From an uncultured Bacteroidales bacterium (GTDB taxonomy: Bacteria > Bacteroidota > Bacteroidia > Bacteroidales > UBA10428), in assembly GCA_964646255.1 (NCBI GenBank), contig CAZYDI010000006.1, forward strand, positions 5,142 through 69,141: a DNA stretch of 64,000 nucleotides, written 5' to 3'. The notes below the pieces were generated by a model, which was not told the DNA's origin, did no database searches, and was given only the letters and a program-made list of their open reading frames with translations. The position numbers were made by a program, and so were the translations under genes. Positions 1 through 64,000 of the stretch are shown one piece after another; positions within the stretch are counted from its first letter, which is position 1; every line of letters starts with the position of its first letter.

Positions 1-545
1 CGGATGAGAGAAGGTCTCAGCCGATCAGCGATTCGTTTGCTCAGCAAAAACATAAAATAGGTGATCATACAAACGAAGGCAAATACCACGATGATTAGAA
101 TGGTATTTAAAAAGCTTTCACCTTCACCAACAAAGTTCATGGCTGTGGTTATTGTTCCGGGTCCGGCGAGCAACGGAATGCCCAGGGGTGATACAGCAAT
201 ATCGCTGTACGAAACTGATGCCGAAGAGGATTTATCCTTTGGCTTGTGAGCTCCTGCTGTTTTACCCTGTAATAGATCATACCCTATGAAGAATACAATG
301 ATCCCTCCTGCTATTTGAAATGCCGGCAGGGTTATGTTAAACAACTTGAAGATCAGATGCCCGAAAAGACTGAACACCAAAATGATGATAAATGCTACCG
401 TAACCGAGCGCAGCGCTACCTTTTTGATAACCCTTTTATCGGCTTCACCAACCATGGAAAGAAATACCGGGGTATTGCCAATGGGATTCAGAATGGCGAA
501 AAAGCCGATGAAAACGGTCGATAAAAACAGCAATAATTCGGGCAT
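1..545 (-). CDS. MarC family (UPF0056/NAAT) integral membrane protein, 3' end cut by window edge
   Basis: This minus-strand ORF starts at ATG 545..543 and stays open to position 1. It is missing from the ORF track because it has no in-window stop. It translates as MPELLLFLSTVFIGFFAILNPIGNTPVFLSMV...GIPLLAGPGTITTAM, which is typical of MarC-family proteins. Confidence 0.75.
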   Translation of the reverse strand, partial: MPELLLFLSTVFIGFFAILNPIGNTPVFLSMVGEADKRVIKKVALRSVTVAFIIILVFSLFGHLIFKLFNITLPAFQIAGGIIVFFIGYDLLQGKTAGAHKPKDKSSSASVSYSDIAVSPLGIPLLAGPGTITTAMNFVGEGESFLNTILIIVVFAFVCMITYFMFLLSKRIADRLRPSLI

Positions 546-573
546 GTTCAACTATGCATTTTCAATAAAGGTA

Positions 574-1635
574 TCAAAAATTTTTTGATCGCAAATACTG
601 AACAGGCCACTCTATGTCGATTCCCATCTCCCTTGCCGCTAATAAAGGGAAATACGGGTTCCTTAACATCTCCCTGGCCATAAAAACCAAATCTGCGCTG
701 CCTTCCGAAATGACCCGGTTGGCCAGTTCAGTTGTAGTAATAATGCCGACTGCCGCAGTGAGTATTCCTGTTTTTTTTATTTTTTCGGCAAGATGAACCT
801 GGTAGCCCGGGGATACAGGTATACTGGTTTTAATATTTCCACCCGATGAACAATCGATCAAATCAACCCCGTGTTCTTTAAGCACTCCGGCAAGCTGAAC
901 CGCATCGTCGGGTGAGAACCCGGTTTCACTCCACTCTGTAACCGATAACCTTACAAAAAGAGGTTTACTCACAGGCCATACTTCCCTTGCTGCATCAACT
1001 ACTTCAATAAGCAGCCTTATGCGGTTTTCAAATGAACCTCCGTATTCATCTGTTCTGAAGTTGCTGTTTGGTGAAAGGAACTCGTGTAACAGGTATCCGT
1101 GAGCGCCATGAATCTCAATGACATCAAAACCGGCCTGAAGCGCCCTTGTAGTAGCTTCCCTGAATTTTCCTACGATTTGCATAATACCGGTTCTATCCAA
1201 GGCTTCCGGTACTCTGTCATCAGGGTGAAAAGGCTTTCCCGACGGTCCAACGGTTTGCCATCCGCCTTTGCCGATGCTAATCTGGCGGCCTCCTTCCCAT
1301 GGTACTGCACAGGAGGCTTTCCTGCCGGCATGGGCCAGCTGAATACCTGCCAATGCTTTCACCGAATGGATATAAGCTACTATTTGTTGTAAAGCCTTAA
1401 TATGCGCATCCTTCCATATACCTGCATCAGCAGGTGAAATACGACCTTCAGGAGAAACGGCTGTTGCCTCCGTGAAAACAAGGGCAGCGCCACCAACAGC
1501 CCTGCTGCCCAAATGAACCAGGTGCCAGTCGTTCATGAATCCGTCGATTGAGGAATACTGGCACATGGGCGATACAACAAGGCGGTTTTTTAGCTCAGCA
1601 TCCTTGATGGTTAAGGGTGTGAAAATTCCCGGCAT
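574..1635 (-). CDS. namA: NADH:flavin oxidoreductase / NADPH dehydrogenase, Old Yellow Enzyme (YqjM/NamA-like)
   Basis: The 353-aa product carries PLTIKDAELKNRLVVSPMCQYSS, HLGSRAVGGAALVFTEATAVSPEGRI and IEIHGAHGYLLHEFLSP, all classical OYE motifs. Its start lies 12 nt downstream of the norB stop. Confidence 0.9.
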   Translation of the reverse strand: MPGIFTPLTIKDAELKNRLVVSPMCQYSSIDGFMNDWHLVHLGSRAVGGAALVFTEATAVSPEGRISPADAGIWKDAHIKALQQIVAYIHSVKALAGIQLAHAGRKASCAVPWEGGRQISIGKGGWQTVGPSGKPFHPDDRVPEALDRTGIMQIVGKFREATTRALQAGFDVIEIHGAHGYLLHEFLSPNSNFRTDEYGGSFENRIRLLIEVVDAAREVWPVSKPLFVRLSVTEWSETGFSPDDAVQLAGVLKEHGVDLIDCSSGGNIKTSIPVSPGYQVHLAEKIKKTGILTAAVGIITTTELANRVISEGSADLVFMAREMLRNPYFPLLAAREMGIDIEWPVQYLRSKNF

Positions 1636-1647
1636 ATGAAATTCATA

Positions 1648-3915
1648 TTATTCTTGTTTTAGATGCCTTGATACGCCTTTATCATCGGTATAGCTCCATC
1701 CGAAAGCCAGGCCAAAAACAAACCATACCAGGGCCAGGACACCAACAGCAAAAATAGTATCACCAATAACCCTTAGCCACTTAAATGTTAAAATATATGG
1801 CTCCTGCATAAATTCGGCAGAGCGTGCCCACCATAGCCCATGCTGCATGCTGGCGACAGCTTGTGCCAGTCCAACCGGCAAAACACTGATAATAACCATG
1901 GCAGTAAGTCCTATATTGATAGCCCAAAAAGCAAATTTTATCCACCTGTCCTTCCAGGGCCGTTCCTTATCAATGTCCCTGTGAACAAACAACATAAGTC
2001 CTATGCCAAGCATTCCATACACACCAAACAGGGCGGTATGGGCATGCACAGCTGTTGTATTCAATCCCTGCATATAGTACAATGCAATAGGGGGATTGAT
2101 TAAAAAGCCAAATATTCCGGCTCCGGTAAAATTCCAAAAGGCAACAGCAATGAAACTATATATAGGCCATTTATATGCCTGAATCCATGAACTGCTCCGG
2201 CTTAGCTTCAGGTTATCCCAGGCTTCAAAGCCCATCAACACCAGGGGAACAACTTCGAGAGCGCTGAAAGTTGCGCCAAGTGCTAAAACTGCGGTTGGTG
2301 TACCCGTAAAATACAGGTGATGAAAAGTCCCGAGGATGCCACCCGATAGGAATACAATGGTTGAAAAAAGCACGGCAATGGTAGCGGTCGTTGCTTTAAT
2401 AATGCGCATCCTTACAAAAAGAAAGGCGGTTATCACTGCAGCGAAAACCTCAAAGAAACCTTCAACCCATAAATGAACCACCCACCAACGCCAGTATTCG
2501 GCAATGGCCAGGTTAGTCTGCCTGCCCCACATGAGTCCGGCCATATAGAAAGCTGCAATGGCCACCGATGATATGAGGAAGAGCAAGAGCAAATTGCGGC
2601 TTTCCGACCTCTTAACCAGTGCAGGCCATATTGCCCTGCCCATAAGCACAAGCCAGAGAATTAACCCTACTATCAGGAATATTTGCCAGAATCTGCCAAG
2701 GTCAACGTATTCATATCCCTGGTGCCCGAACCAGAAGTTCTCAACCAGGCCCAGTTTCTGCATAACACCCATCCACTGACCCGCCAGGGAACCCACAACA
2801 ATGATTAGGAGGGCGATGAACAGAAAATTTACCCCAAAACGCTGGTATTTTGGCTCGTGGCCCGAAATGGCCGGAGCATAATATAAGCCTGTGGCCAGCC
2901 ATGATGTGGCAATCCAGAATATTGCAATTTGCACATGCCATGTACGTGAAATAGAGTAGGGGAGCCAGTTTGCCAGTGGTACACCGTAAAATGCCTGTCC
3001 TTCCACCGTGTAATGGGCTGTTATAACACCCATAATAACCTGGACAAGCAACAACAATGTAACGATCCAGAAGTATTTAACAATAGCTTTTTGAGACGGT
3101 GTTTGGGTTTCATTTTTAAAAGGCACAATTTCGGGTATTTCTTCACCTCCTTCACCCCTGCGTTTTGCATAATGCCAGATCATTAACCCAATGCCGGCCA
3201 GAAGCATAATAACGCTAAAGCCGGTCCATAACAACAATGAACCTGTAGGACGGTTGCCAACCAGTTCTTCGGGTGGCCAGTTGTTGGTATAGGTGATTTC
3301 CATATTGGGTCGTTCGGTTACACAGGCCCATGATGTCCAGAAAAAGAATGCGTTTAATTTTCTTACCCTCTCCGGGTCCTTAAGCGAGTTTTCAGGAATG
3401 CTGTAAGCCTCCCTGTCGGCTGCCATTGCGGGATTGTTGGTGAACAACCCTTCATAATAGGCACTGTTGCTTTTATAAGCTTCAGCCCTTTCGGGTGAAA
3501 TGGTAATCGTACGGTCCGGTTTAAATGTGTTGGTGCGCAATTCCCTTTGCAGTCGCGCCTGCAAAAATGCCTTTTGTTCTTCGCTCAGGGCCTCGTAATT
3601 GTTTTGGTATTCCTGCCTGGCATAATCGTTGAGCATAAAAACAGCTTCACGGTGAAGCCAGTCGGCACTCCAGTCTGGTGCCTGATAAGCCCCGTGACCC
3701 CATACGGTTCCCAGCTCCTGTCCGCCCAGCGATTGCCATACATTCTGGCCATCCTTGATGTCCTCGCCGCTTGCAATGATTGTTCCATCGGTTAGTTTTA
3801 TGCTGTCGGGTATTGGCGGAGCTTCACGGTATATTTCTCTGCCGTAATACAACAGTACGGCAAAGGAAACAATCATAACTGCCATGAAGCCAATCCAGAG
3901 CTTGCGTGTTTTCAT
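1648..3915 (-). CDS. norB: Quinol-dependent nitric oxide reductase (qNOR, NorZ/NorB large subunit)
   Basis: The 755-aa protein has one N-terminal TM helix and a roughly 200-aa periplasmic extension. A 12+ TM heme-copper-oxidase-like core with conserved His follows (HHLYF, HAHTALFG). The length and architecture fit single-subunit qNOR. Confidence 0.88.
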   Translation of the reverse strand: MKTRKLWIGFMAVMIVSFAVLLYYGREIYREAPPIPDSIKLTDGTIIASGEDIKDGQNVWQSLGGQELGTVWGHGAYQAPDWSADWLHREAVFMLNDYARQEYQNNYEALSEEQKAFLQARLQRELRTNTFKPDRTITISPERAEAYKSNSAYYEGLFTNNPAMAADREAYSIPENSLKDPERVRKLNAFFFWTSWACVTERPNMEITYTNNWPPEELVGNRPTGSLLLWTGFSVIMLLAGIGLMIWHYAKRRGEGGEEIPEIVPFKNETQTPSQKAIVKYFWIVTLLLLVQVIMGVITAHYTVEGQAFYGVPLANWLPYSISRTWHVQIAIFWIATSWLATGLYYAPAISGHEPKYQRFGVNFLFIALLIIVVGSLAGQWMGVMQKLGLVENFWFGHQGYEYVDLGRFWQIFLIVGLILWLVLMGRAIWPALVKRSESRNLLLLFLISSVAIAAFYMAGLMWGRQTNLAIAEYWRWWVVHLWVEGFFEVFAAVITAFLFVRMRIIKATTATIAVLFSTIVFLSGGILGTFHHLYFTGTPTAVLALGATFSALEVVPLVLMGFEAWDNLKLSRSSSWIQAYKWPIYSFIAVAFWNFTGAGIFGFLINPPIALYYMQGLNTTAVHAHTALFGVYGMLGIGLMLFVHRDIDKERPWKDRWIKFAFWAINIGLTAMVIISVLPVGLAQAVASMQHGLWWARSAEFMQEPYILTFKWLRVIGDTIFAVGVLALVWFVFGLAFGWSYTDDKGVSRHLKQE

Positions 3916-3969
3916 ATTGAATTGTTTTGGAATGGGTTAATGAGAAGTTAAATGAATCTTGGATAGTAA

Positions 3970-3977
3970 CAAACATA
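3970..3977 (-). promoter_or_regulatory. Candidate Bacteroidota -7 promoter box (TATGTTTG = TAnnTTTG) upstream of norB
   Basis: Plus-strand caaacata is the reverse complement of TATGTTTG. It lies 54 nt upstream of the norB ATG. Confidence 0.3.
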
Positions 3978-4175
3978 AGGTGGATATGTTCCCTAAGCGT
4001 GCATACAATACCTTCTCTGTCTGCAAGGTTTTCAGGCCTGCTCGCCGGGTAAACCGTGTAGCGTTTTTAAGTGATGTTCCTTAATTTTGGAAGAATGCCC
4101 TCTCCTGAAATGTACATGGCATATACAAGTACACCAATTGACTTTCACTTTTTGCGCCCCCGTTGGTCATTCGGA

Positions 4176-5501
4176 TTACTCAATATTTTTATCGTTGACG
4201 ATAACATTTTTAAAATTGAGACCCTGGATTAAATCCTTATTAACAGCATCGTTTTCAGCTTTAATAGTCAGATTCTCAAAGGTGAAATCAGACAATTCTA
4301 TATCGGGATTCGCCTCAATGGCGTAAAAATTGGTACAGGTAAAATCAATATTCTTCATGGTAACATTATGGCATGAAGATTTTATATTTTCAGTTCCGCC
4401 TTTTAAATCAAAAAACTGCTTCCAGGCATAAACATTAATAAACATGCGGGCATTCCCATGAATGTTTTCAAGTTTTACAAACGCATATTTCTGCGGGGTA
4501 TCCGGCCGCATTTTAAACCATAATAACCTTACCGCATTGTTAACATAGCAATTCCGCATAAGGACATTCCTGCTGTCTATTGATTCACTTCCAAACGTCA
4601 GCGCGGAATGACAAAAACCAAATGTGCAATTTTCTATTATTATATTCCTGTTCGGGCCGTTGTTTTCATCTTTATCAGCATTGGGACCTTTCCCCCCTTT
4701 AAGTGCAATGGCATCATCATTAACCGACATGGTGCAGCCCTTGATTAACACGTTTTTACAGGCATCAATATCAATAGCATCTGTGCTCGGGGCCTTAACC
4801 GGCTGATGAGGAGAAAATATATATAAATCTATCAGTTTTACGTTTTCACACTTATAGTAATGACTGGTCCAGAATCCGGAATTGATCAGCCGGACATCCT
4901 GCAATTGAACATCGTTGCTATGCTGAATAAAGATCAGCCTGGGCCGCGATACTTCAAGGTTTGTACAGGCAGGGTTTTCCTTTCGGCGATCCCAGAATGC
5001 TATCCAATATCTCAGCCCATTGCCGTTAATCGTTCCCTTCCCGGTAATGGTAAAACCATCAACGCCATAAGCATTAATTAAAGCAGGGAAATAATCAATA
5101 CTTTGGCCTTCCATTCTCGAAGGCATTATCGGATAATTCCCGATATCGTCCGAACCCCTTATTTCACCTCCGTCTTCTATGTGAAGATGGGTTTTAGGCT
5201 TAAAAAACAACGCCCCGCTCAAAAAAACACCTTCCGGAACAACCACAACACCACCGCCCTGTTTTGCGGCTTCATCAATGACTGCCTGAATAATCTGCGT
5301 TTGTAAGCGTACGCTGTCACTTTCCGCTCCGTAATCGGTAATAAGGAATTTTTTCCCTAAATCATTCACATCAATCTTGGCCGAATCACCAAACCAGCTG
5401 GCGATTAAGGATCCATCCGGAAAAAGATCGTTGCTCATGTGTTGAGCATGCAATGATGGTGTCATTGCTGAGATTAAGACAGCGATAAAAAACTTTTTCA
5501 T
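4176..5501 (-). CDS. Glycoside hydrolase family 28 (polygalacturonase/rhamnogalacturonase-like), secreted
   Basis: The 441-aa protein has a signal peptide (MKKFFIAVLISAMTPSLHA). It carries GH28-like beta-helix motifs: STDAIDID, NDDAIALKGG, CHSALTFGSE and WFKMR. Confidence 0.8.
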   Translation of the reverse strand: MKKFFIAVLISAMTPSLHAQHMSNDLFPDGSLIASWFGDSAKIDVNDLGKKFLITDYGAESDSVRLQTQIIQAVIDEAAKQGGGVVVVPEGVFLSGALFFKPKTHLHIEDGGEIRGSDDIGNYPIMPSRMEGQSIDYFPALINAYGVDGFTITGKGTINGNGLRYWIAFWDRRKENPACTNLEVSRPRLIFIQHSNDVQLQDVRLINSGFWTSHYYKCENVKLIDLYIFSPHQPVKAPSTDAIDIDACKNVLIKGCTMSVNDDAIALKGGKGPNADKDENNGPNRNIIIENCTFGFCHSALTFGSESIDSRNVLMRNCYVNNAVRLLWFKMRPDTPQKYAFVKLENIHGNARMFINVYAWKQFFDLKGGTENIKSSCHNVTMKNIDFTCTNFYAIEANPDIELSDFTFENLTIKAENDAVNKDLIQGLNFKNVIVNDKNIE

Positions 5502-5738
5502 GTTTTTTGCCTTTTAGTGATATAAAACTAATCCTTGGTCAACGCATGAAACCATGGTATTCCGAACCGTTCAACGGGTTCGAAGTTGCATTCAATTACC
5601 CAAAGATACTCAATAGATTAAAATACCGGTACCGGGATATCCGAATATATCCCATTTAGCGGTGGTGTGGAAATTTAAGCTAACCTTCGAAAGAGCATAA
5701 AGCCGGAAATGAACCATAACCGGTGGTAGGCTTCGTTT

Positions 5739-6170
5739 TTAACTGTCGGTTAAGCAAATATCAATATTTCTTAAATCAATTTCACTAACTCCAAGCCATT
5801 CCTTGGCAGCTGTAAGGGTTGAAAATACTTTATAATCAATACCCCTGTCATCCACTAACTGATACCAGGAAATTCCTGCAACCTGGGATGGTTTAGAGGT
5901 AATTACAGCTGTTTTTTTTCTTTTCGAAACTTGTTGTATTAATTTTATAGTTCCTAAATAATTCTCCAAATCATTTCTAATGTCCTTCGAGAATGCATTC
6001 TCAACATTTCTGATATCCAAAATAGAATTAGAATTTGGGTCAAAGTCAGGATCTTCGGATTCTCTTTTCTTAAGATTTATAAAGTCATTTATTTCAAAAT
6101 CTCCCCTCAAAATCTCTATAACAAGATTCTTATCCTTAAGGATGTAATAATTATAGACATTTTCATTCAT
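5739..6170 (-). CDS. Hypothetical protein (possible STAS/SpoIIAA-like fold)
   Basis: The ORF encodes 143 aa and is very AT-rich. The C-terminal F.T...A.EWLG pattern recalls STAS-like domains. I recognise no firm family. Confidence 0.45.
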   Translation of the reverse strand: MNENVYNYYILKDKNLVIEILRGDFEINDFINLKKRESEDPDFDPNSNSILDIRNVENAFSKDIRNDLENYLGTIKLIQQVSKRKKTAVITSKPSQVAGISWYQLVDDRGIDYKVFSTLTAAKEWLGVSEIDLRNIDICLTDS

Positions 6171-6651
6171 TATATATTACATTAACTTAAAGTACTAATC
6201 AATAGGCAAGTTAATAAAAATCATTGATCCATTTCTACTTTACCATAATTTTAACCATAACCGGCATTAAAAGTTTCAAATCTTTTCAAGTTCAATCTTA
6301 AGTTACAACGAAGCCTGTAAACCGACAGGGGAAAAGCCTGAAAACCTTGATATCATGCGCAAGATGGACTACCATGTTATAGCGCAACTGGTTTTATTTC
6401 GGAAAGTGTCGAAATAACTAAGAAATATCAAAACTGATATTTTCGCTATCGTCCTTTGGAGAGCTTGTACTGATTCATAAGGGCGACAGGGACATGTTGT
6501 TTCATTTCCGCTCAGGCTAATGCACATACAACAAGGCCTCCACACTTGCGCCAAACCAGCAAAGCAATCCACAACAAGCTGGTGTAAAAAGTCACAGAAC
6601 AAGCCGGCATCGAAGAATTAGAAGACCACCAGGAGACCTCTAAAACATGCA

Positions 6652-7152
6652 CTAAAATGTAAACTTGATACCCAACCCCGGATCTATGCCCACGTAAACA
6701 TCACCGTTACGGTAAACTTCAATCAGGGGCTTTAAATCCAGGCTTATGGCCAGCGGAATAGGAGGAATTTTATATTCGAGCCCAACAATACCATCAATGC
6801 CAATGGCGAAGTCTTCACCCCTGTTGTAATACCTGCCATGGTTCCTTACATCATTGGTAAGCAACGATAAATGGCCGCCCCCGCCGTAATACCAATTCAT
6901 CCCCTCGACATTGAAAGCAGGGGCATTTTTTTCCAGTAATGCGGTCAGATTTATCCAGTCGGTCCAGAATCCCGCAATAAGTTCTACATTCATGGCGTTA
7001 CGTACAGGAAACTTAAATGTGATCCCTGAGGTTTCACCGGCCCTTAATCCCACGGCATACCGGTAATCGGCATCGAAGGATTGTGCGTATGTTTTGGTGT
7101 GCATCACAAGCAGGAGAAGGCCTGCAGTAAGTGTTTCGGCTGTCATTTTCAT
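6652..7152 (-). CDS. Small outer-membrane beta-barrel (porin-family/OmpW-like) protein
   Basis: The 166-aa protein has a signal peptide. It shows alternating-hydrophobic beta-strand patterns, Gly/aromatic girdles and a C-terminal ...GLGIKFTF. Confidence 0.65.
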   Translation of the reverse strand: MKMTAETLTAGLLLLVMHTKTYAQSFDADYRYAVGLRAGETSGITFKFPVRNAMNVELIAGFWTDWINLTALLEKNAPAFNVEGMNWYYGGGGHLSLLTNDVRNHGRYYNRGEDFAIGIDGIVGLEYKIPPIPLAISLDLKPLIEVYRNGDVYVGIDPGLGIKFTF

Positions 7153-7322
7153 CGCTTTTACCTTTAACGTTTATCCGGCATGAAATTGCCTTTGCTAAAT
7201 TCATGCCCTTGCAGTTGTAAAACAGCACAATAATCAAATTGTTCTTTATCTGCAGAACATGAAGCTGCTGAACTTTCCGTATACATTTCTGTTGTATTAT
7301 CATCTATTTCAAATATTCCAAC

Positions 7323-7682
7323 ATGAAACTTTTCCAAATCAACTTGATTAATGCTTTGACATTAATAGTTATAGGCATTTGGGGATATTTTGCATCCTCC
7401 GACCCCTCATTTACAGCCCTAATACCGGTAGTGGCGGGTATCATTCTTTTGCTGTTTACCCCGGGAATCAGGAATGCTAACAAGATCATTGCACACATCG
7501 CTGTGCTGCTTACGCTCATAATTTTTGTTGCGTTACTGAAACCACTCTCAGGGGCAATATCAAGGAGTGATACCATGGCCATTGCACGCGTTTTGCTTAT
7601 GATGCTTACGTCATTGCTGGCGCTGGTATTATACATTAAAAACTTTGTTGACGTTAGAAGACAAAGGGTTAAAACACCATGA
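7323..7682 (+). CDS. Small 4-TM membrane protein, translationally coupled to ccsBA
   Basis: The 119-aa product has four hydrophobic segments. Its TGA stop overlaps the ccsBA ATG (ATGA at 7679..7682). Confidence 0.6.
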   Translation: MKLFQINLINALTLIVIGIWGYFASSDPSFTALIPVVAGIILLLFTPGIRNANKIIAHIAVLLTLIIFVALLKPLSGAISRSDTMAIARVLLMMLTSLLALVLYIKNFVDVRRQRVKTP

Positions 7683-10600
7683 AAATATCAACCAGAATCC
7701 TTGCTATACTCATTTCACCCCGGCTTATGGCCCTGGTTATGTTGTTATTTGCTGTATCTATCGCTGTTGCAACTTTTATTGAGAATGATTTCGGCAGCGA
7801 AACAGCAAGGGCGGAGGTGTATGATGCCTGGTGGTTTAACCTTCTGCTTTTTGCAGGTATCATAAACCTTTCTCTCACAATAATCCTTGGTAACCTATAC
7901 CGAAAGGGAAAACGCTCCGTTTTTGCCTTTCACTTTGCTTTTTTGCTTATTCTGCTGGGCGCAGCGATTACCCGCTTTTCCGGGTTTGAAGGATTGATGC
8001 ATATAAGGACAGGGGAGCAGTCTAATCACATTGTCAGCAGCGACAGGTATTTTACGTTTACAGCAGTAAACAACGGAGAAAGCATACGAACCAATAAAAG
8101 AATTTATTTTTCTGCTCTTTCCGGCAATCATTATAAAGTTTCGGTAAGAGCCGGCGATAAACTGGTTAAAGCAAAGATTCTGCAGTTTATTCCGAGCGCT
8201 GTAGAAAGCATAAATCCTGTCGAAGGCGGCGAGGCGGTTATGGAACTCATTATCTCAGGAGGCAAGGGCAGACAGTCCTTTATTTTCTCCGCTTCTCATC
8301 CACGGATGATTGACAGCGTGTTGTTTACCATAAATGATTCGGACAACGTAGATGGTGTTGATTTCAATATCAACGGAGATGGAATACGGTTCCGCTCACC
8401 TTTTACTGTTACGGTTATGAATATGGCAAGCCAGCAGTCAGAAGAACTGAATGGAGGATATTACCATGATTTGCATATGCGATCGCTTTATCATTTTGGC
8501 AACATATTGGCGGTTCCGCAGACATATTACCCTTCGGGCAGAATCGGCCTCGTTTCTTCCACTGACCCCGAAGCAGAAGGCTTACCGGGTGCACTGATGA
8601 TTAATGTAAACACCGGGAATGATTCAAAAACCATCCCTTATTTTGTTGTTGAAAATGCGGTTAACCAAACAGTTGAAGTAAATCTTAACAATGCGGTAAC
8701 CGCCTGGATTTCCGTTGGGCCCCGTATGATAACTTTGCCCTTTTCAATTCAACTTAAGGAATTCATACTTGACAGATATCCCGGCTCAAACAGTCCCTCG
8801 TCATTCGAAAGCAACATTGTACTCAATGATGAAAGGGCAGGCATTTCCAGGGATCACCGGGTGTATATGAACAACATTCTTAAGTACCAGGGATACCGTT
8901 TTTACCAGTCATCTTACGATACCGATGAGCAGGGAACCGTATTTTCGGTGAACCATGATTATGCAGGAACGTACGTTACTTACGCCGGTTATTTATTGCT
9001 GGCCATTGGCATAATACTGAGCCTTTTTAGCCGCAACAGCAGGTTTAAAAAATTATCAGGGGAGTTGACCAAAATCCGTTCTGCGGCTGTAAGCACAATG
9101 CTGGCTTTTTTTCTTGCATTGTCCGTTATCCCCCGGGCTGCATATGCACAGGGAGTTCCGGATAGTGTTAAGATCAATGAAAAAATAGCGGAACGCTTTG
9201 GAGAATTGCTTATTCAGGACCAGGGTGGGAGGGTAAAACCCATTAACACGCTTAGTTCGGAGCTTCTGAGAAAAGTAAGCGGTTCTACTTCCTATATGAA
9301 CCAGAACCCCGATCAGGTATTTCTCGGCATGATAACGTATCCTGAATACTGGCAAAAGCTTCCCATGATCAAAGCAAAGCATCCGCAGATTCACGAAATA
9401 CTTAAGACCGGTGAACCACGCATTGCTTTTATTGATGTGTTCGATTTAAACTCCGGGCACAACATATACCTGCTCAGTGAATACGTAAATGCGGCATACC
9501 AGAAAAAACCTGCAGAAAGAAACACGTTCGATACGGAAATAATACGGCTTGATGAACGGATAAACCTTTGCTTCCAGGTATACAACGGAAATCTTCTGAG
9601 AATTTTTCCCCGCCCCAATGATCCCGCCTTTACATGGTATTCACCAGTGGAATTGGCCGGCCAGTTTTCAGGAAGCGATTCTGTATTTGTGCATTCCATA
9701 CTTCCGCTTTTCTTGCAATCGTTATCGGGGAAAGCTACCGGTGAACCTGCTGTTTCACAGGAGGAGGCACTGGCTGCCATGCATAATTTCCAGGCAAAAT
9801 ATGGCAAAGAAATAATACCTCCCGCATATAAAGTGTCGCTCGAAATATTTTATAACCGAATTCAGGTATTCGACCGGCTGGGATCGGCCTACGGCCTTAC
9901 CGGTTTTATCCTGCTGTTGGTGGTATTTGTGACCATTTTTTTCCCATCATTTAAAACTAAACCATTTATCAGGATTGCGACCGGCTTCATGGTTGCATTT
10001 TTTGTTGTGCATATGGCCGGGCTTGTAACACGTTGGATAATATCAGGTCATGCTCCCTGGAGCAATGCGTATGAATCGATGGTTTATATTTCATTTGCAA
10101 CCGTTGCCGCAGGCCTGGCATTTGCCCGAAAATCAGCAATGGCACTGCCTGTTTCCGCACTTCTGGCATGGCTTATATTGTTTGTTGCCCATCTTAACTG
10201 GATGGATCCGCAAATAACCAACCTGGTGCCGGTATTGAAATCGTACTGGCTGCTTATCCACGTAGCCATTATTACTGCCAGTTATGGTTTCCTTGCTATG
10301 GGCGCCCTTATGGCATTGCTCAACCTGGTTCTAATGATAAGCCAAACCCGGTCGAATATACCGCAAACCGGTCGCATGATTAACGAACTTACCCTGGTTA
10401 TTGAAATGACGCTGATAATAGGGTTATACATGCTCACCATTGGAACATTCCTTGGAGGGGTGTGGGCAAACGAATCGTGGGGAAGATATTGGGGATGGGA
10501 TCCTAAAGAAACCTGGGCCCTGGTATCCATCCTGGTTTATGCTTTTGTTGCGCATATGCGGTTGATTCCGGGTTTAAAAGGAAATTATGTATTTAATATT

Positions 10601-10834
10601 TTTGCCCTGCTTGCATTTAGCTGTATTATCATGACCTATTTTGGTGTAAATTACTATCTTTCAGGATTGCACTCGTATGCAAAAGGCGATCCTGTTCCCA
10701 TTCCTGAGTTTGTGTATTACACCCTGGTAATAGTTGGCGTAATTGCGCTGCTGGCTTGGGAGAATCAGCGGAGAATAAGAAAAGGAATGATCGTTTCGGA
10801 TAAAGAAAAGCAAAATAAACGCCGCATAATATGA
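7679..10834 (+). CDS. ccsBA: Fused cytochrome c biogenesis protein CcsBA (ResB/CcsB + CcsA, System II)
   Basis: The 1051-aa protein has a ResB-like N-terminal half with a large periplasmic domain. The C-terminal half carries the CcsA WWD heme-handling motif WGRYWGWDPKETWALV and conserved His residues. Confidence 0.9.
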   Translation: MKISTRILAILISPRLMALVMLLFAVSIAVATFIENDFGSETARAEVYDAWWFNLLLFAGIINLSLTIILGNLYRKGKRSVFAFHFAFLLILLGAAITRFSGFEGLMHIRTGEQSNHIVSSDRYFTFTAVNNGESIRTNKRIYFSALSGNHYKVSVRAGDKLVKAKILQFIPSAVESINPVEGGEAVMELIISGGKGRQSFIFSASHPRMIDSVLFTINDSDNVDGVDFNINGDGIRFRSPFTVTVMNMASQQSEELNGGYYHDLHMRSLYHFGNILAVPQTYYPSGRIGLVSSTDPEAEGLPGALMINVNTGNDSKTIPYFVVENAVNQTVEVNLNNAVTAWISVGPRMITLPFSIQLKEFILDRYPGSNSPSSFESNIVLNDERAGISRDHRVYMNNILKYQGYRFYQSSYDTDEQGTVFSVNHDYAGTYVTYAGYLLLAIGIILSLFSRNSRFKKLSGELTKIRSAAVSTMLAFFLALSVIPRAAYAQGVPDSVKINEKIAERFGELLIQDQGGRVKPINTLSSELLRKVSGSTSYMNQNPDQVFLGMITYPEYWQKLPMIKAKHPQIHEILKTGEPRIAFIDVFDLNSGHNIYLLSEYVNAAYQKKPAERNTFDTEIIRLDERINLCFQVYNGNLLRIFPRPNDPAFTWYSPVELAGQFSGSDSVFVHSILPLFLQSLSGKATGEPAVSQEEALAAMHNFQAKYGKEIIPPAYKVSLEIFYNRIQVFDRLGSAYGLTGFILLLVVFVTIFFPSFKTKPFIRIATGFMVAFFVVHMAGLVTRWIISGHAPWSNAYESMVYISFATVAAGLAFARKSAMALPVSALLAWLILFVAHLNWMDPQITNLVPVLKSYWLLIHVAIITASYGFLAMGALMALLNLVLMISQTRSNIPQTGRMINELTLVIEMTLIIGLYMLTIGTFLGGVWANESWGRYWGWDPKETWALVSILVYAFVAHMRLIPGLKGNYVFNIFALLAFSCIIMTYFGVNYYLSGLHSYAKGDPVPIPEFVYYTLVIVGVIALLAWENQRRIRKGMIVSDKEKQNKRRII

Positions 10835-11679
10835 AAACAGTCCTTCGTCTTACCCGAATTGGTATGTCAGTCGCCATTGCGTTTTCAGCGGTTGCCGGGT
10901 ACCTTTTTTTCCGGGGTTCACTTGATGCCCCGGTGCTGGCGGTTTTTACCGGAGTACTTTTACTGGCGTGCGCCGCAACCATACTAAACCAGGTGCAGGA
11001 AAGAAAACGCGACGCGCTGATGGACCGCACCAGGAACAGACCTCTGCCTTCGGGACAAATGAAAGTATCGTTAGCCGTGTGGATTACCGTTTTGCTTACG
11101 CTAACGGGAGCGGCAATATTGTATTTCTTCACCAACCCGCTGACTTTTTTATTGGGATTGATTAACATGGCCTGGTACAATGCCGTGTATACACCCCTGA
11201 AAAGATATACCGGTTTTGTTGTTATTGTAGGAGCGGTTACCGGTGCCTTGCCGCCCATTATGGGATGGACTGCCGCCGGGGGGCATATTGCCGACCCGAG
11301 GATCCTTTTTATTGCCATGTTTTTCTTTTTATGGCAAATACCCCACTTTTTGCTATTGCTTTTAAGGTATAAAGAGGATTATGCAAAAGCCGGATTTAAA
11401 GTGGTTACAGGTAAGCTTACCGACAACCAGATGAAAATGGTAGTGTTTTTCTGGATTATCAGTACATCTGTAATAACGCTGATGTTTCCTGTTTTTGGTA
11501 TACTCTCCGGTGCTTTGCTTATTGGGGGAATGATTGTGGTGAACATATACCTCATATACACCTATTACCGGGCAGTACTGAATAATAAGCTCAGTTTCAA
11601 CCTGAGGGAAGCTTTTGGTTCGTTATATATTTACCAGCTCTCCATACTGGCCTTGCTGATATTTCAGGCGCTTAAATGA
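10831..11679 (+). CDS. cyoE: Protoheme IX farnesyltransferase (heme O synthase)
   Basis: The 282-aa polytopic protein carries the UbiA-family motif NQVQERKRDALMDRTRNRPLPSG. Its ATG overlaps the ccsBA stop (ATGA). Confidence 0.9.
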   Translation: MKTVLRLTRIGMSVAIAFSAVAGYLFFRGSLDAPVLAVFTGVLLLACAATILNQVQERKRDALMDRTRNRPLPSGQMKVSLAVWITVLLTLTGAAILYFFTNPLTFLLGLINMAWYNAVYTPLKRYTGFVVIVGAVTGALPPIMGWTAAGGHIADPRILFIAMFFFLWQIPHFLLLLLRYKEDYAKAGFKVVTGKLTDNQMKMVVFFWIISTSVITLMFPVFGILSGALLIGGMIVVNIYLIYTYYRAVLNNKLSFNLREAFGSLYIYQLSILALLIFQALK

Positions 11680-11692
11680 GGTAGCGGAGATT

Positions 11693-12628
11693 TCATTTCA
11701 GGCTTTCGAGGTATTCGGAAACCTGCTGTATTTCTTCTTCGGTTATCAAACCTTTGTACGATTGCATTAAGCCCTGCCGGTAGCCCTTCACTATTTTTAC
11801 ATTGGGTTCTAAAATGGATTCCCTTATGTAAGCTTCGTCAACAATAACCTTCTGCTCATTCCCGTCGACTTCCACGGTAGTCTCTTCACCGAAAACCCCC
11901 TTAAATGAAGGGCCAACGATGGCGGAACCATCCATGGAATGGCAGGCAATACATCCGTTCCGCCGAATGACTTCAAAGCCCGGCAGCATCTTCTTTTCTC
12001 CTGATCCGGCATCAGCTAAAACGGTAGTGGTATCGTTATACCACTTGTCGAATAGTTCCTCAGGCATAACTTTAACGGCAGTGGTCATGTAGGCATGCTG
12101 AAGACCGCAATACTCGGCACAATAAATCTCATAACTTCCTTCTTTCTGCCCGATAAACCATAGGTAATTATCAGAGCCCGGAACCATGTCCTGCTTTACC
12201 CTGAAGGCAGGGATAAACATACTGTGAATTACGTCGGCCGAGGTGACATTCACAATGACAGGTTTATTTAAGGGAACAAATAATGTATCGGTTATTTTTC
12301 CATTGGGATAAGTAAATGACCAGCTCCACATTCTTGCAGTGCTGGATATTTCAAATGCATCCTTGGGCGGGCTTTTCATCATCTTCCAATCACTCCAGCC
12401 ATAAAAAAACATCACCATTACAAGGCCCAGCGGAATAACCGACCATAGAATTTCGAGGGTTAAGTTGCCCTCAATATGCTCTGATTTTGGATTTCTCTTT
12501 TTGTTATACCGGATCACGAAATAAATCATGACAACGGAAATGAGTACCAAAAAGAACAGAGAAACAAGGAAAATGAACATCGTGGTACGATCCACGCTGT
12601 CGGTAAAATTTGAAACACCACTGAACAT
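11693..12628 (-). CDS. ctaC: Cytochrome c oxidase subunit II with C-terminal cytochrome c domain (caa3-type)
   Basis: The 311-aa protein has two N-terminal TM helices. The CuA site is H...CAEYCGLQHAYM, and a C-terminal CIACH heme c motif follows. Confidence 0.9.
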   Translation of the reverse strand: MFSGVSNFTDSVDRTTMFIFLVSLFFLVLISVVMIYFVIRYNKKRNPKSEHIEGNLTLEILWSVIPLGLVMVMFFYGWSDWKMMKSPPKDAFEISSTARMWSWSFTYPNGKITDTLFVPLNKPVIVNVTSADVIHSMFIPAFRVKQDMVPGSDNYLWFIGQKEGSYEIYCAEYCGLQHAYMTTAVKVMPEELFDKWYNDTTTVLADAGSGEKKMLPGFEVIRRNGCIACHSMDGSAIVGPSFKGVFGEETTVEVDGNEQKVIVDEAYIRESILEPNVKIVKGYRQGLMQSYKGLITEEEIQQVSEYLESLK

Positions 12629-12639
12629 ATCAATAGTTT

Positions 12640-12927
12640 TTAGCGAAATACATAGTCCATTACTGTTACCACAATGGTTAAGAAAATTATACTGAAAATT
12701 ATCGCTACAAAAACAGCGAGAATTTTTTCCTGGAATTTCAGGTGCATGTTATATAATAATACGATAGCGGTTTGTATTGTGGCTATAAACAGTACCAATG
12801 TTATAAGAACCGGCTGACTAATGCGAACCTGCGTAATACCCACGGCAATAAGGGTAAGTACCGATAAAGCAATAAAGGTCATCATGTACAGGATGTATCC
12901 CTCGATTTTTTTCTTTTCAGTTTCCAT
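12640..12927 (-). CDS. Cytochrome c oxidase subunit IV family small membrane protein
   Basis: The 95-aa protein has three hydrophobic helices. It sits between subunits III and II with gaps of only 3-11 nt. Confidence 0.7.
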   Translation of the reverse strand: METEKKKIEGYILYMMTFIALSVLTLIAVGITQVRISQPVLITLVLFIATIQTAIVLLYNMHLKFQEKILAVFVAIIFSIIFLTIVVTVMDYVFR

Positions 12928-12930
12928 GGT

Positions 12931-13557
12931 TTAGTTGATAAGATAAAAGATAGGGAATAAGAAAAGCCATATAAGGTCGACCATATGCCAATATAAGCTG
13001 CAATTTTCGAGAAGGGCATATTTTCCGGGGTTAATAGTGCCCGTATAAACCTTAAAGAGTACAACACCCAGGAATACCAATCCGATAATCAAATGAAGTG
13101 CATGCAATCCTGTCATAAAGAAATACAGGCCGAAAAACAGTATGTCACCCGAGCTTAGGCTTATAAGGTCGTTGGATCCCGGAAAGAGTCCATGTTCTAT
13201 TTTTGCCATCCATTCAACATATTTAACTCCCAGGAAAACGATGCCAAGCAACATGGTGGCAACCAGCATCAACAATGAGAGTTTTCTGTTCGCTTTCTGG
13301 TTTGCCAAAAAAGATATGCCCATGGTCATCCCGCTAAGCAACAGGATAATGGAGTTGATGGTTCCAATGGCCACGTCAAGTTCCTGTGCAGCAAGGTGAA
13401 AACCTTCGCGGAACTTGTACCTGAAAACAGCAAATACCAGGAATAATCCCGAAAACAGAATGAGCTCCGTGAAAATAAAAAGCCACATTCCGATTCGTGA
13501 AGCATGATCGTCACGATGTTCGGCGCTTATTGCATGAACAGCAGTTTGTGGGTGCAT
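12931..13557 (-). CDS. ctaE: Cytochrome c oxidase subunit III
   Basis: The 208-aa polytopic protein shows subunit III-type motifs (FFGLYFFMTGLHALHLIIG...YWHMVDLIWLFLFP). Confidence 0.88.
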   Translation of the reverse strand: MHPQTAVHAISAEHRDDHASRIGMWLFIFTELILFSGLFLVFAVFRYKFREGFHLAAQELDVAIGTINSIILLLSGMTMGISFLANQKANRKLSLLMLVATMLLGIVFLGVKYVEWMAKIEHGLFPGSNDLISLSSGDILFFGLYFFMTGLHALHLIIGLVFLGVVLFKVYTGTINPGKYALLENCSLYWHMVDLIWLFLFPIFYLIN

Positions 13558-13560
13558 AGG

Positions 13561-15156
13561 CTATTTATAATCGTATGGTCCTTTTGTAATCTCAGGAATT
13601 TCTTCGAAATTCTCAACCGGCGGAGGCGATGGAATAGTCCATTCCAGCGTTTTGCCGCCCCATGGGTCTGCACTTGCAGGAACCCCTTTACTTGCCGAGC
13701 GGATCAAATTAATAAGGATAATGGCAAGTCCAAAAATCATGACGATGGCGCCCATTGAAGAAACAATGTTTTGCCCGTGAAACTGGGGGAAATAATCAAC
13801 GCTTCTGCGTGGTTGGCCATTCATACCCATTATAAACATCATAAAATACAGAACTACAAAGCCCATAAAGAAAATAAGCCAGCCAGTGTTTGCCCAGTTT
13901 TTATCGTACATTCTTCCGAAGATTTTCGGAAACCAGTAATGAATTCCGGCCATAAAGGCATATCCGGTACCCCCGAAAACGATAAAGTGAAAATGAGCTA
14001 CAACGAACGTTGTATCGGTAAGGTGCACATCAACAGAGAGTGAACCTTGAAACAGCCCTGTAAGCCCACCTATCATAAAAACAAAAATAAATGACAGTGC
14101 CCAATACAATGGGGTTTGCACGTTGATTGAGCCTTTGTAAAGCGTAGCCACCCAGTTAAATACCTTAATTGCGCTGGGTATCGCAACAACAAAACTCGCA
14201 AATGAAAAAAACCATAGCGACACGGCGCTCATTCCTGATGCAAACATATGGTGTCCCCATACAAAGTACCCTATAAAGGCAATACCAAACGAGGATATAA
14301 CAATGGCAGAGTAGCCGAAAATGGTTTTGCGCGCAAATGTCGGGATAATGTCTGAAATAACCCCCATGGCAGGCAGGATCATGATATATACTGCCGGGTG
14401 CGAGTAAATCCAGAACAAATGCTGGTAAAGTATAGGATCGCCTCCAAGGGCTGGGTCAAAGAATCCGATTTTCAGTATTCTTTCCGCAACAATCATGAGC
14501 AGGGTAATTCCAATGATAGGGGTGGCAACAATCTGTATCCAACCTGTTGCATAAAGTGACCACGGGAATAGCGGCATTTTCATCCACTTCATTCCCGGAG
14601 CCCTCATCCGGTGAATGGTAGTAATAAAGTTAATGCCGGTTAATATGGATGAGAATCCCAGTATAAATGCGCCCAATACAGCCGAAACCACGTTAGTGGG
14701 TATCCTGAGGCTATAGGGTGCATAAAACGTCCAGCCGGTATCGGGTGGCCCGTCGCCTAAGAACTGTGATGTAAGGGCAACTGCAGCACCAATAATGTAC
14801 ACCCACCACGACAGCAGGTTTAGTTTTGGAAAGGCAACGTCTTTTGCACCAATCATTATTGGAAGAAAGAAATTGCCCAGGGTAGCCGGAATACCCGGAA
14901 TAACAACCAAAAATATCATGGTAATGCCATGCAGGGTAAAAAAGGCATTGTAGGCTTCGGCATCCATTATGGTTTTCCCCGGTGCAATGAGTTCGAGCTT
15001 CATGAGCAGTCCCAGAATTGCACCAATAATGAAAAACCCCATAATGGTGTATAGGTACAACAGTCCTATTCGCTTATGATCAGTGGAAAATATCCAGCCA
15101 AGAAGGCCTTTATATTTCCCCTGATACTTCAGGTAATTGTCTGCGGTGTGATTCAT
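13561..15156 (-). CDS. ctaD: Cytochrome c oxidase subunit I
   Basis: The 531-aa protein carries heme-copper oxidase signatures: WFFGHPEVY-like LFWIYSHPAVYIMILP, HHMFASGM and VAHFHFIVFGG. Confidence 0.95.
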   Translation of the reverse strand: MNHTADNYLKYQGKYKGLLGWIFSTDHKRIGLLYLYTIMGFFIIGAILGLLMKLELIAPGKTIMDAEAYNAFFTLHGITMIFLVVIPGIPATLGNFFLPIMIGAKDVAFPKLNLLSWWVYIIGAAVALTSQFLGDGPPDTGWTFYAPYSLRIPTNVVSAVLGAFILGFSSILTGINFITTIHRMRAPGMKWMKMPLFPWSLYATGWIQIVATPIIGITLLMIVAERILKIGFFDPALGGDPILYQHLFWIYSHPAVYIMILPAMGVISDIIPTFARKTIFGYSAIVISSFGIAFIGYFVWGHHMFASGMSAVSLWFFSFASFVVAIPSAIKVFNWVATLYKGSINVQTPLYWALSFIFVFMIGGLTGLFQGSLSVDVHLTDTTFVVAHFHFIVFGGTGYAFMAGIHYWFPKIFGRMYDKNWANTGWLIFFMGFVVLYFMMFIMGMNGQPRRSVDYFPQFHGQNIVSSMGAIVMIFGLAIILINLIRSASKGVPASADPWGGKTLEWTIPSPPPVENFEEIPEITKGPYDYK

Positions 15157-15179
15157 GATATTTGTACAGCGTGTTTAAA

Positions 15180-15971
15180 TCATTGGTTAACAGTTTTGAT
15201 CCGCGGCTTGCCTTTGAATACAAGCCAAAGCACAGTGCCAACAAGGAGAATAAGGATCAGAATCCCTCCGATTTTGGTAACATCAAGAACATAGGCTTCG
15301 GCCTGGGAATCGTAACCATAACAAAACTGAAGAAGCTTGTTGATGGTGGGCCCTGACTTTCCTTCGGAAGATTCCACCACTGCCATTTTAAATTCAAAAG
15401 GAAGAAAATACGTTCCGTTAAGGTAACGTGTTATTTTGCCATCGGGACTAATAAAAATCAGTGTTGCCGAATGCAGGAATTCTGTTCCGGCCCTTTTAAA
15501 TTTAAAACCAAGCGCCTCGGTTGCCTTTTCCACGTTAATGCTGTCGGCAATAAAGAATTTCCAGCCTTCGGCAACCTCTTTTGTCTTCATGTTGTTTACA
15601 TAATTTCTTTTCTTAGCCAGTGCCAGTGATAGCGGCTCGGCGGTGTTAAATCCGATGGTCAGCACCTGGTAATCCTTGCCGGGCACCAGATCGGATTTAT
15701 CAATAACCTCGGCCAGTCCGTTCATCAGCGGCGAACAAAGCATGGGGCAATTGAAATACACAAAGGTTACTATGGTTGGTTTATCAATCAAATCCTTCAT
15801 GTTTACATATTTGCCAAGTTCATCCGTCAGGATGATATCATCGGGAACATATTCATCTAAATGTTCAATGATGCCAATTTCAACCCTTTCAACCGGATCA
15901 CCGGCACGAATGCCTCCTATGGTACAGCAAAGGAAAGCCAGGGTAACGATCACGATATATTGTGTTTTCAT
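15180..15971 (-). CDS. SCO family copper chaperone / thiol-disulfide protein
   Basis: The product has a thioredoxin-like fold with the CPMLC (CxxxC) copper site and a downstream His. I prefer the start at ATG 15971 (MKTQYIV...), which avoids overlap with actF. Confidence 0.85.
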   Translation of the reverse strand: MKTQYIVIVTLAFLCCTIGGIRAGDPVERVEIGIIEHLDEYVPDDIILTDELGKYVNMKDLIDKPTIVTFVYFNCPMLCSPLMNGLAEVIDKSDLVPGKDYQVLTIGFNTAEPLSLALAKKRNYVNNMKTKEVAEGWKFFIADSINVEKATEALGFKFKRAGTEFLHSATLIFISPDGKITRYLNGTYFLPFEFKMAVVESSEGKSGPTINKLLQFCYGYDSQAEAYVLDVTKIGGILILILLVGTVLWLVFKGKPRIKTVNQ

Positions 15972-15975
15972 ACGC

Positions 15976-17148
15976 TTATATATAAGATTCAAAATGATGA
16001 TGTACACTTTCTTTTAGAAACGGGTGCTTCACCGGTACAATGGATGCACGGGTGAGATAGTATCCTGTAACCAGGGCAAATAAGCCTGTAAATCCAAGAA
16101 ATGCACCTGCTTCAATAAAGCCAAAACTGCTTTCACCTACAGCTCCCGGAAATATGGATATGTATAAATCAACCCATCTTCCTGCCAATAATAGGACAGC
16201 AATACCAAATACAATCCATTTACGCCTGCTGGTGGCAACCGGAAGCAGAACAAAAAAGGGAATGGCCCAATTTACTACTATGTCAGAAATCCAAAGAAAT
16301 TTCCATCCGGGCTGCCAGCGTGTCAAATAATAGGTGGTTTCCTCCGGAATATTACTGTACCATATCAGCATAAATTGTGAAAACCAAAAATACCCGTAAA
16401 AAATGGACACGATAAAAATATAACGTGCAAAATCGTGTATATGGCTTACATTCAGGAAATCAAAATATCCTTTCCGGTTAAGCAATACAATGACAATAAA
16501 TATGACCACGGTTCCATGCTGAAATGCAGCAATAAAATTCTTAAGCGCGTAAATGGTACTGAACCATGCAGCATCTATCGACATAAGCAAATCAAAGCCC
16601 AGAATGGAAATGGATATGGCAAGGAAGAAAATGAAAATCCGCGATATTTTTTCCGCTTTGTAAAAATTTTCTGTGCCTCCGGTTTCATCTTCCTTGATTG
16701 ATGACCTTCTTAAAAGCCATACCAGTAATGTCCATACAGCAAAGAAAACGATAAGCCTTACAAAGAAAAACGGAATGTTCAGGTAAGGAGTTTTATGGGC
16801 GATGATCTCGTGGTGCGCCACAGCATCTTCATGTGTCCATGAATAGATATAATCCATTCCAAAATACAACAATATCATTAAAATACCGGCTACCGGAATA
16901 TACATCATCAATGCCTCAAAAATCCTTCTGAAGCCGGCCGACCAGCGCGATCGTGAGATGGATTGTATGGCAAGAAAGAAAGCAGCGCCAATGGCTATTA
17001 AAAAAAAATAGTAACTATTCAGCAAATAGTTGGCCCAGGTTCGTTGCGGATCGGTAACAAAGCCGGCGATAAGCGCAGCAACTCCCAACACCATGCAAAT
17101 TATGCAGGCGATGATAAATGTGCGGGTTAACTTTATTTGCTGTTCCAT
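15976..17148 (-). CDS. actF: Alternative Complex III subunit ActF (quinol:cytochrome c oxidoreductase membrane subunit)
   Basis: The 390-aa protein is polytopic and NrfD-like. It occupies the position after actE in the canonical actABCDEF order. Confidence 0.8.
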   Translation of the reverse strand: MEQQIKLTRTFIIACIICMVLGVAALIAGFVTDPQRTWANYLLNSYYFFLIAIGAAFFLAIQSISRSRWSAGFRRIFEALMMYIPVAGILMILLYFGMDYIYSWTHEDAVAHHEIIAHKTPYLNIPFFFVRLIVFFAVWTLLVWLLRRSSIKEDETGGTENFYKAEKISRIFIFFLAISISILGFDLLMSIDAAWFSTIYALKNFIAAFQHGTVVIFIVIVLLNRKGYFDFLNVSHIHDFARYIFIVSIFYGYFWFSQFMLIWYSNIPEETTYYLTRWQPGWKFLWISDIVVNWAIPFFVLLPVATSRRKWIVFGIAVLLLAGRWVDLYISIFPGAVGESSFGFIEAGAFLGFTGLFALVTGYYLTRASIVPVKHPFLKESVHHHFESYI

Positions 17149-17174
17149 TATAATCAGAAATAAGGATTATTGCC

Positions 17175-17756
17175 TTACTTTTTTATTGAATCGGTACTGT
17201 TATGATTGGCTTGTAAACTTCGGAGGTATAAAACAACCTTCCATCGGTCAGCAGGTCGGACAATTATATCATGCGGCTCCATAATGCCGTATCCAACGGT
17301 GATGGCATGGTAAATTTGTCCGTCAGCTCTACTAACAACTTTTGCACTCATAAGGTTTGTGGGGGGAAAAAGATATTTTCCCGATGTGAAAAGATATCCC
17401 TGACCGTCAGCAGCTAACCCATGGCAATGCAAACAAATATTTTCGTACACCTGCTTTCCGCGTAAAATGTTTACAGAATCGGCTTGCAATGGATTCCGGA
17501 GGGATGCAGCCATAACCATACCTTCCTCTGAGCGCGGATATGGATAATATTCACCTTCCCTCGAAACGGTGCCTTTTACCGGTGTCCTCAGTGTTGTACT
17601 GTCGGCAAAGTTCGGGTTGGGACTATACGTTTCATAGGCTTTGGAATAAGCCATGTCGGGGAAATAGTCGTAACCCGGATTGTTCTTGTCGCGGTCGCAC
17701 GACAAGGCAATAAATATGCCTGCGATGAGTATCGTTATTTGTGCTTTCTTAATCAT
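17175..17756 (-). CDS. actE: ACIII monoheme cytochrome c subunit ActE (lipoprotein)
   Basis: The 193-aa protein has a lipobox-like IALSC and a single CLHCH heme motif. Its ATG overlaps the actD stop (ATGA). Confidence 0.85.
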   Translation of the reverse strand: MIKKAQITILIAGIFIALSCDRDKNNPGYDYFPDMAYSKAYETYSPNPNFADSTTLRTPVKGTVSREGEYYPYPRSEEGMVMAASLRNPLQADSVNILRGKQVYENICLHCHGLAADGQGYLFTSGKYLFPPTNLMSAKVVSRADGQIYHAITVGYGIMEPHDIIVRPADRWKVVLYLRSLQANHNSTDSIKK

Positions 17757-18262
17757 GGTTGCCTGGAATAAACAATGACTTCTTTTGCCCCGTTGTCCAA
17801 TAGTTTGGCCTTGGCTTCCGGTACAATATCAGGATTAAGCACCACAACAAATTTATCGTCCATGGCTTTTTCATGAACAATTTCAGCTTTTTTGCCGGGG
17901 TACAACTTCGAGCGCATTGAAAAAAGAAACAGGCTGATGAGCGTAACCAGCAGAATGGTAATCACCAGGGTGACAATAATAAACGAAGGGAAAGCATTGG
18001 AAGGCTTACCTCCGATAATTAAAGGCCAGTCAATAACGGCAGTATAATACAGAAAAGCCAGTGTTGCCAGCATCGAAAAGAAGCCTATAACATACATCAC
18101 GGTAGGCAGACGTGAGCGTCCGGCAACCGTTCGTACAGCTTCATGCACCGGAACAGGGGCATATATTTCTTCGATGGGTATATTGTTGCTTTTCAATGAA
18201 TGAATGGCCTTATCGAAGTCCGACTCGCTCGTGAACACGCCTATATATCGCTGGTTATTCAT
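17753..18262 (-). CDS. actD: ACIII subunit ActD (DUF3341-type)
   Basis: The start is taken at MNNQRYIGVFTSESDFDKAIHSLK (ATG 18262). The protein has a soluble N-domain followed by two TM helices. It overlaps the actC stop by 8 nt. Confidence 0.75.
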   Translation of the reverse strand: MNNQRYIGVFTSESDFDKAIHSLKSNNIPIEEIYAPVPVHEAVRTVAGRSRLPTVMYVIGFFSMLATLAFLYYTAVIDWPLIIGGKPSNAFPSFIIVTLVITILLVTLISLFLFSMRSKLYPGKKAEIVHEKAMDDKFVVVLNPDIVPEAKAKLLDNGAKEVIVYSRQP

Positions 18263-19649
18263 GATGCCCGGAATTTGTTGTATTTGAAATTGGTTTGTTC
18301 TCATCGGAATGAAGTACCGTTTTAAGCTCACTTATGGCCATCATGGGGATATACCTGAAAAAGAGAAGTATACCTACTGCGAATATACCCAGTGTACCAA
18401 CAAAGACGCCTACTTCAACCATCGAAGGACTGTACGAAGACCAGCTCGACGGCAGGTAATCCTTTGCCAAACTTGTAACAATTATGTTATAGCGCTCAAA
18501 CCACATTCCGATATTGATAACAAATGATATCAGCAGCAGGCTTAACAGGTTCTTCCTTACCTTCTTAAACCAGAATAATTGCGGTACAACGGCGTTACAC
18601 ACGAACATTATCCAGAATTGCGGAGCAAATTCGCCTGTAATGCGGTTATGGAAAAAAGTAAATATTTCGTATTTATTTCCCGAATACCATGCAATGAATA
18701 TTTCGGTAAGGTATGCAGTGCCCATAATAAGGCTTATAAAGGTGAGGATCTTGGCAGTGGCTTCAAGGTGCGAATCAGTAATATAGTTGTGCAATTTGTA
18801 CAGAACCCTTATCAGGATCATCAGTGTCATAACCATTGCGAAACCTGAAAATATGGCACCTACAACAAAATAGGGGGGGAAGAGGGTGGTATGCCATCCG
18901 GGTATAACCGACACGGCAAAGTCGGTTGATACGATAGAATGCACCGAGACTACCAGTACGGCGGCAATGCCGCTGAGCACAAATGCCAGTGCTTCGAAAC
19001 GTTTCCATTCGCCTGATGAACCTGTCCAGCCCATGGCAAAGAACCCGTAAATGGCTTTTTTGATTTTCGAGGTAGTGCGGTCACGAATTGTTCCGAAATC
19101 GGGAAGCATTCCAAGGTACCAGAATGAAGCCGAAATAAGCAGGTAGGCTGAGATGGCAGTGAAATCCCAAAACAAGGGAGAGTTGTAATTAACCCATAAG
19201 GGCCCCCGTGTATTGGGATAGGGGAAAATAAAAAAGGCATTCCATACACGGCCCATGTGCAAGGCCGGAAATAATGCGGCACAGAGCACTGCAAACACTG
19301 TCATAGCTTCAGCTGCACGGTTTATGGAAGTACGCCACTTTTGGCGGAGTACCAGTAAAAATATGGAAAAGGCGGTACCAGCGTGTCCTATACCTATCCA
19401 CCAAACAAAATTAATGATATCCCATCCCCAGCCAACACTGTTGTTCAGGTTCCATACACCAATACCATAGCGCACGGTGAGGTACATCGAGTATATTCCC
19501 CAGGCTACGGCCACAGAACTGATAGCCATTGCGGCAAACCACCATTTTGGTGCCGGTGAGTCAATAGGATGCAAAATATCCGCTGTAATGTCGGCGAATG
19601 ATTTATTTCCTTTGATCAGGGCACCTTTATTGCCGTTGTTTTCCATCAT
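18255..19649 (-). CDS. actC: ACIII quinol-binding membrane subunit ActC (NrfD/PsrC family)
   Basis: The 464-aa polytopic protein has an NrfD-like topology. Its start overlaps the actB stop (TGATG). Confidence 0.88.
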   Translation of the reverse strand: MMENNGNKGALIKGNKSFADITADILHPIDSPAPKWWFAAMAISSVAVAWGIYSMYLTVRYGIGVWNLNNSVGWGWDIINFVWWIGIGHAGTAFSIFLLVLRQKWRTSINRAAEAMTVFAVLCAALFPALHMGRVWNAFFIFPYPNTRGPLWVNYNSPLFWDFTAISAYLLISASFWYLGMLPDFGTIRDRTTSKIKKAIYGFFAMGWTGSSGEWKRFEALAFVLSGIAAVLVVSVHSIVSTDFAVSVIPGWHTTLFPPYFVVGAIFSGFAMVMTLMILIRVLYKLHNYITDSHLEATAKILTFISLIMGTAYLTEIFIAWYSGNKYEIFTFFHNRITGEFAPQFWIMFVCNAVVPQLFWFKKVRKNLLSLLLISFVINIGMWFERYNIIVTSLAKDYLPSSWSSYSPSMVEVGVFVGTLGIFAVGILLFFRYIPMMAISELKTVLHSDENKPISNTTNSGHHE

Positions 19650-22603
19650 CAGGCTTCAGTGTTTCTTACTTTGGTTAAATATCCCACTTTGGGAAGGGTG
19701 TGTAATTCTTCGAGCACATGATAATTGCGCTCGTTTGAATATACCTTGAAAATATTGGTGTGTGAATCGTTCAGATCGCCAAAAGTGAGCGCTTCAGCAG
19801 GACAGGCCTGCACGCAGGCAGGAATAACTTCACCATCCTTTAAGGTACGGTTTTCAAGCTTGGCATTCAGCTTCTTTTCCTGAATACGCTGCACACAGAA
19901 AGTACACTTTTCAACTACACCGCGCTCCCTTACTACAACATCAGGATTCAATACCAGCTTCCCCAGTTCGGAATTTTGGTTATAATCGAACTTTGGATTT
20001 TCCGTGAACTTAAACCAGTTAAACCTTCTCACCTTGTAAGGGCAGTTGTTGATACAGTAACGTGTACCTACGCAGCGGTTATAAGCCATTTGGTTAAGCC
20101 CTTCATTGCTGTGGGTTGTGGCAGCAACCGGACATACATTTTCACAGGGCGCATTATCGCAATGCTGACACATCATCGGTTGAAACAGAACCGATGGTTT
20201 TTCAGGCTCACCGGTATAGTAACGGTCGATCCTTATCCAATGCATAATTCTTCGCTTGATAACCTGTTCCTTGCCAACCACTGCTATATTATTTTCGGCC
20301 TGGCATGCGATGGTACAGGCACCGCATCCGATACAGGAATTAAGGTCGACACCCAAACCCCAGAGGAAACTGTCGTGCCGGTGCTCAGGGTACAGCGTTT
20401 GATGGTGTTTTTCAAACTCTTCATGCATTTCGTTACCTGAATTCGGTTTTTCGCGGTAAGCCTTTAAGGTGGTTTCACGCACAATTTCCCTTCCCTCGAG
20501 GGTATGGTGAGTTTGTGTAAGTGCGAGGGTTGTTCTTTTACCGGTTAATGCAGGTTCATCAACCTTACGGTAATATTGAACGTTGCCGTTTTGCATCACT
20601 GCAAAAGGATACACGTTACTCCCTATATCTTCAGCAACTTTTCCGGCTCCTGTCCTTCCATAGTTCAGGGCTATGGATAATACCCCATATGCCTGTCCCG
20701 GCTGAACAAGGGCTGGTAATTCCATGCCCGCAACAACAATGATATCGCCGGTTTCAATTCCCTTTTCCCTGGCATATTTTGGAGATATGGATGCGTAATT
20801 TTCCCAGGTAACCCGCGATACCGGGTCGGGTAATTCCTGGAGCCACGGATTATTTGAATGGTATGGCGAACTGAGTCCTATGGGAACAGTAAGCTGCAAT
20901 TCAAAAACATCGTCATCGGGTTCATCAATCCTGATGTCGCTAATATTTGTGGCATACCTGATACTGTCCTCAGCCACATCATATTCCATGCAACCCTTTT
21001 GCAACAGTTCAATACGGAATGTTTCAAAATCAGGATATCCCGAAAACCTTGGGTAAAGTTCCTTTTCCCAGTACTGCCTCAGGTATTCTGAAAAATTGAT
21101 TGTACTGCCTGTCCACACCAGCAGGCTATCCTGCATTTGGCGACTATCGAAAATATGGTGAATTCCGGGCTGAGATATGCTGTATATGCCCCTGCGGGGC
21201 TCAAAATCGTTCCACGACTCCAGGAAATGGAAGTCAGGTAAAATATAATCGCAATGTGTCATTGTTTCATTGGGGAATCCCGTAAAGGAAACCTTCAGAT
21301 CTACATAGGACAGAGCAGTGGTCAACCGTTCTGAATCATGGTAATCATATCCGGGATTGGCGTTGTTGAAAAGGACAGCTCCAACCCTGCCGTTTTCCAT
21401 TCGCTCGAGCAATTCTGTAAATTCAAGGTCGGACCCCTGTTTTGTAAGCAGGCGCCTTGAAGTATCGAATGTATGGCCAAAGTTGCCCAGCAAACGGTTG
21501 ATGGCGATAACAATTTTTTGAACATTGGCATCGTTCGAACCCGAAATAACAATCGATTTTCCCCTTTTTGAAAGCAGTTCTGCTGCATATTTTTCAAGCT
21601 GGTAATCAACTGCCGGTGCATTTACGCTGATTTTTTCACCGCTGGTTTTTGAAGCAATAAGGTTGTGTAAAGTGGCAAGAATAACACCTTCCTGTGAAGG
21701 CTTAATTTGTATACGTTCATCAGCATTGCTGCCAGTAAGGGAGAGACCAGCTTCAAACTGAATATGCCTGCTCATGTTTGGCGAGGATTTTTCCACTTTC
21801 CTCTTCTGCACATAAGCCAGGGTAAACTCCACCGGCATTAACCATGTGCCCAGGAAATCAGCGCCAAAGCTTATAATTAGTTCGGCATTGCTAAACAGGG
21901 GATAGGGTATACCTGCATCACCGGTACTTTCGCGGTAGGCATCCGTGAGGCCCGAGTATGAAATTCCGTCGTAATAAACCACACGCAATGTGGGATATTT
22001 AGTCCTGAATCCGGCCAGCAATTTATGGGTGGCAGGGCTAAAAATGGTGGATGAGAGCAGCACTATCTCCCTGCCTTCACGGTTAATTTTTTCAAGTGCT
22101 CCGGTAATCTCTTTATCGGCATCTGCCCAGCTTATAGAGGCATTTTCTTTTCGCGGCCCCGTTATGCGGGCATTGTCGTATAACGATAATACAGAAGCCT
22201 GCACACGCGGTGAAGTTCCCCCACGGGTATAAGGATATAGACTGTTACCTTCGAGTTTAATTGGCCTGCCATCCCGTACCTTAATGACTACCGGACAGAA
22301 TTCCGATCCGTCGTAAAATGTGGATGCATAATGAGAGGCAACTCCCGGTGTAACGTCATCGGTTTGATTGAGAAAAGGTACGGCAAATTGAATGGGCTTT
22401 TTACATGCTGCAAGAATGGCTGAAGAAGCAACACTATAACTCATCAATTTCAGAAAATCACGCCTCGAAGCATTAAGTTTAAAAGGAACACCTTCGATTA
22501 AATTTATTATATTTCCTTTATCACCCTGTTCCTTGCTCTTTTCTTCCTCAGGAACCACAGGGCCACTGACCACTTCTTCGAGGCTACGCCAGTACTTTTT
22601 CAT
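19649..22603 (-). CDS. actB: ACIII subunit ActB (Tat-exported molybdopterin-oxidoreductase-like + 4Fe-4S ferredoxin domains)
   Basis: The 984-aa protein has the Tat motif SRRDFLK. A large MopB-like domain is followed by several Cys clusters (CIGCGACTIAC, CQHCDNAPC, CVGTRYCINNCP, CTFC...CVQACP). Confidence 0.9.
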   Translation of the reverse strand: MKKYWRSLEEVVSGPVVPEEEKSKEQGDKGNIINLIEGVPFKLNASRRDFLKLMSYSVASSAILAACKKPIQFAVPFLNQTDDVTPGVASHYASTFYDGSEFCPVVIKVRDGRPIKLEGNSLYPYTRGGTSPRVQASVLSLYDNARITGPRKENASISWADADKEITGALEKINREGREIVLLSSTIFSPATHKLLAGFRTKYPTLRVVYYDGISYSGLTDAYRESTGDAGIPYPLFSNAELIISFGADFLGTWLMPVEFTLAYVQKRKVEKSSPNMSRHIQFEAGLSLTGSNADERIQIKPSQEGVILATLHNLIASKTSGEKISVNAPAVDYQLEKYAAELLSKRGKSIVISGSNDANVQKIVIAINRLLGNFGHTFDTSRRLLTKQGSDLEFTELLERMENGRVGAVLFNNANPGYDYHDSERLTTALSYVDLKVSFTGFPNETMTHCDYILPDFHFLESWNDFEPRRGIYSISQPGIHHIFDSRQMQDSLLVWTGSTINFSEYLRQYWEKELYPRFSGYPDFETFRIELLQKGCMEYDVAEDSIRYATNISDIRIDEPDDDVFELQLTVPIGLSSPYHSNNPWLQELPDPVSRVTWENYASISPKYAREKGIETGDIIVVAGMELPALVQPGQAYGVLSIALNYGRTGAGKVAEDIGSNVYPFAVMQNGNVQYYRKVDEPALTGKRTTLALTQTHHTLEGREIVRETTLKAYREKPNSGNEMHEEFEKHHQTLYPEHRHDSFLWGLGVDLNSCIGCGACTIACQAENNIAVVGKEQVIKRRIMHWIRIDRYYTGEPEKPSVLFQPMMCQHCDNAPCENVCPVAATTHSNEGLNQMAYNRCVGTRYCINNCPYKVRRFNWFKFTENPKFDYNQNSELGKLVLNPDVVVRERGVVEKCTFCVQRIQEKKLNAKLENRTLKDGEVIPACVQACPAEALTFGDLNDSHTNIFKVYSNERNYHVLEELHTLPKVGYLTKVRNTEA

Positions 22604-22609
22604 ATGAGG

Positions 22610-23737
22610 TTAATAATGACATTTCATACAATCATTTCCGCCAATCTGCTCTACTGATACCTTGCTGATTTTACCGTCACGCAAATCCTTATGCAATTGG
22701 TCATATTTACCATAGAAGCGATTGTCGAACTGAACATTTGTTTCACGATGGCATTGAATACACCATCCCATAGATAAATCATTTACCTGCACAATCTCAT
22801 CCATTGCTGCAACATCGCCGTGGCAAGTCATACAATCAATCTTACCTGCAGTTACATGCTGGGCGTGATTAAAGTAAACATGGTCCGGCAGGTTGTATAC
22901 CTTCACCCATTTAATGGACTGATTGGTTTCCAGGGCATGATAGATTTTTGCGATCTCAAACTTTCCGCTACGGCTTCCTTCCTTAACCAGCACATGGCAA
23001 TTGTTGCATACGTTAGCAGGCGGTATACCCGCAAACTTGCTCTCTTCGGCACCGAAATGGCAATAGAGACAATCGGTTTGATTTTGTCCGGCATGGACTT
23101 TGTGCGAAAATTTTATTGGCTGACCCGGCTGGTAATCGGGAGATCTTCCAAGATCGATGGCTGCATTAACCGTATAGCGTGTTATCAATAACGCTGAGAT
23201 TCCCATGATGGCTATATGCACCAAACGGAACTTTATTTTGCGTGTGATTGCCAGGTCAACAAAAGCAACGATAAAGGCAATGACCAGCAAAGTAAAAATG
23301 ATCCGGTTTGTTCTTAATGGTTTCAGGGGTTGTTCACCTTTAAGGGCCAGATCGTCGAGAAAGCTTTTGATTTGATGAATCTGCTCATCGTTAAGGTTGA
23401 GATTCATGTGAATGCTTTGCATCACCTGGCCCGTAGGGGCAGTGATTGCGGTCTTAAAGGCGTTAAAATCGCTTTTGCTGTACTTCAGCGCAATATCATA
23501 CGCCGAAGGATTCCAGTTGAGTGTATCTACCCGTCCGATATTATGACATGATGCGCAATTGATGGTATTGGTAACTGAAGGTACAAAACCGTGAAAAAGT
23601 CTTTCACCAATTCTTACATCATGAGCGCTATAGGATTCATAATTTCCATTTCCGCTTAGCGTGTCATTATGGGCAAGTATGGATTGATCAAAAACAATAA
23701 ACGAAAAAACCAGGATTGTAAATGGAATTATCTTCAT
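22610..23737 (-). CDS. actA: ACIII multiheme cytochrome c subunit ActA (six CxxCH motifs)
   Basis: The 375-aa protein carries CASCH, CLYCH, CNNCH, CMTCH, CIQCH and CMKCH. One TM helix (IIFTLLVIAFIVAFVDLAI) separates the first heme motif from the other five. Confidence 0.88.
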   Translation of the reverse strand: MKIIPFTILVFSFIVFDQSILAHNDTLSGNGNYESYSAHDVRIGERLFHGFVPSVTNTINCASCHNIGRVDTLNWNPSAYDIALKYSKSDFNAFKTAITAPTGQVMQSIHMNLNLNDEQIHQIKSFLDDLALKGEQPLKPLRTNRIIFTLLVIAFIVAFVDLAITRKIKFRLVHIAIMGISALLITRYTVNAAIDLGRSPDYQPGQPIKFSHKVHAGQNQTDCLYCHFGAEESKFAGIPPANVCNNCHVLVKEGSRSGKFEIAKIYHALETNQSIKWVKVYNLPDHVYFNHAQHVTAGKIDCMTCHGDVAAMDEIVQVNDLSMGWCIQCHRETNVQFDNRFYGKYDQLHKDLRDGKISKVSVEQIGGNDCMKCHY

Positions 23738-24047
23738 TGGCTCTTAAAATCTGTGAACTAACAAGCGTATTGTAAGTTTTGTTTAAATATATACAGCAAA
23801 CACTGATACTATTTATTAACAAGATATGAAAACCATGTATTCTTGTGGCTTAGCTAAAAAGGACAGGTTATAAACAATCAACCGTTACCACACCCTTTCA
23901 ATAGGTTGAAATAACGCTACCCAAAAAAGCCACTATGGTAAACTTACGAATATGATGTGTTGAATGCAACCCTTTGGTACCAATTGTGGATAAATATTCA
24001 TTTTTTAACCAGTATCAGCCCCACATAAGGGTTTCAGAAAAAATGAA

Positions 24048-24350
24048 TTAAGCCCTTTTATATCGGTATAATCTCCCTGGATTTTTATAGCCCAATTGAT
24101 AGGCCACTTCGTGTTCATTCAACCGGTAATGGTGCAAAAGTTCATTGGCCTTTTGAAGTTTCATCCGGTTAAAGTAATCCTTAATGGTCATTCCGTATCG
24201 CTCGGTAAAAATCCGGTTCATAATAGGGTATCCAATCCTGTGGTTGATATAGGATGGGAGTTTTTTCTGGAATTCACTGAAAGAATGGTTTTGCAAGTCA
24301 AATGACGCTTTTTTGATTTTGCGCAGAATATGTTCAAATGCAGTTTCCAT
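24048..24350 (-). CDS. Stand-alone AraC-family helix-turn-helix protein
   Basis: The 100-aa product holds only the AraC-type double-HTH region (TIKDYFNRMKLQKANELL...VAYQLGYKNPGRLYRYKR). No sensor domain is present. Confidence 0.6.
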   Translation of the reverse strand: METAFEHILRKIKKASFDLQNHSFSEFQKKLPSYINHRIGYPIMNRIFTERYGMTIKDYFNRMKLQKANELLHHYRLNEHEVAYQLGYKNPGRLYRYKRA

Positions 24351-24637
24351 AATATTCGGTTTAGTGTTTTGCTTAATAAATATAAGGAAAGTTGAATCCG
24401 GGAAGATTAAGGTTTCATTAAGATGGTATGAGAAGCAGATTAAGATTCAGGTTCAGTTATAAAAAATCAGGATTTTGCCATCCCGAACCTCCGGTTCCTT
24501 GTGCTGTGGCGGTTTCCAACCACATGCAGGTCTAATGATAAAGGAAACAGGCTATTAATGCAACTTCCTGATAAGTCGGAAGCTATTACACCTTTGCTAT
24601 TTACAACAAAGTCAATCCTATACTGTTACTATACCAT

Positions 24638-25405
24638 ATGAAAAAGTTAAACGAAATGTCGATTCCGGGATTCGTTAATGAAATAGGCCATTTTTCAATT
24701 TTTACCGGCAGGGTTTTCAGGGAGATGTTCTCGGGAGGATTTGAATTCAGGGAGTTCATCCGGCAGTGTTACATGATTGGAAACCGGTCGTTTGTATTGG
24801 TAACCGTTACAGGTTTTATAATGGGCATTGTGTTAACCATACAATCTCGCCCTGCTATGAGCGATTTTGGCGCAGTTGCCATGTTACCCGGAATGGTCGC
24901 GGTTTCTTTCTTCAGGGAAATCGGCCCGGTAATCACCGCGCTTATTTTAGCAGGCAAGGTAGGCTCGGGAATTGGTGCTGAACTTGGATCGATGAAAGTA
25001 ACCGAACAAATCGATGCCATGGAAGTTTCTTCGGTTAACCCTGTTAAATACCTCATTGTTACAAGGGTATTGGCGGTATCGGTGATGTTACCGTTTCTTG
25101 TTCTGTTTGCCGATGCTTTCGGACTCGCAGGGAGCTGGCTTGGTGTTAACCTGAAAGGAAATGTGTCCTTTGCACTCTTTATATCAAGAGCATTCTCACC
25201 GGTTGACTTCATCGATTTTCTTCCTGCCATGATAAAAAGTGTTGCATTTGGAATTGCCATTGGAATTGTTGGTTGTTACAAAGGATTTACCGCATCAAAC
25301 GGAACCGAAAGTGTTGGAGTAGCAGCCAATACATCGGTAGTTATGGCTTCTATGCTCATCATTATCATCGACCTGATCGCTGTGCAGATAACAGATCTTT
25401 TTTAG
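24638..25405 (+). CDS. mlaE: MlaE family ABC transporter permease
   Basis: The 255-aa protein is MlaE/Ttg2B-like (REIGPVITALILAGKVGSGIGAELGSMKVTEQIDAME). Confidence 0.88.
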   Translation: MKKLNEMSIPGFVNEIGHFSIFTGRVFREMFSGGFEFREFIRQCYMIGNRSFVLVTVTGFIMGIVLTIQSRPAMSDFGAVAMLPGMVAVSFFREIGPVITALILAGKVGSGIGAELGSMKVTEQIDAMEVSSVNPVKYLIVTRVLAVSVMLPFLVLFADAFGLAGSWLGVNLKGNVSFALFISRAFSPVDFIDFLPAMIKSVAFGIAIGIVGCYKGFTASNGTESVGVAANTSVVMASMLIIIIDLIAVQITDLF

Positions 25406-25413
25406 CAGATGTT

Positions 25414-26166
25414 ATGAAGGAAAAAAGGCAAAATTCACAGGAACCGGTAGTTGATATCGAAAACCTCAAAATAGGATTTAATGGTAATGAAGTGTTAACC
25501 AACATTACCATGCAATTGCATGAGGGAGAAAACCTTGTTGTATTGGGCAGATCGGGATGCGGCAAGTCAGTTCTGGCTAAGTGCATAATCGGCCTGTTAA
25601 GGTGTGATGAAGGTAAAGTGAGCGTTTTGGGCAGGAATATTCCCGAATTGAGCCTTACGGAACTGAATGAGCTCAGGAGAAAAATGGGTTATCTTTTTCA
25701 GAGTGGTGCTCTGTATGATTCAATGACCGTAAGGGAAAATCTCGGTTTCCAGTTGAAGCGCATTAACAGAACCCTTTCATTGGCTGATATCAATGAAAAG
25801 GTGGCGGAAGCGTTGGAAAATGTGGGGTTGATAAATGCAGCCGACAAAATGCCTTCCGAATTGTCAGGGGGTATGCGAAAAAGGATTGGCCTGGCAAGGA
25901 CAATTGTGGCAGAGCCGGAAATCATTCTCTACGATGAACCAACCACCGGACTCGATCCGGTTACATCGGATGAAATAAGTGTACTTATCAACCATATAAA
26001 GGAAAGGTATAAGGCTTCTTCATTAATCATCACGCACGATATCAGGTGTGTGAAAATGGTAGCCGACAGAATTCTTATGCTGAATAACGGTGAAGTGTAT
26101 AAGTCAGGCAATCCGGATTCATTTGAAACATCGGGCGATCCGTTTATCAAACAATTTTTTAAATAG
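25414..26166 (+). CDS. mlaF: MlaF-type ABC transporter ATP-binding protein
   Basis: It has Walker A GRSGCGKS, signature LSGGMRKR and Walker B IILYDEPT. The start is taken at ATG 25414 (MKEKRQ...) rather than the 25273 extension, which overlaps mlaE. Confidence 0.88.
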   Translation: MKEKRQNSQEPVVDIENLKIGFNGNEVLTNITMQLHEGENLVVLGRSGCGKSVLAKCIIGLLRCDEGKVSVLGRNIPELSLTELNELRRKMGYLFQSGALYDSMTVRENLGFQLKRINRTLSLADINEKVAEALENVGLINAADKMPSELSGGMRKRIGLARTIVAEPEIILYDEPTTGLDPVTSDEISVLINHIKERYKASSLIITHDIRCVKMVADRILMLNNGEVYKSGNPDSFETSGDPFIKQFFK

Positions 26167-26173
26167 ATATTCC

Positions 26174-26905
26174 ATGAGCATAAAACTGAAAACAGATACA
26201 TCTAAATTAGGGCTGATGGTTCTTGCAGGATTTGTGATTTTTATGCTGATCATTTTTTTCATTGGGCGTAAGCAAAACCTGTTTGATTCTGTCATAAAAC
26301 TTTCTACGGCGTTTAACAATGTAAGCGGATTGGAAGTAGGCAACAACATACGGTTTGCGGGGATAAACGTGGGTACAGTAAGCGCAATTACCATAGTTAA
26401 TGATTCAACTGTTAAGGTTGATATGACGGTTAAGAAAGATGTGAGGCAATTCCTGCGGACTGACTGTGTGGTATCCATAGCTTCTGAAGGTATTATTGGC
26501 GATAAGATACTGGTCATTAACCAGGGAAGTGAAGATGCCGGTGAGGTAGAGGATGGCGATATGCTTCCGTCAACAGAACCTGTAGAAACGGATGATGTGC
26601 TGAACAGTATTGCAGTTACTGCACAGAACCTTGAAATTATTTCCACACAGCTTGCCGAGATTACAGTACGTATTAACAATGGCGAAGGAACACTCGGGAG
26701 GTTAATACAGGACTCTGTTATTTCCGAAAACATTAACCAGATGATCATTAACCTCAGGAAAGGTTCCAGGGGCCTGAAAGAAAATATGGAAGCCGCAAGG
26801 CAGAATTTCCTTTTGCGTGGTTATTTCAATAAAAAGGAAAGGGAAGCCAGGAGAGACAGTATAGAAAAAGCCGAAGCGGAAGCCGAAATGAACAAAGAAC
26901 AATAA
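26174..26905 (+). CDS. mlaD: MlaD/MCE-domain substrate-binding protein
   Basis: It has an N-terminal TM anchor, an MCE domain (FNNVSGLEVGNNIRFAGINVGTVSAI) and a coiled C-terminus. The start is taken at ATG 26174. Confidence 0.85.
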   Translation: MSIKLKTDTSKLGLMVLAGFVIFMLIIFFIGRKQNLFDSVIKLSTAFNNVSGLEVGNNIRFAGINVGTVSAITIVNDSTVKVDMTVKKDVRQFLRTDCVVSIASEGIIGDKILVINQGSEDAGEVEDGDMLPSTEPVETDDVLNSIAVTAQNLEIISTQLAEITVRINNGEGTLGRLIQDSVISENINQMIINLRKGSRGLKENMEAARQNFLLRGYFNKKEREARRDSIEKAEAEAEMNKEQ

Positions 26906-26907
26906 AA

Positions 26908-26951
26908 AAGGAGGCCCAAAAAGTGTTATGCACCTTTTGAAAAGCCTCCTT
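26908..26951. terminator. Candidate bidirectional hairpin between convergent mlaD and prx
   Basis: AAGGAGGC (26908-26915) pairs with GCCTCCTT (26944-26951). An inner AAAAGTG/CACcTTTT pairing is also possible. The loop is long, so the call is tentative. Confidence 0.35.
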
Positions 26952-26968
26952 GTTGGGTGAGCGTTGGA

Positions 26969-27676
26969 TTACTTTTTCTTAATCTCGGCCCATACTTTTT
27001 CTTCAGGCAATGGCTTTGTACAGAAGAACCAATCATGACACGTAATGCCATTTTTGCTTTCCATGCGTTCCTTTGCCACACCGCATGAACCGGCTGTGGG
27101 AACAATAACATCATCTCCCGGCCGCCAATCTGCTGGTGTTGCAACACTGAATTTATCAGCCGTTTGCAAACCGACAACAATCCTGTAGAGCTCATCAAAA
27201 TTACGTCCAAGCGACAATGGATAATAAAGTATAGTCCTTACTTTTCCCTCGGGGTCGATAACGAAAACCGCGCGAACTGCTTTGGTGCTGCTTTCACCGG
27301 GTTGCATCATTCCGTATTTGCGGGCAACCTCCATGGTAATGTCTTCAATGAGCGGGAAAGTCACCTCCACATCTTTCATTCCTTTGTATTGAATCTTTTC
27401 CTTGATTGTGCGCAGCCAGGCTATGTGGCTATATAGCCCGTCAACAGAAAGCCCAACAAGTTTACAGTTTACATCATTAAACTTGCTCTCAAGTGTGGCA
27501 AAAGTCATGAATTCTGAAGTACAAACCGGCGTAAAGTCAGCAGGATGACTGAACAAAATTACCCAACTTCCTTTGTAATCACCGGGGAAGTTGATGTTTC
27601 CCTGGGTTGTCACTGCTTTGAATTCAGGTGCAGGCTGACCTATAAGCGGCAATGCTGTTATTGCTTTTTCTTCCAT
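26969..27676 (-). CDS. Peroxiredoxin, Prx6/1-Cys-like subfamily with C-terminal Cx5C
   Basis: The 235-aa protein has the peroxidatic motif FTPVCTSE. Its C-terminal tail carries CHDWFFC. Confidence 0.88.
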   Translation of the reverse strand: MEEKAITALPLIGQPAPEFKAVTTQGNINFPGDYKGSWVILFSHPADFTPVCTSEFMTFATLESKFNDVNCKLVGLSVDGLYSHIAWLRTIKEKIQYKGMKDVEVTFPLIEDITMEVARKYGMMQPGESSTKAVRAVFVIDPEGKVRTILYYPLSLGRNFDELYRIVVGLQTADKFSVATPADWRPGDDVIVPTAGSCGVAKERMESKNGITCHDWFFCTKPLPEEKVWAEIKKK

Positions 27677-27698
27677 GGTATTTAAATTTTGGTTTAAA

Positions 27699-28205
27699 CT
27701 AATCCGAAGTTTTTCCGGCAGCTACATTTTTGCTGCGTTCTATTGACTGAAGGGCCAGGTAATTGTCCCCGAATTTTTCGAGGTTTTCCAGTTCCTTATC
27801 ATACTGATCGAAATGACGTTCTTCGTCATCCACTAACTGTTCAAATATTTTCTTCGTGGCAGAATCTGCATTTTGTGAGCATACATTTGCCCAGTTATTG
27901 TAGTCCTTAATGCTGCCATTTTCCATGCTGCAGGCCAAATCGAGCATTTTTTTAACATCGTGGATTTTTTGGACGGCGGCCGAAGGATTCATTTCAACTT
28001 CTCCTTTCAGAAACAATATGCGCTCTGCAAGCGTCTCAACATGCATCATTTCATCAATAGCTGAACGTTTAAAGAGATTGGAGATTAAATCATAGCCCAG
28101 ATCGTCACAGCGAAAGTGAAAATACATGTATTGATGCACTGCCGCAAGTTCATCAGCCACTGCTTTGTTTAAGAGTTCGACGCTTTTTTCTTTCATGGTA
28201 TTCAT
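27699..28205 (-). CDS. bfr: Bacterioferritin
   Basis: The 168-aa protein aligns with Bfr over NKAVADELAAVHQYMYFHF and AIDEMMHVETLAERILFLKG. The second segment includes the Met equivalent to the heme ligand, and the ferroxidase Glu/His residues are present. Confidence 0.85.
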   Translation of the reverse strand: MNTMKEKSVELLNKAVADELAAVHQYMYFHFRCDDLGYDLISNLFKRSAIDEMMHVETLAERILFLKGEVEMNPSAAVQKIHDVKKMLDLACSMENGSIKDYNNWANVCSQNADSATKKIFEQLVDDEERHFDQYDKELENLEKFGDNYLALQSIERSKNVAAGKTSD

Positions 28206-28236
28206 AATTAAAATTGAATGGAAAAATTATTGTTGG

Positions 28237-28668
28237 TTAGTTAATTTTTTCATGTGAAGCATAGGTGCCAATTAGCTGAAGGCGGATATCCTCAATCCGG
28301 AATCCCGGAATGGAATGCTCCTCAAAATAGTTGCTGAGCAGTGTATTCAATTGCTCGTCCTTATAATCTTCAATCAGGTCACAATCCGAGCAATAAATAT
28401 GATGGTGCTTCTCGAGGTCGGCATCATATCTCATGTTGTCCTTGTCCGTTTTAACACGTACAATGATCTTCTTTTCCGTTAATACATCCAGTACCTTATA
28501 CACGGTGGCAACAGAAACATGCGGATGTCTCTTACGGATATATTCCAGAATCATTTCAGAGGTAGGATGATTTTTAAGCGTGATGATGGCATCCAGTACA
28601 GCAAGGCGTTGCGGGGTAACCTTCAGGCTATTATCGGTAAGGCATTTACTGACAAAATGAATATTCAT
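28237..28668 (-). CDS. Fur family transcriptional regulator (Fur/PerR-like, paralog 1)
   Basis: The 143-aa protein has the winged helix LKVTPQRLAVLDAI...VATVYKVL and the metal motif HHHIYCSDC. It keeps only one CxxC pair. Confidence 0.88.
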   Translation of the reverse strand: MNIHFVSKCLTDNSLKVTPQRLAVLDAIITLKNHPTSEMILEYIRKRHPHVSVATVYKVLDVLTEKKIIVRVKTDKDNMRYDADLEKHHHIYCSDCDLIEDYKDEQLNTLLSNYFEEHSIPGFRIEDIRLQLIGTYASHEKIN

Positions 28669-28684
28669 TGGAAATAAAACTAGG

Positions 28685-28699
28685 TGATAATAATTCTCA
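28685..28699 (-). promoter_or_regulatory. Near-consensus 7-1-7 Fur box upstream of the fur(1)-bfr-prx operon
   Basis: TGATAAT-A-ATTCTCA matches TGATAATnATTATCA with one mismatch. It lies 17-31 nt upstream of the fur paralog 1 start. Confidence 0.55.
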
Positions 28700-28874
28700 T
28701 CAAATAAAGTTTAAATATAAAAGGAATAATTGGTTCAACAATAGAAAAATGGTGAAATCTTCAGAATTTTTCTAAATAAACTCTAAATTATTGATATTCA
28801 AATTTCAAGGCAAATCTTTAAAAGTACTGCATTGTGCTTGCTTCGGGCAGCAGGGAGCTACCAACAGCCGGCAA

Positions 28875-29357
28875 TCATGGCAAATCCGGAAAAATGCGAA
28901 AATAATCCTTGGTATTGTCGTGCACATCTGTCCGGTGTAATAACTCGTCAACCGGCATCCATACAAACCGGCTATGCTGATTATCAGCCGGATTCAAATC
29001 GTATTTCATTGATTCAATTATGTAGGCAAGTACTACATAGTGGGTGTCAATTCCCGGTATATTAAATGTATTCTCGCCTGGATATAAATGCTCGGCAATG
29101 GTGAAAAACCGTGCACCGGAACGCGGAATAGCAATACCAAGCTCGGTTTGCGTAATTCTCATAAACTCTTTATCTATACGACGGTTCTTATAAATTCTTC
29201 CTCCGGGAACGAACCAGCAGTTTTTTGCAGGGAAATTATTTCTGTATCCCAGTAAAATTTCTCCGGATTGGTTTTTAATGATAAGGTCTATTGATACGAG
29301 CGGGCCGTTCTTTAAAAGGCTTATGAAATCATCTTTAGGCAATTTTCCTATGGTCAT
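28875..29357 (-). CDS. NUDIX hydrolase, GDP-mannose mannosyl hydrolase (NudD/WcaH)-like
   Basis: PLVSIDLIIKNQSGEILLGYRNNFPAKNCWFVPGGRIYKNRRIDKEFMRITQTELG closely parallels E. coli NudD. I prefer the start at ATG 29357 (MTIGKL...) over the 29495 extension. Confidence 0.7.
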   Translation of the reverse strand: MTIGKLPKDDFISLLKNGPLVSIDLIIKNQSGEILLGYRNNFPAKNCWFVPGGRIYKNRRIDKEFMRITQTELGIAIPRSGARFFTIAEHLYPGENTFNIPGIDTHYVVLAYIIESMKYDLNPADNQHSRFVWMPVDELLHRTDVHDNTKDYFRIFPDLP

Positions 29358-29469
29358 ACAAAGGTGGGTTACTTTTATTACAGGCAATACGGTTAAATTC
29401 ATTGCCGGAACCAAATTTAAAAAAATCTGCCGGGTTTTTTCATATTCATGACGATGCATTTGTTTTTCG

Positions 29470-29477
29470 TACTTTTG
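29470..29477 (+). promoter_or_regulatory. Candidate -7 promoter box TACTTTTG upstream of the RIC-like gene
   Basis: The sequence matches TAnnTTTG exactly. It ends 16 nt before ATG 29494. Confidence 0.4.
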
Positions 29478-29493
29478 CAGAAACAACTGCACC

Positions 29494-30219
29494 ATGTATA
29501 CTTCCGTTAAAGATTACCTGTCTCCGGATACAGAGTTGTCGGAAATTGTACTGTCTCATCCAAGGACGCTTCTACTGCTGGAACACCTTGAAATATCCGT
29601 GCCTATCCATTCCAAATCGGTGTCGAAAATTTGCAGTGAGAAAAAAATAAGCGAAGGTTTATTTGTTTCGCTGGCCAACCTGTATATGGGCAATCAAATC
29701 ACAGACAGATCGAAAATTAATATCAGCGATTTACCCGTCATCATTCAATTCCTGAAAAAAAGTCATTCTTATTATCACGAAGTATATCCACAAATTCAAG
29801 TATCCATTCAATCGCTGCAACAGGTTAACAATTCTCCCGAAATTACTATGGTTGAGAAGTTTTTCAGGGAATATTTCCTTGAAGTAAAGGAACATCTTGA
29901 CTATGAGGACGAAATCGTATTCCCTTATATTCACACCGTGTATGATTGTTTGAATAATAAAAAGCCTTTTGATCTGGTATCCTCGTATTCCGTTACCGAA
30001 TACAAGGATCATCATAACGATATAGAGGAAAAACTGAACGATTTAATGAACCTGTTGATTAAGTATCTGCCCCAAAAGAATGATATGCAGCAGCGTAGAA
30101 TCCTTTTTATGGCGCTGTCTGATGTGAATTTCGATCTGGGTATTCATTCACGTGTTGAAGAAGAAATCCTGATTCCATTGGTTGAAAAAGCAGAAGATCA
30201 ACTGGCCCGAAGAGCATGA
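29494..30219 (+). CDS. RIC/YtfE/ScdA-like di-iron (hemerythrin-type) protein
   Basis: The 241-aa protein is collinear with E. coli YtfE. Matching segments are LSEIVLSHPRT (N-domain), HSYYHEVYPQI, EHLDYEDEIVFPYI, YKDHHNDIEEKL and IHSRVEEEILIPLV. The YtfE CCGG motif is replaced by VPIH. Confidence 0.75.
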   Translation: MYTSVKDYLSPDTELSEIVLSHPRTLLLLEHLEISVPIHSKSVSKICSEKKISEGLFVSLANLYMGNQITDRSKINISDLPVIIQFLKKSHSYYHEVYPQIQVSIQSLQQVNNSPEITMVEKFFREYFLEVKEHLDYEDEIVFPYIHTVYDCLNNKKPFDLVSSYSVTEYKDHHNDIEEKLNDLMNLLIKYLPQKNDMQQRRILFMALSDVNFDLGIHSRVEEEILIPLVEKAEDQLARRA

Positions 30220-30797
30220 ATAAAGTAAATCATATTATCATTGTTGAGTCGTCTCATTTGCTTTATGAGGGATTGGTGCAGGTAATCTCGAAATCCGGAT
30301 TGAATGCGCATATCAGGCAAACTGCCAGTTTAGGTGATGCGGAAAAGCAAATAAGCATAAAGCCGGATAGCATTGTAATCATTAACCCATCGCTGGTTCA
30401 ATACAATACAAAGGAGTTTCACCACTTAAAAAATGCCTGGGATGGTGTTAAATGGATTGGCCTTGTATATTTGCATTTTGATTACCAGGTACTTGACTTA
30501 TTCGACGGCATTATTAGTATTTCCGACACCCCTTCTGTAATAGTTTCCACCCTTAAAAGGGTTCTTTTATCGGAGTCAAAAATACCCGATGTCACTGAAG
30601 ATGTGCTGAGTGATCGCGAAACGGAAGTGCTGAAGCTATTGGCCAAAGGGATGTCAAATAAGGAAATAGGCGATGAACTGAATATCTCTGTGAACACCGT
30701 TATCACGCACAGGAAAAAAATATCACAGAAAACGGGTATAAAAACGGTTTCAGGCCTGACTATATATGCAGTTGTGAATAAACTTATTATCCTGTAA
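30216..30797 (+). CDS. LuxR/NarL-type regulator with degenerate (pseudo-)receiver domain
   Basis: The C-terminal GerE HTH reads LSDRETEVLKLLAKGMSNKEIGDELNISVNTVITHRKKI. The N-terminal receiver-like fold has ES in place of the DD pair and IINPS in place of the phospho-Asp. Its start overlaps the upstream stop (ATGA). Confidence 0.8.
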   Translation: MNKVNHIIIVESSHLLYEGLVQVISKSGLNAHIRQTASLGDAEKQISIKPDSIVIINPSLVQYNTKEFHHLKNAWDGVKWIGLVYLHFDYQVLDLFDGIISISDTPSVIVSTLKRVLLSESKIPDVTEDVLSDRETEVLKLLAKGMSNKEIGDELNISVNTVITHRKKISQKTGIKTVSGLTIYAVVNKLIIL

Positions 30798-30802
30798 ACC
30801 GT

Positions 30803-30835
30803 GGCTGTTTATCCCCTGTTTTGATGATAACAGCC
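30803..30835 (+). terminator. Weak candidate terminator hairpin after the LuxR gene
   Basis: GGCTGTT(T)AT pairs with ATAACAGCC with one bulge. The downstream T tract is poor. Confidence 0.25.
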
Positions 30836-30880
30836 AAATCTTTCATTCATTTAAGGTATTTCAGCTTAATACTACAACAA

Positions 30881-30888
30881 TACTTTTG
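30881..30888 (+). promoter_or_regulatory. Candidate -7 promoter box TACTTTTG upstream of porin-feoAB
   Basis: The sequence matches TAnnTTTG exactly. It sits 8 nt before ATG 30897 and 20 nt before ATG 30909. Confidence 0.4.
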
Positions 30889-30896
30889 CATTGACT

Positions 30897-32045
30897 ATGA
30901 ACGCAGGAATGAAAAAATCATATACTATTGCCCTGGGCCTTTTCATTGCCTTTTCGGTTAATGCCCAGGATACTTTGAACAGAAGCCCTTTTCTCGCTGA
31001 AGCTTCATACACAGGTGACAATGCCGCCAATCTTGATGGAGGCATAAAAACAGGATATGCCTATTTGGGAATGGTCAACCTCAGCCTGTTTTTTGATTTT
31101 GAAAAAGCAGGACTGTGGAAGGGCGGTTCCGTTTTTATACATGCTGCCAATACACATGGCGCTGTTCCATCGGCAAAAATGTTTGGTGATGCACAGGTGG
31201 CTTCGAATATTGAAGCCGGAAATCATACCTATGTCCAGGAACTATACTACAAACAGACTTTAGGAAAGGTAGAACTCACCATCGGATTGCAGGATCTTAA
31301 TGTTGAATTTGTTAACTCCGGCTATGGCGCATTGTTTCTGAACAGCTCATTTGGAATTATGCCTGTGATTTCGGCAAATTTAGCAGCCCCTATTTTTCCA
31401 CTGACTTCACCCGGGTTCACTACCAGGATAAACATCAATGAAAGATCAACCTGGCTTGTTGCTTTATATGACGGCTGTCCTACCGGTGTTGATGACAATC
31501 CAAACAATCTGAAATGGCAATTCAATTCGGGCGATGGATTACTGGCCATAACAGAGTATCAGCGGACCCTTCAAATTAACCGGCATCAGGGATTATATAA
31601 GATTGGTCTATTTTCGCACAACCATGTTATTCAAAAAGCATTTGGTGAAGCGTTGCCCGATTCACTCAACCGGATCATCGCAGGGGCATATGTCCTGGTC
31701 GACCAGGTTATATGGGAAAGAAATGAAAAGAGCCTGGGAATATTTACGCAAGCGGGCTACAGCCCTTCCGGATACAGTGCAAATGATGTATATGTTGGGA
31801 TGGGATTAAACATGGGTGGATTTTTAAGCAAAAAGAAGAACGATGTATTGGGTTTGGCAGTTGCGCATGCTCACTATACAGGGGGTACAGGCAGCGAAAC
31901 GAGCGTAGAACTTACCTGGTTAAAACCAGTTCATAAGCATATTACCATTCAACCCGATATCCAATACATCATTCAACCTTCAGGCAAGGTTGGTGGGTTA
32001 AGAAATGTTTTTGCAGGAGTATTAAGGATTGCTTTATCATTTTAG
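30897..32045 (+). CDS. OprB-like (carbohydrate-selective-type) outer-membrane porin
   Basis: The protein is about 380 aa with a signal peptide (MKKSYTIALGLFIAFSVNAQ). OprB-family-like segments include GGIKTGYAYLGMVNLSL and LGLAVAHA, and the C-terminus ends ...LRIALSF. ATG 30909 is an alternative start. Confidence 0.65.
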   Translation: MNAGMKKSYTIALGLFIAFSVNAQDTLNRSPFLAEASYTGDNAANLDGGIKTGYAYLGMVNLSLFFDFEKAGLWKGGSVFIHAANTHGAVPSAKMFGDAQVASNIEAGNHTYVQELYYKQTLGKVELTIGLQDLNVEFVNSGYGALFLNSSFGIMPVISANLAAPIFPLTSPGFTTRININERSTWLVALYDGCPTGVDDNPNNLKWQFNSGDGLLAITEYQRTLQINRHQGLYKIGLFSHNHVIQKAFGEALPDSLNRIIAGAYVLVDQVIWERNEKSLGIFTQAGYSPSGYSANDVYVGMGLNMGGFLSKKKNDVLGLAVAHAHYTGGTGSETSVELTWLKPVHKHITIQPDIQYIIQPSGKVGGLRNVFAGVLRIALSF

Positions 32046-32057
32046 GAGAGTTAAAAA

Positions 32058-34523
32058 ATGCAGTTGTCAGATTTAGCGAATAATCAGAAAGCAGTTATTA
32101 CCAGGGTATTGGGACACGGTTCATTTCGTAAACGTATTACCGAAATGGGTTTTGTAAAAGGGAAAGAGGTTACCGTTATAAAGAATGCACCATTGCAGGA
32201 TCCGATCGAATACGAAATAATGGGTTATCATGTATCATTAAGGCGGGCTGAAGCCTCCTTAATTGAAATTGCCATGGATAATTACAACAAAACCGATTTG
32301 TTGGCATATGAAGGCACCATCATTGAGAACCGGCTGAAGATTTCAACGCGCGGGAAAACCAAAACAATCCAGGTGGCGTTGGTGGGAAATCCCAACAGTG
32401 GAAAAACCACCCTTTTCAATCTTGCCTCAGGTTTGCATGAGCGGGTTGGGAACTATGGTGGTGTAACGATAGAAGCCAAGGAGGCAACATTCAGGAAAGA
32501 TAAGTATACCCTTAAAATTACCGACCTCCCGGGAACATATTCCATTACCGAATATACACCGGAAGAACTGTTTGTACGAAAACACATCCTTGAAAACAAA
32601 CCGGATATCGTAATTAATGTAGTTGATGGCTCCAACCTGGAACGCAACCTGCTGCTGACTACACAACTCATCGACATGAACATCAAGGTGATTATTGCCC
32701 TGAATATGTATGATGAAATGCAGGGGCAGGGGATCATGCTTGATCATTTACAACTTGCCAGATTGCTTGGGATACCTGTTGTACCAACTGTTGCTGTTAA
32801 AGGTCAGGGCCTGCAGGAACTGTTGTCCAAAATAATTGAGGTATATGAAGACCGGGATCCGGTAGTAAGGCATATTCACATTAACTATGGCAGCACGATT
32901 GAAGAATCGATAAGCCGGATACAAGGTGAGATAAGAAAAAGCAGGGTGAATCCGATGAGGCTGTCAACGCGCTACCTGGCAATCAAACTGCTCGAAAACG
33001 ATAAAACAACGAAGCAATCCCTATTGGGTCATATCAATTTTGACCGTATAGAGATGATCAGCAATGCTGAAATCCAAAAGCTTGAAAAGGAGTTTCGCGA
33101 AAAGGCCGAAACAACCATTATTGATGCCAAGTATGGTTTTATTGCAGGTGCGTTGGGAGAAACCTGTACACGGGTATCGGGAAAATCAAAGAAGAAGTGG
33201 GTGATTGATGACCTGCTTACCCATAAATACTGGGGATTCCCAATTTTCTTTGCTTTCCTTTGGCTGATGTTTCAGGCTACCTTCAGCCTGGGAAATTACC
33301 CGATGGAATGGATAGATGCCGGTGTAGCATTTGTTGGCGGACATTTAAGCAGTATTATCCCTGACGGTCCGCTTCATGATCTCATCATCGATGGTATCAT
33401 TGGTGGTGTAGGAGGAGTGATCATCTTCCTTCCCAATATTCTTATTCTGTTCTTCTTCATATCGGTTATGGAAGACACCGGGTATATGGCAAGGGTGTCA
33501 TTTATCATGGACAAGTTGATGCACAAAATGGGGCTTCATGGCAAATCATTCATTCCGTTGATTATGGGTTTTGGATGCAATGTTCCTGCTGTGATGGCTA
33601 CACGTACCCTCGAAAACCGGAAGGACAGAATTATCACCATGCTGGTTACTCCTTTCATGTCATGCAGTGCCCGTTTACCGGTTTATGTGCTGATCATTTC
33701 TGCATTTTTTACCCGCCATCAGGGCCTTGTCTTATTTTCGATATACATATTTGGTATTGTGCTGGCCATTGTGGTTGCACTTCTTTTAAAAAGAACGATG
33801 TTTTCAAGGCATGATGTTCCCTTTGTAATGGAATTACCCAAGTACCGCATCCCAACCCTTACCAACTCCTTTACCCATATGTGGTTTAAAGGTTCGCAGT
33901 ACTTACGCAAGATGGGAACGGTCATTTTAATGGCATCCATTCTTATTTGGGCATTAAGCTATTATCCAAGAAAAGTGAAATATAGCCTTGATTATGATGC
34001 TCAAACCGAACTAATTAACAAAACGGTAACCGATGAAAAGGAAAGAACTTTGCAGGTGAATGCCCTGGAACTTAAAAAAGTCTCGGAGCACCAGGAGCAA
34101 TCCTACATTGGCAGGCTAGGGCGTTATATTGAACCTGCCATACAACCCCTTGGTTTCGATTGGAAAATCGGCATCAGCATCATCACTGGTCTTGCAGCAA
34201 AAGAGATTGTTGTAGGTTCAATGGGCGTATTGTACCATGCCGAACTGGAAGCCAATGAACAGTCGGGGAGCCTGATAAAAAACCTTCAGCAGCAGGTTCA
34301 TTCATCAGGAAAACTGGAGGGACAAAAAGTTTTTACACCCCTGGTTGCATTCGGATTTATGCTCTTTGTGCTGATATACTTTCCCTGTGTTGCTGTAATA
34401 GCAGCCATAAAGAAAGAATCAAACTGGAAATATGCATTATTTGCTATGTTTTACACAACAGCCCTGGCATGGCTTGTGGCTTTTATAACCTATCAGGCAG
34501 GTAACCTGATCACTAAAATATAA
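32058..34523 (+). CDS. feoB: Fused FeoA-FeoB ferrous iron transporter
   Basis: The 821-aa protein starts with a FeoA SH3-like domain (VITRVLGHGSFRKRITEMGFVKGKEVTVI). A G-domain (GNPNSGKTTLFN, DLPG) and the polytopic FeoB membrane domain follow. Confidence 0.93.
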   Translation: MQLSDLANNQKAVITRVLGHGSFRKRITEMGFVKGKEVTVIKNAPLQDPIEYEIMGYHVSLRRAEASLIEIAMDNYNKTDLLAYEGTIIENRLKISTRGKTKTIQVALVGNPNSGKTTLFNLASGLHERVGNYGGVTIEAKEATFRKDKYTLKITDLPGTYSITEYTPEELFVRKHILENKPDIVINVVDGSNLERNLLLTTQLIDMNIKVIIALNMYDEMQGQGIMLDHLQLARLLGIPVVPTVAVKGQGLQELLSKIIEVYEDRDPVVRHIHINYGSTIEESISRIQGEIRKSRVNPMRLSTRYLAIKLLENDKTTKQSLLGHINFDRIEMISNAEIQKLEKEFREKAETTIIDAKYGFIAGALGETCTRVSGKSKKKWVIDDLLTHKYWGFPIFFAFLWLMFQATFSLGNYPMEWIDAGVAFVGGHLSSIIPDGPLHDLIIDGIIGGVGGVIIFLPNILILFFFISVMEDTGYMARVSFIMDKLMHKMGLHGKSFIPLIMGFGCNVPAVMATRTLENRKDRIITMLVTPFMSCSARLPVYVLIISAFFTRHQGLVLFSIYIFGIVLAIVVALLLKRTMFSRHDVPFVMELPKYRIPTLTNSFTHMWFKGSQYLRKMGTVILMASILIWALSYYPRKVKYSLDYDAQTELINKTVTDEKERTLQVNALELKKVSEHQEQSYIGRLGRYIEPAIQPLGFDWKIGISIITGLAAKEIVVGSMGVLYHAELEANEQSGSLIKNLQQQVHSSGKLEGQKVFTPLVAFGFMLFVLIYFPCVAVIAAIKKESNWKYALFAMFYTTALAWLVAFITYQAGNLITKI

Positions 34524-34526
34524 GGT

Positions 34527-34700
34527 ATGGTGCAGGATATTCTCACATTACTCATTGTCTTTGCCGTTGCAATTGCGGTAATAGTAAATGTTGCACGTTC
34601 GGTTATGGTGAAAAAAGCATCGGGTGCCTGCAGCGGCTGTGCAATGAAGAAGGCCGGCGATGCAGTTTGCAAAACAAATCATGCTTCAACCGTTGATTAA
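34527..34700 (+). CDS. FeoB-associated Cys-rich small membrane protein (57 aa)
   Basis: This ORF is below the size cut-off of the ORF track. It encodes MVQDILTLLIVFAVAIAVIVNVARSVMVKKASGACSGCAMKKAGDAVCKTNHASTVD, with one TM helix and a CxxC. Its start lies 3 nt after the feoB stop. Confidence 0.7.
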   Translation: MVQDILTLLIVFAVAIAVIVNVARSVMVKKASGACSGCAMKKAGDAVCKTNHASTVD

Positions 34701-34720
34701 AAGGAAGTCAGAACATCCCT

Positions 34721-34740
34721 GATAATGATGGTTGAAAATT
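34721..34740 (+). promoter_or_regulatory. Partial Fur-box-like sequence upstream of the TBDR-heme operon promoter
   Basis: In GATAATGATGGTTGAAAATT, the first 9 nt match the 19-bp Fur consensus GATAATGAT. Overall the match is about 11 of 19. It lies 13 nt upstream of the -7 box at 34753. Confidence 0.3.
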
Positions 34741-34752
34741 GGCCCAAACGAT

Positions 34753-34760
34753 TATCTTTG
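34753..34760 (+). promoter_or_regulatory. Candidate -7 promoter box TATCTTTG
   Basis: The sequence matches TAnnTTTG exactly. It ends 16 nt before ATG 34777. Confidence 0.4.
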
Positions 34761-34776
34761 CAAAAAAGCTTTAATA

Positions 34777-35118
34777 ATGTTCGTTTTTGGGCTTTTCTCG
34801 AGTTATATACCTTATTTGGTTATTCTGGTTACGTATTCGGTATACCTGCTGCTTAGTCTGGGGGTTAAGCAACAGGATCCTGTTTCTGCTGTTCAATCCG
34901 CTGAAAAGTATATTCATGTTACCGCCAAAGCAGAATTATCGGTAAAAGACAATGACTATGTTGCATTTGCTGATGACATTTTCATTTCTTCAGAAAATGA
35001 AAGGCTGACCATACCTGAACTTAGCAAACTGCTCTATGTTGAATGCCGTACGGAAAAGTTCCTGATACTTTTCAAGGGTAATCATATTTTCTCACGCCCG
35101 CCTCCATTTGCTGCCTGA
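34777..35118 (+). CDS. Hypothetical N-terminally anchored protein leading the TBDR operon
   Basis: The 113-aa product runs from ATG 34777. The TTG at 34732 in the ORF track lies upstream of the predicted promoter. It has one or two N-terminal TM helices, and I recognise no family. Confidence 0.45.
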   Translation: MFVFGLFSSYIPYLVILVTYSVYLLLSLGVKQQDPVSAVQSAEKYIHVTAKAELSVKDNDYVAFADDIFISSENERLTIPELSKLLYVECRTEKFLILFKGNHIFSRPPPFAA

Positions 35119-35198
35119 ACAACCTTTATTACCAACACGATCTGCCATGTTTTATCGTTTGTCGGATCACTGCAGCATTTACCCTAAAACATACTTTA

Positions 35199-37286
35199 AT
35201 GGAGAAAAACTATTACGTATTTATAGCACTGCTTTTCATATTGCTGTTACCTGCCAAAGGACAAGACCCTCCGCTTGAGGGCACTTCGGATTCTTCTGTT
35301 GTTGTCCTTGAAAACATTGTGGTGAGTGCATCAAAAATGAACCTCAAGGTTAAAGAGATGCCGGCCTCTGTATCTATCGTATCGGCAAAGGCAATAAGGC
35401 TGAATGAAATAGGCAGCCTTCACAGTATCAACACACTGGTCCCCAATTTTGCAATGCCCGAATACGGATCAAAACTAACATCGCCGGTTTACATCAGGGG
35501 TATAGGATCACGCATTAATGCGCCGTCGATAGGGTTATATGTTGATAATGTTCCCTATTTTGATAAATCAACATTCAGTCTTGATTTGTTCGACATTGAG
35601 CACATTGAGGTGCTCAGGGGTCCTCAGGGCACACTTTACGGGCGTAACAGCATGGGTGGGATGATAAACATTACCACCCGGTCGCCCATGGAAAAGCAGG
35701 GTGGACATATAGGAGTTACTTTGGCCACATATGGCAATTACCGGGTTGAAGGTGGTTACTACGGCAAAATTAACAATGATGCAGCCGTTTCATTGTCAGC
35801 ACGATACCAGCACAGGGATGGTTTTTTTACAAACCGGTACCTCGATGAAAAGGTGGATGAACTTAATTCATTTGCCTTGAGAAACAGGCTGGTATATAAG
35901 CTTAGCAGGGAAATTTCACTCGAGAATATTGCCGGATTTGAGTGGAGCAGGCAGGGCGGATACCCGTATGCCATTTATAATGATTCACTGAAAACCCTGG
36001 ATGCTGTGCGCTACAATCAAAAAAGCTCCTATGACCGGAATATGTTCTCCGATGCCTTAATTTTCAAATACGCAAAACCAACATGGGAAATAAGCAACAG
36101 CCTTTCATATCAATATTTCGATGATGTTCAGAGAATCGACCAGGATTTTTCTACCGACTCCTTGTATTTTGCAAAGCAAACACAAAAACAGAAAATGGTT
36201 TCAAACGAGTTGTCGGCCCGGTCAAAGGGAGACGGTACATTTAAATGGGTCCTTGGCGGTTTTGGTTTATTACAATCATTCAGCAACCTGGTGGATGTTG
36301 ATGTATACAACATTAACCAATGGTATGTGAAGGATTACAATACCAACCTCAGGGGATTCGCATTCTTCGGACAATTGTCTGTAAAAATACAGCCAAACCT
36401 TGTGTTAACCGGCGGAATTCGTTATGATTACGAACAATCGGAACTCGAATATGCTTATTACGGTCAACGCGGAATCAATGAACTCCCTGCCATAGACACG
36501 GTTTACCCTGTTTTGAAGGACCATGTAATGCTGCCCAAAGTTGCCCTTACCTACAAGTTTGGGAACACCAACATATATGCATCTTATTCAACAGGATATA
36601 AACCCGGGGGATTTAATTCCACGTCGGATTTGCCCGATAGCCTCTTAAGGTTTAAACACGAGAATAGCCACAACTTTGAAGCCGGTATCAAATCGTCCTT
36701 GTTCGAAAACCTTATATACACCGATTTCGCATTGTTTTTTACCCGCATGGAAAACCAGCAAATTTATCGTACGGCTCCCAATGGCAGGGGATCATACCTT
36801 CATAACTCGGGATTATCTGAAAATACAGGGTTCGAAATATCCGTCCGCAATAAGGAATTTCACGGATTTGAAGCTATGGTAGCTTATGGTTATACGCAAT
36901 CCAAAATAATTAAGTATGTTCAGGACGCTGCCATCAATTTCAATAACCATTATACTCCTTACATTCCCCGCCATACAATGGCAGTGCAGTTAACCAAAAG
37001 GGTGAAATTAAAGAATAATCAAATTGCCAACGAGGCTCTTTTTAACGTAGTATTCCATCAATCGGGAATCACCTATTGGGATTTAAAGAATAACTTCGCT
37101 GAAGAGCGCTATCAGTTGTTTGATGCCAAAATAATATTAACGCGAAATAACATTCAGGTGGATTTTTGGGGCAGGAATTTGCTGAACACCCGGTATAAAT
37201 CTTTCCTTTTTGAAGCCAACAATAAAGTGTATGCCCAAAAGGGCAGGCCTTTTCAGGCAGGGGTGAATGTTACTGTAAAGTTTTAA
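35199..37286 (+). CDS. TonB-dependent receptor (iron-chelate/heme class)
   Basis: The 695-aa protein has a signal peptide and a plug domain (LENIVVSASK TonB-box region, IEVLRGPQGTLYGRNSMGGMINI). A beta-barrel follows, with a terminal ...AGVNVTVKF. Confidence 0.9.
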   Translation: MEKNYYVFIALLFILLLPAKGQDPPLEGTSDSSVVVLENIVVSASKMNLKVKEMPASVSIVSAKAIRLNEIGSLHSINTLVPNFAMPEYGSKLTSPVYIRGIGSRINAPSIGLYVDNVPYFDKSTFSLDLFDIEHIEVLRGPQGTLYGRNSMGGMINITTRSPMEKQGGHIGVTLATYGNYRVEGGYYGKINNDAAVSLSARYQHRDGFFTNRYLDEKVDELNSFALRNRLVYKLSREISLENIAGFEWSRQGGYPYAIYNDSLKTLDAVRYNQKSSYDRNMFSDALIFKYAKPTWEISNSLSYQYFDDVQRIDQDFSTDSLYFAKQTQKQKMVSNELSARSKGDGTFKWVLGGFGLLQSFSNLVDVDVYNINQWYVKDYNTNLRGFAFFGQLSVKIQPNLVLTGGIRYDYEQSELEYAYYGQRGINELPAIDTVYPVLKDHVMLPKVALTYKFGNTNIYASYSTGYKPGGFNSTSDLPDSLLRFKHENSHNFEAGIKSSLFENLIYTDFALFFTRMENQQIYRTAPNGRGSYLHNSGLSENTGFEISVRNKEFHGFEAMVAYGYTQSKIIKYVQDAAINFNNHYTPYIPRHTMAVQLTKRVKLKNNQIANEALFNVVFHQSGITYWDLKNNFAEERYQLFDAKIILTRNNIQVDFWGRNLLNTRYKSFLFEANNKVYAQKGRPFQAGVNVTVKF

Positions 37287-37291
37287 TCAGG

Positions 37292-38494
37292 ATGGAACAA
37301 AAGAATAATCCGGCCAAATTTCCGGTTCTGTTTTTTTTATACATTGCCCAATCGGTACCCATGAGTTTTTTTTCAACGGTGGTGCCGGTAATTATGCGCC
37401 AGGAGCAGTATTCGTTGCAATCGATAGGTTTGCTGCAACTCATTAAATTGCCATGGATTCTTAAATTCCTGTGGGCACCGCTGGTAGACAATTATACCTG
37501 TTCAGGCCGTCAAATTCGCAGGTGGATTATTTTTTCCGAGCTTTTTTATGCTTTCGTTATCCTTAGCGTTGGTTTCTTTAGCCTGCAAACCGATTTTGTC
37601 CTGATCATATGCCTGGTGATTATTGCTTTTATAGCATCCGCAACACAGGATATTGCCACCGATATTTATGCCATTCAACTGTTAAGTCCCACTGAACGTG
37701 GAATAGGCAACAGCTTTCAATCGGCCGGCAGCTTTGTGGGATCACTGTTGGGAACCGGAGTTCTGCTGCTTGCCTATCATTATTTTGGCTGGCATAATAT
37801 GACCTTGCTTCTGGCTTCCTTTGTGGTTTTTGCCATTGTACCCTTATTGCTGCACAAGCCCCGGCTGTCCATCACAAAAAAGAAGGAGCGCTTTACCCTG
37901 TCTGGCATTGGCACCTTTTTTGGTACCAGCGAAAGGAGGAAGCGCTTGCCTGTTTTGTTGTTCTATTATTCGGGCATCATAGGAATTCTGGCAATGATAA
38001 AGCCTTTTATGGTCGACCATGGCTATAATGTTAAACAGATCGGCTTTATGTCAGGTATCATGGGTACATCGGTTGCCGTGCTATCATCGTTTTTGGCCGC
38101 CGGAATAATGAAATTTACAGGGCGCAAAGGCGCGTTGTATCTTTTTGCTTTTATAAACCTGCTGGCTGCGATCTTCTTTTTTAGTATTTCAAAGGGAATA
38201 CCCTCGCTGGCCGAGTTATATGTTGCCATTTGCATGGTATGGGGTGCATATGGCCTGTCTTCGGTTGCTATTTACACCACAAGCATGGACATTGTCCGTA
38301 AAGGACATGAAGGCACCGATTTTACCCTGCAAATTGTCATAACACAATTAAGCGGCCTTTTCATTGCCGTAATGAGTGGTCGTGTAGGTGATAAACTAGG
38401 CTATAGCGGCGTTTTTGGAATAGAAATTATATTGGCAATAATCTCTATTTTGTTCTTACTTTACACTGTTCCGCTTAAAGCTGGCAAAAAATGA
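37292..38494 (+). CDS. MFS transporter, AmpG/RhtX/FptX-like
   Basis: The 400-aa protein has about 12 TM helices. Its N-terminal signature is LFFLYIAQSVPMSFF...LLQLIKLPWILKFLWAPLVDN. It starts 5 nt after the TBDR stop, and its own stop overlaps the hemN start. Confidence 0.8.
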   Translation: MEQKNNPAKFPVLFFLYIAQSVPMSFFSTVVPVIMRQEQYSLQSIGLLQLIKLPWILKFLWAPLVDNYTCSGRQIRRWIIFSELFYAFVILSVGFFSLQTDFVLIICLVIIAFIASATQDIATDIYAIQLLSPTERGIGNSFQSAGSFVGSLLGTGVLLLAYHYFGWHNMTLLLASFVVFAIVPLLLHKPRLSITKKKERFTLSGIGTFFGTSERRKRLPVLLFYYSGIIGILAMIKPFMVDHGYNVKQIGFMSGIMGTSVAVLSSFLAAGIMKFTGRKGALYLFAFINLLAAIFFFSISKGIPSLAELYVAICMVWGAYGLSSVAIYTTSMDIVRKGHEGTDFTLQIVITQLSGLFIAVMSGRVGDKLGYSGVFGIEIILAIISILFLLYTVPLKAGKK

Positions 38495-39867
38495 GCATGC
38501 AAAACCTGATTGAAAAGTATGAGTTAGCTGTGCCCCGGTATACAAGCTATCCTACTGCCAATTATTTTAAGGATGGTTTTCCGGAAGATGAATATATTCA
38601 GCATATCATAGCCTCAAACCAGGTTCGGCAAAACCATCTGGCATTTTATGTGCATATACCGTTTTGCGCAAAAGTATGTTATTACTGCGGATGCAATGCA
38701 TGCATTGCCAGGAGCCCGGGCGAGGTAGGATCCTATATTGAGTGTTTGCTGAAAGAAATAAGCCTTGTTAAAAAGCATATCGATTCAAACCGGAAGATAT
38801 CTCAGATTCATTTTGGAGGAGGCACTCCAAATTCGATTGATGCCGGCCATATTGAGGAAATAATGTCAGCAATTGGCGCCGGGTTATCATACATCGGCAA
38901 TCCTGAAATTGCCATCGAGTGCAATCCTGCCTATCTCGGTTACAGTTATCTTGACAGGTTGCTGAAGCTGGGTTTTAACAGGTTCAGTTTAGGTATACAG
39001 GATTTTGACAATGATGTGCTGAAATTGGTAAACCGCTTGCCATCAGCCATTCCGGTTGCAGAATTGACTAAATACCTAAGATCGGCATCCCCTTTGGTTT
39101 CCGTTAATCTTGATTTTATTTACGGATTACCCGGACAAACCACCGATGGCTTTAGAAAGACCATTTCCGAAGCAATAGAACACAAGCCGGACAGGTTGGT
39201 AACCTTTTCCTATGCGCATGTACCCTGGCTGAAAAAGCACCAACAAATACTCGAAAAGGCCGGATTGCCCGATTCTTCACATAAGGTGGAAATGTTTCTG
39301 ACTGCCCGTGAACTTTTACAGCAATCGGGATATAATGCCATCGGACTGGATCACTATGTACTGCCTGATGATGAGCTTTACACCGCTTTTAACTGCAGGG
39401 AACTACATCGCAATTTTCAGGGTTACTGTACCCGGCGTACCACAGCGCAGGTATATGCCTTTGGTGTTTCAGGTATAAGTCAGCTTGAAAACGCTTATAT
39501 TCAAAATACAAAAGATATCAACAACTATATTCATGCCATTGGTACAGGTAGGTTACCAGTGGAAAAAGGCATCGGGGTGTCTGCCGATCAAATGATCATA
39601 CGCGATGCCATTAATGGCATTATGTGCAATAAATATCTCAACATGAAGGAGGTAAGCGAAAAGCACGGTATCACGCTGTCCGATTTTTACCGGATTACCG
39701 GTTTTGAGCCCCAAAAGCTTTCAGAACCGGTAAGCGACGGTTTGGTGAAAACAGGCAATGACACCATTACCGTCACCGAACAGGGTTCCTTATTTATCCG
39801 TAACATTGCCTCTGCATTTGATCCTGCTTTTGTACCTCGTGTGGGAACCTATTCTAAATCGCTTTAA
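38491..39867 (+). CDS. hemN: Oxygen-independent coproporphyrinogen III oxidase (radical SAM)
   Basis: The 458-aa protein carries YTSYPTANYF, the radical-SAM motif HIPFCAKVCYYCGC and HFGGGTP. Confidence 0.92.
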   Translation: MSMQNLIEKYELAVPRYTSYPTANYFKDGFPEDEYIQHIIASNQVRQNHLAFYVHIPFCAKVCYYCGCNACIARSPGEVGSYIECLLKEISLVKKHIDSNRKISQIHFGGGTPNSIDAGHIEEIMSAIGAGLSYIGNPEIAIECNPAYLGYSYLDRLLKLGFNRFSLGIQDFDNDVLKLVNRLPSAIPVAELTKYLRSASPLVSVNLDFIYGLPGQTTDGFRKTISEAIEHKPDRLVTFSYAHVPWLKKHQQILEKAGLPDSSHKVEMFLTARELLQQSGYNAIGLDHYVLPDDELYTAFNCRELHRNFQGYCTRRTTAQVYAFGVSGISQLENAYIQNTKDINNYIHAIGTGRLPVEKGIGVSADQMIIRDAINGIMCNKYLNMKEVSEKHGITLSDFYRITGFEPQKLSEPVSDGLVKTGNDTITVTEQGSLFIRNIASAFDPAFVPRVGTYSKSL

Positions 39868-39868
39868 T

Positions 39869-41245
39869 GTGGAAACGGTAAAAACTGATATTACAGTCAT
39901 TGGCGGCGGTATTACCGGACTCACCCTTGCTTACTATCTTAAGAGGGCAGGGAAAAAGGTAATTGTGCTTGAAAAAGCAAACCACTCCGGTGGCGTAATC
40001 GGAACCATCACCAGAAATGGGTTTACCTTTGAATCGGGACCCAACACGGGAGTTATCGGAAGTGTTGAACTTGTCGAACTATTTCACCATTTAAAGGGAA
40101 AGGTAGAAATGGATACGGCGAACCCTGAAGCAAAGTATCGCTGGATTCTTAAAAACGGAAAGTGGGAATCATTGCCAACCGGTCTTTTTTCGGCAGTGAA
40201 AACGCCCCTGTTCACTATGGGAGACAAGATAAGGATCCTTGGAGAGCCTTTCCGTAAACCAGGCAGCAATCCGGATGAATCGGTTGCCGGCATGGTCGTA
40301 AGACGGCTCGGTAAGTCTTTTCTCGATTATGCTGTGAATCCTTTTATTTCGGGTGTATATGGAGGTGATCCCGATACATTGATTACACGGTATGCATTGC
40401 CAAAATTGTATAACCTGGAACAAAAATACGGAAGTTTTATAAAGGGCACAATAAAGAAGCACAAGGATCCAAAAACCGAACTGGAAAAGCAGGTTACCCG
40501 TGAAGTATTTTCGGCCAAAGGAGGGTTGAAAAATCTCACTGATGCACTGGCCTCTGAAATTGGTGAAGAAAAAATAATTAAGAACTGCTTAAATGTGCAG
40601 GTTTTTCCGGTTGACAATGGCTTTTTGTGTAAAGGCACTTTGCCATCGGGTGATGGTTTCGGAATAACATCAGGCAGGGTGGTGACCACCGTGAACGGAA
40701 TTGACCTGGCAGGTTTGTTGCCATTTATCAGCGACAATCGTATCCGTTCAATTTCCAATACCCGGTATGCCAAAATTGTTCAGGCAAGTGTTTGCTATTC
40801 CAAATGGGAGGGAAAACAACTGAAAGCATTTGGCGGCCTTGTTCCTGCCAAAGAGAAACGGGAAATTCTTGGCATACTGTTCCCCTCTTCTGTTTTTTCG
40901 GGCAGAGCACCCGAAGGAGGAGCCATACTTTCGGTTTTCATGGGCGGAATAAACAATCCTTCCATATTTGAAAGGGATGATAAATATATTGAATCAATGG
41001 TACTCGCTGAAATCAGTTCAACTTTACATTGTTCCCGGAAACCCGATATGTTTAATATATTCCGTTACAGGCATGCCATTCCTCAGTATGAGATCAGTAC
41101 GGGAGAGCGGTTAAGGGCAATTGCGGGCATTCAGGAGGAATATCCCGGCCTTTTCCTTGCAGGCAATATACGTGACGGGATTGGAATGTCTGACAGGGTA
41201 AAGCAGGCAAGGCAACTGGCCGACAGTTTAACCGGTACTATATGA
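39869..41245 (+). CDS. hemY: Protoporphyrinogen oxidase (HemY-type, FAD-dependent)
   Basis: A Rossmann motif, DITVIGGGITGLTLAYYLKRAGKKVIVLE, lies directly after a GTG start at 39869. The C-terminus reads LFLAGNIRDGIGMSDRV. The ATG extension at 39758 overlaps hemN and places 37 aa ahead of the FAD motif. Confidence 0.85.
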   Translation: METVKTDITVIGGGITGLTLAYYLKRAGKKVIVLEKANHSGGVIGTITRNGFTFESGPNTGVIGSVELVELFHHLKGKVEMDTANPEAKYRWILKNGKWESLPTGLFSAVKTPLFTMGDKIRILGEPFRKPGSNPDESVAGMVVRRLGKSFLDYAVNPFISGVYGGDPDTLITRYALPKLYNLEQKYGSFIKGTIKKHKDPKTELEKQVTREVFSAKGGLKNLTDALASEIGEEKIIKNCLNVQVFPVDNGFLCKGTLPSGDGFGITSGRVVTTVNGIDLAGLLPFISDNRIRSISNTRYAKIVQASVCYSKWEGKQLKAFGGLVPAKEKREILGILFPSSVFSGRAPEGGAILSVFMGGINNPSIFERDDKYIESMVLAEISSTLHCSRKPDMFNIFRYRHAIPQYEISTGERLRAIAGIQEEYPGLFLAGNIRDGIGMSDRVKQARQLADSLTGTI

Positions 41246-42252
41246 CAAAAGCAATTGTCCTGGTAAATGTGGGGACACCCGACAAGCCCGGAATCCCTGA
41301 GGTAAGAAAATACCTGCATGAATTTCTTAACGATCCGATGGTGATTGATTTGCCATGGATCGTACGTAAAATTCTGGTGAACGGCATTATCATTCCGTTC
41401 AGGGTTCGCAAATCCACCGCACTTTATAAGCGATTATGGACACCACAGGGATCTCCGCTTAAATTTTACCTGGAAGGGTTGACGAAACAGTTACAGCAGA
41501 TGATGACGGCAAACTGCACTGTATATTCAGCCATGCGTTATGGAAATCCGTCGCTCCGGTATGTTCTTAACCGGGTATATGCTACAGGCGCAAAAGAAAT
41601 ATTCGTAATTCCACTTTTTCCCCAGTATGCCGATTCTACAACAGGCACAGTAATAAAGGAAGTTGAGGATACGGTAAAAGACCTGGATGAAAAACCATTA
41701 TTGCATTTCATGAAGCAGTTTTACAACCATCCTGCTTTTATCCGCGCATTTGCTTCAAAGATACGGGAGCAAAATCCGGCGGCATTCGACCATATCCTTT
41801 TTTCTTATCATGGCCTGCCTGTGAGCCATGTACAAAAAATCCATCCCGGCCAATCCGTCACAAGCTGTCATTGCGAAAGCAGCATGCCATCACATGGCAA
41901 ACAGTGTTATAAAGCCACATGCTATGAAACCAGCCGGATACTGGCAAACAGCATCGGACTATCGCGTGACAAATGGTCGGTGGGTTTCCAGTCGCGTCTT
42001 ACAAAAAACTGGCTTTCACCGTTCACCGATGAATTGCTTGTGCATTACGCTTCCAGAGGTGTAAAAAGAATCCTGGTTGTGGCTCCTTCATTCGTAGCTG
42101 ATTGTCTTGAAACAGTTGTTGAGATTGGTGAAGACTATCGTCAACTTTTCCTGCGTCACGGAGGTGATGAACTTGTTCTGGCAGAAAGCCTGAATGCCTC
42201 CGAAAGCTGGACAAAATCACTTGCTGAAATGATCAGTGAAATCATTCATTAG
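41242..42252 (+). CDS. hemH: Ferrochelatase
   Basis: The 336-aa protein carries VLVNVGTPD, PLFPQYADSTTG, FSYHGLP and FVADCLETVVEI. Its ATG overlaps the hemY stop. Confidence 0.93.
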   Translation: MTKAIVLVNVGTPDKPGIPEVRKYLHEFLNDPMVIDLPWIVRKILVNGIIIPFRVRKSTALYKRLWTPQGSPLKFYLEGLTKQLQQMMTANCTVYSAMRYGNPSLRYVLNRVYATGAKEIFVIPLFPQYADSTTGTVIKEVEDTVKDLDEKPLLHFMKQFYNHPAFIRAFASKIREQNPAAFDHILFSYHGLPVSHVQKIHPGQSVTSCHCESSMPSHGKQCYKATCYETSRILANSIGLSRDKWSVGFQSRLTKNWLSPFTDELLVHYASRGVKRILVVAPSFVADCLETVVEIGEDYRQLFLRHGGDELVLAESLNASESWTKSLAEMISEIIH

Positions 42253-42346
42253 TCCGCTGGTTTGAAAAACTTCATACCGGAAAATATAAATATTTCCTTC
42301 CACTGGTTTTTAACAACAATATTTGGTAATTTTATCCTTTATTAAG

Positions 42347-42361
42347 TGATAATAATTATTA
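42347..42361 (+). promoter_or_regulatory. Near-consensus 7-1-7 Fur box upstream of fur(2)-katG
   Basis: TGATAAT-A-ATTATTA matches TGATAATnATTATCA with one mismatch. It contains the perfect palindrome ATAATAATTATTAT (42349-42362). It lies 20-34 nt upstream of ATG 42381. Confidence 0.55.
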
Positions 42362-42380
42362 TTTAAAACCAGCTATAGGT

Positions 42381-42788
42381 ATGAATATCGTTCGTGATAG
42401 GTTGATACATAGTGGTTTAAAGATAACACCGCAACGAATTGCTATTTTTAATTCAGTTATCCGGCTAAATAATCATCCTACCGTAGAGCAAATTGCGGAT
42501 GACATAAGGGAGGAATATCCGAATATATCCATAGCTACCATTTACAAGGTTCTGGATACCCTGGTCGACAATGGACTTTTAAAAAGGGTTACCACTGAAA
42601 AGGATGTATCCCGTTACGATGCCATTGTAGAACCTCACCATCACATATATATATCTGACTCAAAGATCATTAAGGATTATTTCGACAGTGAGTTGAGTGA
42701 TTTACTGATATCGTATTTCAGTAAAAAAGAAATTCCCGGAATTGACATTGAAGACATTAAACTCCAAATTATTGGCCGTTCAAAATAA
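42381..42788 (+). CDS. Fur family transcriptional regulator (PerR/Fur-like, paralog 2, Cys-free)
   Basis: The 135-aa protein has LKITPQRIAIFNSV...IATIYKVL and HHHIYISDS. Both Cys of the usual CxxC are replaced, and the protein contains no Cys at all. Confidence 0.85.
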   Translation: MNIVRDRLIHSGLKITPQRIAIFNSVIRLNNHPTVEQIADDIREEYPNISIATIYKVLDTLVDNGLLKRVTTEKDVSRYDAIVEPHHHIYISDSKIIKDYFDSELSDLLISYFSKKEIPGIDIEDIKLQIIGRSK

Positions 42789-45104
<2,316 letters not shown>

Positions 45105-45126
45105 GGGTTATTAAGTTTTATGGTGC

Positions 45127-45165
45127 AAGGGATGGATAAGGCATTGATATCCATCCCTTTTATTT
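45127..45165 (+). terminator. Rho-independent terminator after katG
   Basis: A perfect 12-bp stem joins AAGGGATGGATA (45127-45138) to TATCCATCCCTT (45148-45159). The loop is 9 nt, and TTATTT follows. Confidence 0.6.
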
Positions 45166-45309
45166 GCATCAACAAAGTTAACGGTCCGGGTATCAGATTC
45201 CCGAAGCTCATCGATATGCGCTTTCAGTTGTTCAATATTAAAAGGTAATATTGCAATATGGATTCTGTTAATCTGCCCGCAATAATTGCCGGCAAAAGCG
45301 ATAGCAAAT

Positions 45310-46464
45310 ATGAAAATAACAAAGCTGTATAAGGAATTTTTTGCCAGTGAAAGAGCTGGTGGCCTGATTTTGGTATTTGTTACCATCCTTTCACTGGTTT
45401 TGGCGAACAGTCCATGGCAAACCAATTATGTTAATTTCTGGAGCACAGGTGTGGGTGGCCATTCCCTGGTACATTGGATAAATGATGGACTCATGGCGAT
45501 TTTCTTTTTACTAATTGGACTTGAATTGGAACGTGAGATATACCATGGTGAACTTTCTGATATTAAAAATGCCTCGCTTCCAATTTTTGCGGCCATTGGC
45601 GGTATGATAATACCGGCGGGATTTTACTTGCTGTTCAATTATGGTTCCGATACCCAATCGGGAATGGGCATTTCAATGGCTACTGATATCGCCTTTGCTA
45701 TAGGAATCCTGTCACTGCTGGGTAAATATGTCCCTACATCCCTTAAAATATTCCTGACTGCCCTGGCGGTTATCGATGATCTGGGCGCCATCATAGTTAT
45801 TGCCATATTCTATACGAAAACGCTCATTTTTCTGAATTTATTCATTGCGCTGGGGATATTCGGATTTCTGATTTTACTGAACAGGTTGAAAGTGCACAAT
45901 TTAATTCCTTATATCATCGGCGGTATTGCCATGTGGTATTTCATGCATAATTCGGGTGTTCATGCAACGCTTACCGGTGTTCTGCTGGCATTTGCCATAC
46001 CCTTCAGGAAAGTAGGGGAAAAATCCCCCTCTTATATACTGCAGCATGTGCTTCATAAACCAGTGGCGTTCTTTATCCTTCCGTTATTTGCGATGGCCAA
46101 TACCGGTATACCAATCGGCGACAGCTGGCAAAGCGGGCTAATGCAAAATAGCAGCATCGGCATTATGGCTGGTCTAATCATTGGTAAACCTTTAGGAATC
46201 CTGCTTTTTTCATTTCTGGGTGTCAGCCTGGGTTTATGTTCTTTGCAACCCGGTATACGATGGATGAGCATAATCGGTGTCGGCTTTTTGGCTGGCATTG
46301 GCTTTACCATGTCCATTTTTATCACCCTGCTCGCCTTTACCGAGCCCGATGTAATAAATAATTCAAAGATAGCCATTATTCTAGGCTCTATAATTGCAGG
46401 CACTATAGGATATGTATGGCTTAAAACCCTTCTGAAATCGGAAGTTGAAGAAGATGATCAATAA
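45310..46464 (+). CDS. nhaA: Na+/H+ antiporter NhaA
   Basis: The protein carries NhaA family motifs: WINDGLMAIFFLLIGLELEREI, ATDIAFAIGILSLLG and ALAVIDDLGAIIVIA. The start is taken at ATG 45310. Confidence 0.92.
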   Translation: MKITKLYKEFFASERAGGLILVFVTILSLVLANSPWQTNYVNFWSTGVGGHSLVHWINDGLMAIFFLLIGLELEREIYHGELSDIKNASLPIFAAIGGMIIPAGFYLLFNYGSDTQSGMGISMATDIAFAIGILSLLGKYVPTSLKIFLTALAVIDDLGAIIVIAIFYTKTLIFLNLFIALGIFGFLILLNRLKVHNLIPYIIGGIAMWYFMHNSGVHATLTGVLLAFAIPFRKVGEKSPSYILQHVLHKPVAFFILPLFAMANTGIPIGDSWQSGLMQNSSIGIMAGLIIGKPLGILLFSFLGVSLGLCSLQPGIRWMSIIGVGFLAGIGFTMSIFITLLAFTEPDVINNSKIAIILGSIIAGTIGYVWLKTLLKSEVEEDDQ

Positions 46465-46501
46465 ATACCGTATATTTACATTGTCACAACATTTTTATCC
46501 C

Positions 46502-47548
46502 ATGGCCAATTCATCTCATTTCAAAACCTTTGCATTTCGGGTACTTTTTCTTATTGGCATAGTATTGCTGCCGTCGGTGGTACGAGCCGACTGGTTAACT
46601 GATTTTGTACGGTTGGATATTGCTCAGGCTTACCTAAAAAAATACCCCTATTTAATTCAGGTTACAGGTACAGAATCTAAACATTCAGTTTTATTCAAAG
46701 TTGAAAAGGTATATATGGATGGTAACAGCATGATGGTATCAGGCCCGGTTATATTAAAATGGACATACTATTCGAGCTATAGCTATACTGTGCCGGAGGA
46801 AAATGAAATGATGACAACCGAGATGGAAGGTATGTATCTGTATGGGTATTATCCGCCCATGCGTGTTGCCTTTCCGTTGGTAAGCTTATTTATGGTTACT
46901 GGTGACAATGTGGCTGGGTCAGAAAAGTTCCCTGACCCTGAAGTCATACCCAATGTTGAAAAGGGATATGCCGCATGGATGGAGCAATTGCCTGAAGTAT
47001 TAAGGGAATATTGTATGTGGTGGTATGAAAAAGCAAGCGTTGGGCCACCGGTATTCCATAGTTTAATCGACAGCGTGCTGTCTGCTCCTGAAGGTGGTTG
47101 TAAACCCCCACCTGATGAGTATGTTGATCTTAACTTTTGTCCGGGTGAAGGTTGCACTTACGGAGAGTGGAAAACAAGTGAAGCTATCATTGTGGTTGAT
47201 AAACCAAAGGGCACCAGGAAAGTTGCTGCCATTTCAGCCGGGGAAACCTTTGCTGCCATTACCGGCAATGTGTATGTAAGGCCGAAAGAGATGATAGCCA
47301 CAGAAACATTCGAGGCATATGATTCAGAGGGGTCAATAATACTCGAACCGGGACGGAAATATTACATATTATCAAATTTGGGAGAAGGCCATGCCCACAT
47401 ATGGGTAAATGGCAGAATTATGATATCGGAAGAGCCTTACAATGACGCCCAGCAATGGTGGGTTGAAGTAAAAACCCGTCAGGGCAAAAAAGGCTGGATT
47501 TTATTTCCGGATACCGGTTGTATATCGGGTGCCGATTTTCTTGAATAA
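46502..47548 (+). CDS. Hypothetical secreted protein with C-terminal SH3b-like region
   Basis: It has a signal-like N-terminus (FRVLFLIGIVLLPSVVRA). The C-terminal WWVEVKTRQGKKGWILF is reminiscent of bacterial SH3 domains. I recognise no firm family. Confidence 0.5.
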   Translation: MANSSHFKTFAFRVLFLIGIVLLPSVVRADWLTDFVRLDIAQAYLKKYPYLIQVTGTESKHSVLFKVEKVYMDGNSMMVSGPVILKWTYYSSYSYTVPEENEMMTTEMEGMYLYGYYPPMRVAFPLVSLFMVTGDNVAGSEKFPDPEVIPNVEKGYAAWMEQLPEVLREYCMWWYEKASVGPPVFHSLIDSVLSAPEGGCKPPPDEYVDLNFCPGEGCTYGEWKTSEAIIVVDKPKGTRKVAAISAGETFAAITGNVYVRPKEMIATETFEAYDSEGSIILEPGRKYYILSNLGEGHAHIWVNGRIMISEEPYNDAQQWWVEVKTRQGKKGWILFPDTGCISGADFLE

Positions 47549-47554
47549 TTACCG

Positions 47555-48124
47555 TCAAACTACCTGGTATTTATTGAGCAAGGTTCCCCTGTTGTTGATT
47601 TTTACAGAACTGATCAGTTGCAAAGGTATGTCGAGCTTTGCATCCATGGCAAAATTTCCTCCCGATCCGAATACCCTGGGTTCAATAGTAAGCCAGATTT
47701 CATCGATAAGGTTGTCTTTCAGGAAGGATGTGGCAACTTTTGGCCCGCCAAGGATCACCATTTTATTGTATCCCTTTTCCCTGTAAAAATCTACCAATTC
47801 ACCAGGACTATTCCTTAGAAATATTCGTTGTCCTGAGATTTCCTGGTCGCGGTATAATTCAGGTTTATGTGTCATTACCACAAGCAGCCGTCCATTCCTG
47901 GGCGGGATAATATCTGCTTTATAGGTATTGCTTCCCATAATAACAAGCGCCGATTCATTCATTAAGACAGAAAAGTACTCTTTGTCTTCTTTTGAAGACC
48001 ATGATTTTACCAGTGGATTACCCCATTTGGTTATTTTTCCATCAGCTGTAGTTACAAAAACCAGGATTGTTTTCACGAGGTTGTGAGATTGGTTTTCAAT
48101 GGTTTTATATAAATTATCCTGCAC
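47555..48124 (-). CDS. Dihydrofolate reductase family protein (RibD C-terminal domain)
   Basis: The 189-aa protein carries ILVFVTTADGKIT, VIMGSNTY, MVILGGPKVATSFLKDNLIDEIWLTIEPRVFG. Confidence 0.75.
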   Translation of the reverse strand: MQDNLYKTIENQSHNLVKTILVFVTTADGKITKWGNPLVKSWSSKEDKEYFSVLMNESALVIMGSNTYKADIIPPRNGRLLVVMTHKPELYRDQEISGQRIFLRNSPGELVDFYREKGYNKMVILGGPKVATSFLKDNLIDEIWLTIEPRVFGSGGNFAMDAKLDIPLQLISSVKINNRGTLLNKYQVV

Positions 48125-48254
48125 AAGGAATTCCCCTGTACTTTATTTCCCAGTAACAATTATTCCCTGGCAAAGTTTGAGCGAGCGTTTCCCTGCCATT
48201 AAAAATCTCCCTGTTTTTATTATATTGCAGCCTTTTAATCCCAAAATTTCCCTG

Positions 48255-49568
48255 ATGAAAGCTTTTAATATTGCGCTGATAGGTTGTGGAACCGTAGGTG
48301 GCGGCGTTGTTAAAATAATCAATGAAATGAACTCAACCTTGTCTGACCGTTCGGGCAGGGAAATCATCATAAAAAAAGTAATTGACATTAATCCTCCGGC
48401 CGCCATTGAAAGGTTCGGACTTAATAGCGACATCTTCTGCGGAGGCGGTAAAGTGCTGTCAAAAAGTGAGTCAGAACACTATATCGAACAAGTCTTAAAA
48501 GACCCTGACATTGATTTGGTTATTGAAACGGTAGGGGGTACCAGTGATTTTGTATTAAACCTTTGTGTGAACTCATGCAAATCGAAAAAGCATCTGGTAA
48601 CTGCAAACAAAGCGCTATTGGCTGAACGGGGAAAAGTCATTTTTAATGCTGCCCGCGAAAACAATGTTTCGGTGGGCTTTGAAGCCGCAGTTTGCGGGGC
48701 CATTCCAATCATTAAAACAATTAAGGAAAGCTTTACTGGTGATGAAATAATTTCCATATCAGGAATACTTAATGGTACGAGCAATTACATTCTTTCACGG
48801 ATGGCCGACGAGAACCTTAGTTTTGAGCAGGCATTAAAACAGGCACAGATTGCCGGATATGCCGAAGCAGATCCAACGCTCGATATAAGTGGCGGAGATG
48901 CGGCCCATAAACTGATAATCCTGATAAAGCTGGTTTTTGGAATCGACGTGTCGATGGAGCAGTTAAATTATCAGGGGATAGAGCAAATCTCCCAAACCGA
49001 TATGGATCATGCCCGGGAAATTGATGCACGGTTTAAGCTCATTTGTTTTGCAAAGCACGAGAACGGCCATCTTTATGGCGGGGTATGCCCTATGATGGTA
49101 AAAAATGAAAATCTGCTCTCGGGAGTCAATGGTGCCACAAATGCGGTAAGAACCATAAACAAGTACGCGGGTAAGCATATCCTGATAGGTGCAGGAGCAG
49201 GCTCTTCAGAAACAGCAAGTTCAATTGTTGCTGACGTACTTTTTATAGCGCGTTACAACGATAAAATGAAAAAATCATTGCCGCAAGGAAGCCTGACCTT
49301 TGAAGGCTTGCGACAATATAAGTTACCCTATGCCATAACATTTGAAACCGAGGATCGTCCAGGCATTACAGGTTTGGTTACGACAGAAATCGGCAAGCAG
49401 AATGTAAATATTTACACGGTGACCCACAATCGCCATGTTTCGGATAAGGCGTTGTTCTCCGTCGAAACTCAATTATGTACCCGGGAACAGATAGATGCGG
49501 CCATTGACGCTATTAAGTCAAAGGGCGTGCTTAAAAATGATCCTAAGGTTTATCCGATTCTTTTTTAG
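48255..49568 (+). CDS. hom: Homoserine dehydrogenase with C-terminal ACT domain
   Basis: It has the N-terminal NAD motif IALIGCGTVGGGV, plus VTANKALL, GILNGTSNYILS and YAEADPTLDISGGDAAHKL. The start is taken at ATG 48255. Confidence 0.9.
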   Translation: MKAFNIALIGCGTVGGGVVKIINEMNSTLSDRSGREIIIKKVIDINPPAAIERFGLNSDIFCGGGKVLSKSESEHYIEQVLKDPDIDLVIETVGGTSDFVLNLCVNSCKSKKHLVTANKALLAERGKVIFNAARENNVSVGFEAAVCGAIPIIKTIKESFTGDEIISISGILNGTSNYILSRMADENLSFEQALKQAQIAGYAEADPTLDISGGDAAHKLIILIKLVFGIDVSMEQLNYQGIEQISQTDMDHAREIDARFKLICFAKHENGHLYGGVCPMMVKNENLLSGVNGATNAVRTINKYAGKHILIGAGAGSSETASSIVADVLFIARYNDKMKKSLPQGSLTFEGLRQYKLPYAITFETEDRPGITGLVTTEIGKQNVNIYTVTHNRHVSDKALFSVETQLCTREQIDAAIDAIKSKGVLKNDPKVYPILF

Positions 49569-49582
49569 GGTAGTGAGGCCAA

Positions 49583-50020
49583 TCACTTGATGGGGTTGGT
49601 ATCCAACTTGATCAATTTACCATCGGCAAGAAAATCCATTTTTGTCTTATTGATTTCATCAATAAGCTCTATCCTGTAGTAGGAATTGCCTTCATCATCA
49701 ACCACCTGTTTTATTTCATCAATACCGGCTTTGTTTTTCCGCTGGTTCACTGCTTGTTGCACCGGAGCGGGTAATTCTTCAAAGGCAATATGGGTGGAGG
49801 TTTTTTCCCAGGTTCCATCGGGATCAATTTCAACCGTGGTCTTTTTACCTTTGTAAGTAAATTTTATTTTATAGTCGCCTTTCTCAACATTCCACTTTAC
49901 ATCGGTTACTCCCGGAAATTTCTTCTCAAACGTTTTGGCAACCCTGCCTGGTAAATCGCTCTTTTGGGAAAATGCACCCAGGGATATAAGGCAAAATAAA
50001 CATAGAACAATATACTTCAT
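49583..50020 (-). CDS. PepSY-like (DUF2874-type) periplasmic protein
   Basis: It has a signal peptide followed by two repeats of the LP..V...F...P....I..V pattern. The start is taken at ATG 50020. Confidence 0.6.
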   Translation of the reverse strand: MKYIVLCLFCLISLGAFSQKSDLPGRVAKTFEKKFPGVTDVKWNVEKGDYKIKFTYKGKKTTVEIDPDGTWEKTSTHIAFEELPAPVQQAVNQRKNKAGIDEIKQVVDDEGNSYYRIELIDEINKTKMDFLADGKLIKLDTNPIK

Positions 50021-50140
50021 GTCGGGTAAATTTTTGTGAAGGCAAAAATACACATTCCTGTCGATATTTGGGAACGTTTGTAGATATTTGAACTATTTAA
50101 TATTCTGTGTGTTACTATTTAATGAAATAAAAACACGATT

Positions 50141-50359
50141 ATGAATACCAGAAAAATAGGAATAATACTGATCATTGTCGGCATTGTTTTAACCGTAATA
50201 ACCGGGTTCAAATTCTTTACCAAAGAAAAAGTTGTTGACCTGGGCCCGCTTGAAATTGCAAAAGAAACACCACACAAGGTTAATTGGTCACCGTATGTAG
50301 GTGTTGGAATTATTGTATTAGGAGGAATTATGGTACTTGCGGGGCCAAGAAAGGTATAA
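50141..50359 (+). CDS. Small two-TM membrane protein
   Basis: The 72-aa product has two hydrophobic helices. I recognise no family. Confidence 0.45.
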   Translation: MNTRKIGIILIIVGIVLTVITGFKFFTKEKVVDLGPLEIAKETPHKVNWSPYVGVGIIVLGGIMVLAGPRKV

Positions 50360-50378
50360 CATTTTTGCTATGCGAACG

Positions 50379-52628
50379 CTACAATTCCCCGAGTTCCTTA
50401 AATTTATGACGCTCGGCCGCAATCCAAACAATGTCTCCGGGCTGAAAAGCAGTTTGAGAAACGGGATTTAAAATCCGTTCGCCATTTCTTTCAATACCAA
50501 TAACCAGTCCACTGGTTTTTTCGCGGATGCCTGATTCACTTATGGTTTTGCCACTGAGCATATTCGATGGTGTAATCTCCAGGGTTCTTACGATAATATC
50601 CACATCATCATTACCATTTTCGGGTGGCTCATTCATGCTTAATGCAGGCTGAAACAAATTTAACTGTTCATCTGAGCCAATGATTCCAACCCTGTCGGTT
50701 GGAAAAAGCCGGGTGTCGCGTGTGGGAAAGCATTTAAGTTCGTTGCCCCGCTTTATATAGGCTATGTTTATCCCGTACTTTTCCCTCCATGCCAATTGTT
50801 CCAGGGTTTGGCCAACGCATTTGGCCTGGTGGTCAATTTCAAGCTCAATAAGCTGCGCTTCCCACGATGAAAGGTTCAATTGTGGTATTGGGTTCGACGG
50901 TATCAGCGATGCAGTTTTTTCGGGCTGGTTTGAACCAATATTGGCTACAAGACGGCTCTCCAGCCGATGGTAGAATGCCTTTGTGCGATTTGAAAATATA
51001 TACAGCACTACGACAATTAAAGGCACAATAACAATAACGGATATAAGGGTTGTAAACAATTCGTTTACCAGAAACCCAATGATGATTAATCCGATTACAA
51101 CCCTCACAAGCTCAATTGCAATTAAGGGCCCCCTGTTGTATTTGTTATTTACCCAAAGTTCCCTGTAAGCAATATCATGGGATCTTTTCCCCATAAGGCC
51201 CCATAAAAACGGTGCAATTAGAATGAGGGTTACGGATAGTGCAAGAAAGTCGGCCACCGGTTCGTTTGTGGCTATTTTTTGTGTTAGCGGCACCAGGTAG
51301 TTCAAAGAAACCACAATCAGGGCAATAATGACAATGCTGTTTGTAATAATCCTGACCATGTATGACTTTACGGTAGTTTTCCAGGTTTTCTCCGTCCGGG
51401 TGATTCTCATGTTTTTTGAATAGGTTGAGAGAAAAGTCATCCACCTTTTCGGAAGTTTTGGTTCAAAAATGTCGTAAATTTTATCGGCATATTTAATCAT
51501 GTAGGGTGTGGTAAATGTGGTAATAGCTGATGCCCCTACCGCAACCGGGAAAAGAAAATCGCTGATTACGCCCAGTGACAATCCTAATGATGCAACAATA
51601 AATGCAAACTCACCGATTTGCGCCATGCTCATACCTATCTGAAAAGATTGCCGGGGTGACTGACCCGACAGGAGTGCGCCCAGAGAGGTACTGAAAAGTT
51701 TTCCGAAGATGGTAAGTAACGTTACTATGGCTACAACACCTCCATACTTTATGAGTATTGAAGGGTCGATCATCATTCCGATAGAAACAAAGAAAACTGC
51801 AGCAAACAGGTCTTTAACCGGTTTGGTAATATGCTCCACTTTTTCAGCAACGGAGGTTTCAGCCAGTATAAAGCCCATGATAAATGCACCCAGCTCTGCA
51901 GAAAAACCTGCACGGGTTGCCAGTACAACCATGCCCAGGCATAATCCAACCGACAGGATAAGTAGTGTTTCTTCATTAAGGAACCTTCGGGCTTTTTTAA
52001 CAAAGGACGGAAGTATGTATAAGCCCATGATCACCATCAGTGTCAGGAAAAAGAACAACTTTCCAATGGTTAACAAAAGCGCTGTACCTTCGAATTGCTG
52101 TGTAATGGCAATGGTTGGTAACAATACAAGAAGCAGTATTACAACAATGTCTTCTACAATCAGCACGCCAAAAACAACCCGTGCAAACGGACGTGCTTTT
52201 ATGCCCAGGTCATCAAAAGCCTTGATGATGATAGTAGTAGATGAGCTGGCCAGCATGGCGCCAATGAATATACTGTCCATAACCGACCAGTTGAGCAGCT
52301 GACCTGTTATGTAACCGGCAATGGTAATGAAAACAATTTCAATCAGAGCGGTGATTGACGCGGAGCCGCCAATATGAAGCAGCTTTTTTATGTTAAATTC
52401 AAGGCCCAGGGAAAACAGCAGAAATATGATTCCGATTTCGGCCAGTGTTTGCACATTCTCAGAATCAGTAACGGTAGGAACAATGCTCAGGTAAGGACCC
52501 ACGAGCATTCCTGCAATTATGTAACCAAGTACAAGTGGCTGTTTTATGCTTTTAAACAGCAGCGTAACAATGGCGCCGGTAACAAGAATCAGCGCCAGAT
52601 CTTCAATGAGGTGGGGGAGATGATCCAT
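50379..52628 (-). CDS. Cation:proton antiporter (CPA2/Kef-type) with extra TM block and two RCK_C/TrkA_C domains
   Basis: The N-terminal CPA2 core reads KQPLVLGYIIAGMLVGP. About four extra TM helices follow, then two TrkA_C-like repeats (...DRVGIIGSDEQ... and ...GDIVWIAAER...). The start is taken at ATG 52628. Confidence 0.85.
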   Translation of the reverse strand: MDHLPHLIEDLALILVTGAIVTLLFKSIKQPLVLGYIIAGMLVGPYLSIVPTVTDSENVQTLAEIGIIFLLFSLGLEFNIKKLLHIGGSASITALIEIVFITIAGYITGQLLNWSVMDSIFIGAMLASSSTTIIIKAFDDLGIKARPFARVVFGVLIVEDIVVILLLVLLPTIAITQQFEGTALLLTIGKLFFFLTLMVIMGLYILPSFVKKARRFLNEETLLILSVGLCLGMVVLATRAGFSAELGAFIMGFILAETSVAEKVEHITKPVKDLFAAVFFVSIGMMIDPSILIKYGGVVAIVTLLTIFGKLFSTSLGALLSGQSPRQSFQIGMSMAQIGEFAFIVASLGLSLGVISDFLFPVAVGASAITTFTTPYMIKYADKIYDIFEPKLPKRWMTFLSTYSKNMRITRTEKTWKTTVKSYMVRIITNSIVIIALIVVSLNYLVPLTQKIATNEPVADFLALSVTLILIAPFLWGLMGKRSHDIAYRELWVNNKYNRGPLIAIELVRVVIGLIIIGFLVNELFTTLISVIVIVPLIVVVLYIFSNRTKAFYHRLESRLVANIGSNQPEKTASLIPSNPIPQLNLSSWEAQLIELEIDHQAKCVGQTLEQLAWREKYGINIAYIKRGNELKCFPTRDTRLFPTDRVGIIGSDEQLNLFQPALSMNEPPENGNDDVDIIVRTLEITPSNMLSGKTISESGIREKTSGLVIGIERNGERILNPVSQTAFQPGDIVWIAAERHKFKELGEL

Positions 52629-52653
52629 TAAAACCGGCAAATTTAATAACAGT

Positions 52654-52661
52654 CAAAGTTA
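52654..52661 (-). promoter_or_regulatory. Candidate -7 promoter box (TAACTTTG) upstream of the antiporter gene
   Basis: Plus-strand caaagtta is the reverse complement of TAACTTTG. It lies 25 nt upstream of ATG 52628. A second match, TAAATTTG, lies at 52638-52645. Confidence 0.3.
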
Positions 52662-52707
52662 CAAATTCATCAGTTGAATTTTTCTCTCCTTAACGAATTA
52701 AAACAGC

Positions 52708-52755
52708 AAAAAAATAAGCTTTTTTAACGGCACGGGGGTATTGTTCCGTTAAAAA
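52708..52755 (-). terminator. Rho-independent terminator after the 52795-53205 gene
   Basis: A perfect 10-bp stem joins TTTTTAACGG (52721-52730) to CCGTTAAAAA (52746-52755). On the minus strand it is followed by AGCTTATTTTTTTG. Confidence 0.55.
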
Positions 52756-52794
52756 CACAATGCCTGATCAGGTATTAATTATATGCAGTGATCG

Positions 52795-53205
52795 TTATTC
52801 GCTTTTGGCTATAATCCATTGTAAGGCATCTTCAACGTCCTTAAAATAGGCATTTACCACCAGCTGTGATTTGTCGAGTTTTTTAACGAAATTTTCAACT
52901 GAGAATTTTGAGAATACATCCTCCGGCACTATAATAGCATGAAGCATTTGGCCATGTTCCTTAGCATGCAATGTACAACGCTTAACGCCATGCTCTTGTC
53001 CCTGTGGACTTAATCCACGGTGCAACCTTGTATCAAGTATAAGGTTTTTGGCTCCTTTCTTAACCATGAGCTTAAGTACCTCTTCGAGTAATGATGCAAA
53101 GAGTTCAAAACTGGTAAATCCTTCCCAGGTTTCCAGTATTGCACTGGCTTCGGGATAATAGGTAAGTGTTAGTCTTTCGTGTGTGAAAATAACTTCTGAT
53201 TTCAT
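52795..53205 (-). CDS. Hypothetical protein, STAS/SpoIIAA-like
   Basis: The 136-aa product has a pattern typical of STAS_2-like proteins (...ILETWEGF...NLILDTR...AIIVPEDVF...F.DVEDALQWI). Confidence 0.5.
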   Translation of the reverse strand: MKSEVIFTHERLTLTYYPEASAILETWEGFTSFELFASLLEEVLKLMVKKGAKNLILDTRLHRGLSPQGQEHGVKRCTLHAKEHGQMLHAIIVPEDVFSKFSVENFVKKLDKSQLVVNAYFKDVEDALQWIIAKSE

Positions 53206-53374
53206 TTTTAAAGCGTTTGGTTGATTTGTTTAATTAACGGAAACCAGCAGTTAAACGTTACACATTTTTTGTTCATTTTGAATCACCCTATTCATTGGAT
53301 GGTTACACAAAGTATAATGACCATCAATCATTTACGTCCCGATTCAATAAGCGCATGCAGGAGTTGCACCAGTA

Positions 53375-54154
53375 TCAGGGAAGTGTAAAGAGAATGTGGT
53401 TTTCTGATATGGAGGTGAATGTTTTACCTGATTCTGTGTGGGAAAAATGTCGCCGGATAAAAATGTCTTTGCCAGTATCCGACGTGAATTTCAAAGAAAT
53501 TATGGTGTTTTCACCATTCTGCATTATCACTGCCACGTAATCCTTCAAATCACTAAACAAAAAGGCTAGGTCAGGTGCACCATTCATAATACCGAGTTCT
53601 CCTTTAACGAGTAAGGCATCACGATTGATGGCTTCAGATGATTTGCCGGGAACAAAAAGTCCGATGTTGGCCGGCGCTTCAGTTATCTTTGCTGCTATTG
53701 CTTTCCCTATTTCAAGTGAGGCAAGGCTGTCGCTCTTGTTACCGGAATTGTTGATTATATTCACATAATAAGGTCCTTTGCAAAACTGAAGCTGGTATGA
53801 GGTCAAACAGGTATAGGGTGACAATGGAGGAGAAGACAGGCACTGAAAGCGGGATACCGAATAAATTCCGAAGGCTTCCTCAGGGCTGTTCATTTTGTAC
53901 AACTCAATTTTGAATTCGCTGCCGTTGAATTGCAATTCACTAATCCAGGCAGCTGAACAGCCATATTCGAGAAAAAGTTCAGCACCGCCGTTCATATAAC
54001 CAAAAAGTGACGATCCGCTATATCCTTTCCCTTTTAAAAAATGGGCACCTGGTAAATCATCATCATTGATCCGGGGAAATGAAGCAGCCTCCTGGCAATA
54101 TCCCTTCGCTGCAAGCAGTGCACCCAACAACATAAAATACCACACCAATTTCAT
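53375..54154 (-). CDS. Hypothetical secreted protein
   Basis: The 259-aa product has a signal peptide (MKLVWYFMLLGALLAAKGYC). It lies 11 nt downstream of the DUF362 gene. I recognise no firm family. Confidence 0.5.
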   Translation of the reverse strand: MKLVWYFMLLGALLAAKGYCQEAASFPRINDDDLPGAHFLKGKGYSGSSLFGYMNGGAELFLEYGCSAAWISELQFNGSEFKIELYKMNSPEEAFGIYSVSRFQCLSSPPLSPYTCLTSYQLQFCKGPYYVNIINNSGNKSDSLASLEIGKAIAAKITEAPANIGLFVPGKSSEAINRDALLVKGELGIMNGAPDLAFLFSDLKDYVAVIMQNGENTIISLKFTSDTGKDIFIRRHFSHTESGKTFTSISENHILFTLP

Positions 54155-54165
54155 TGTATGCAGTT

Positions 54166-55332
54166 TTATCCAAGGTCAATTATGCTCAGTTTGATATCAC
54201 GGACATCAGCAATACCCAGTCCAAGTGAAGATGCCTGATCAAGAAACTTCAATACCTCCGGAGTCGGTGCTTTCTGTATGCCTTCAAAAATGCGTTTTTC
54301 AGCAACAATGTCATAGCTTATCCTGTCAAGTGCCACCGGGTCAGACGCAACAAGTATGGTATTGAAGTTGCATATAAACTGAGGGTTGGCGCCTGGTCCT
54401 CCGTTAAAGCATCCTTTAAGTGCGTCACATATATTAAGCACAACCTTATCGCGCAAAGGAGCAAAGGCACAAACTTCAGCACAGGTTTCATTCCACAATT
54501 GTGCATGCAGCCTTCCGGTATTGGAAATAGAGCCATATGCAAGGTTTTTCATTGCATTGGTAATGGAGGCGCCTGCATTTTTCAGAATGGGAATATTGAT
54601 AATCTTATCCACTTCTTGTGTTACAATTTTTGAGAAGTAGGAGTATTTACCCCCGTTTACCATATAGGGCATGGTTTCACTGTCGTATTCACCCTCCACA
54701 TCGGCCCAGTAATACCAATCCTTATCAATATTCGATTCACCGTATAGTTTTCCATTGGAATCATAAAATGATCCATTGTCATCCTGGCATTCTGTACCAC
54801 GAATGGCAATACCCGGGTAATTTTCGGGTGTGAACCCAACATCTTTTAATTCCATATCCCGCCTGTCCCATATCATGATATGCTTTCGTTCGATTCCGCT
54901 GGCTTCCAACTGCTTAATTACCGATTGGGTAATGGCATGGCTGGTTGAAAGCAGCTTTCCGGCAACAGGGTTTACCTTAAGTCCGATGCGTTCTCCGGGG
55001 CTTACAAAAGTTCTCCATGCCTGGGCCAAGTTGCTCTTACCGGTTAATTCAACCATTGCTTTTTCAAGCATACGAAAAGCTTCCTGTTCAACAGGCTCAT
55101 TGTTCATAACAGATTGTAAGCTTTTTACCTCCACAACCTTTCCCGGAAATATCCCGGGCATCGACCAGTCATTTCGTGCAACTTTGGCTGCATCAGCAAT
55201 ATTGGTGGCCGGTTTGCCCTTTATAGCAGGTATCGGGGAACCGAATACCGATAACGGTTTGGCAGCCAAAACTGCACCTCCTGCACCCAGGAGGGCAACA
55301 AATTTTCGGCGGTTGAGCGAATTGTCTTTCAT
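54166..55332 (-). CDS. Tat-signal DUF362 domain protein
   Basis: The 388-aa product has a twin-arginine leader, NRRKFVALLGAGGAVLAAKP. The body resembles DUF362 (IGLKVNPV..., ...KNAGASITNAMKNL...). That assignment is from memory of the family. Confidence 0.6.
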   Translation of the reverse strand: MKDNSLNRRKFVALLGAGGAVLAAKPLSVFGSPIPAIKGKPATNIADAAKVARNDWSMPGIFPGKVVEVKSLQSVMNNEPVEQEAFRMLEKAMVELTGKSNLAQAWRTFVSPGERIGLKVNPVAGKLLSTSHAITQSVIKQLEASGIERKHIMIWDRRDMELKDVGFTPENYPGIAIRGTECQDDNGSFYDSNGKLYGESNIDKDWYYWADVEGEYDSETMPYMVNGGKYSYFSKIVTQEVDKIINIPILKNAGASITNAMKNLAYGSISNTGRLHAQLWNETCAEVCAFAPLRDKVVLNICDALKGCFNGGPGANPQFICNFNTILVASDPVALDRISYDIVAEKRIFEGIQKAPTPEVLKFLDQASSLGLGIADVRDIKLSIIDLG

Positions 55333-55364
55333 AGGGAGAATTGATGAAAAATAATAAACAGTTA

Positions 55365-56636
55365 TTAATCGTTTTCAAACAGTTTAAGGTTGATTGACTC
55401 ACCCATTAATACATAACCTGCTTCATTGGGGTGGAGATAATCACCGGTATGTGCTTCGGGCTTTATAGTCATGGGATCGGCAGGATTTTGCAATGTATGG
55501 TCGAAATCAATTACCGCATCAAAGCGACCACTCTCACGAATCCAGGTATTTACTGTTTTTCGTGCTGCCTCACGGAAATCCTTGTAATAAAATGATTGCG
55601 CAAATGGTGCAATAGTTGCTCCATAAACCTTTAAGCCACGGGCATGTGCTTTATCAATCATTGTTTCATAAGCTGCAATAAGCTCCCTGGCCACCTGTGC
55701 AGCGGTTTCTTCAGTTTGGGTGCCGCCTATATCGTTAATGGCTTCAAAGATGATAACCCAGCGAACGCCGCTTTGGTTGAGTATATCACGGTCGAACCGG
55801 TCAAGTGCCGAAGGGCCCAAACAGGCTTTTAATACACAATTGCCGCCAACACCCATATTGAGAACACCTACATTTTGTGTAGCAGGGTTTTTTAAAAGAC
55901 GTTCAGAGAGGATATCCGGCCATCGGTTTTGCTTATTGGTGCCGGAACCTCTTCCATCGGTAATTGAATTTCCAATGATGGCTATAGTACCTGCATTTAC
56001 AGGTGTTTTAACATCAATTCCGTTGATAACATACCAGTGATCAGTTGGCACTGCCCCGGAAAACCTTGCCGACGAAGACATGTCACCGCTGAGCAGGTAT
56101 GAGGTTGTACGGGAACCGGGATGTCCGGTAACATCGGGTGATGTTTCACCAAAACAAATGGTTATGGCCACATCCATGCGGGGCTTCAAATTAAAAGTAA
56201 AGGGATCGCTTATAATGGCACTTCCCGGCGCCATGGTTACCATTGACTTACCATTAAATTGTATTTCAGTTATTGTGCTGCTGTCGATATTGCTCCCTCC
56301 GGTTGAAGCAGCAACCATTACTTTTTGCATGGTAACGGGACTTTTACTGAATTCGTTTGAAAATTTCAAACGCAGGTTGGTTCCTCCAATGGATACCCGT
56401 ACAATCTGCCTAATTGTGTTATTGCTTAAGCCAGGCTCAGGAGGCATATTATGTGGTTCAACAAGCTGGGGAGAACATGCCCAGGTTCCTGTCCACCGCA
56501 TTGGTGTCTGAATGGTGTTTTGATGCTGTACTTTTCCGGCAGTACAGGAAATTGGCAATACAACAGACAAAACAATGAGCCCTAAAACTATAAAACGGTT
56601 AGTGTATAAGTGGTTTGAACACATTAAATGCTTCAT
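55365..56636 (-). CDS. SGNH/GDSL hydrolase family lipoprotein
   Basis: The 423-aa product has a lipobox-like PISC and an N-terminal beta-sandwich-like region. SGNH blocks IAIIGNSITDG, GVGGN, FEAINDIG and DYLHPN follow. Confidence 0.8.
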   Translation of the reverse strand: MKHLMCSNHLYTNRFIVLGLIVLSVVLPISCTAGKVQHQNTIQTPMRWTGTWACSPQLVEPHNMPPEPGLSNNTIRQIVRVSIGGTNLRLKFSNEFSKSPVTMQKVMVAASTGGSNIDSSTITEIQFNGKSMVTMAPGSAIISDPFTFNLKPRMDVAITICFGETSPDVTGHPGSRTTSYLLSGDMSSSARFSGAVPTDHWYVINGIDVKTPVNAGTIAIIGNSITDGRGSGTNKQNRWPDILSERLLKNPATQNVGVLNMGVGGNCVLKACLGPSALDRFDRDILNQSGVRWVIIFEAINDIGGTQTEETAAQVARELIAAYETMIDKAHARGLKVYGATIAPFAQSFYYKDFREAARKTVNTWIRESGRFDAVIDFDHTLQNPADPMTIKPEAHTGDYLHPNEAGYVLMGESINLKLFEND

Positions 56637-56725
56637 GATCGTGATATTTTTGTAAGGTATAAATATACTTCATTTGGGCTCATATTAAACAGCAACAAAA
56701 TTTTAATTGCAAACGGAGAAGACTG

Positions 56726-57328
56726 CTATAATCTCAAAAACGGCACAATCATCGGTACTTCCTTTTTATATCGGAGATATGCCTCACCGAATTCCAGAAC
56801 CAGTTTTCTTTCTTCCAGTAGTGTGCCAATAAAAATATATGCAGTAAGTACCGTATTGATTACAATATCGGATAACCGGCAGGTATTACTCCATATGATC
56901 AATAAAACGCCCAGGTACAACGGGTGTCTTACCAATCCAAGTAAACCGGTATTTTTTAAACCAGGTGGCGTTTGTCTGACAGGCCGCCTGAATTGCAATA
57001 TTTGCCTTATTCCTGCGAATGTCAAAAAATCATAGTCGAATAAAAAGGCCTTGATAAAAATTAAAGCACCGGTTGCCATCAAACCATACCGGATAACCGT
57101 AATCACGGTACCGTATTCAAAAATTACCGGACTCGCCCAAAGTCGTGTATAATAGAGCACGGGCACCAACAATATAAATGAAAGAATTACATATACGATG
57201 CGGTAAAAGGCATAGTAGTCCTTTAACCGGGTTTTCATGCTGGCAGTGAATCCAATGCTGATAAGGTAGCTATGCAACGCACAATATGCAGCCCAAATGA
57301 ATCCTATATACATTAGTTTCACCACCAT
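56726..57328 (-). CDS. Membrane methyltransferase, ICMT/PEMT-like family
   Basis: The 200-aa polytopic protein carries GLVRHPLYLGVLLIIW and EERKLVLEFGEAYLRYKKEVP. Both are characteristic of isoprenylcysteine carboxyl methyltransferase-like proteins. Confidence 0.7.
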   Translation of the reverse strand: MVVKLMYIGFIWAAYCALHSYLISIGFTASMKTRLKDYYAFYRIVYVILSFILLVPVLYYTRLWASPVIFEYGTVITVIRYGLMATGALIFIKAFLFDYDFLTFAGIRQILQFRRPVRQTPPGLKNTGLLGLVRHPLYLGVLLIIWSNTCRLSDIVINTVLTAYIFIGTLLEERKLVLEFGEAYLRYKKEVPMIVPFLRL

Positions 57329-57457
57329 CCGTAAAATTTTATCATCTGCTGTATGAATGTAGTTAAAAATTTCATCGGGAATTTGACAGATCGGATTTTT
57401 TGTTTTCTTTGTAATAATATGAAAAGCTATTGAATATTAACCCCAAAAACCATCAAC

Positions 57458-58660
57458 GTGAAAACAAAACAAACAACCGCATGGATTATTACCATGGCTG
57501 CCTTGGGTATCAATTTATTGCTTGGATTACTATATGCCTGGAGCGTATTTAAAAAGGCCTTGGTAACCGAGTGGGGCTGGAACGATGTTACTGCTTCCCT
57601 GCCTTTTACGGTTTCAGCAGCCATTTTTGCGTTTATGATGATTTTTGCAGGCCGGGCTCAGGATCAGTATGGTCCCAGGAAGATAGCACTTTTGGGCGGG
57701 ATATTGTTTGGCGTGGGTTTGCTGGCATCCGGGTTTGCAAAAACACCAACTGCAATGATTCTAACATTTGGAGTAATGGGAGGGCTTGGCATTGGCCTTG
57801 CCTATTCCGCCACCACACCTTGTGCCATTAAATGGTTTCATTCTTCAAAGAAAGGAGTGATCTCCGGTATTGTGGTTTCGGGAGTTGGACTGGCGCCGGT
57901 ATACATTGCTCCGTTGACAGCATATTTTATTAAATTATATGGAATCCAGCATACTTTTTTTATCCTGGGAGGGATCGCATTAATTGCCATTATTGGTTTC
58001 TCAATGATCCTGATAAATCCTCCTGCTGATTATAATCCGGCTCAGGCATCTGATAAAACAACAAATACTCCTTCCATAAAAGCTGTTCCCTGGTCAGATG
58101 CCATTAAAACCAAAGAGTTTGTTTTCCTTTGGCTTACCTTTCTGCTATCGGCAACAGCCGGGTTAATGCTCATAGCTCATATGGCAAGCATTGCCGACAC
58201 ACAGGCAGGGTGGAAAGCAGGCTTTATGCTCGTTGTTATTCTTTCCATTTTTAATGCGCTTGGCAGGGTGCTTATTGGCTTCTTATCCGATGTTATGGGG
58301 CGCAAATCATCCCTCATACTGGTTTTTTTGATACAGGCAGTTAATATGTTCATTTTTAGTCAGTATCAATCTATTCCTGCCTTGATCATTGGTGCCTCTA
58401 TCGCCGGTCTGGCCTATGGTTCGCTGTTTTCGCTCATGCCATCGATAACCGCCGATTTTTTCGGATTAAAAACCCTGGGTGTAAATTACGGGCTTGTATT
58501 TTCGGGTTGGGGCATCGCTGCTATTATCGGACCCGTATTGGGCGGATATGCCGTGATGAGTACCGGAACCTATACAACTTCTTATGTTACCGCAGGTATC
58601 CTTTTACTGGTAGGTACTGTGCTTGTAATGTTCATGAAATCGCCTTCATCGGGCAAATAA
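57458..58660 (+). CDS. MFS transporter, oxalate/formate antiporter (OFA)-like
   Basis: The 400-aa protein has 12 TM helices and a GTG start. Its N-terminus, WIITMAALGINLLLGLLYAWSVFKKAL, and the motif GRAQDQYGPRK are typical of OFA-family members. Confidence 0.8.
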   Translation: MKTKQTTAWIITMAALGINLLLGLLYAWSVFKKALVTEWGWNDVTASLPFTVSAAIFAFMMIFAGRAQDQYGPRKIALLGGILFGVGLLASGFAKTPTAMILTFGVMGGLGIGLAYSATTPCAIKWFHSSKKGVISGIVVSGVGLAPVYIAPLTAYFIKLYGIQHTFFILGGIALIAIIGFSMILINPPADYNPAQASDKTTNTPSIKAVPWSDAIKTKEFVFLWLTFLLSATAGLMLIAHMASIADTQAGWKAGFMLVVILSIFNALGRVLIGFLSDVMGRKSSLILVFLIQAVNMFIFSQYQSIPALIIGASIAGLAYGSLFSLMPSITADFFGLKTLGVNYGLVFSGWGIAAIIGPVLGGYAVMSTGTYTTSYVTAGILLLVGTVLVMFMKSPSSGK

Positions 58661-58694
58661 TCAAATATCGTATTCTATGCATTTCCATCAGTCT

Positions 58695-59951
58695 ATGAAA
58701 AATACCGTATTATTTTTGCTTGCCGCAGGAATTTCACTTACTGCGGTGTCACAGGAAGTAAAGCCTGAAAAGCCGGTTGACGTTAAGATTTCGGGCTTCA
58801 TTATGAACAATTTTATGTTTGACACAAGAAAAAATGTAGATGCACTGGATGGCATGGTTTTGTTGTATCCGTTGCCGGAATTGCCCGATGCGGAGGGAAA
58901 TGATTTAAACAAATCACCCAATATGAACCTGTTGTCCTTTGCGTCACGGTTAAAATTCGGCATAACCGGTCCGGATGCATTTGGAGCGCGCACATCAGGA
59001 ATGATGGAAATGGATTTCACTGCAAGGGCCAACTGTGCATCATTACGTTTCAGGCAGGCATGGTTAAAACTGAACTGGGAAAACAGTGAACTTCTCATTG
59101 GGCGTGCCTGGCATCCCCTGGCATCCATGGATGTATTACCAGGAGTGGTTGCGCTAAGCATGGGTGCCCCATTTCAGCCATTTAACAGGAGTGACCAGGT
59201 AAGTTTGACCCGGAGCTTTAACAAACTGAGCCTGCTGCTATCGGCATCATATCAAAACGATTATACCAATAACGGCCCATCAGGTAAAACGTATGCTTAT
59301 CAGAACAACGCACTGCTTCCAAACCTCCATATACAGGTAAAATATAAATGTACAAACGCTGTTTTGGGCCTGGGAATCGACTACAAACGCCTGAAGCCAC
59401 GAACTTATGTTGAAGCGCCACAAACAAGAGCCCGGACAAAAACCAGTGAAGCGGTTAATTGCGGCGCGGTGGTAGCATTCGGACAGGTGAAAAATGAAAA
59501 GATTACCATAGGTACAAAGGCGGTATTGGCTTCCAATACAAGTGAAAGCCTAATGATGGGCGGATATGGAATAGCTTCTTATGATACCATTACCGGATAT
59601 GAAACGTACTCCAATTTTCGTCACTTTTTCTGGTGGGGAAATGCATCCTATGGAGGCAAATTAAAGGGAAATATTTTCTTCGGATATCTAAAAAACCTGG
59701 GTACCGGAAAGAACCTTGTTACGCCTTTCAGCGCTACACCAAATACATTTGGACTGGGTGAAAACATCGACCAGTTTATTCGCATTACGCCAACCGTGTC
59801 TTATACATCCGGAAAGGCCATGCTTGCGCTGGAACTCGAACAAAACATTGCCTGGATGGGAACAATTGATTATGCCGACAAGGGAAATATCATTAATTCC
59901 AGCAGGATAGGCGGCACACGATTGTTGCTTTCGCTGATGTATAATTTTTAA
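58695..59951 (+). CDS. Outer-membrane beta-barrel porin-like protein
   Basis: It has a signal peptide (MKNTVLFLLAAGISLTAVSQ), an amphipathic strand pattern and a C-terminal ...LLLSLMYNF. The start is taken at ATG 58695. Confidence 0.65.
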   Translation: MKNTVLFLLAAGISLTAVSQEVKPEKPVDVKISGFIMNNFMFDTRKNVDALDGMVLLYPLPELPDAEGNDLNKSPNMNLLSFASRLKFGITGPDAFGARTSGMMEMDFTARANCASLRFRQAWLKLNWENSELLIGRAWHPLASMDVLPGVVALSMGAPFQPFNRSDQVSLTRSFNKLSLLLSASYQNDYTNNGPSGKTYAYQNNALLPNLHIQVKYKCTNAVLGLGIDYKRLKPRTYVEAPQTRARTKTSEAVNCGAVVAFGQVKNEKITIGTKAVLASNTSESLMMGGYGIASYDTITGYETYSNFRHFFWWGNASYGGKLKGNIFFGYLKNLGTGKNLVTPFSATPNTFGLGENIDQFIRITPTVSYTSGKAMLALELEQNIAWMGTIDYADKGNIINSSRIGGTRLLLSLMYNF

Positions 59952-60021
59952 CCACAGGGTAAAGCCATTTTAAGTAAATTGCAATCCTTTAAAGCAGGTT
60001 TTGTTTAAATAAGTATACGAC

Positions 60022-61197
60022 ATGAAAGGCTTAAAATCTTGGTTATTGATGGCAGTGCTTTGCTTATCACTACCCTTATTGTCTCAAAGCATTCCAAACG
60101 ACTATAAAAAACTATACCTCGACGTACGAAAGGCCATATTATATCCGGCAGCATACAATGATGAAAAGTACCTTGAATTTTTCGAACAGTGGATGGCTAT
60201 TGACCGGAGCGATTCCTATAACAACCTGCTTAAGCAAACTGCAAATCCTGACGTTGCACTTCGCAAGGCACTGGATAGCCTGAAAACCGCATTTGAGGCT
60301 TTGGTTCAAATTCATCCTTACCATGAGGTTGCCCTGGATATATGGAAGGGGCATGACATTCCTATTCCCGGAGGAATTGAAGATAATTCGCTTGACAGTG
60401 CCGATGCATGGTTGGCTGATGATCCGGAATTCCGGCCGTTTCTGATGGATTATCGGTTGAAGGAACCTTCAAACGCAAAAGGAACCATTATAACCATTCC
60501 TTCCATACGTGGAGCATATGATGAACTAACCCTGGTGGCAAGAGTATTCAATGAATTGGGATTTAATGTTTTCGCACTGCAGGGCCGGATGAACACAGTA
60601 GACGGGTATTATTACGGGCTGGTCTTTGATGCCCAGCGCGCTATAAGATACATCCGTTTTCATGCTGAAGAACTGGGAATTGATCCTGCAAAAATAGCAT
60701 CTATCGGTGGCAGCAAAGGAAATTTTACGCATATTATGAGTTATGAGTATTTCGATAAAACACCGGCGTATATGGCAAATGAAGTGTTTAATAAACCACT
60801 CAAAGATTATGTATGCGACAGGATAGACAGTGTTCCATCCAATGTTTCGGCATTGATTTTCTCCTATGGATCATTTTTGCTTGGCAATGGCTTTAGCGAA
60901 CAGGCCATCCTGAACAGTCATATTTACAGCAAAGAAATGTTTGAAGCCGGTTTTCGTTTTCCGCATATTATGGTTTTGGCAGGTAACTACGATCACATGG
61001 ACGCACCTCACTTACCCGGGGTAATCAATGCACTGTACAGGTATAACCGTTTACCGGATAAATTGTATGAAATCGGCTATGAAATTCATTTGTCCGATAA
61101 AGTCGAACATGGATTCGGGTCAGGGTATAAATACCCTAACATGTTCAGAATATGGGATGCAGTGGGTACCTTTCTGGAAATGAACCTCGGGCGCTGA
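60022..61197 (+). CDS. Alpha/beta hydrolase, secreted
   Basis: The 391-aa product has a signal peptide. A nucleophile elbow GGSKG (GxSxG) and a downstream HGFGSG are present. Confidence 0.65.
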   Translation: MKGLKSWLLMAVLCLSLPLLSQSIPNDYKKLYLDVRKAILYPAAYNDEKYLEFFEQWMAIDRSDSYNNLLKQTANPDVALRKALDSLKTAFEALVQIHPYHEVALDIWKGHDIPIPGGIEDNSLDSADAWLADDPEFRPFLMDYRLKEPSNAKGTIITIPSIRGAYDELTLVARVFNELGFNVFALQGRMNTVDGYYYGLVFDAQRAIRYIRFHAEELGIDPAKIASIGGSKGNFTHIMSYEYFDKTPAYMANEVFNKPLKDYVCDRIDSVPSNVSALIFSYGSFLLGNGFSEQAILNSHIYSKEMFEAGFRFPHIMVLAGNYDHMDAPHLPGVINALYRYNRLPDKLYEIGYEIHLSDKVEHGFGSGYKYPNMFRIWDAVGTFLEMNLGR

Positions 61198-61205
61198 CAG
61201 GTTTG

Positions 61206-63677
61206 CTAAATAAAAAGGTTAAGGTTTGCGCCTTCTGTTCTTTCCAGGTATGATGCAACTCCTCCGATCTGAACGCCATCGATCAATTCAAGGGCATTAA
61301 TTCCCATCAGGTCCATTGACATCTGGCAGGCAACCAGTTCGATGCCATTATCCAGGGCAGTCTGTATCATGTTTTCGAGCGAATCCACGTTTTTGTTTTT
61401 CATGATATTCCTGATCATGTTTCGACCGATACCAGCCATATTCATTTTTGATAAGCCCAGTTTCTTGCTTGATGAGGGCATCATGAAACCAAACATGCTG
61501 CTGATGACATCTTTTTTAACAGCGGGCTTTTCCTGCCTTTTAAGGATGTTCAAACCCCAAAAAGTAAAGAAAATGGTTACCTTTTTGCCTGATGCTATTG
61601 CACCGTTGGCAATGATAAATGTAGCGATTGCTTTATCCAGGTCATCGCTGAAGCAAATCAATGTGGCACCTGAATTATTCCGCATGCCGGATGCAGCAGC
61701 ATGTGGCTCATTTTTACGGACGATGGCAGTTATATCAGCTCCATTCTGACTGCGTTCGATGAGTTCATGACCGGTGACCCTGGTCCATGCTTCCACATCC
61801 TTGTAAAAACCGGGGTCTGTAGCCTTAATCTTTATGGCCTCACCTATATCCAACCGGTCAATTGATTGTTTAAGCCTCAAAATTGGGCCGGGGCATTGCA
61901 GTCCGGTGGCATCAATTTCCTTTATGCCTGTTAATTCTACCGGCCTGAAAACAGGCGGTTTTGTTCCCTGGTATATGTTGTCGTCAAGGCCGATATATCC
62001 GTCACCGAATATATCTTCATTGCTTTGTTTTTGTGTAGCAGTATTGTATGTTTTTATTCCTCCGGAAAGATTGTAAACCCCTTTAAAACCGTGCTGTTTC
62101 AAAATTCTGCATGCAACATGTGCCCTGAGTCCCACGCCACAAAAAACGATGATTTTTTTATCCACCGGCAACGCTTCCAAATGCGAACGCAATTCATCAA
62201 GCGGAATGTTAACCGCATTTTCGATTGTACCGAGAGCATATTCATCGCGCGTTCTGATATCAAGCAGAAAATGGTCCTCGTCCCTGTTCTCAAAAACCGT
62301 TCGCCATGATATAACATCGGTGATTCCCGCAAGGATATTTTCAGCAACCATTCCGGCAATATTTACAGGATCTTTGGCCGATGAATAGGGTGGGGCGTAA
62401 GCATGCTCAATTTCTGCAAGATCATAAATGGTCCCTTTGCGGCGGATGGTTTCAGACAAGAGGTCGATTCTCTTATCAATACCATCATAACCAACAATCT
62501 GTGCACCGAGCAATTGTCCATCCTTGGGAGAGAAGGAGATTTTAACCGACATGGGCATGGCTCCCGGATAGTAACCGGCATGGGAAGAAGAGTGCGTGAT
62601 TGAGTCGGTATGAGGAATTTGCAGTTTGCCAAGGAGTTTTCCTGAAACGCCGGTTGATGCAACGGTTAAGTCGAAAACCTTTGCTATGGCAGTATTGATG
62701 GAGCCTTTATATTTACGCTTGTTGCCGTTTACAAGGTTGTCGGCGACCAGTCGTCCCTGCTTATTAGCCGGTCCGGCAAGGTAGGTAATCATCTTTACAC
62801 CGGTAACCGGGTTCTCATACTCAATGACATCTCCAACAGCGTAGATATCATTATCGGAAGTTTGTAAATACTCATTTACCCATATACCTCCCGTTTCACC
62901 AATTTTAAGTCCGGCTTCTTTCGCAAGACGGCTGTCGGGTTTAACACCGATAGACAAAACAACCATATCAGTTTCAATGGTTCTGGAAGAGCTGAGCGTA
63001 ATTAATATGCGGCCTGATCTTTCGGAAAATGCGCAAACCGATGTATTCAGATAAAACTCAACATTTTTTGTTTTCAGGTGCTGGTGAACCAAAGCGGCCA
63101 TGGAGTAATCAAGCGGTGTCATCACCTGGTCGGCCATTTCAACAATGGTGATTCGTATTCCGCTTTGATGAAGGTTTTCAGCCATTTCAAGACCAATGAA
63201 GCCTGCACCAACAACCACGGCATGCCTGGGTTTTTTCGTTTCGATATAAGTTTTTATCCTGTCGGTATCCGGAACATTGCGCAGGGTAAAAATTCCCTCC
63301 ATGTTGATTCCCGGGAGTGAAGGACGCACCGGTTCAGCCCCGGGAGAGAGAATGAGTTTATCATAATTTTCCTCATATGTTTTCCCGGTGCGTACTTCCT
63401 TCACCGTTACCAGTTTTTTCCCTTTGTCAATGGCAATGACTTCGCTAAAGGTGCGGATATCCACATTAAATCGCTTTCCGAACGATTCGGGGGTTTGAAC
63501 AAATAGGTTGCTTCTTTGCGGGATAGCTCCGCCTATGTAATAAGGCAATCCACAATTGGCATAAGAAATATATTCGCCCCTTTCAAAGATGATGATGGTG
63601 CAATGCTCATTCATTCGCCTGAGCCGTGCAGCTGTTGTAGCTCCACCGGCCACTCCGCCGACAATAAGGTATTTCAT
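61206..63677 (-). CDS. CoA-disulfide/persulfide reductase-like flavoprotein fused to rhodanese, TusA-like and DsrE-like domains
   Basis: The N-terminus reads MKYLIVGGVAGGATTAARL, and the redox Cys lies in SYANCGLPYY. The rhodanese loop is FCGVGLRAH, the TusA motif is GLQCPGP, and the C-terminal region is DsrE/DrsE-like (TIFFTFWGLN...LVACQMSMDLMGI). The start is taken at ATG 63677. Confidence 0.85.
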   Translation of the reverse strand: MKYLIVGGVAGGATTAARLRRMNEHCTIIIFERGEYISYANCGLPYYIGGAIPQRSNLFVQTPESFGKRFNVDIRTFSEVIAIDKGKKLVTVKEVRTGKTYEENYDKLILSPGAEPVRPSLPGINMEGIFTLRNVPDTDRIKTYIETKKPRHAVVVGAGFIGLEMAENLHQSGIRITIVEMADQVMTPLDYSMAALVHQHLKTKNVEFYLNTSVCAFSERSGRILITLSSSRTIETDMVVLSIGVKPDSRLAKEAGLKIGETGGIWVNEYLQTSDNDIYAVGDVIEYENPVTGVKMITYLAGPANKQGRLVADNLVNGNKRKYKGSINTAIAKVFDLTVASTGVSGKLLGKLQIPHTDSITHSSSHAGYYPGAMPMSVKISFSPKDGQLLGAQIVGYDGIDKRIDLLSETIRRKGTIYDLAEIEHAYAPPYSSAKDPVNIAGMVAENILAGITDVISWRTVFENRDEDHFLLDIRTRDEYALGTIENAVNIPLDELRSHLEALPVDKKIIVFCGVGLRAHVACRILKQHGFKGVYNLSGGIKTYNTATQKQSNEDIFGDGYIGLDDNIYQGTKPPVFRPVELTGIKEIDATGLQCPGPILRLKQSIDRLDIGEAIKIKATDPGFYKDVEAWTRVTGHELIERSQNGADITAIVRKNEPHAAASGMRNNSGATLICFSDDLDKAIATFIIANGAIASGKKVTIFFTFWGLNILKRQEKPAVKKDVISSMFGFMMPSSSKKLGLSKMNMAGIGRNMIRNIMKNKNVDSLENMIQTALDNGIELVACQMSMDLMGINALELIDGVQIGGVASYLERTEGANLNLFI

Positions 63678-63917
63678 AGGTGAAATCAATTTTTATATTC
63701 ACAATTCTAAATATACATAAATGTAAATATGTTATATTTTATTGGAATTTGAAAATAAGTAAAAGAAAATTTTTGTTTAATGAATTATGACAGCAATTAG
63801 CAGAGGAGAGTATAAATGAATTCTGGATAGATTCCGGCCGGGATAACTTTCCTGGATACTGGGTTTCTCGCTGCGTTCATCCCGATCCCATTTCCCGTAC
63901 ATCCAACATTCGTGATC

Positions 63918-64000
63918 GGGATTACTCGCTGCGCTTGTGATCTTGAAGGGATTACTCGCTGCGCTCGTGATCTTGAAGGGATTACTCGCTGCGCTCGTGA
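63918..64000. repeat. 30-bp perfect-period tandem repeat (at least 2.8 copies), truncated by window edge
   Basis: The unit GGGATTACTCGCTGCGCTCGTGATCTTGAA occurs at 63918, 63948 and 63978 with one T/C difference at 63936. No spacers separate the copies. A degenerate copy, GGGTTTCTCGCTGCGTTCAT..., lies at 63861. Confidence 0.85.

Follow-up and report, generated by a model that had tools for sequence, protein, structure and literature searches.

A gene for a di-iron protein is followed, with overlapping stop and start codons, by a gene for a LuxR-type regulator in a 64,000-nucleotide stretch of DNA from an uncultured Bacteroidales bacterium. The two products are referred to below as HEM and REG, and the whole stretch as the window. 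The arrangement raises the question whether the two proteins form a signalling pair, what such a pair would sense and which genes it would control. The initial annotation had proposed that HEM is a sensor of NO, O2 or iron, which controls REG by protein-protein contact without the participation of a histidine kinase.

Conservation of the gene pair

Both open reading frames and the overlap between them were confirmed in the sequence, as was the TAnnTTTG box that had been ascribed to the pair (Table 1). The surroundings were also as described: the genes for Fur, a ferritin-like protein and a 1-Cys peroxiredoxin are located upstream of the pair, a porin gene and feoAB downstream, and a qNOR gene was found at 1648-3915, 26 kb from the pair. 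The Nudix ORF upstream probably starts at an internal Met, since its family match begins only at residue 53. Translation of the porin probably begins at the ATG at position 30897 or at that at 30909. The porin and feoAB ORFs were given their own separate Pfam scans. A search of the 64-kb window with Rfam detected no RNA family. The hairpin that directly follows REG is ambiguous, and may be read as terminator-like or as a distal operator.

Table 1. Features of the HEM-REG locus. Positions are window coordinates, or residue numbers for the two domains of HEM
Feature	Position	Strand	Basis
Divergent intergenic region and HEM-REG operon promoter	29358..29493	+	sequence
Bacteroidetes -7 box TACTTTTG of the HEM-REG promoter	29470-29477	+	sequence
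HEM, RIC/YtfE-like di-iron protein, 241 aa	29494..30219	+	Pfam, RIC model, AlphaFold, ligand conservation
HEM, ScdA_N-like N-terminal helical domain without Cys pair	about residues 15-64		
HEM, four-helix bundle	residues 77-240		
ATGA stop/start overlap of HEM and REG (translational coupling)	30216..30219	+	sequence
REG, 193 aa	30216..30797	+	ORF, AF2 model, Pfam GerE
REG residues 1-122, aspartate-less receiver (pseudo-receiver)	30216..30581	+	AF2 secondary structure, Foldseek, alignment to 2qxy, column counts
REG residues 129-193, GerE/LuxR-type HTH, then stop codon	30600..30797	+	Pfam GerE
Hairpin directly 3' of the REG stop	30802..30836	+	RNA fold -13 kcal/mol, z = -3.9
Palindrome ATCCCCTGTTTTGATGAT inside the hairpin	30811-30828		palindrome search
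Candidate REG operator TTTCATTCATTTAAGGTATTTC	30841..30862	+	PWM; overlaps -33 region of porin/feoAB promoter
-7 box TACTTTTG of the porin-feoAB promoter	30871..30878	+	sequence
OprB-family porin	30891..32045	+	Pfam OprB, E 2.3e-43
FeoA-FeoB fusion ferrous-iron transporter	32058..34523	+	Pfam FeoA, FeoB_N, FeoB_Cyto, Gate, FeoB_C
FeoB-associated Cys-rich small membrane protein, 57 aa	34527..34700	+	Pfam PF12669, E 1.8e-4, below cut-off

Co-occurrence of the two genes was examined in 80 species genomes. In 79 of them REG came directly after HEM and on its strand, and the locus of the 80th was cut by a contig end. The distance between the two genes, measured at 78 loci, ranged from -49 to +9 nt, the 4-nt overlap being present at 41 loci. 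Three look-ups starting from REG homologues found HEM upstream each time, including the cultured species Prolixibacter denitrificans. Because the same order and the coupling recur in 79 of 80 genomes, the pairing is more than chance.

No histidine kinase was found in the 64-kb window when all ORFs of at least 80 aa were tested with phmmer and all ORFs of at least 300 aa with Pfam, in agreement with the initial annotation. At the pair loci of the other genomes there is no conserved kinase partner for REG either: genes resembling histidine kinases were present at only three of the 80 loci. In two of these (L017 and L054) REG and the porin gene are separated by a HisKA/HATPase_c kinase gene, in the third (L005) a kinase-like gene is located nearby, and the REG proteins encoded at all three loci keep N or S at the position of the phospho-acceptor.

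HEM has the fold and the di-iron site of RIC proteins

Pfam Hemerythrin matched HEM with 33.3 bits (curated cut-off 25.3). The RIC model TIGR03652 was collinear with residues 16-228 (model positions 2-214 of 216), and the four ligand segments quoted previously are present. All of the 11 best PDB matches to the AlphaFold model (pLDDT 88.9) in a Foldseek search were RIC proteins; YtfE was aligned over 225 columns and Staphylococcus aureus ScdA gave TM values of 0.75-0.77. Sequence scores were low: HEM obtained 53.1 bits with TIGR03652, whose equivalog cut-off is 204.7, and 20 bits with NF008221, whose cut-off is 254, and the HEM family profile matched the YtfE chains in the PDB with E = 0.47.

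The di-iron ligands of YtfE are H84, H129, E133, H160, H204 and E208, and its Cys30-Cys31 pair delivers electrons (PMC9052748). The six YtfE ligands align, in this order, with H91, H134, E138, H174, H218 and E222 of HEM, all of which were invariant in 80 of 80 family members. The Cys pair, in contrast, is replaced, as had been noted: it corresponds to about P37-I38 in a hand alignment anchored at YtfE P16 = HEM P23, for which the N-terminal sequence of YtfE was assumed, and P37-I38 may be one residue off the 'VPIH' segment named in the initial annotation. None of the 80 family members has Cys-Cys at these positions, and CC occurred anywhere in the first 75 residues in only one of them.

Since both the Cys pair and the equivalog score fail, HEM is to be regarded, from sequence comparison, as RIC-like by fold and not as a RIC orthologue. 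The previous designation as RIC/YtfE-like thus holds for fold and ligands only. HEM has the two-domain fold and the six ligands in common with the RIC proteins YtfE, ScdA, DnrN and NorA (TIGR03652), but identity is 16-18%, the electron-relay motif is missing, and HEM occurs in obligate association with a transcription factor, either as its partner or in fusion with it. DnrN and NorA are proposed modulators of the signal reaching the NO-responsive regulators DNR and NorR.

REG contains an aspartate-less receiver

Pfam GerE matched residues 129-184 of REG with 61.9 bits. Response_reg gave no match with REG at E<=1, and matched only three of 19 REG homologues, weakly. The AF2 model (pLDDT 87.7) displays a (beta-alpha)5 receiver followed by an HTH domain of four helices, and the best PDB matches in Foldseek were StyR, LiaR, VraR, VpsT, ChrA, RcsB and NarL (top-match E 2e-8 to 6e-7).

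Alignment with PDB 2qxy placed N57, at the end of beta3, opposite the phospho-acceptor Asp, so that N57-P58 occupies the phospho-acceptor position. The acidic pair is replaced by E11-S12, the Thr/Ser position is occupied by the near-invariant Y85, and the Lys after beta5 is missing (S103-D104-T105). The E-S and Asn residues pointed out in the initial annotation, and the suspected loss of Asp and Lys, were thereby borne out. Among 91 REG homologues the acceptor position was N in 80, S in 10 and C in one, and never Asp. In the 79 REG copies from the genomes it was N in 75, S in three and D in one; this lone Asp-bearing member is the protein encoded at L035. The receiver of REG is thus a conserved aspartate-less pseudo-receiver, and REG, judged by these residues, would not be phosphorylatable in the usual way. 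In precomputed annotation Pfam PF27685 was listed for two REG homologues. Conserved residues of the receiver include E11, S13, N57, P58, Q62, Y85 and D104, which make up one face.

A receiver fold joined to a GerE HTH is also found in the atypical NarL/LuxR-class receivers exemplified by VpsT. In VpsT the Asp is retained and control is exerted by c-di-GMP, and the class is regulated without phosphotransfer. REG differs from the VpsT-like regulators in having a dedicated partner protein.

Direct fusions of HEM to the DNA-binding domain

In many relatives the HEM domain was found linked directly to an HTH. One such protein (P0242, 322 aa), encoded directly upstream of feoAB, consists of HEM joined to a GerE HTH of the family type without a receiver. 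Fusions of HEM and HTH made up 71 of the best 149 representatives at 50% identity, that is, at least 71 protein clusters, and none of them contains a receiver. Each of the six ligand positions was kept in 49-57 of the 57 full-length fusions. No three-domain fusion of HEM and REG (~430 aa) was present among the 120 best matches to a concatenated HEM+REG query. A fused gene has been described in Prevotella intermedia (PMC10434189). The direct fusions provide a strong new argument that the di-iron protein may be the sensory input.

Relationship to the PG1236-CdhR operon family

The pair does not represent an unrecognised system. By its sequence, HEM-REG belongs as an environmental relative to the operon family of PG1236-CdhR (Porphyromonas gingivalis) and BT0519-BT0520 (Bacteroides thetaiotaomicron), in which a hemerythrin-like gene is likewise followed by a LuxR-family gene. 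A P. gingivalis-type locus (L083) was recovered with a published primer, and its ORFs begin with MTTHHIK and MNIITLK as the primers predict. In BLASTP comparisons HEM was 30% identical to PG1236 over 237 aa (E 4e-33), and REG 36% identical to CdhR (PG1237) over 151 aa (E 2e-23). The proteins are of similar length (236 and 199 aa in P. gingivalis, 241 and 193 aa here), the genes in L083 have the same 4-nt stop/start overlap, PG1236 retains all six di-iron ligands, and CdhR has the 'VEP...MNP' signature of an aspartate-less receiver in common with REG. Iron or heme acquisition is the theme common to the two systems.

The loci differ in their surroundings. In the window and in most environmental Bacteroidales the pair is located directly upstream of oprB-feoAB, with a phased candidate operator, whereas in the 5-kb P. 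gingivalis locus a pseudouridine synthase gene adjoins cdhR, there is neither feoAB nor a porin gene, and the conserved element described below was not found. The targets described in P. gingivalis (hmuYR, mfa1, luxS, PG0495 and PG1549) are unlinked to cdhR.

CdhR has been studied extensively in P. gingivalis as a regulator of virulence and heme uptake, and the B. thetaiotaomicron counterpart has been reported among the genes regulated by iron limitation and in colitis. In published experiments iron depletion raised expression of the operon ~7-fold in P. gingivalis and 16-20-fold in B. thetaiotaomicron. Rises of 11.9-fold and 7.7-fold were obtained with NO. Expression of hmuY was reduced 9.7-fold by deletion of cdhR, and 15-fold and 64-fold by deletion of PG1236, in which cdhR was still transcribed. 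The phenotype of the PG1236 deletion argues for a positive role of HEM, although the insertion could have produced it artefactually, by polarity or by disturbing translational coupling. No sensitivity to NO or H2O2 was reported for the PG1236 mutant; the cdhR mutant was sensitive to NO. Binding of CdhR to the hmuY promoter was not reproduced by Boutrin et al., and CdhR is reportedly controlled via tyrosine phosphorylation by Ptk1/Php1. The mechanism of CdhR has been called unclear because CdhR itself has no demonstrated iron binding (PMC10434189). In the literature on PG1236-CdhR we found no description of an Asp-less receiver, of an operator, or of fusions beyond that of P. intermedia. New here are the conservation of the pair, the porin/FeoAB context, the phased element and the HEM-HTH fusions.

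Iron-uptake genes downstream of the pair

Neighbouring genes were counted at the 57 loci with enough flanking sequence. Downstream of the pair both porin and FeoAB were encoded at 23 loci, FeoAB only at 10 and porin only at five (38 of 57 in total), which corresponds to a porin after REG at 28 and FeoAB after the pair at 33 loci. At the remaining 19 neither was present. Other pair loci carry genes for TonB-dependent receptors, for imelysin together with a di-haem oxidoreductase, or for an FMN-binding protein. The gene for the FeoB-associated Cys-rich protein was also found 3' of feoAB in L081, L086 and L088. The qNOR gene lies outside any conserved context of the pair.

The genomic evidence, in the form of OprB-FeoAB, TonB-dependent receptors and imelysin, ties the output to iron acquisition and not to NO detoxification. 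The porin gene is the likely first target of REG, and feoAB is a likely target as well.

A conserved element between REG and the porin promoter

A conserved asymmetric element with the family consensus TTTCATCATTTTTAGGGATTTC (TCATCATTTnnRGGGATT) was found downstream of REG. The copy at 30841-30862 was the top match of the position weight matrix (PWM) in the 64-kb window (19.3 bits), a rank that is partly circular because the site is among the 26 that built the PWM. In two-fold cross-validation a match was present within 200 nt after REG at 42 of 74 loci, the other 32 having no strong match, and the cross-validated density was 3.3 per kb after REG compared with 0.043 per kb elsewhere. The element is located upstream of the TAnnTTTG box, and the spacing between the two was exactly 21 nt at 34 of 39 loci. 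It also occurs in L081, L087 and L088, which were outside the PWM training, and a variant is present at the equivalent place in P. denitrificans. Where a gene is inserted after REG (L006, L017, L018 and L054) the element moves with the porin gene; where the downstream genes differ (L067 and L080) it still tracks REG. Perfect palindromes AATCCCCAnTAnTGGGGATT were found at the element in L019 and L036.

The half-site ATCCCCA resembles the NarL heptamer, TACCCCT. By its cis-linkage and its resemblance to NarL-type sites the element is a candidate operator of REG. Its overlap with the -33 region is also compatible with repression.

Other motif models were less successful. A strict palindrome, ATC[AC][CT]C-N5-8-G[GA][GT]GAT, had only five matches in the downstream regions and was dropped because the asymmetric PWM describes the element better. 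The classical E. coli-type Fur box GATAATGATAATCATTATC was not enriched over shuffled sequences upstream of HEM or downstream of REG, and the conserved element can therefore not be equated with a box of this type. PWM matches inside feoB (33219 in the window; also L001, L004, L017 and L049) were discarded as coding conservation of the THKYWGFP motif. A further match at 34712-34733 on the minus strand has no gene in the right orientation and was not assigned to any.

With respect to autoregulation, k-mer enrichment revealed no convincing shared motif upstream of HEM. Neither the conserved operator nor a classical Fur box is present in the intergenic region in front of HEM in the window, and upstream of HEM the PWM gave matches only in L019 and L036, two loci with divergent genes.

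A model for the HEM-REG pair

We consider it fairly probable that HEM and REG constitute a kinase-independent system, in which a di-iron sensor and an Asp-less receiver regulator control the adjacent iron uptake genes. HEM, with its complete di-iron site and without the electron-relay Cys pair, would be the sensory subunit. REG would be the DNA-binding subunit, its receiver serving HEM as a docking or allosteric domain instead of being the target of a kinase. Co-translation of the two proteins in matched amounts would be favoured by the overlap of their stop and start codons. The activity of REG would depend on the state of the di-iron site, which could be its metal occupancy, reflecting iron supply, and/or its having been oxidised or nitrosylated by O2 or NO. 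Active REG would bind the inverted-repeat-like element TCATCATTTnnRGGGATT centred about -43, where it overlaps the -33 element in a geometry expected for LuxR-type class II activation, and would turn on the OprB porin, FeoAB and the FeoB-associated protein. In this scheme the contact between HEM and REG, binding of REG to the element, the sign of control and the nature of the signal (iron, NO or O2) are inferred. The kinase-free control suggested by the initial annotation has gained support from the conserved pseudo-receiver, the missing conserved kinase, the coupled and conserved pair, and the HEM-HTH fusions.

A wider and more tentative proposal is that Bacteroidota and Ignavibacteriota have a widespread, Fur-independent circuit that responds to iron starvation through an activator, and that the RIC-like protein might be its missing sensor of iron (and/or O2/NO). 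Whether the di-iron site is occupied, or its redox state, would be read by an Asp-less receiver where there are two genes and directly by a fused LuxR HTH where there is only one. A LuxR-type class II operator at about -43 would serve to turn on FeoAB, OprB porins, TonB-dependent receptors and, in P. gingivalis, HmuYR.

HEM could instead be a RIC-type enzyme or iron handler (with a role in Fe-S repair, nitrite reduction or iron donation), co-transcribed as a member of the regulon, while the pseudo-receiver of REG senses some other signal, for which tyrosine phosphorylation or binding of a small ligand would be examples. Such a role would suit the RIC fold and the complete di-iron site, and is in keeping with the lack of NO or H2O2 sensitivity in the PG1236 mutant beside the NO sensitivity of the cdhR mutant, with the reported Ptk1/Php1 phosphotyrosine control of CdhR and with the near-invariant tyrosine at the Thr/Ser position of REG. 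However, the receiver-less fusion clusters are hard to square with an enzyme that is no more than co-regulated, the whole family lacks the Cys pair that serves as electron relay in YtfE, the coupled pairing is near-obligate, and deletion of PG1236 lowered hmuY as strongly as deletion of cdhR. We regard this explanation as unlikely.

Somewhat less likely still is that a different iron regulator, be it Fur or some other factor, binds the element, and that REG acts on distant targets, the proximity of feoAB reflecting only a common iron theme. The left half of the element (ATCATCAT) is rich in A and T and bears a loose resemblance to a Fur box, the window contains a fur gene 1.5 kb upstream, the known CdhR targets hmuY, mfa1 and luxS are unlinked to cdhR, and the 5-kb P. 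gingivalis locus lacks the element. Against this, the classical Fur box is unenriched in these regions, the GGGATT/ATCCCC half-sites and the AATCCCCAnTAnTGGGGATT palindromes look NarL/LuxR-like and not Fur-like, the element follows REG even where the downstream genes are different, and it is present in the fusion locus L081.

That REG is a conventional two-component output, phosphorylated on a non-canonical residue by a distant histidine kinase and with HEM unrelated to signalling, is very improbable in spite of its response-regulator architecture, the few kinase genes at pair loci and the Asp in L035, since 78 of 79 genomes have Asn or Ser at the acceptor position and the acidic pair and conserved Lys are gone too, the REGs beside the three kinases keep N or S, no kinase was found in the window, and in L017 and L054 the element is located between the kinase gene and the porin gene.

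Comparison with known sensors and significance

AmiC-AmiR and NasS-NasT sense amides or nitrate by a separate, soluble ligand-binding protein that contacts a receiver-domain regulator. They resemble what is proposed for HEM-REG in having adjacent genes, no kinase and an unphosphorylated receiver-like domain, but their sensors have the periplasmic-binding-protein fold and their regulators are ANTAR RNA-binding antiterminators instead of LuxR HTH proteins. FBXL5 of mammals and the bacterial Bhr-DGC and DcrH proteins are hemerythrin-domain sensors of iron and/or O2 with a linked output. As suggested for HEM, they use a di-iron four-helix bundle as sensor. They differ in their outputs (ubiquitin ligase, diguanylate cyclase and chemotaxis) and contain canonical hemerythrin domains, whereas HEM is a RIC-type bundle with a ScdA_N-like cap.

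For the question of how CdhR works, the comparison offers a testable answer: the upstream di-iron protein would be the sensor, the 'response regulator' would not be phosphorylatable, and in many lineages the sensor is fused to the DNA-binding domain. It also yields a candidate operator with fixed promoter phasing and a link to ferrous-iron uptake in environmental Bacteroidales, and it points to Prolixibacter denitrificans as a culturable organism with the same five-gene arrangement. If the model is true, the pair would be a second iron-sensing system beside Fur in Bacteroidota, the RIC fold would have a new use as a sensor and not as an enzyme, and the receiver would act as a docking module for a metalloprotein.

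Organization and conservation of the HEM-REG pair

HEM, the gene of the RIC/YtfE-like di-iron protein, and REG, the downstream gene of the LuxR-type regulator, share the stop/start tetranucleotide ATGA (30216-30219). Inspection of the ORFs confirmed this overlap, which the initial annotation had described, and the -7 box that it had assigned to the pair was found as the Bacteroidetes-type sequence TACTTTTG (Table). A minus-strand Nudix ORF apparently overlaps the HEM start. Because its family match begins only at residue 53, the true start is most likely an internal Met, which would make 29358-29493 a divergent intergenic region.

Table. Features of the window
Feature	Position	Strand	Remarks
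qNOR (NorB with cytochrome c-like domain)	1648-3915	-	
Old-Yellow-Enzyme-type flavin oxidoreductase	574-1635	-	adjoins qNOR
ResB/CcsA cytochrome c assembly fusion	7679-10834		
-7 box TACTTTTG	29470-29477		16 nt 5' of HEM start codon
HEM	29494-30219	+	ORF, 241 aa
REG	30216-30797	+	ORF, 193 aa
Second palindrome ATCCCCTGTTTTGATGAT	30811-30828		inside stable hairpin immediately 3' of REG stop codon
Candidate operator	30841-30862		19.3 bits, best match in 64 kb; itself among the sites used to build the weight matrix
-7 box of porin/feoAB promoter	30871-30878		
FeoB-associated Cys-rich membrane protein	34527-34700	+	57 aa; unlisted small gene immediately 3' of feoAB
TonB-dependent receptor	35199-37286		heme/iron cluster 3' of feoAB (35199-45104)
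MFS transporter	within 35199-45104		heme/iron cluster
Radical-SAM protein	38491-39867		heme/iron cluster
HemY-like amine oxidase	39758-41245		heme/iron cluster
Ferrochelatase	41242-42252		heme/iron cluster
KatG-type catalase-peroxidase	42795-45104		heme/iron cluster
826-aa multidomain protein	61206-63689	-	pyridine-nucleotide disulphide oxidoreductase + rhodanese + TusA + DsrE

Scanning of one genome per species yielded 345 HEM relatives. The 80 loci retained belong to Prolixibacteraceae, Paludibacteraceae, Lentimicrobiaceae, Rikenellaceae, Salinivirgaceae, Ignavibacteria and others. The pair proved to be conserved: REG follows HEM in the same orientation in 79 of the 80 loci, and the sequence of the remaining one stops 6 nt past HEM. 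Stop-to-start spacing from HEM to REG was -4 in 41 of the 78 measured loci and lay between -49 and +9 in all 78. When REG homologues were used for look-up, HEM was found immediately 5' of REG in all three cases. One of the three, the cultured Prolixibacter denitrificans, has the gene order HEM-REG-OprB-FeoAB-FeoB_associated, identical to that of the window.

A search with a concatenated query detected P0242, a 322-aa protein in which a short linker connects a HEM domain to the family-specific HTH (…NTVITHRKNI..KTGIKS..GLTIYA…). P0242 has no receiver, and its gene is located directly 5' of FeoB_associated and feoAB. Exhaustive phmmer search with P0242 against 1.84 billion cluster representatives returned 143 proteins at E<=1e-30. 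The best 149 matches comprised 71 HEM+HTH proteins and 78 consisting of HEM alone, and none of these 149 contained a receiver-like domain. Two fusions were confirmed by Pfam, and every ligand position of the di-iron site was retained in 49-57 of the 57 full-length fusions. A fused gene has been noted independently in Prevotella intermedia (PMC10434189). The fusions, the strongest computational evidence, suggest that the di-iron domain serves as input module of a LuxR-type output.

HEM resembles RIC proteins in fold and predicted metal site

HEM scored 33.3 bits against Pfam Hemerythrin, above the cut-off of 25.3. The collinearity with RIC proteins claimed in the initial annotation held for the alignment, residues 16-228 matching NCBIfam TIGR03652 (RIC) end to end (positions 2-214 of 216), but the score of 53 bits was far below the cut-off of 204.7. 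By sequence the family profile barely detected YtfE in the PDB (E 0.47). The AlphaFold model, made with 88 homologues (pLDDT 88.9, pTM 0.88), is a four-helix bundle with a small N-terminal helical domain, and its 11 top PDB matches were all RIC proteins; the YtfE match covered about 225 columns, and for S. aureus ScdA/RIC the target-normalised TM was 0.75-0.77.

The di-iron site of YtfE is formed by H84, H204, H129 and H160 and the bridging E133 and E208 (PMC9052748). These align with H91, H218, H134, H174, E138 and E222 of HEM, and the six positions were invariant in 80 of 80 sequences, among them P. gingivalis PG1236 and one fusion protein, in agreement with the His/Glu ligands recognized earlier. 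In a hand alignment anchored at YtfE P16 = HEM P23, YtfE Cys30-Cys31 correspond approximately to HEM P37-I38; none of the 80 family sequences has Cys-Cys there, in line with the replacement of the Cys segment noted before. The vicinal cysteines of YtfE deliver electrons to the di-iron site (PMC9052748). Since fold and ligands match while the TIGR03652 score is low and the Cys pair is absent, HEM is RIC-like in fold and metal site yet not a RIC equivalog, and it is without the RIC part linked to catalysis.

REG has an aspartate-less receiver

Profile search placed a GerE domain at REG residues 129-184 (61.9 bits), whereas Pfam Response_reg gave no match even at E<=1. The model built from 91 homologues (pLDDT 87.7) has the (beta-alpha)5 order of a receiver (beta1 6-10, beta3 53-56, beta4 79-84, beta5 98-101) followed by a four-helix HTH, and Foldseek matched it to full-length NarL/FixJ-class regulators (StyR, LiaR, VraR, VpsT, ChrA, RcsB and NarL; E 2e-8 to 6e-7).

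The altered acidic pair and the Asn in place of the phospho-acceptor, both read from the sequence earlier, were borne out by profile alignment with the response regulator 2qxy: E11 pairs with its first acidic residue, and N57, at the C-terminal end of beta3, with its phospho-acceptor Asp. Among the 91 homologues position 57 is N in 80, S in 10 and C in 1, P58 is invariant, and position 11 is E in 85 and D in 6, position 12 never being acidic. Across 79 copies, drawn from the species-representative genomes together with CdhR, Asn occupies position 57 in 75 and Ser in 3; an intact Asp occurs in a single copy. The Thr/Ser position is Y85, and there is no Lys after beta5. The most conserved residues of the receiver (E11, S13, N57, P58, Q62, Y85, D104) lie around the former active site, which suggests that this face is still functional.

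The sole family member with an acceptor-position Asp (LVIVDPILV) is the REG of locus L035 (6686-7285), which has E-P where the acidic pair would be; this locus contains neither porin nor feoAB. Two REG homologues, P0137 and P0195, carry PF27685.1 in precomputed annotation, which may be a newly built Pfam family for the REG-type N-terminal domain.

The reported lack of a histidine kinase in the window was upheld. A HisKA/HATPase_c kinase query detected nothing at E<=1 among all stop-to-stop ORFs of at least 80 aa (phmmer), and Pfam found no kinase domain in ORFs of at least 300 aa (porin and feoAB scanned separately). Neither is a kinase a conserved neighbour: HK-like genes lie nearby in only 3 of the 80 loci (L017, L054, L005), and there position 57 is Asn or Ser despite the kinase. 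In two of these loci, from Prolixibacteraceae MAGs, a HisKA/HATPase_c kinase gene separates REG from the porin (L017 7462-8433, L054 7499-8887); REG keeps Asn57, and the conserved DNA element described below lies 3' of the kinase gene, before the porin.

Downstream genes and a candidate operator

Downstream context was counted in the 57 loci whose 3' sequence exceeds 5.2 kb. REG is followed by an OprB-family porin and a FeoA-FeoB fusion in 23 of them, by FeoAB only in 10 and by the porin only in 5; in several of the rest, TonB-dependent receptors, imelysin with a di-haem oxidoreductase, or an FMN-binding protein come next. The FeoB-associated Cys-rich gene was found also at the loci of P. denitrificans and of the P0242 fusion.

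A 20-22-nt element with the consensus TTTCATCATTTTTAGGGATTTC is enriched 3' of REG. With a weight matrix (PWM) under two-fold cross-validation (matches of at least 12 bits, coding strand, within 200 nt after REG), 42 of 74 loci had a match, and the density after REG was 3.3 per kb compared with 0.043 per kb in the remainder of the loci. In four loci with an extra gene between REG and porin (L006, L017, L018, L054) the best match lies before the porin. Loci outside the training set also scored (L081 24.4 bits, L087 20.6, L088 19.0 and 14.7), and in P. denitrificans a variant, ATCCTA-N6-TAGGTAT, lies equally far from the -7 box. In 34 of 39 loci the last T of GGGATT is exactly 21 nt 5' of TAnnTTTG, and in 3 more the distance is 20 nt; therefore the element spans approximately -34 to -53, overlapping the -33 element, where LuxR-type class II activators bind. 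The palindromes of L019 and L036 are perfect (AATCCCCAnTAnTGGGGATT) and show that the candidate element is an inverted repeat whose left arm is degenerate. Its ATCCCCA half-site resembles the NarL heptamer, TACCCCT.

The hairpin 3' of REG (-13 kcal/mol, z -3.9) contains a palindrome that may act in termination, as a distal operator, or in both roles. Element sites 5' of HEM occur only in the Ignavibacteria-type loci L019 (1585-1650) and L036 (5837-5902). Each of these has two sites, one of them the perfect palindrome AATCCCCA(n)TA(n)TGGGGATT, within the divergent stretch that separates HEM from a gene pair for a DUF6662 outer-membrane protein and a small cytochrome-c-like protein. Classical Fur boxes were not enriched in the regions scanned. 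PWM matches within feoB (window 33219-33240 and equivalents in L001, L004, L017, L049) were rejected, being codons of the conserved THKYWGFP motif: coding conservation can imitate regulatory motifs.

Other genes of the window

No convincingly positioned candidate operator was found at the genes of the heme/iron cluster. An aerobic respiration block (11693-23737, minus strand) encodes COX2 with a cytochrome c domain, COX1 and an alternative-complex-III-like set (NrfD-like protein, 984-aa Fe-S protein, multihaem cytochrome). The respiration and cytochrome c assembly genes suggest a facultatively aerobic or microaerobic host. The 826-aa protein is a predicted sulfur-trafficking fusion.

Relation to PG1236-CdhR and proposed mechanism

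In P. gingivalis, PG1236 is a hemerythrin-like 27.5-kDa protein, and PG1237 (CdhR) is a LuxR-family regulator of 22 kDa whose GerE domain spans residues 131-186 (PMC11018363). Using the published PG1237 primer, a P. gingivalis-type locus was recovered from metagenome contigs; its ORFs, overlapping by 4 nt, start with MTTHHIK… and MNIITLK… and end with …LDEIAH, matching the primer prediction, and their products are homologous to HEM and REG. The window pair thus belongs to a described, partly characterised operon family and is no new kind of system. CdhR activates hmuYR and represses mfa1 (PMC11018363); the mechanism was called unclear, as CdhR was not shown to bind iron (PMC10434189).

We propose that HEM would be the sensor and REG the DNA-binding subunit, the Asp-less receiver acting as docking or allosteric module and iron acquisition being the output. 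Every detail of the initial annotation that was checked proved right. Its central idea, a di-iron sensor acting on REG by contact instead of phosphorylation, is reasonable and has gained support from the fusions, from the conservation of the coupling and from the family-wide loss of the Asp. Its NO/O2/iron theme survived in part: the conserved context points to iron uptake, not NO respiration, qNOR being 26 kb away from HEM-REG and absent from the neighbourhood conserved among the 80 loci.

Iron supply would be the most parsimonious signal, given that the output genes import iron and that iron depletion is published to induce the orthologous operons (about 7-fold in P. gingivalis, 16-20-fold for BT0519-20 of B. 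thetaiotaomicron). NO or O2 may instead act on the di-iron site, with an identical read-out; this would fit the NO data, the operon being induced 11.9-fold and 7.7-fold by NO (PMC11018363). A cdhR mutant is NO-sensitive, a PG1236 mutant is not.

In published P. gingivalis data, deletion of cdhR lowers hmuY 9.7-fold, and deletion of PG1236 lowers it 15-fold (control) or 64-fold (NO) while cdhR transcription persists. This drop of hmuY without PG1236 speaks for HEM as a positive co-factor of REG and against an anti-activator, although it may stem from polarity of the insertion or from disturbed coupling. What the analysis adds is a mechanistic hypothesis for CdhR-type regulators, an operator prediction and a view of how broad the family is.

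Follow-up and report, generated by a model that had tools for sequence, protein, structure and literature searches.

Six ORFs lie on the + strand of the window, the 64,000-nucleotide stretch of Bacteroidales DNA analysed here, and encode in order a small leader, a TonB-dependent receptor (TBDR), an MFS permease and three heme enzymes, HemN, HemY and HemH. An independent gene caller run on the identical public contigs returned the same six genes. The cluster and its immediate surroundings, whose genes were identified by profile searches, comprise the following features:

32058-34700, + strand, FeoA-FeoB fusion (ferrous iron importer) and a 57-aa FeoB-associated Cys-rich protein, directly upstream of the cluster
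34721-34735, + strand, Fur-family 7-1-7-like half-site TGATAAT-G-ATGGTTG, with 4 mismatches in the second half
34753-34760, + strand, Bacteroidota-type -7 promoter box TATCTTTG, exact match, 17 nt before the leader ATG
34777-35118, + strand, leader ORF, 113 aa
35199-37286, + strand, TBDR, 695 aa, signal peptide, plug plus barrel
37292-38494, + strand, MFS permease, 400 aa, AmpG/RhtX/FptX (PAT) superfamily
38491-39867, + strand, HemN, TIGR00538 equivalog
39869-41245, + strand, HemY-type protoporphyrinogen oxidase, FAD, 458 aa, GTG start, TIGR00562
41242-42252, + strand, HemH ferrochelatase, protoporphyrin type, PF00762 and TIGR00109
42347-42361, + strand, Fur-family box, 7-1-7 with 1 mismatch
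42381-42788, + strand, PerR-like regulator
ORF from 42795 (likely ATG 42831; context region 42347-45104), + strand, catalase-peroxidase KatG, a heme enzyme

The leader and TBDR genes are separated by 80 nt, 5 nt lie between the TAA stop of the TBDR gene and the ATG of the MFS gene, a single nucleotide lies between the HemN stop and the HemY GTG, and both the MFS/HemN and HemY/HemH junctions are ATGA overlaps. This tight same-strand packing had been described in a sequence-only reading of the window and is matched by the ORF coordinates and overlaps; this geometry and the conservation described below suggest that all six genes, from leader to HemH, are co-transcribed. Transcription is proposed to start at a Bacteroidota promoter immediately 5' of the 113-aa leader ORF. 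The exact -7 box placed at 34753 by the same reading is present, and a relaxed -7 motif occurs 8-45 nt upstream of the leader start at 34 of 44 related loci, against 43 of 266 control genes (p = 1e-15). The Fur-like box claimed at 34721 survives as a half-site resemblance but not as a full box: it is absent from the Fur 7-1-7 matches in the window allowing up to 2 mismatches, and from its letters it is a weak half-site and unlikely to be a full operator. Full boxes (1 mismatch) occur in the window only at 28685 and 42347, each 5' of a Fur-family gene, and the same search placed none at the front of the operon.

The leader had been described as an anchored ORF of unknown function. The anchor stands, as an N-terminal membrane helix, but there is more to the protein, in which the helix leads into a spacer, hypervariable in sequence but constant in length, and then into a C-terminal FSRPPP motif that never varies and ends three residues from the stop. 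It belongs to a family of about 300 unannotated proteins, always positioned upstream of a cluster-type TBDR; RPPP is present in 120 of 120 relatives at a median of 109 aa from the start, and Lys and Arg residues number 2 before the helix and 196 after it. AlphaFold predicts a helix at residues 5-33 and an unstructured remainder, and profile searches gave no Pfam or NCBIfam match. Because it combines a membrane helix with a C-terminal FSRPPP, the leader is probably a RAPP-like translation-arrest peptide, and thus a candidate regulator of the downstream genes. In this it resembles CruR of Bordetella, an upstream ORF with a RAPP motif through which the TBDR BfrG is controlled. CruR is likewise a small first ORF immediately 5' of a TBDR gene, and it has a localisation signal at its N terminus and an Arg-x-Pro-Pro motif at its C terminus, within a few residues of the stop (PMC9426467, PMC12992588, PMC10987492). 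The N-out/C-in helix of the leader and its length of about 110 aa also recall MifM, of the MifM/SecM/ApdA class of arrest peptides. However, the motif is RPPP rather than RAPP or RGPP, the leader has neither a CXXC nor any other conserved ligand site, its middle is hypervariable, it does not match DUF2946, and the hosts are Bacteroidota; arrest and its trigger are putative here. One specific version, with pairing between the arrest site and the start codon of the TBDR gene, was unsupported when checked across loci.

Survival of the TBDR-MFS-hemNYH order in relatives had been suggested as a check on the original description, and the order is kept. Among related loci from 80 species (44-70% protein identity), the TBDR gene adjoins the MFS gene in 68 of 68 assessable cases, and HemN, HemY and HemH were detected downstream in 62 of 63. 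Even where MFS identity falls to 37% (L102), and in metagenome contigs with different flanks, the genes stay linked, and the six-gene operon was found across hundreds of environmental Bacteroidales. The commonest other gene family near the cluster is the leader itself (22 of 81 loci), with none above that, and the flanking genes are not conserved. As the arrangement recurs in essentially every related locus though the flanks differ, these sequence comparisons place it far beyond chance, and the conserved order bears out the earlier proposal of a functional link between an import route and the three final enzymes of heme synthesis.

In the source window the cluster sits in an iron/peroxide island, with FeoAB adjacent, Fur-family regulators on both sides, and peroxiredoxin and ferritin-like genes also nearby. 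Heme users are frequent neighbours elsewhere: the PerR-KatG pair of the source genome also adjoins the cluster in one related locus (L069), CydAB is found in Paludibacter loci and CcsBA in four loci. A NigD-like lipoprotein gene lies beside the cluster only in Paludibacter, most loci having no surface lipoprotein. Such surroundings, and an AmpG-like permease (96 bits to AmpG, its only solved relative), could mean that the genes share no pathway and are simply co-regulated, for example under oxidative-stress or micro-oxic heme demand for catalase and cytochrome bd, with the transporter carrying an unrelated solute such as a muropeptide. We consider this very improbable, since conservation covers the six-gene module but not its stress-related neighbours, and the module moves as self-contained cargo of mobile elements. 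In addition, AmpG-type muropeptide recycling requires no outer-membrane receptor, and Bacteroidota have another AmpG-like MFS, encoded by a lone gene, at about 35% identity.

Profile scores confirmed the gene identifications made in the sequence-only reading. HemN scores 450.7 bits on TIGR00538 (cut-off 325), compared with 142.5 for HemW and 151.7 for ChuW/HutW. HemY scores 264.7 bits on TIGR00562 (cut-off 98) and is nearer to the Myxococcus xanthus PPO (2ivd, 183 bits) and plant PPO (171 bits) than to Bacillus subtilis HemY (3i6d, 125 bits). HemH scores 302 bits on PF00762 and 220.2 bits on TIGR00109 (cut-off 125), and human ferrochelatase represents its best solved relatives (77 bits), with coproporphyrin ferrochelatase at 36 bits. 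By these scores the enzymes are a true HemN, a PgoX-like HemY and a PpfC-like HemH, and the enzyme chain therefore begins exactly at coproporphyrinogen III. No homologues of HemA, L, B, C, D or E were found in the 64-kb window or in the 1.385 Mb surrounding the cluster across the 80 species. Among other Bacteroidales, P. canoris and P. cangingivalis have the whole heme pathway (PMC13096392).

The transporters are less readily placed. The TBDR matches the Plug domain, and its best NCBIfam model is the siderophore-receptor subfamily TIGR01783, on which it aligns over its full length at 120 bits, below the 223.5 cut-off. The MFS resembles AmpG and RhtX/FptX, as had been claimed, at the level of the superfamily (PAT, TC 2.A.1.25), but it falls short of both family cut-offs (143 bits vs 350 for AmpG, 163 vs 356 for RhtX/FptX), as do all its relatives, and an NJ tree placed it in a distinct clade of its own. 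Clade members down to 37% identity adjoin a TBDR and tetrapyrrole genes, and one branch adjoins a HemD homologue (L100/L101). At 35% identity or below, relatives occur in other contexts, as a lone gene, with a YbtPQ-like ABC pair or with a cyanobacterial siderophore receptor. AmpG itself imports an anionic metabolite of about 0.5-1 kDa for cytoplasmic recycling, but it is unpaired, whereas the MFS here is always paired with a TBDR. We propose that the TBDR is the outer-membrane importer of a tetrapyrrole precursor and the MFS the inner-membrane importer.

The pair could instead import an iron chelate, a xenosiderophore or other metallophore whose iron is used by the ferrochelatase, with the heme genes forming the end of a complete pathway that is co-regulated with iron supply. 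Among solved structures, the TBDR matches the yersiniabactin receptor FyuA best (4epa, a full-length alignment at 111 bits), and the MFS is slightly closer to RhtX/FptX than to AmpG. RhtA/RhtX (rhizobactin 1021), FptA/FptX (pyochelin) and FyuA/YbtX (yersiniabactin) likewise combine a TBDR with a single-component MFS from this superfamily, and an annotated pair of this kind was found. The iron/peroxide island points the same way, as does a marginal excess of Fur-like matches ahead of the leaders at related loci. We nevertheless judge this reading, the chief competitor of precursor import, unlikely. Unlike in those systems, the MFS belongs to a separate clade (29% identity to RhtX), it is accompanied by heme enzymes instead of genes for siderophore biosynthesis or regulation, and no full Fur box precedes the leader. 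All transporter family scores are far below their cut-offs, FeoAB and the Fur-family genes are not conserved beside the cluster in other loci, and the cluster has no linked gene for a siderophore reductase, an esterase or siderophore biosynthesis. Iron import would also account for the linkage of HemH only, leaving over the invariant HemN and HemY as well as the mobile cassette described next, in which HemH is missing.

That invariant linkage extends to a mobile form of the module. A cassette on the Bacteroides xylanisolvens plasmid pFunn3_1, inside a mobilisable insert, encodes a TBDR (32% identity), MFS (45%), HemN (50%; 416 bits on TIGR00538) and PPO (48%), together with a DUF4491 protein, but retains HemN and PPO without HemH. 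Proteins identical to those of the cassette were found in 8,092 blocks of the assembly collection, under names referring to B. ovatus, a Prevotella MAG and 'MULTISPECIES Bacteroidales', and the copies always lie between integrase and relaxase genes. On this sequence evidence, Bacteroides of the human gut widely carry the module in mobile form. Bacteroides lack porphyrin ring synthesis and HemH, yet make heme from protoporphyrin IX and iron (PMC6460266). A cassette that ends at protoporphyrin IX in a ring-auxotrophic host makes sense only if its substrate is imported.

A finished or near-finished tetrapyrrole, such as heme, protoporphyrin IX or Zn-/Cu-coproporphyrin, might be that import, with the enzymes serving a de novo pathway or partial remodelling. 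The MFS clade is linked to tetrapyrrole genes at large, the HemD neighbour among them, the stable extracellular forms are oxidised porphyrins, and Bacteroidales take up heme and free porphyrins via other TBDRs, such as HmuR and HusB (PMC12094164). This too seems an improbable account, as heme import would require none of the three enzymes and protoporphyrin import HemH alone, whereas the invariant partners are HemN and the oxidase, even in the cassette that has no HemH. The TBDR also scores low on heme-receptor models (74 bits vs a cut-off of 317).

The explanation to which we incline, as moderately probable, is that the operon imports coproporphyrinogen III made by other organisms and converts it to heme, where we infer both the identity of the transported molecule and the direction of transport. 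Two possibilities had originally been offered, channelling of imported iron to ferrochelatase and salvage of exogenous porphyrins or porphyrinogens; the comparative evidence weakens the first and favours the second, because of the mobile TBDR-MFS-HemN-PPO cassette, the association of the MFS clade with tetrapyrrole genes and the lack of a full Fur box. Against salvage, some Bacteroidales have the whole heme pathway, as noted above, and for both transporters the closest characterised relatives act on iron chelates. HemY-type oxidases use O2, but HemN is the anaerobic enzyme and most hosts of the cluster are anaerobes. Since coproporphyrinogen is also air-sensitive, some other tetrapyrrole might be the true ligand.

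Organisms unable to make the ring but retaining terminal enzymes are known, and they have been suggested to salvage coproporphyrinogen III or protoporphyrin IX (PMC12094164, PMC13096392, PMC4114063). They include Porphyromonas gingivalis, with a residual pathway (HemN/W, HemG and HemH) and Hus/Hmu uptake, and Leishmania, with a pathway of the last three enzymes. For P. gingivalis, coproporphyrinogen III salvage through residual HemN/HemG/HemH is a hypothesis only, with no dedicated importer (PMC12094164, PMC13096392). In these organisms the enzymes are scattered, the 'HemN' is HemW-like, HemG acts as the oxidase and any importer is a conjecture, whereas the present operon combines a genuine HemN with a HemY-type oxidase, HemH and a receptor and permease of its own. 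The BtuB-BtuG vitamin B12 systems of Bacteroidota similarly dedicate a TBDR to scavenging a complex tetrapyrrole cofactor from other microbes (PMC10404256), but their inner-membrane step uses the BtuCD ABC transporter rather than an MFS, most of the loci described here have no surface lipoprotein, and the proposed import is of an intermediate that still requires three enzymes.

In the proposed salvage route, a free tetrapyrrole, with coproporphyrinogen III as the likeliest candidate, would cross the outer membrane through the TBDR and reach the cytoplasm through the MFS permease. There HemN would decarboxylate it to protoporphyrinogen IX, the HemY-type oxidase would convert this to protoporphyrin IX, and HemH would add ferrous iron, for which the adjacent FeoAB is a plausible supply in the source genome. 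The resulting heme would serve KatG, cytochrome bd and c-type cytochromes.

The candidate operon comprises six genes on the + strand, running from a short leader ORF through a TonB-dependent receptor (TBDR) and an MFS permease to HemN, HemY and HemH. The sequence-only reading had described this tightly packed arrangement, and its geometry agrees with ours: the gaps are 80 nt between leader and TBDR, 5 nt between TBDR and MFS and 1 nt between HemN and HemY, while the MFS/HemN and HemY/HemH junctions are ATGA overlaps. An independent gene caller gave the same gene calls on identical public contigs. We infer that the genes are co-transcribed; scanning 30-46 kb for promoters and terminators gave counts at shuffle expectation with no internal terminator standing out, and an Rfam scan found no riboswitch or other known RNA.

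Genes of the candidate operon (window coordinates)
34777-35118, + strand: leader ORF, 113 aa
35199-37286, + strand: TBDR, with a Plug domain and full-length alignment to FyuA
37292-38494, + strand: MFS permease
38491-39867, + strand: HemN, equivalog cut-off passed
39869-41245, + strand: HemY, GTG start, equivalog cut-off passed
41242-42252, + strand: HemH, equivalog cut-off passed

HemN scored 450.7 bits on the NCBI curated equivalog model for HemN (cut-off 325), compared with 142.5 bits on the HemW model and 151.7 bits on the ChuW/HutW model, scores on which a heme-degrading ChuW or a HemW chaperone was rejected. HemY reached 264.7 bits on TIGR00562 (cut-off 97.85) and, among solved enzymes, matched the protoporphyrinogen oxidases (PPOs) of M. 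xanthus (183 bits) and tobacco (171 bits) ahead of B. subtilis HemY (125 bits); by score it is thus nearer PgoX than CgoX enzymes. HemH scored 220.2 bits on TIGR00109 (cut-off 124.6) and 301.8 bits on PF00762, and its matches to human ferrochelatase (77 bits) and coproporphyrin ferrochelatase (36 bits) place it closer to the protoporphyrin type, to which it probably belongs, than to the coproporphyrin type. Given these family assignments, the enzyme chain would be the classical protoporphyrin branch, entered at coproporphyrinogen III. The receptor fell below the cut-offs of both the siderophore receptor model TIGR01783 (120.3 bits, cut-off 223.5) and the heme receptor model TIGR01785 (74.2 bits, cut-off 316.9). 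FyuA is its best solved relative, and its siderophore-receptor match is full-length but sub-threshold; the protein is a TBDR, yet the scores assign it no substrate class.

An MFS profile search found relatives in 346 species genomes. The best 80 of these 346, all Bacteroidales-type metagenome-assembled genomes (Paludibacter, Rikenellaceae, Marinilabiliales and unclassified Bacteroidales), were taken for analysis of loci, where synteny was scored by tblastn with the window proteins and counted only where the contig permits the test. A TBDR lies immediately 5' of the MFS gene in all 68 assessable loci, and HemN, HemY and HemH follow downstream in 62 of 63, at 44-70% identity and mostly contiguous and co-directional. 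The TBDR-MFS-hemNYH order singled out by the sequence-only reading is thus decisively kept among relatives. Clustering of all 1,159 flanking ORFs revealed no other conserved neighbor, the next commonest family, found at 22 loci, being one leader sub-cluster. Constant synteny without any further conserved neighbor marks the module as a unit kept together amid changing surroundings. Mere co-regulation of transporters and heme enzymes is, in our estimation, very unlikely to be the whole explanation.

The variations on this theme are few. Three loci (L065, L078 and L079) have the order hemN-hemH-hemY, with a divergent ferrochelatase of 311-315 aa (26% identity to the window HemH) and a leader immediately preceded by a tRNA gene, and in two others (L012 and L013) hemH is displaced by 3 kb. 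In L001, L002, L004, L007 and L009, hemY and hemH are separated by an 85-aa ORF that is predicted to be membrane-bound and matches no Pfam family; it is unrelated to the DUF4491 gene of a mobile relative of the module found in gut bacteria, and the window contains neither. In L070 (15021-17722), hemH is directly followed by a second, nearly identical leader and a second TBDR that is only 31% identical to the first, which indicates that the leader can head different receptors.

The permease had been read from sequence as AmpG/RhtX/FptX-like. Matches to these models were recovered, whereas family membership was not: it scored 163.3 bits on the RhtX/FptX model TIGR02718 (cut-off 356) and 143.1 and 102.5 bits on the AmpG models TIGR00901 and PRK11010 (cut-offs 350 and 756, respectively). 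It is 28.9% identical to S. meliloti RhtX, and AmpG is its only solved relative (96 bits). Ten sampled relatives, down to 28% identity, all fell under both family cut-offs, and the MFS loci do not show the context of RhtX/FptX-type permeases (siderophore receptor, biosynthesis and regulator genes, Fur control). In a neighbor-joining tree, crude and built without support values, RhtX and E. coli AmpG fall outside the single clade that holds the tetrapyrrole-linked MFS proteins. When 1.84 billion representatives were searched exhaustively, a graded series of relatives emerged, in which those at 37-46% identity lie downstream of a TBDR. At one locus (L102) hemN-hemY-hemH comes next, in the gut element hemN-PPO does, and another locus (L099) has a leader in front. 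At L100 and L101 (4933-9018), an MFS relative of 39% identity lies behind a TBDR without hemNYH, flanked by a convergent HEM4 gene whose Pfam match and 48-bit NCBIfam score weakly suggest a homologue of HemD (uroporphyrinogen-III synthase-like). Relatives at 35% identity or less are found as a lone AmpG-like gene, with two YbtPQ-like ABC genes or with a cyanobacterial siderophore receptor. The MFS clade follows tetrapyrrole genes.

Among plasmids, tblastn uncovered a relative of the module on pFunn3_1, a conjugative plasmid of B. xylanisolvens (L090, NZ_CP045613.1 30478-36830), with identities to the window proteins of 32% (TBDR), 45% (MFS), 50% (HemN) and 48% (HemY-type oxidase). Its HemN, at 416.2 bits on the HemN model, is a bona fide HemN. 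This gut cassette carries the DUF4491 gene after the oxidase and has neither hemH nor the leader. On the plasmid it lies inside a mobilizable insert with integrase and MobV genes, and at five chromosomal sites examined it was likewise carried as cargo, flanked by genes for integrase, relaxase and excisionase, so that L090 and L094-L098 all represent the cassette as cargo of mobilizable elements in gut Bacteroidales. The assembly collection lists identical cassette proteins in 8,092 blocks, under the names of B. ovatus, a Prevotella MAG and 'MULTISPECIES Bacteroidales'. Bacteroides and Prevotella do not synthesize the porphyrin macrocycle and lack HemH, yet make heme from protoporphyrin IX and iron (PMC6460266; also PMC13096392). 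A transferable cassette that opens with two importers and stops at protoporphyrin IX is difficult to account for unless coproporphyrinogen III, the substrate of HemN, is supplied from outside.

On five counts, the cargo of the transporters is more likely a tetrapyrrole than iron: the three-enzyme linkage, the gut cassette, which is the most telling of the five, the MFS clade, the heme-consuming neighbors and the missing full Fur box. The chief alternative, in which an iron chelate is imported to feed ferrochelatase, draws on the fact that the nearest characterized relatives of both TBDR and MFS are siderophore systems, and on the complete heme pathway present in some Bacteroidales (PMC13096392), but it sits poorly with an operon that carries all three late enzymes rather than ferrochelatase alone and that has no full Fur-family box; we consider it unlikely. 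Import of some tetrapyrrole other than coproporphyrinogen III seems similarly improbable, and an explanation outside all of those considered has only a very slight chance of being correct. Using E. coli queries, tblastn detected no HemA, HemL, HemB, HemC, HemD or HemE near the module across 80 loci and the window (1.385 Mb), a result that excludes linkage only and says nothing of absence from the genomes.

The variable neighbors of the module are often heme consumers. In Paludibacter loci, cytochrome bd genes (CydA, CydB) lie just upstream on the same strand, and at four loci (L007, L009, L025 and L026) a ResB-CcsA fusion (CcsBA) of ~1,020 aa is directly upstream of the leader, also on the same strand; ResB-CcsA is a heme-handling protein of cytochrome c biogenesis. 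PerR-KatG neighbors the module in the window and in L069. At nine Paludibacter loci (L006, L008, L011, L033, L038, L040, L050, L054 and L062) a ~252-aa NigD-like lipoprotein takes the place of the leader and is a candidate partner of the TBDR for binding ligand at the cell surface.

The sequence-only reading had placed an exact -7 box at 34753 and a partial Fur-like box at 34721 before the operon; the former stands, whereas the latter is a half-site only. The strict -7 box TAnnTTTG precedes leaders in only 13 of 47 loci, while a relaxed Bacteroidota -7 motif is strongly enriched, with 34 of 44 loci having one 8-45 nt ahead of the leader start compared with 43 of 266 control genes. This position directly before the leader start makes the leader the first ORF of the transcript. 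Fur control of the operon was rejected, since the classic 19-bp Fur box shows barely any enrichment before leaders (11.7 matches on average versus 11.0) and the site at 34721 is a half-site. In the window, full 7-1-7 Fur-family boxes are confined to 28685 and 42347, just before the two Fur-family genes, a placement that suggests autoregulation; matches numbered four, versus 0.7 expected by chance; no such box precedes the operon, although both regulator genes in the window carry one.

Fur-family 7-1-7 boxes in the window
28685-28699, TGATAATAATTCTCA: near-perfect, before the Fur-family gene at 28237-28668 (- strand)
42347-42361, TGATAATAATTATTA: near-perfect, before the Fur-family gene at 42381-42788

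The operon is surrounded by an iron/peroxide island, a neighborhood that is not conserved in other species.

Gene content of the island at 26969-45104
Before the operon: peroxiredoxin, ferritin/rubrerythrin-like, Fur, NUDIX, hemerythrin-domain, LuxR-type regulator, OprB-like porin, FeoAB fusion, FeoB-associated peptide
After the operon: PerR, KatG

In most loci, and also in unrelated metagenome contigs, a diverged homologue of the leader immediately precedes the TBDR; this position is held in about 50 loci, and homologues come from L002-L080, L088, L089, L099 and L102. A search with the single sequence returned only itself, but a profile search gathered a family of ~300 members, all unannotated and none with a Pfam domain. 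The N-terminal helix is conserved (MFxFGxFxTxxPYxxxxxxY) and the middle is hypervariable. RPPP is present in 120 of 120 leaders, as FSRPPP in 110, and is 2-4 residues from the stop in 111; the motif sits at a fixed distance from the start (median 109 residues, IQR 107-110) despite a mean column identity of 25-33%. Within the 1,159 ORFs at the loci, RPPP occurs in 51, every one a leader. AlphaFold, run with 51 sequences, predicts a confident helix at residues 5-33 (pLDDT 89-96) and nothing structured elsewhere, and the distribution of Lys and Arg in the 120 leaders (2 before versus 196 after the helix) predicts an N-out/C-in anchor. Of the earlier description as an anchored ORF of unknown function, the membrane anchor is retained, and the function is reframed as that of a conserved leader family with an invariant RPPP.

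As a co-directional small first ORF before a TBDR with an N-terminal membrane segment, the leader has traits of the arrest-peptide class. RAPP/RGPP upstream ORFs with localization signals show enrichment ahead of TonB-dependent receptor genes (PMC12992588), and CruR governs the receptor BfrG via RAPP-dependent arrest and Rho termination (PMC9426467). Unlike the CruR, ApdA/ApdP, SecM and MifM class, which has a C-terminal R-(A/G)-P-P, the window leader family has RPPP; Fujiwara et al. list RPPP among RAPP-like sequences, although arrest by RPPP is not shown there (PMC10987492). By analogy, the leader architecture resembles that of regulatory arrest peptides, making it a candidate arrest sequence. 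In the window (35075-35225), the Pro-Pro-Phe codons at the leader end (CCUCCAUU) are able to base-pair with the start region of the TBDR (AAUGGAG), but this fold is no better than shuffles (z = -0.57), and duplex energies between arrest site and TBDR start across 51 loci were no better than controls. Masking of the TBDR start by the arrest site was therefore rejected as a general mechanism, the pairing not being conserved across loci. With regard to a possible Rho site, the spacer is only mildly enriched in C over G (C/G 1.24 versus 1.08, p = 0.009).

We regard precursor salvage, in which coproporphyrinogen III is imported and converted to heme, as the probable role of the module; both the identity of this ligand and the direction of transport are what we infer. 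The TBDR would carry coproporphyrinogen III across the outer membrane and the MFS permease across the inner membrane, after which HemN, the HemY-type oxidase and HemH would convert it to heme, with ferrous iron potentially delivered in the window genome by the adjacent FeoAB. The downstream PerR-KatG and the upstream peroxiredoxin, ferritin-like, Fur and hemerythrin genes suggest that heme would be needed once oxygen or peroxide appears, a demand that would make an oxidase dependent on O2 compatible with a host that is anaerobic in other respects.

The TBDR, MFS, HemN, HemY and HemH are members of known families, and the module can be counted as a variant of cofactor-salvage TBDR loci. What is new is the kind of substrate that an MFS of the AmpG/RhtX superfamily apparently handles, together with the RPPP leader and the mobile gut derivative. 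We found no description of the module, of a coproporphyrinogen importer or of the gut-cassette accessions in the literature searched, including recent reviews of heme biosynthesis and of Bacteroidota heme acquisition. B. ruminicola reportedly grew on porphyrinogens in the work of Caldwell et al. in 1965. Coproporphyrinogen salvage has so far been hypothetical, with no importer known (PMC12094164, PMC13096392); for P. gingivalis, salvage of coproporphyrinogen III by residual late enzymes was proposed as an explicitly theoretical hypothesis with a different uptake system (PMC12094164). The full proposal, a Bacteroidales two-membrane coproporphyrinogen III importer (TBDR plus a new MFS clade) hard-wired to the terminal enzymes, with an RPPP arrest leader and a mobile derivative in gut Bacteroides and Prevotella, is put forward tentatively, its chance of holding in every part being a little short of even.

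Heme auxotrophy is frequent in Bacteroidales and many environmental lineages, and the 'orphan' late heme enzymes of such auxotrophs have been a puzzle for decades; the module offers candidate importers physically tied to these enzymes. Since gut Bacteroides that can be cultured carry the cassette, and the mobile elements bearing it turn up in thousands of assemblies, the salvage hypothesis is directly testable. If correct, this would be the first identified bacterial porphyrinogen importer, and cross-feeding of heme precursors, beyond heme itself, would be common and transferable in anoxic communities and the gut. Coproporphyrins are major fecal and biliary porphyrins, so the module bears on gut ecology; it is also relevant to nanaerobic respiration and to the catalase activity of 'anaerobes'. 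The leader, as a candidate arrest peptide, would extend RAPP-type arrest regulation to RPPP, to Bacteroidota and to a cofactor-salvage operon.
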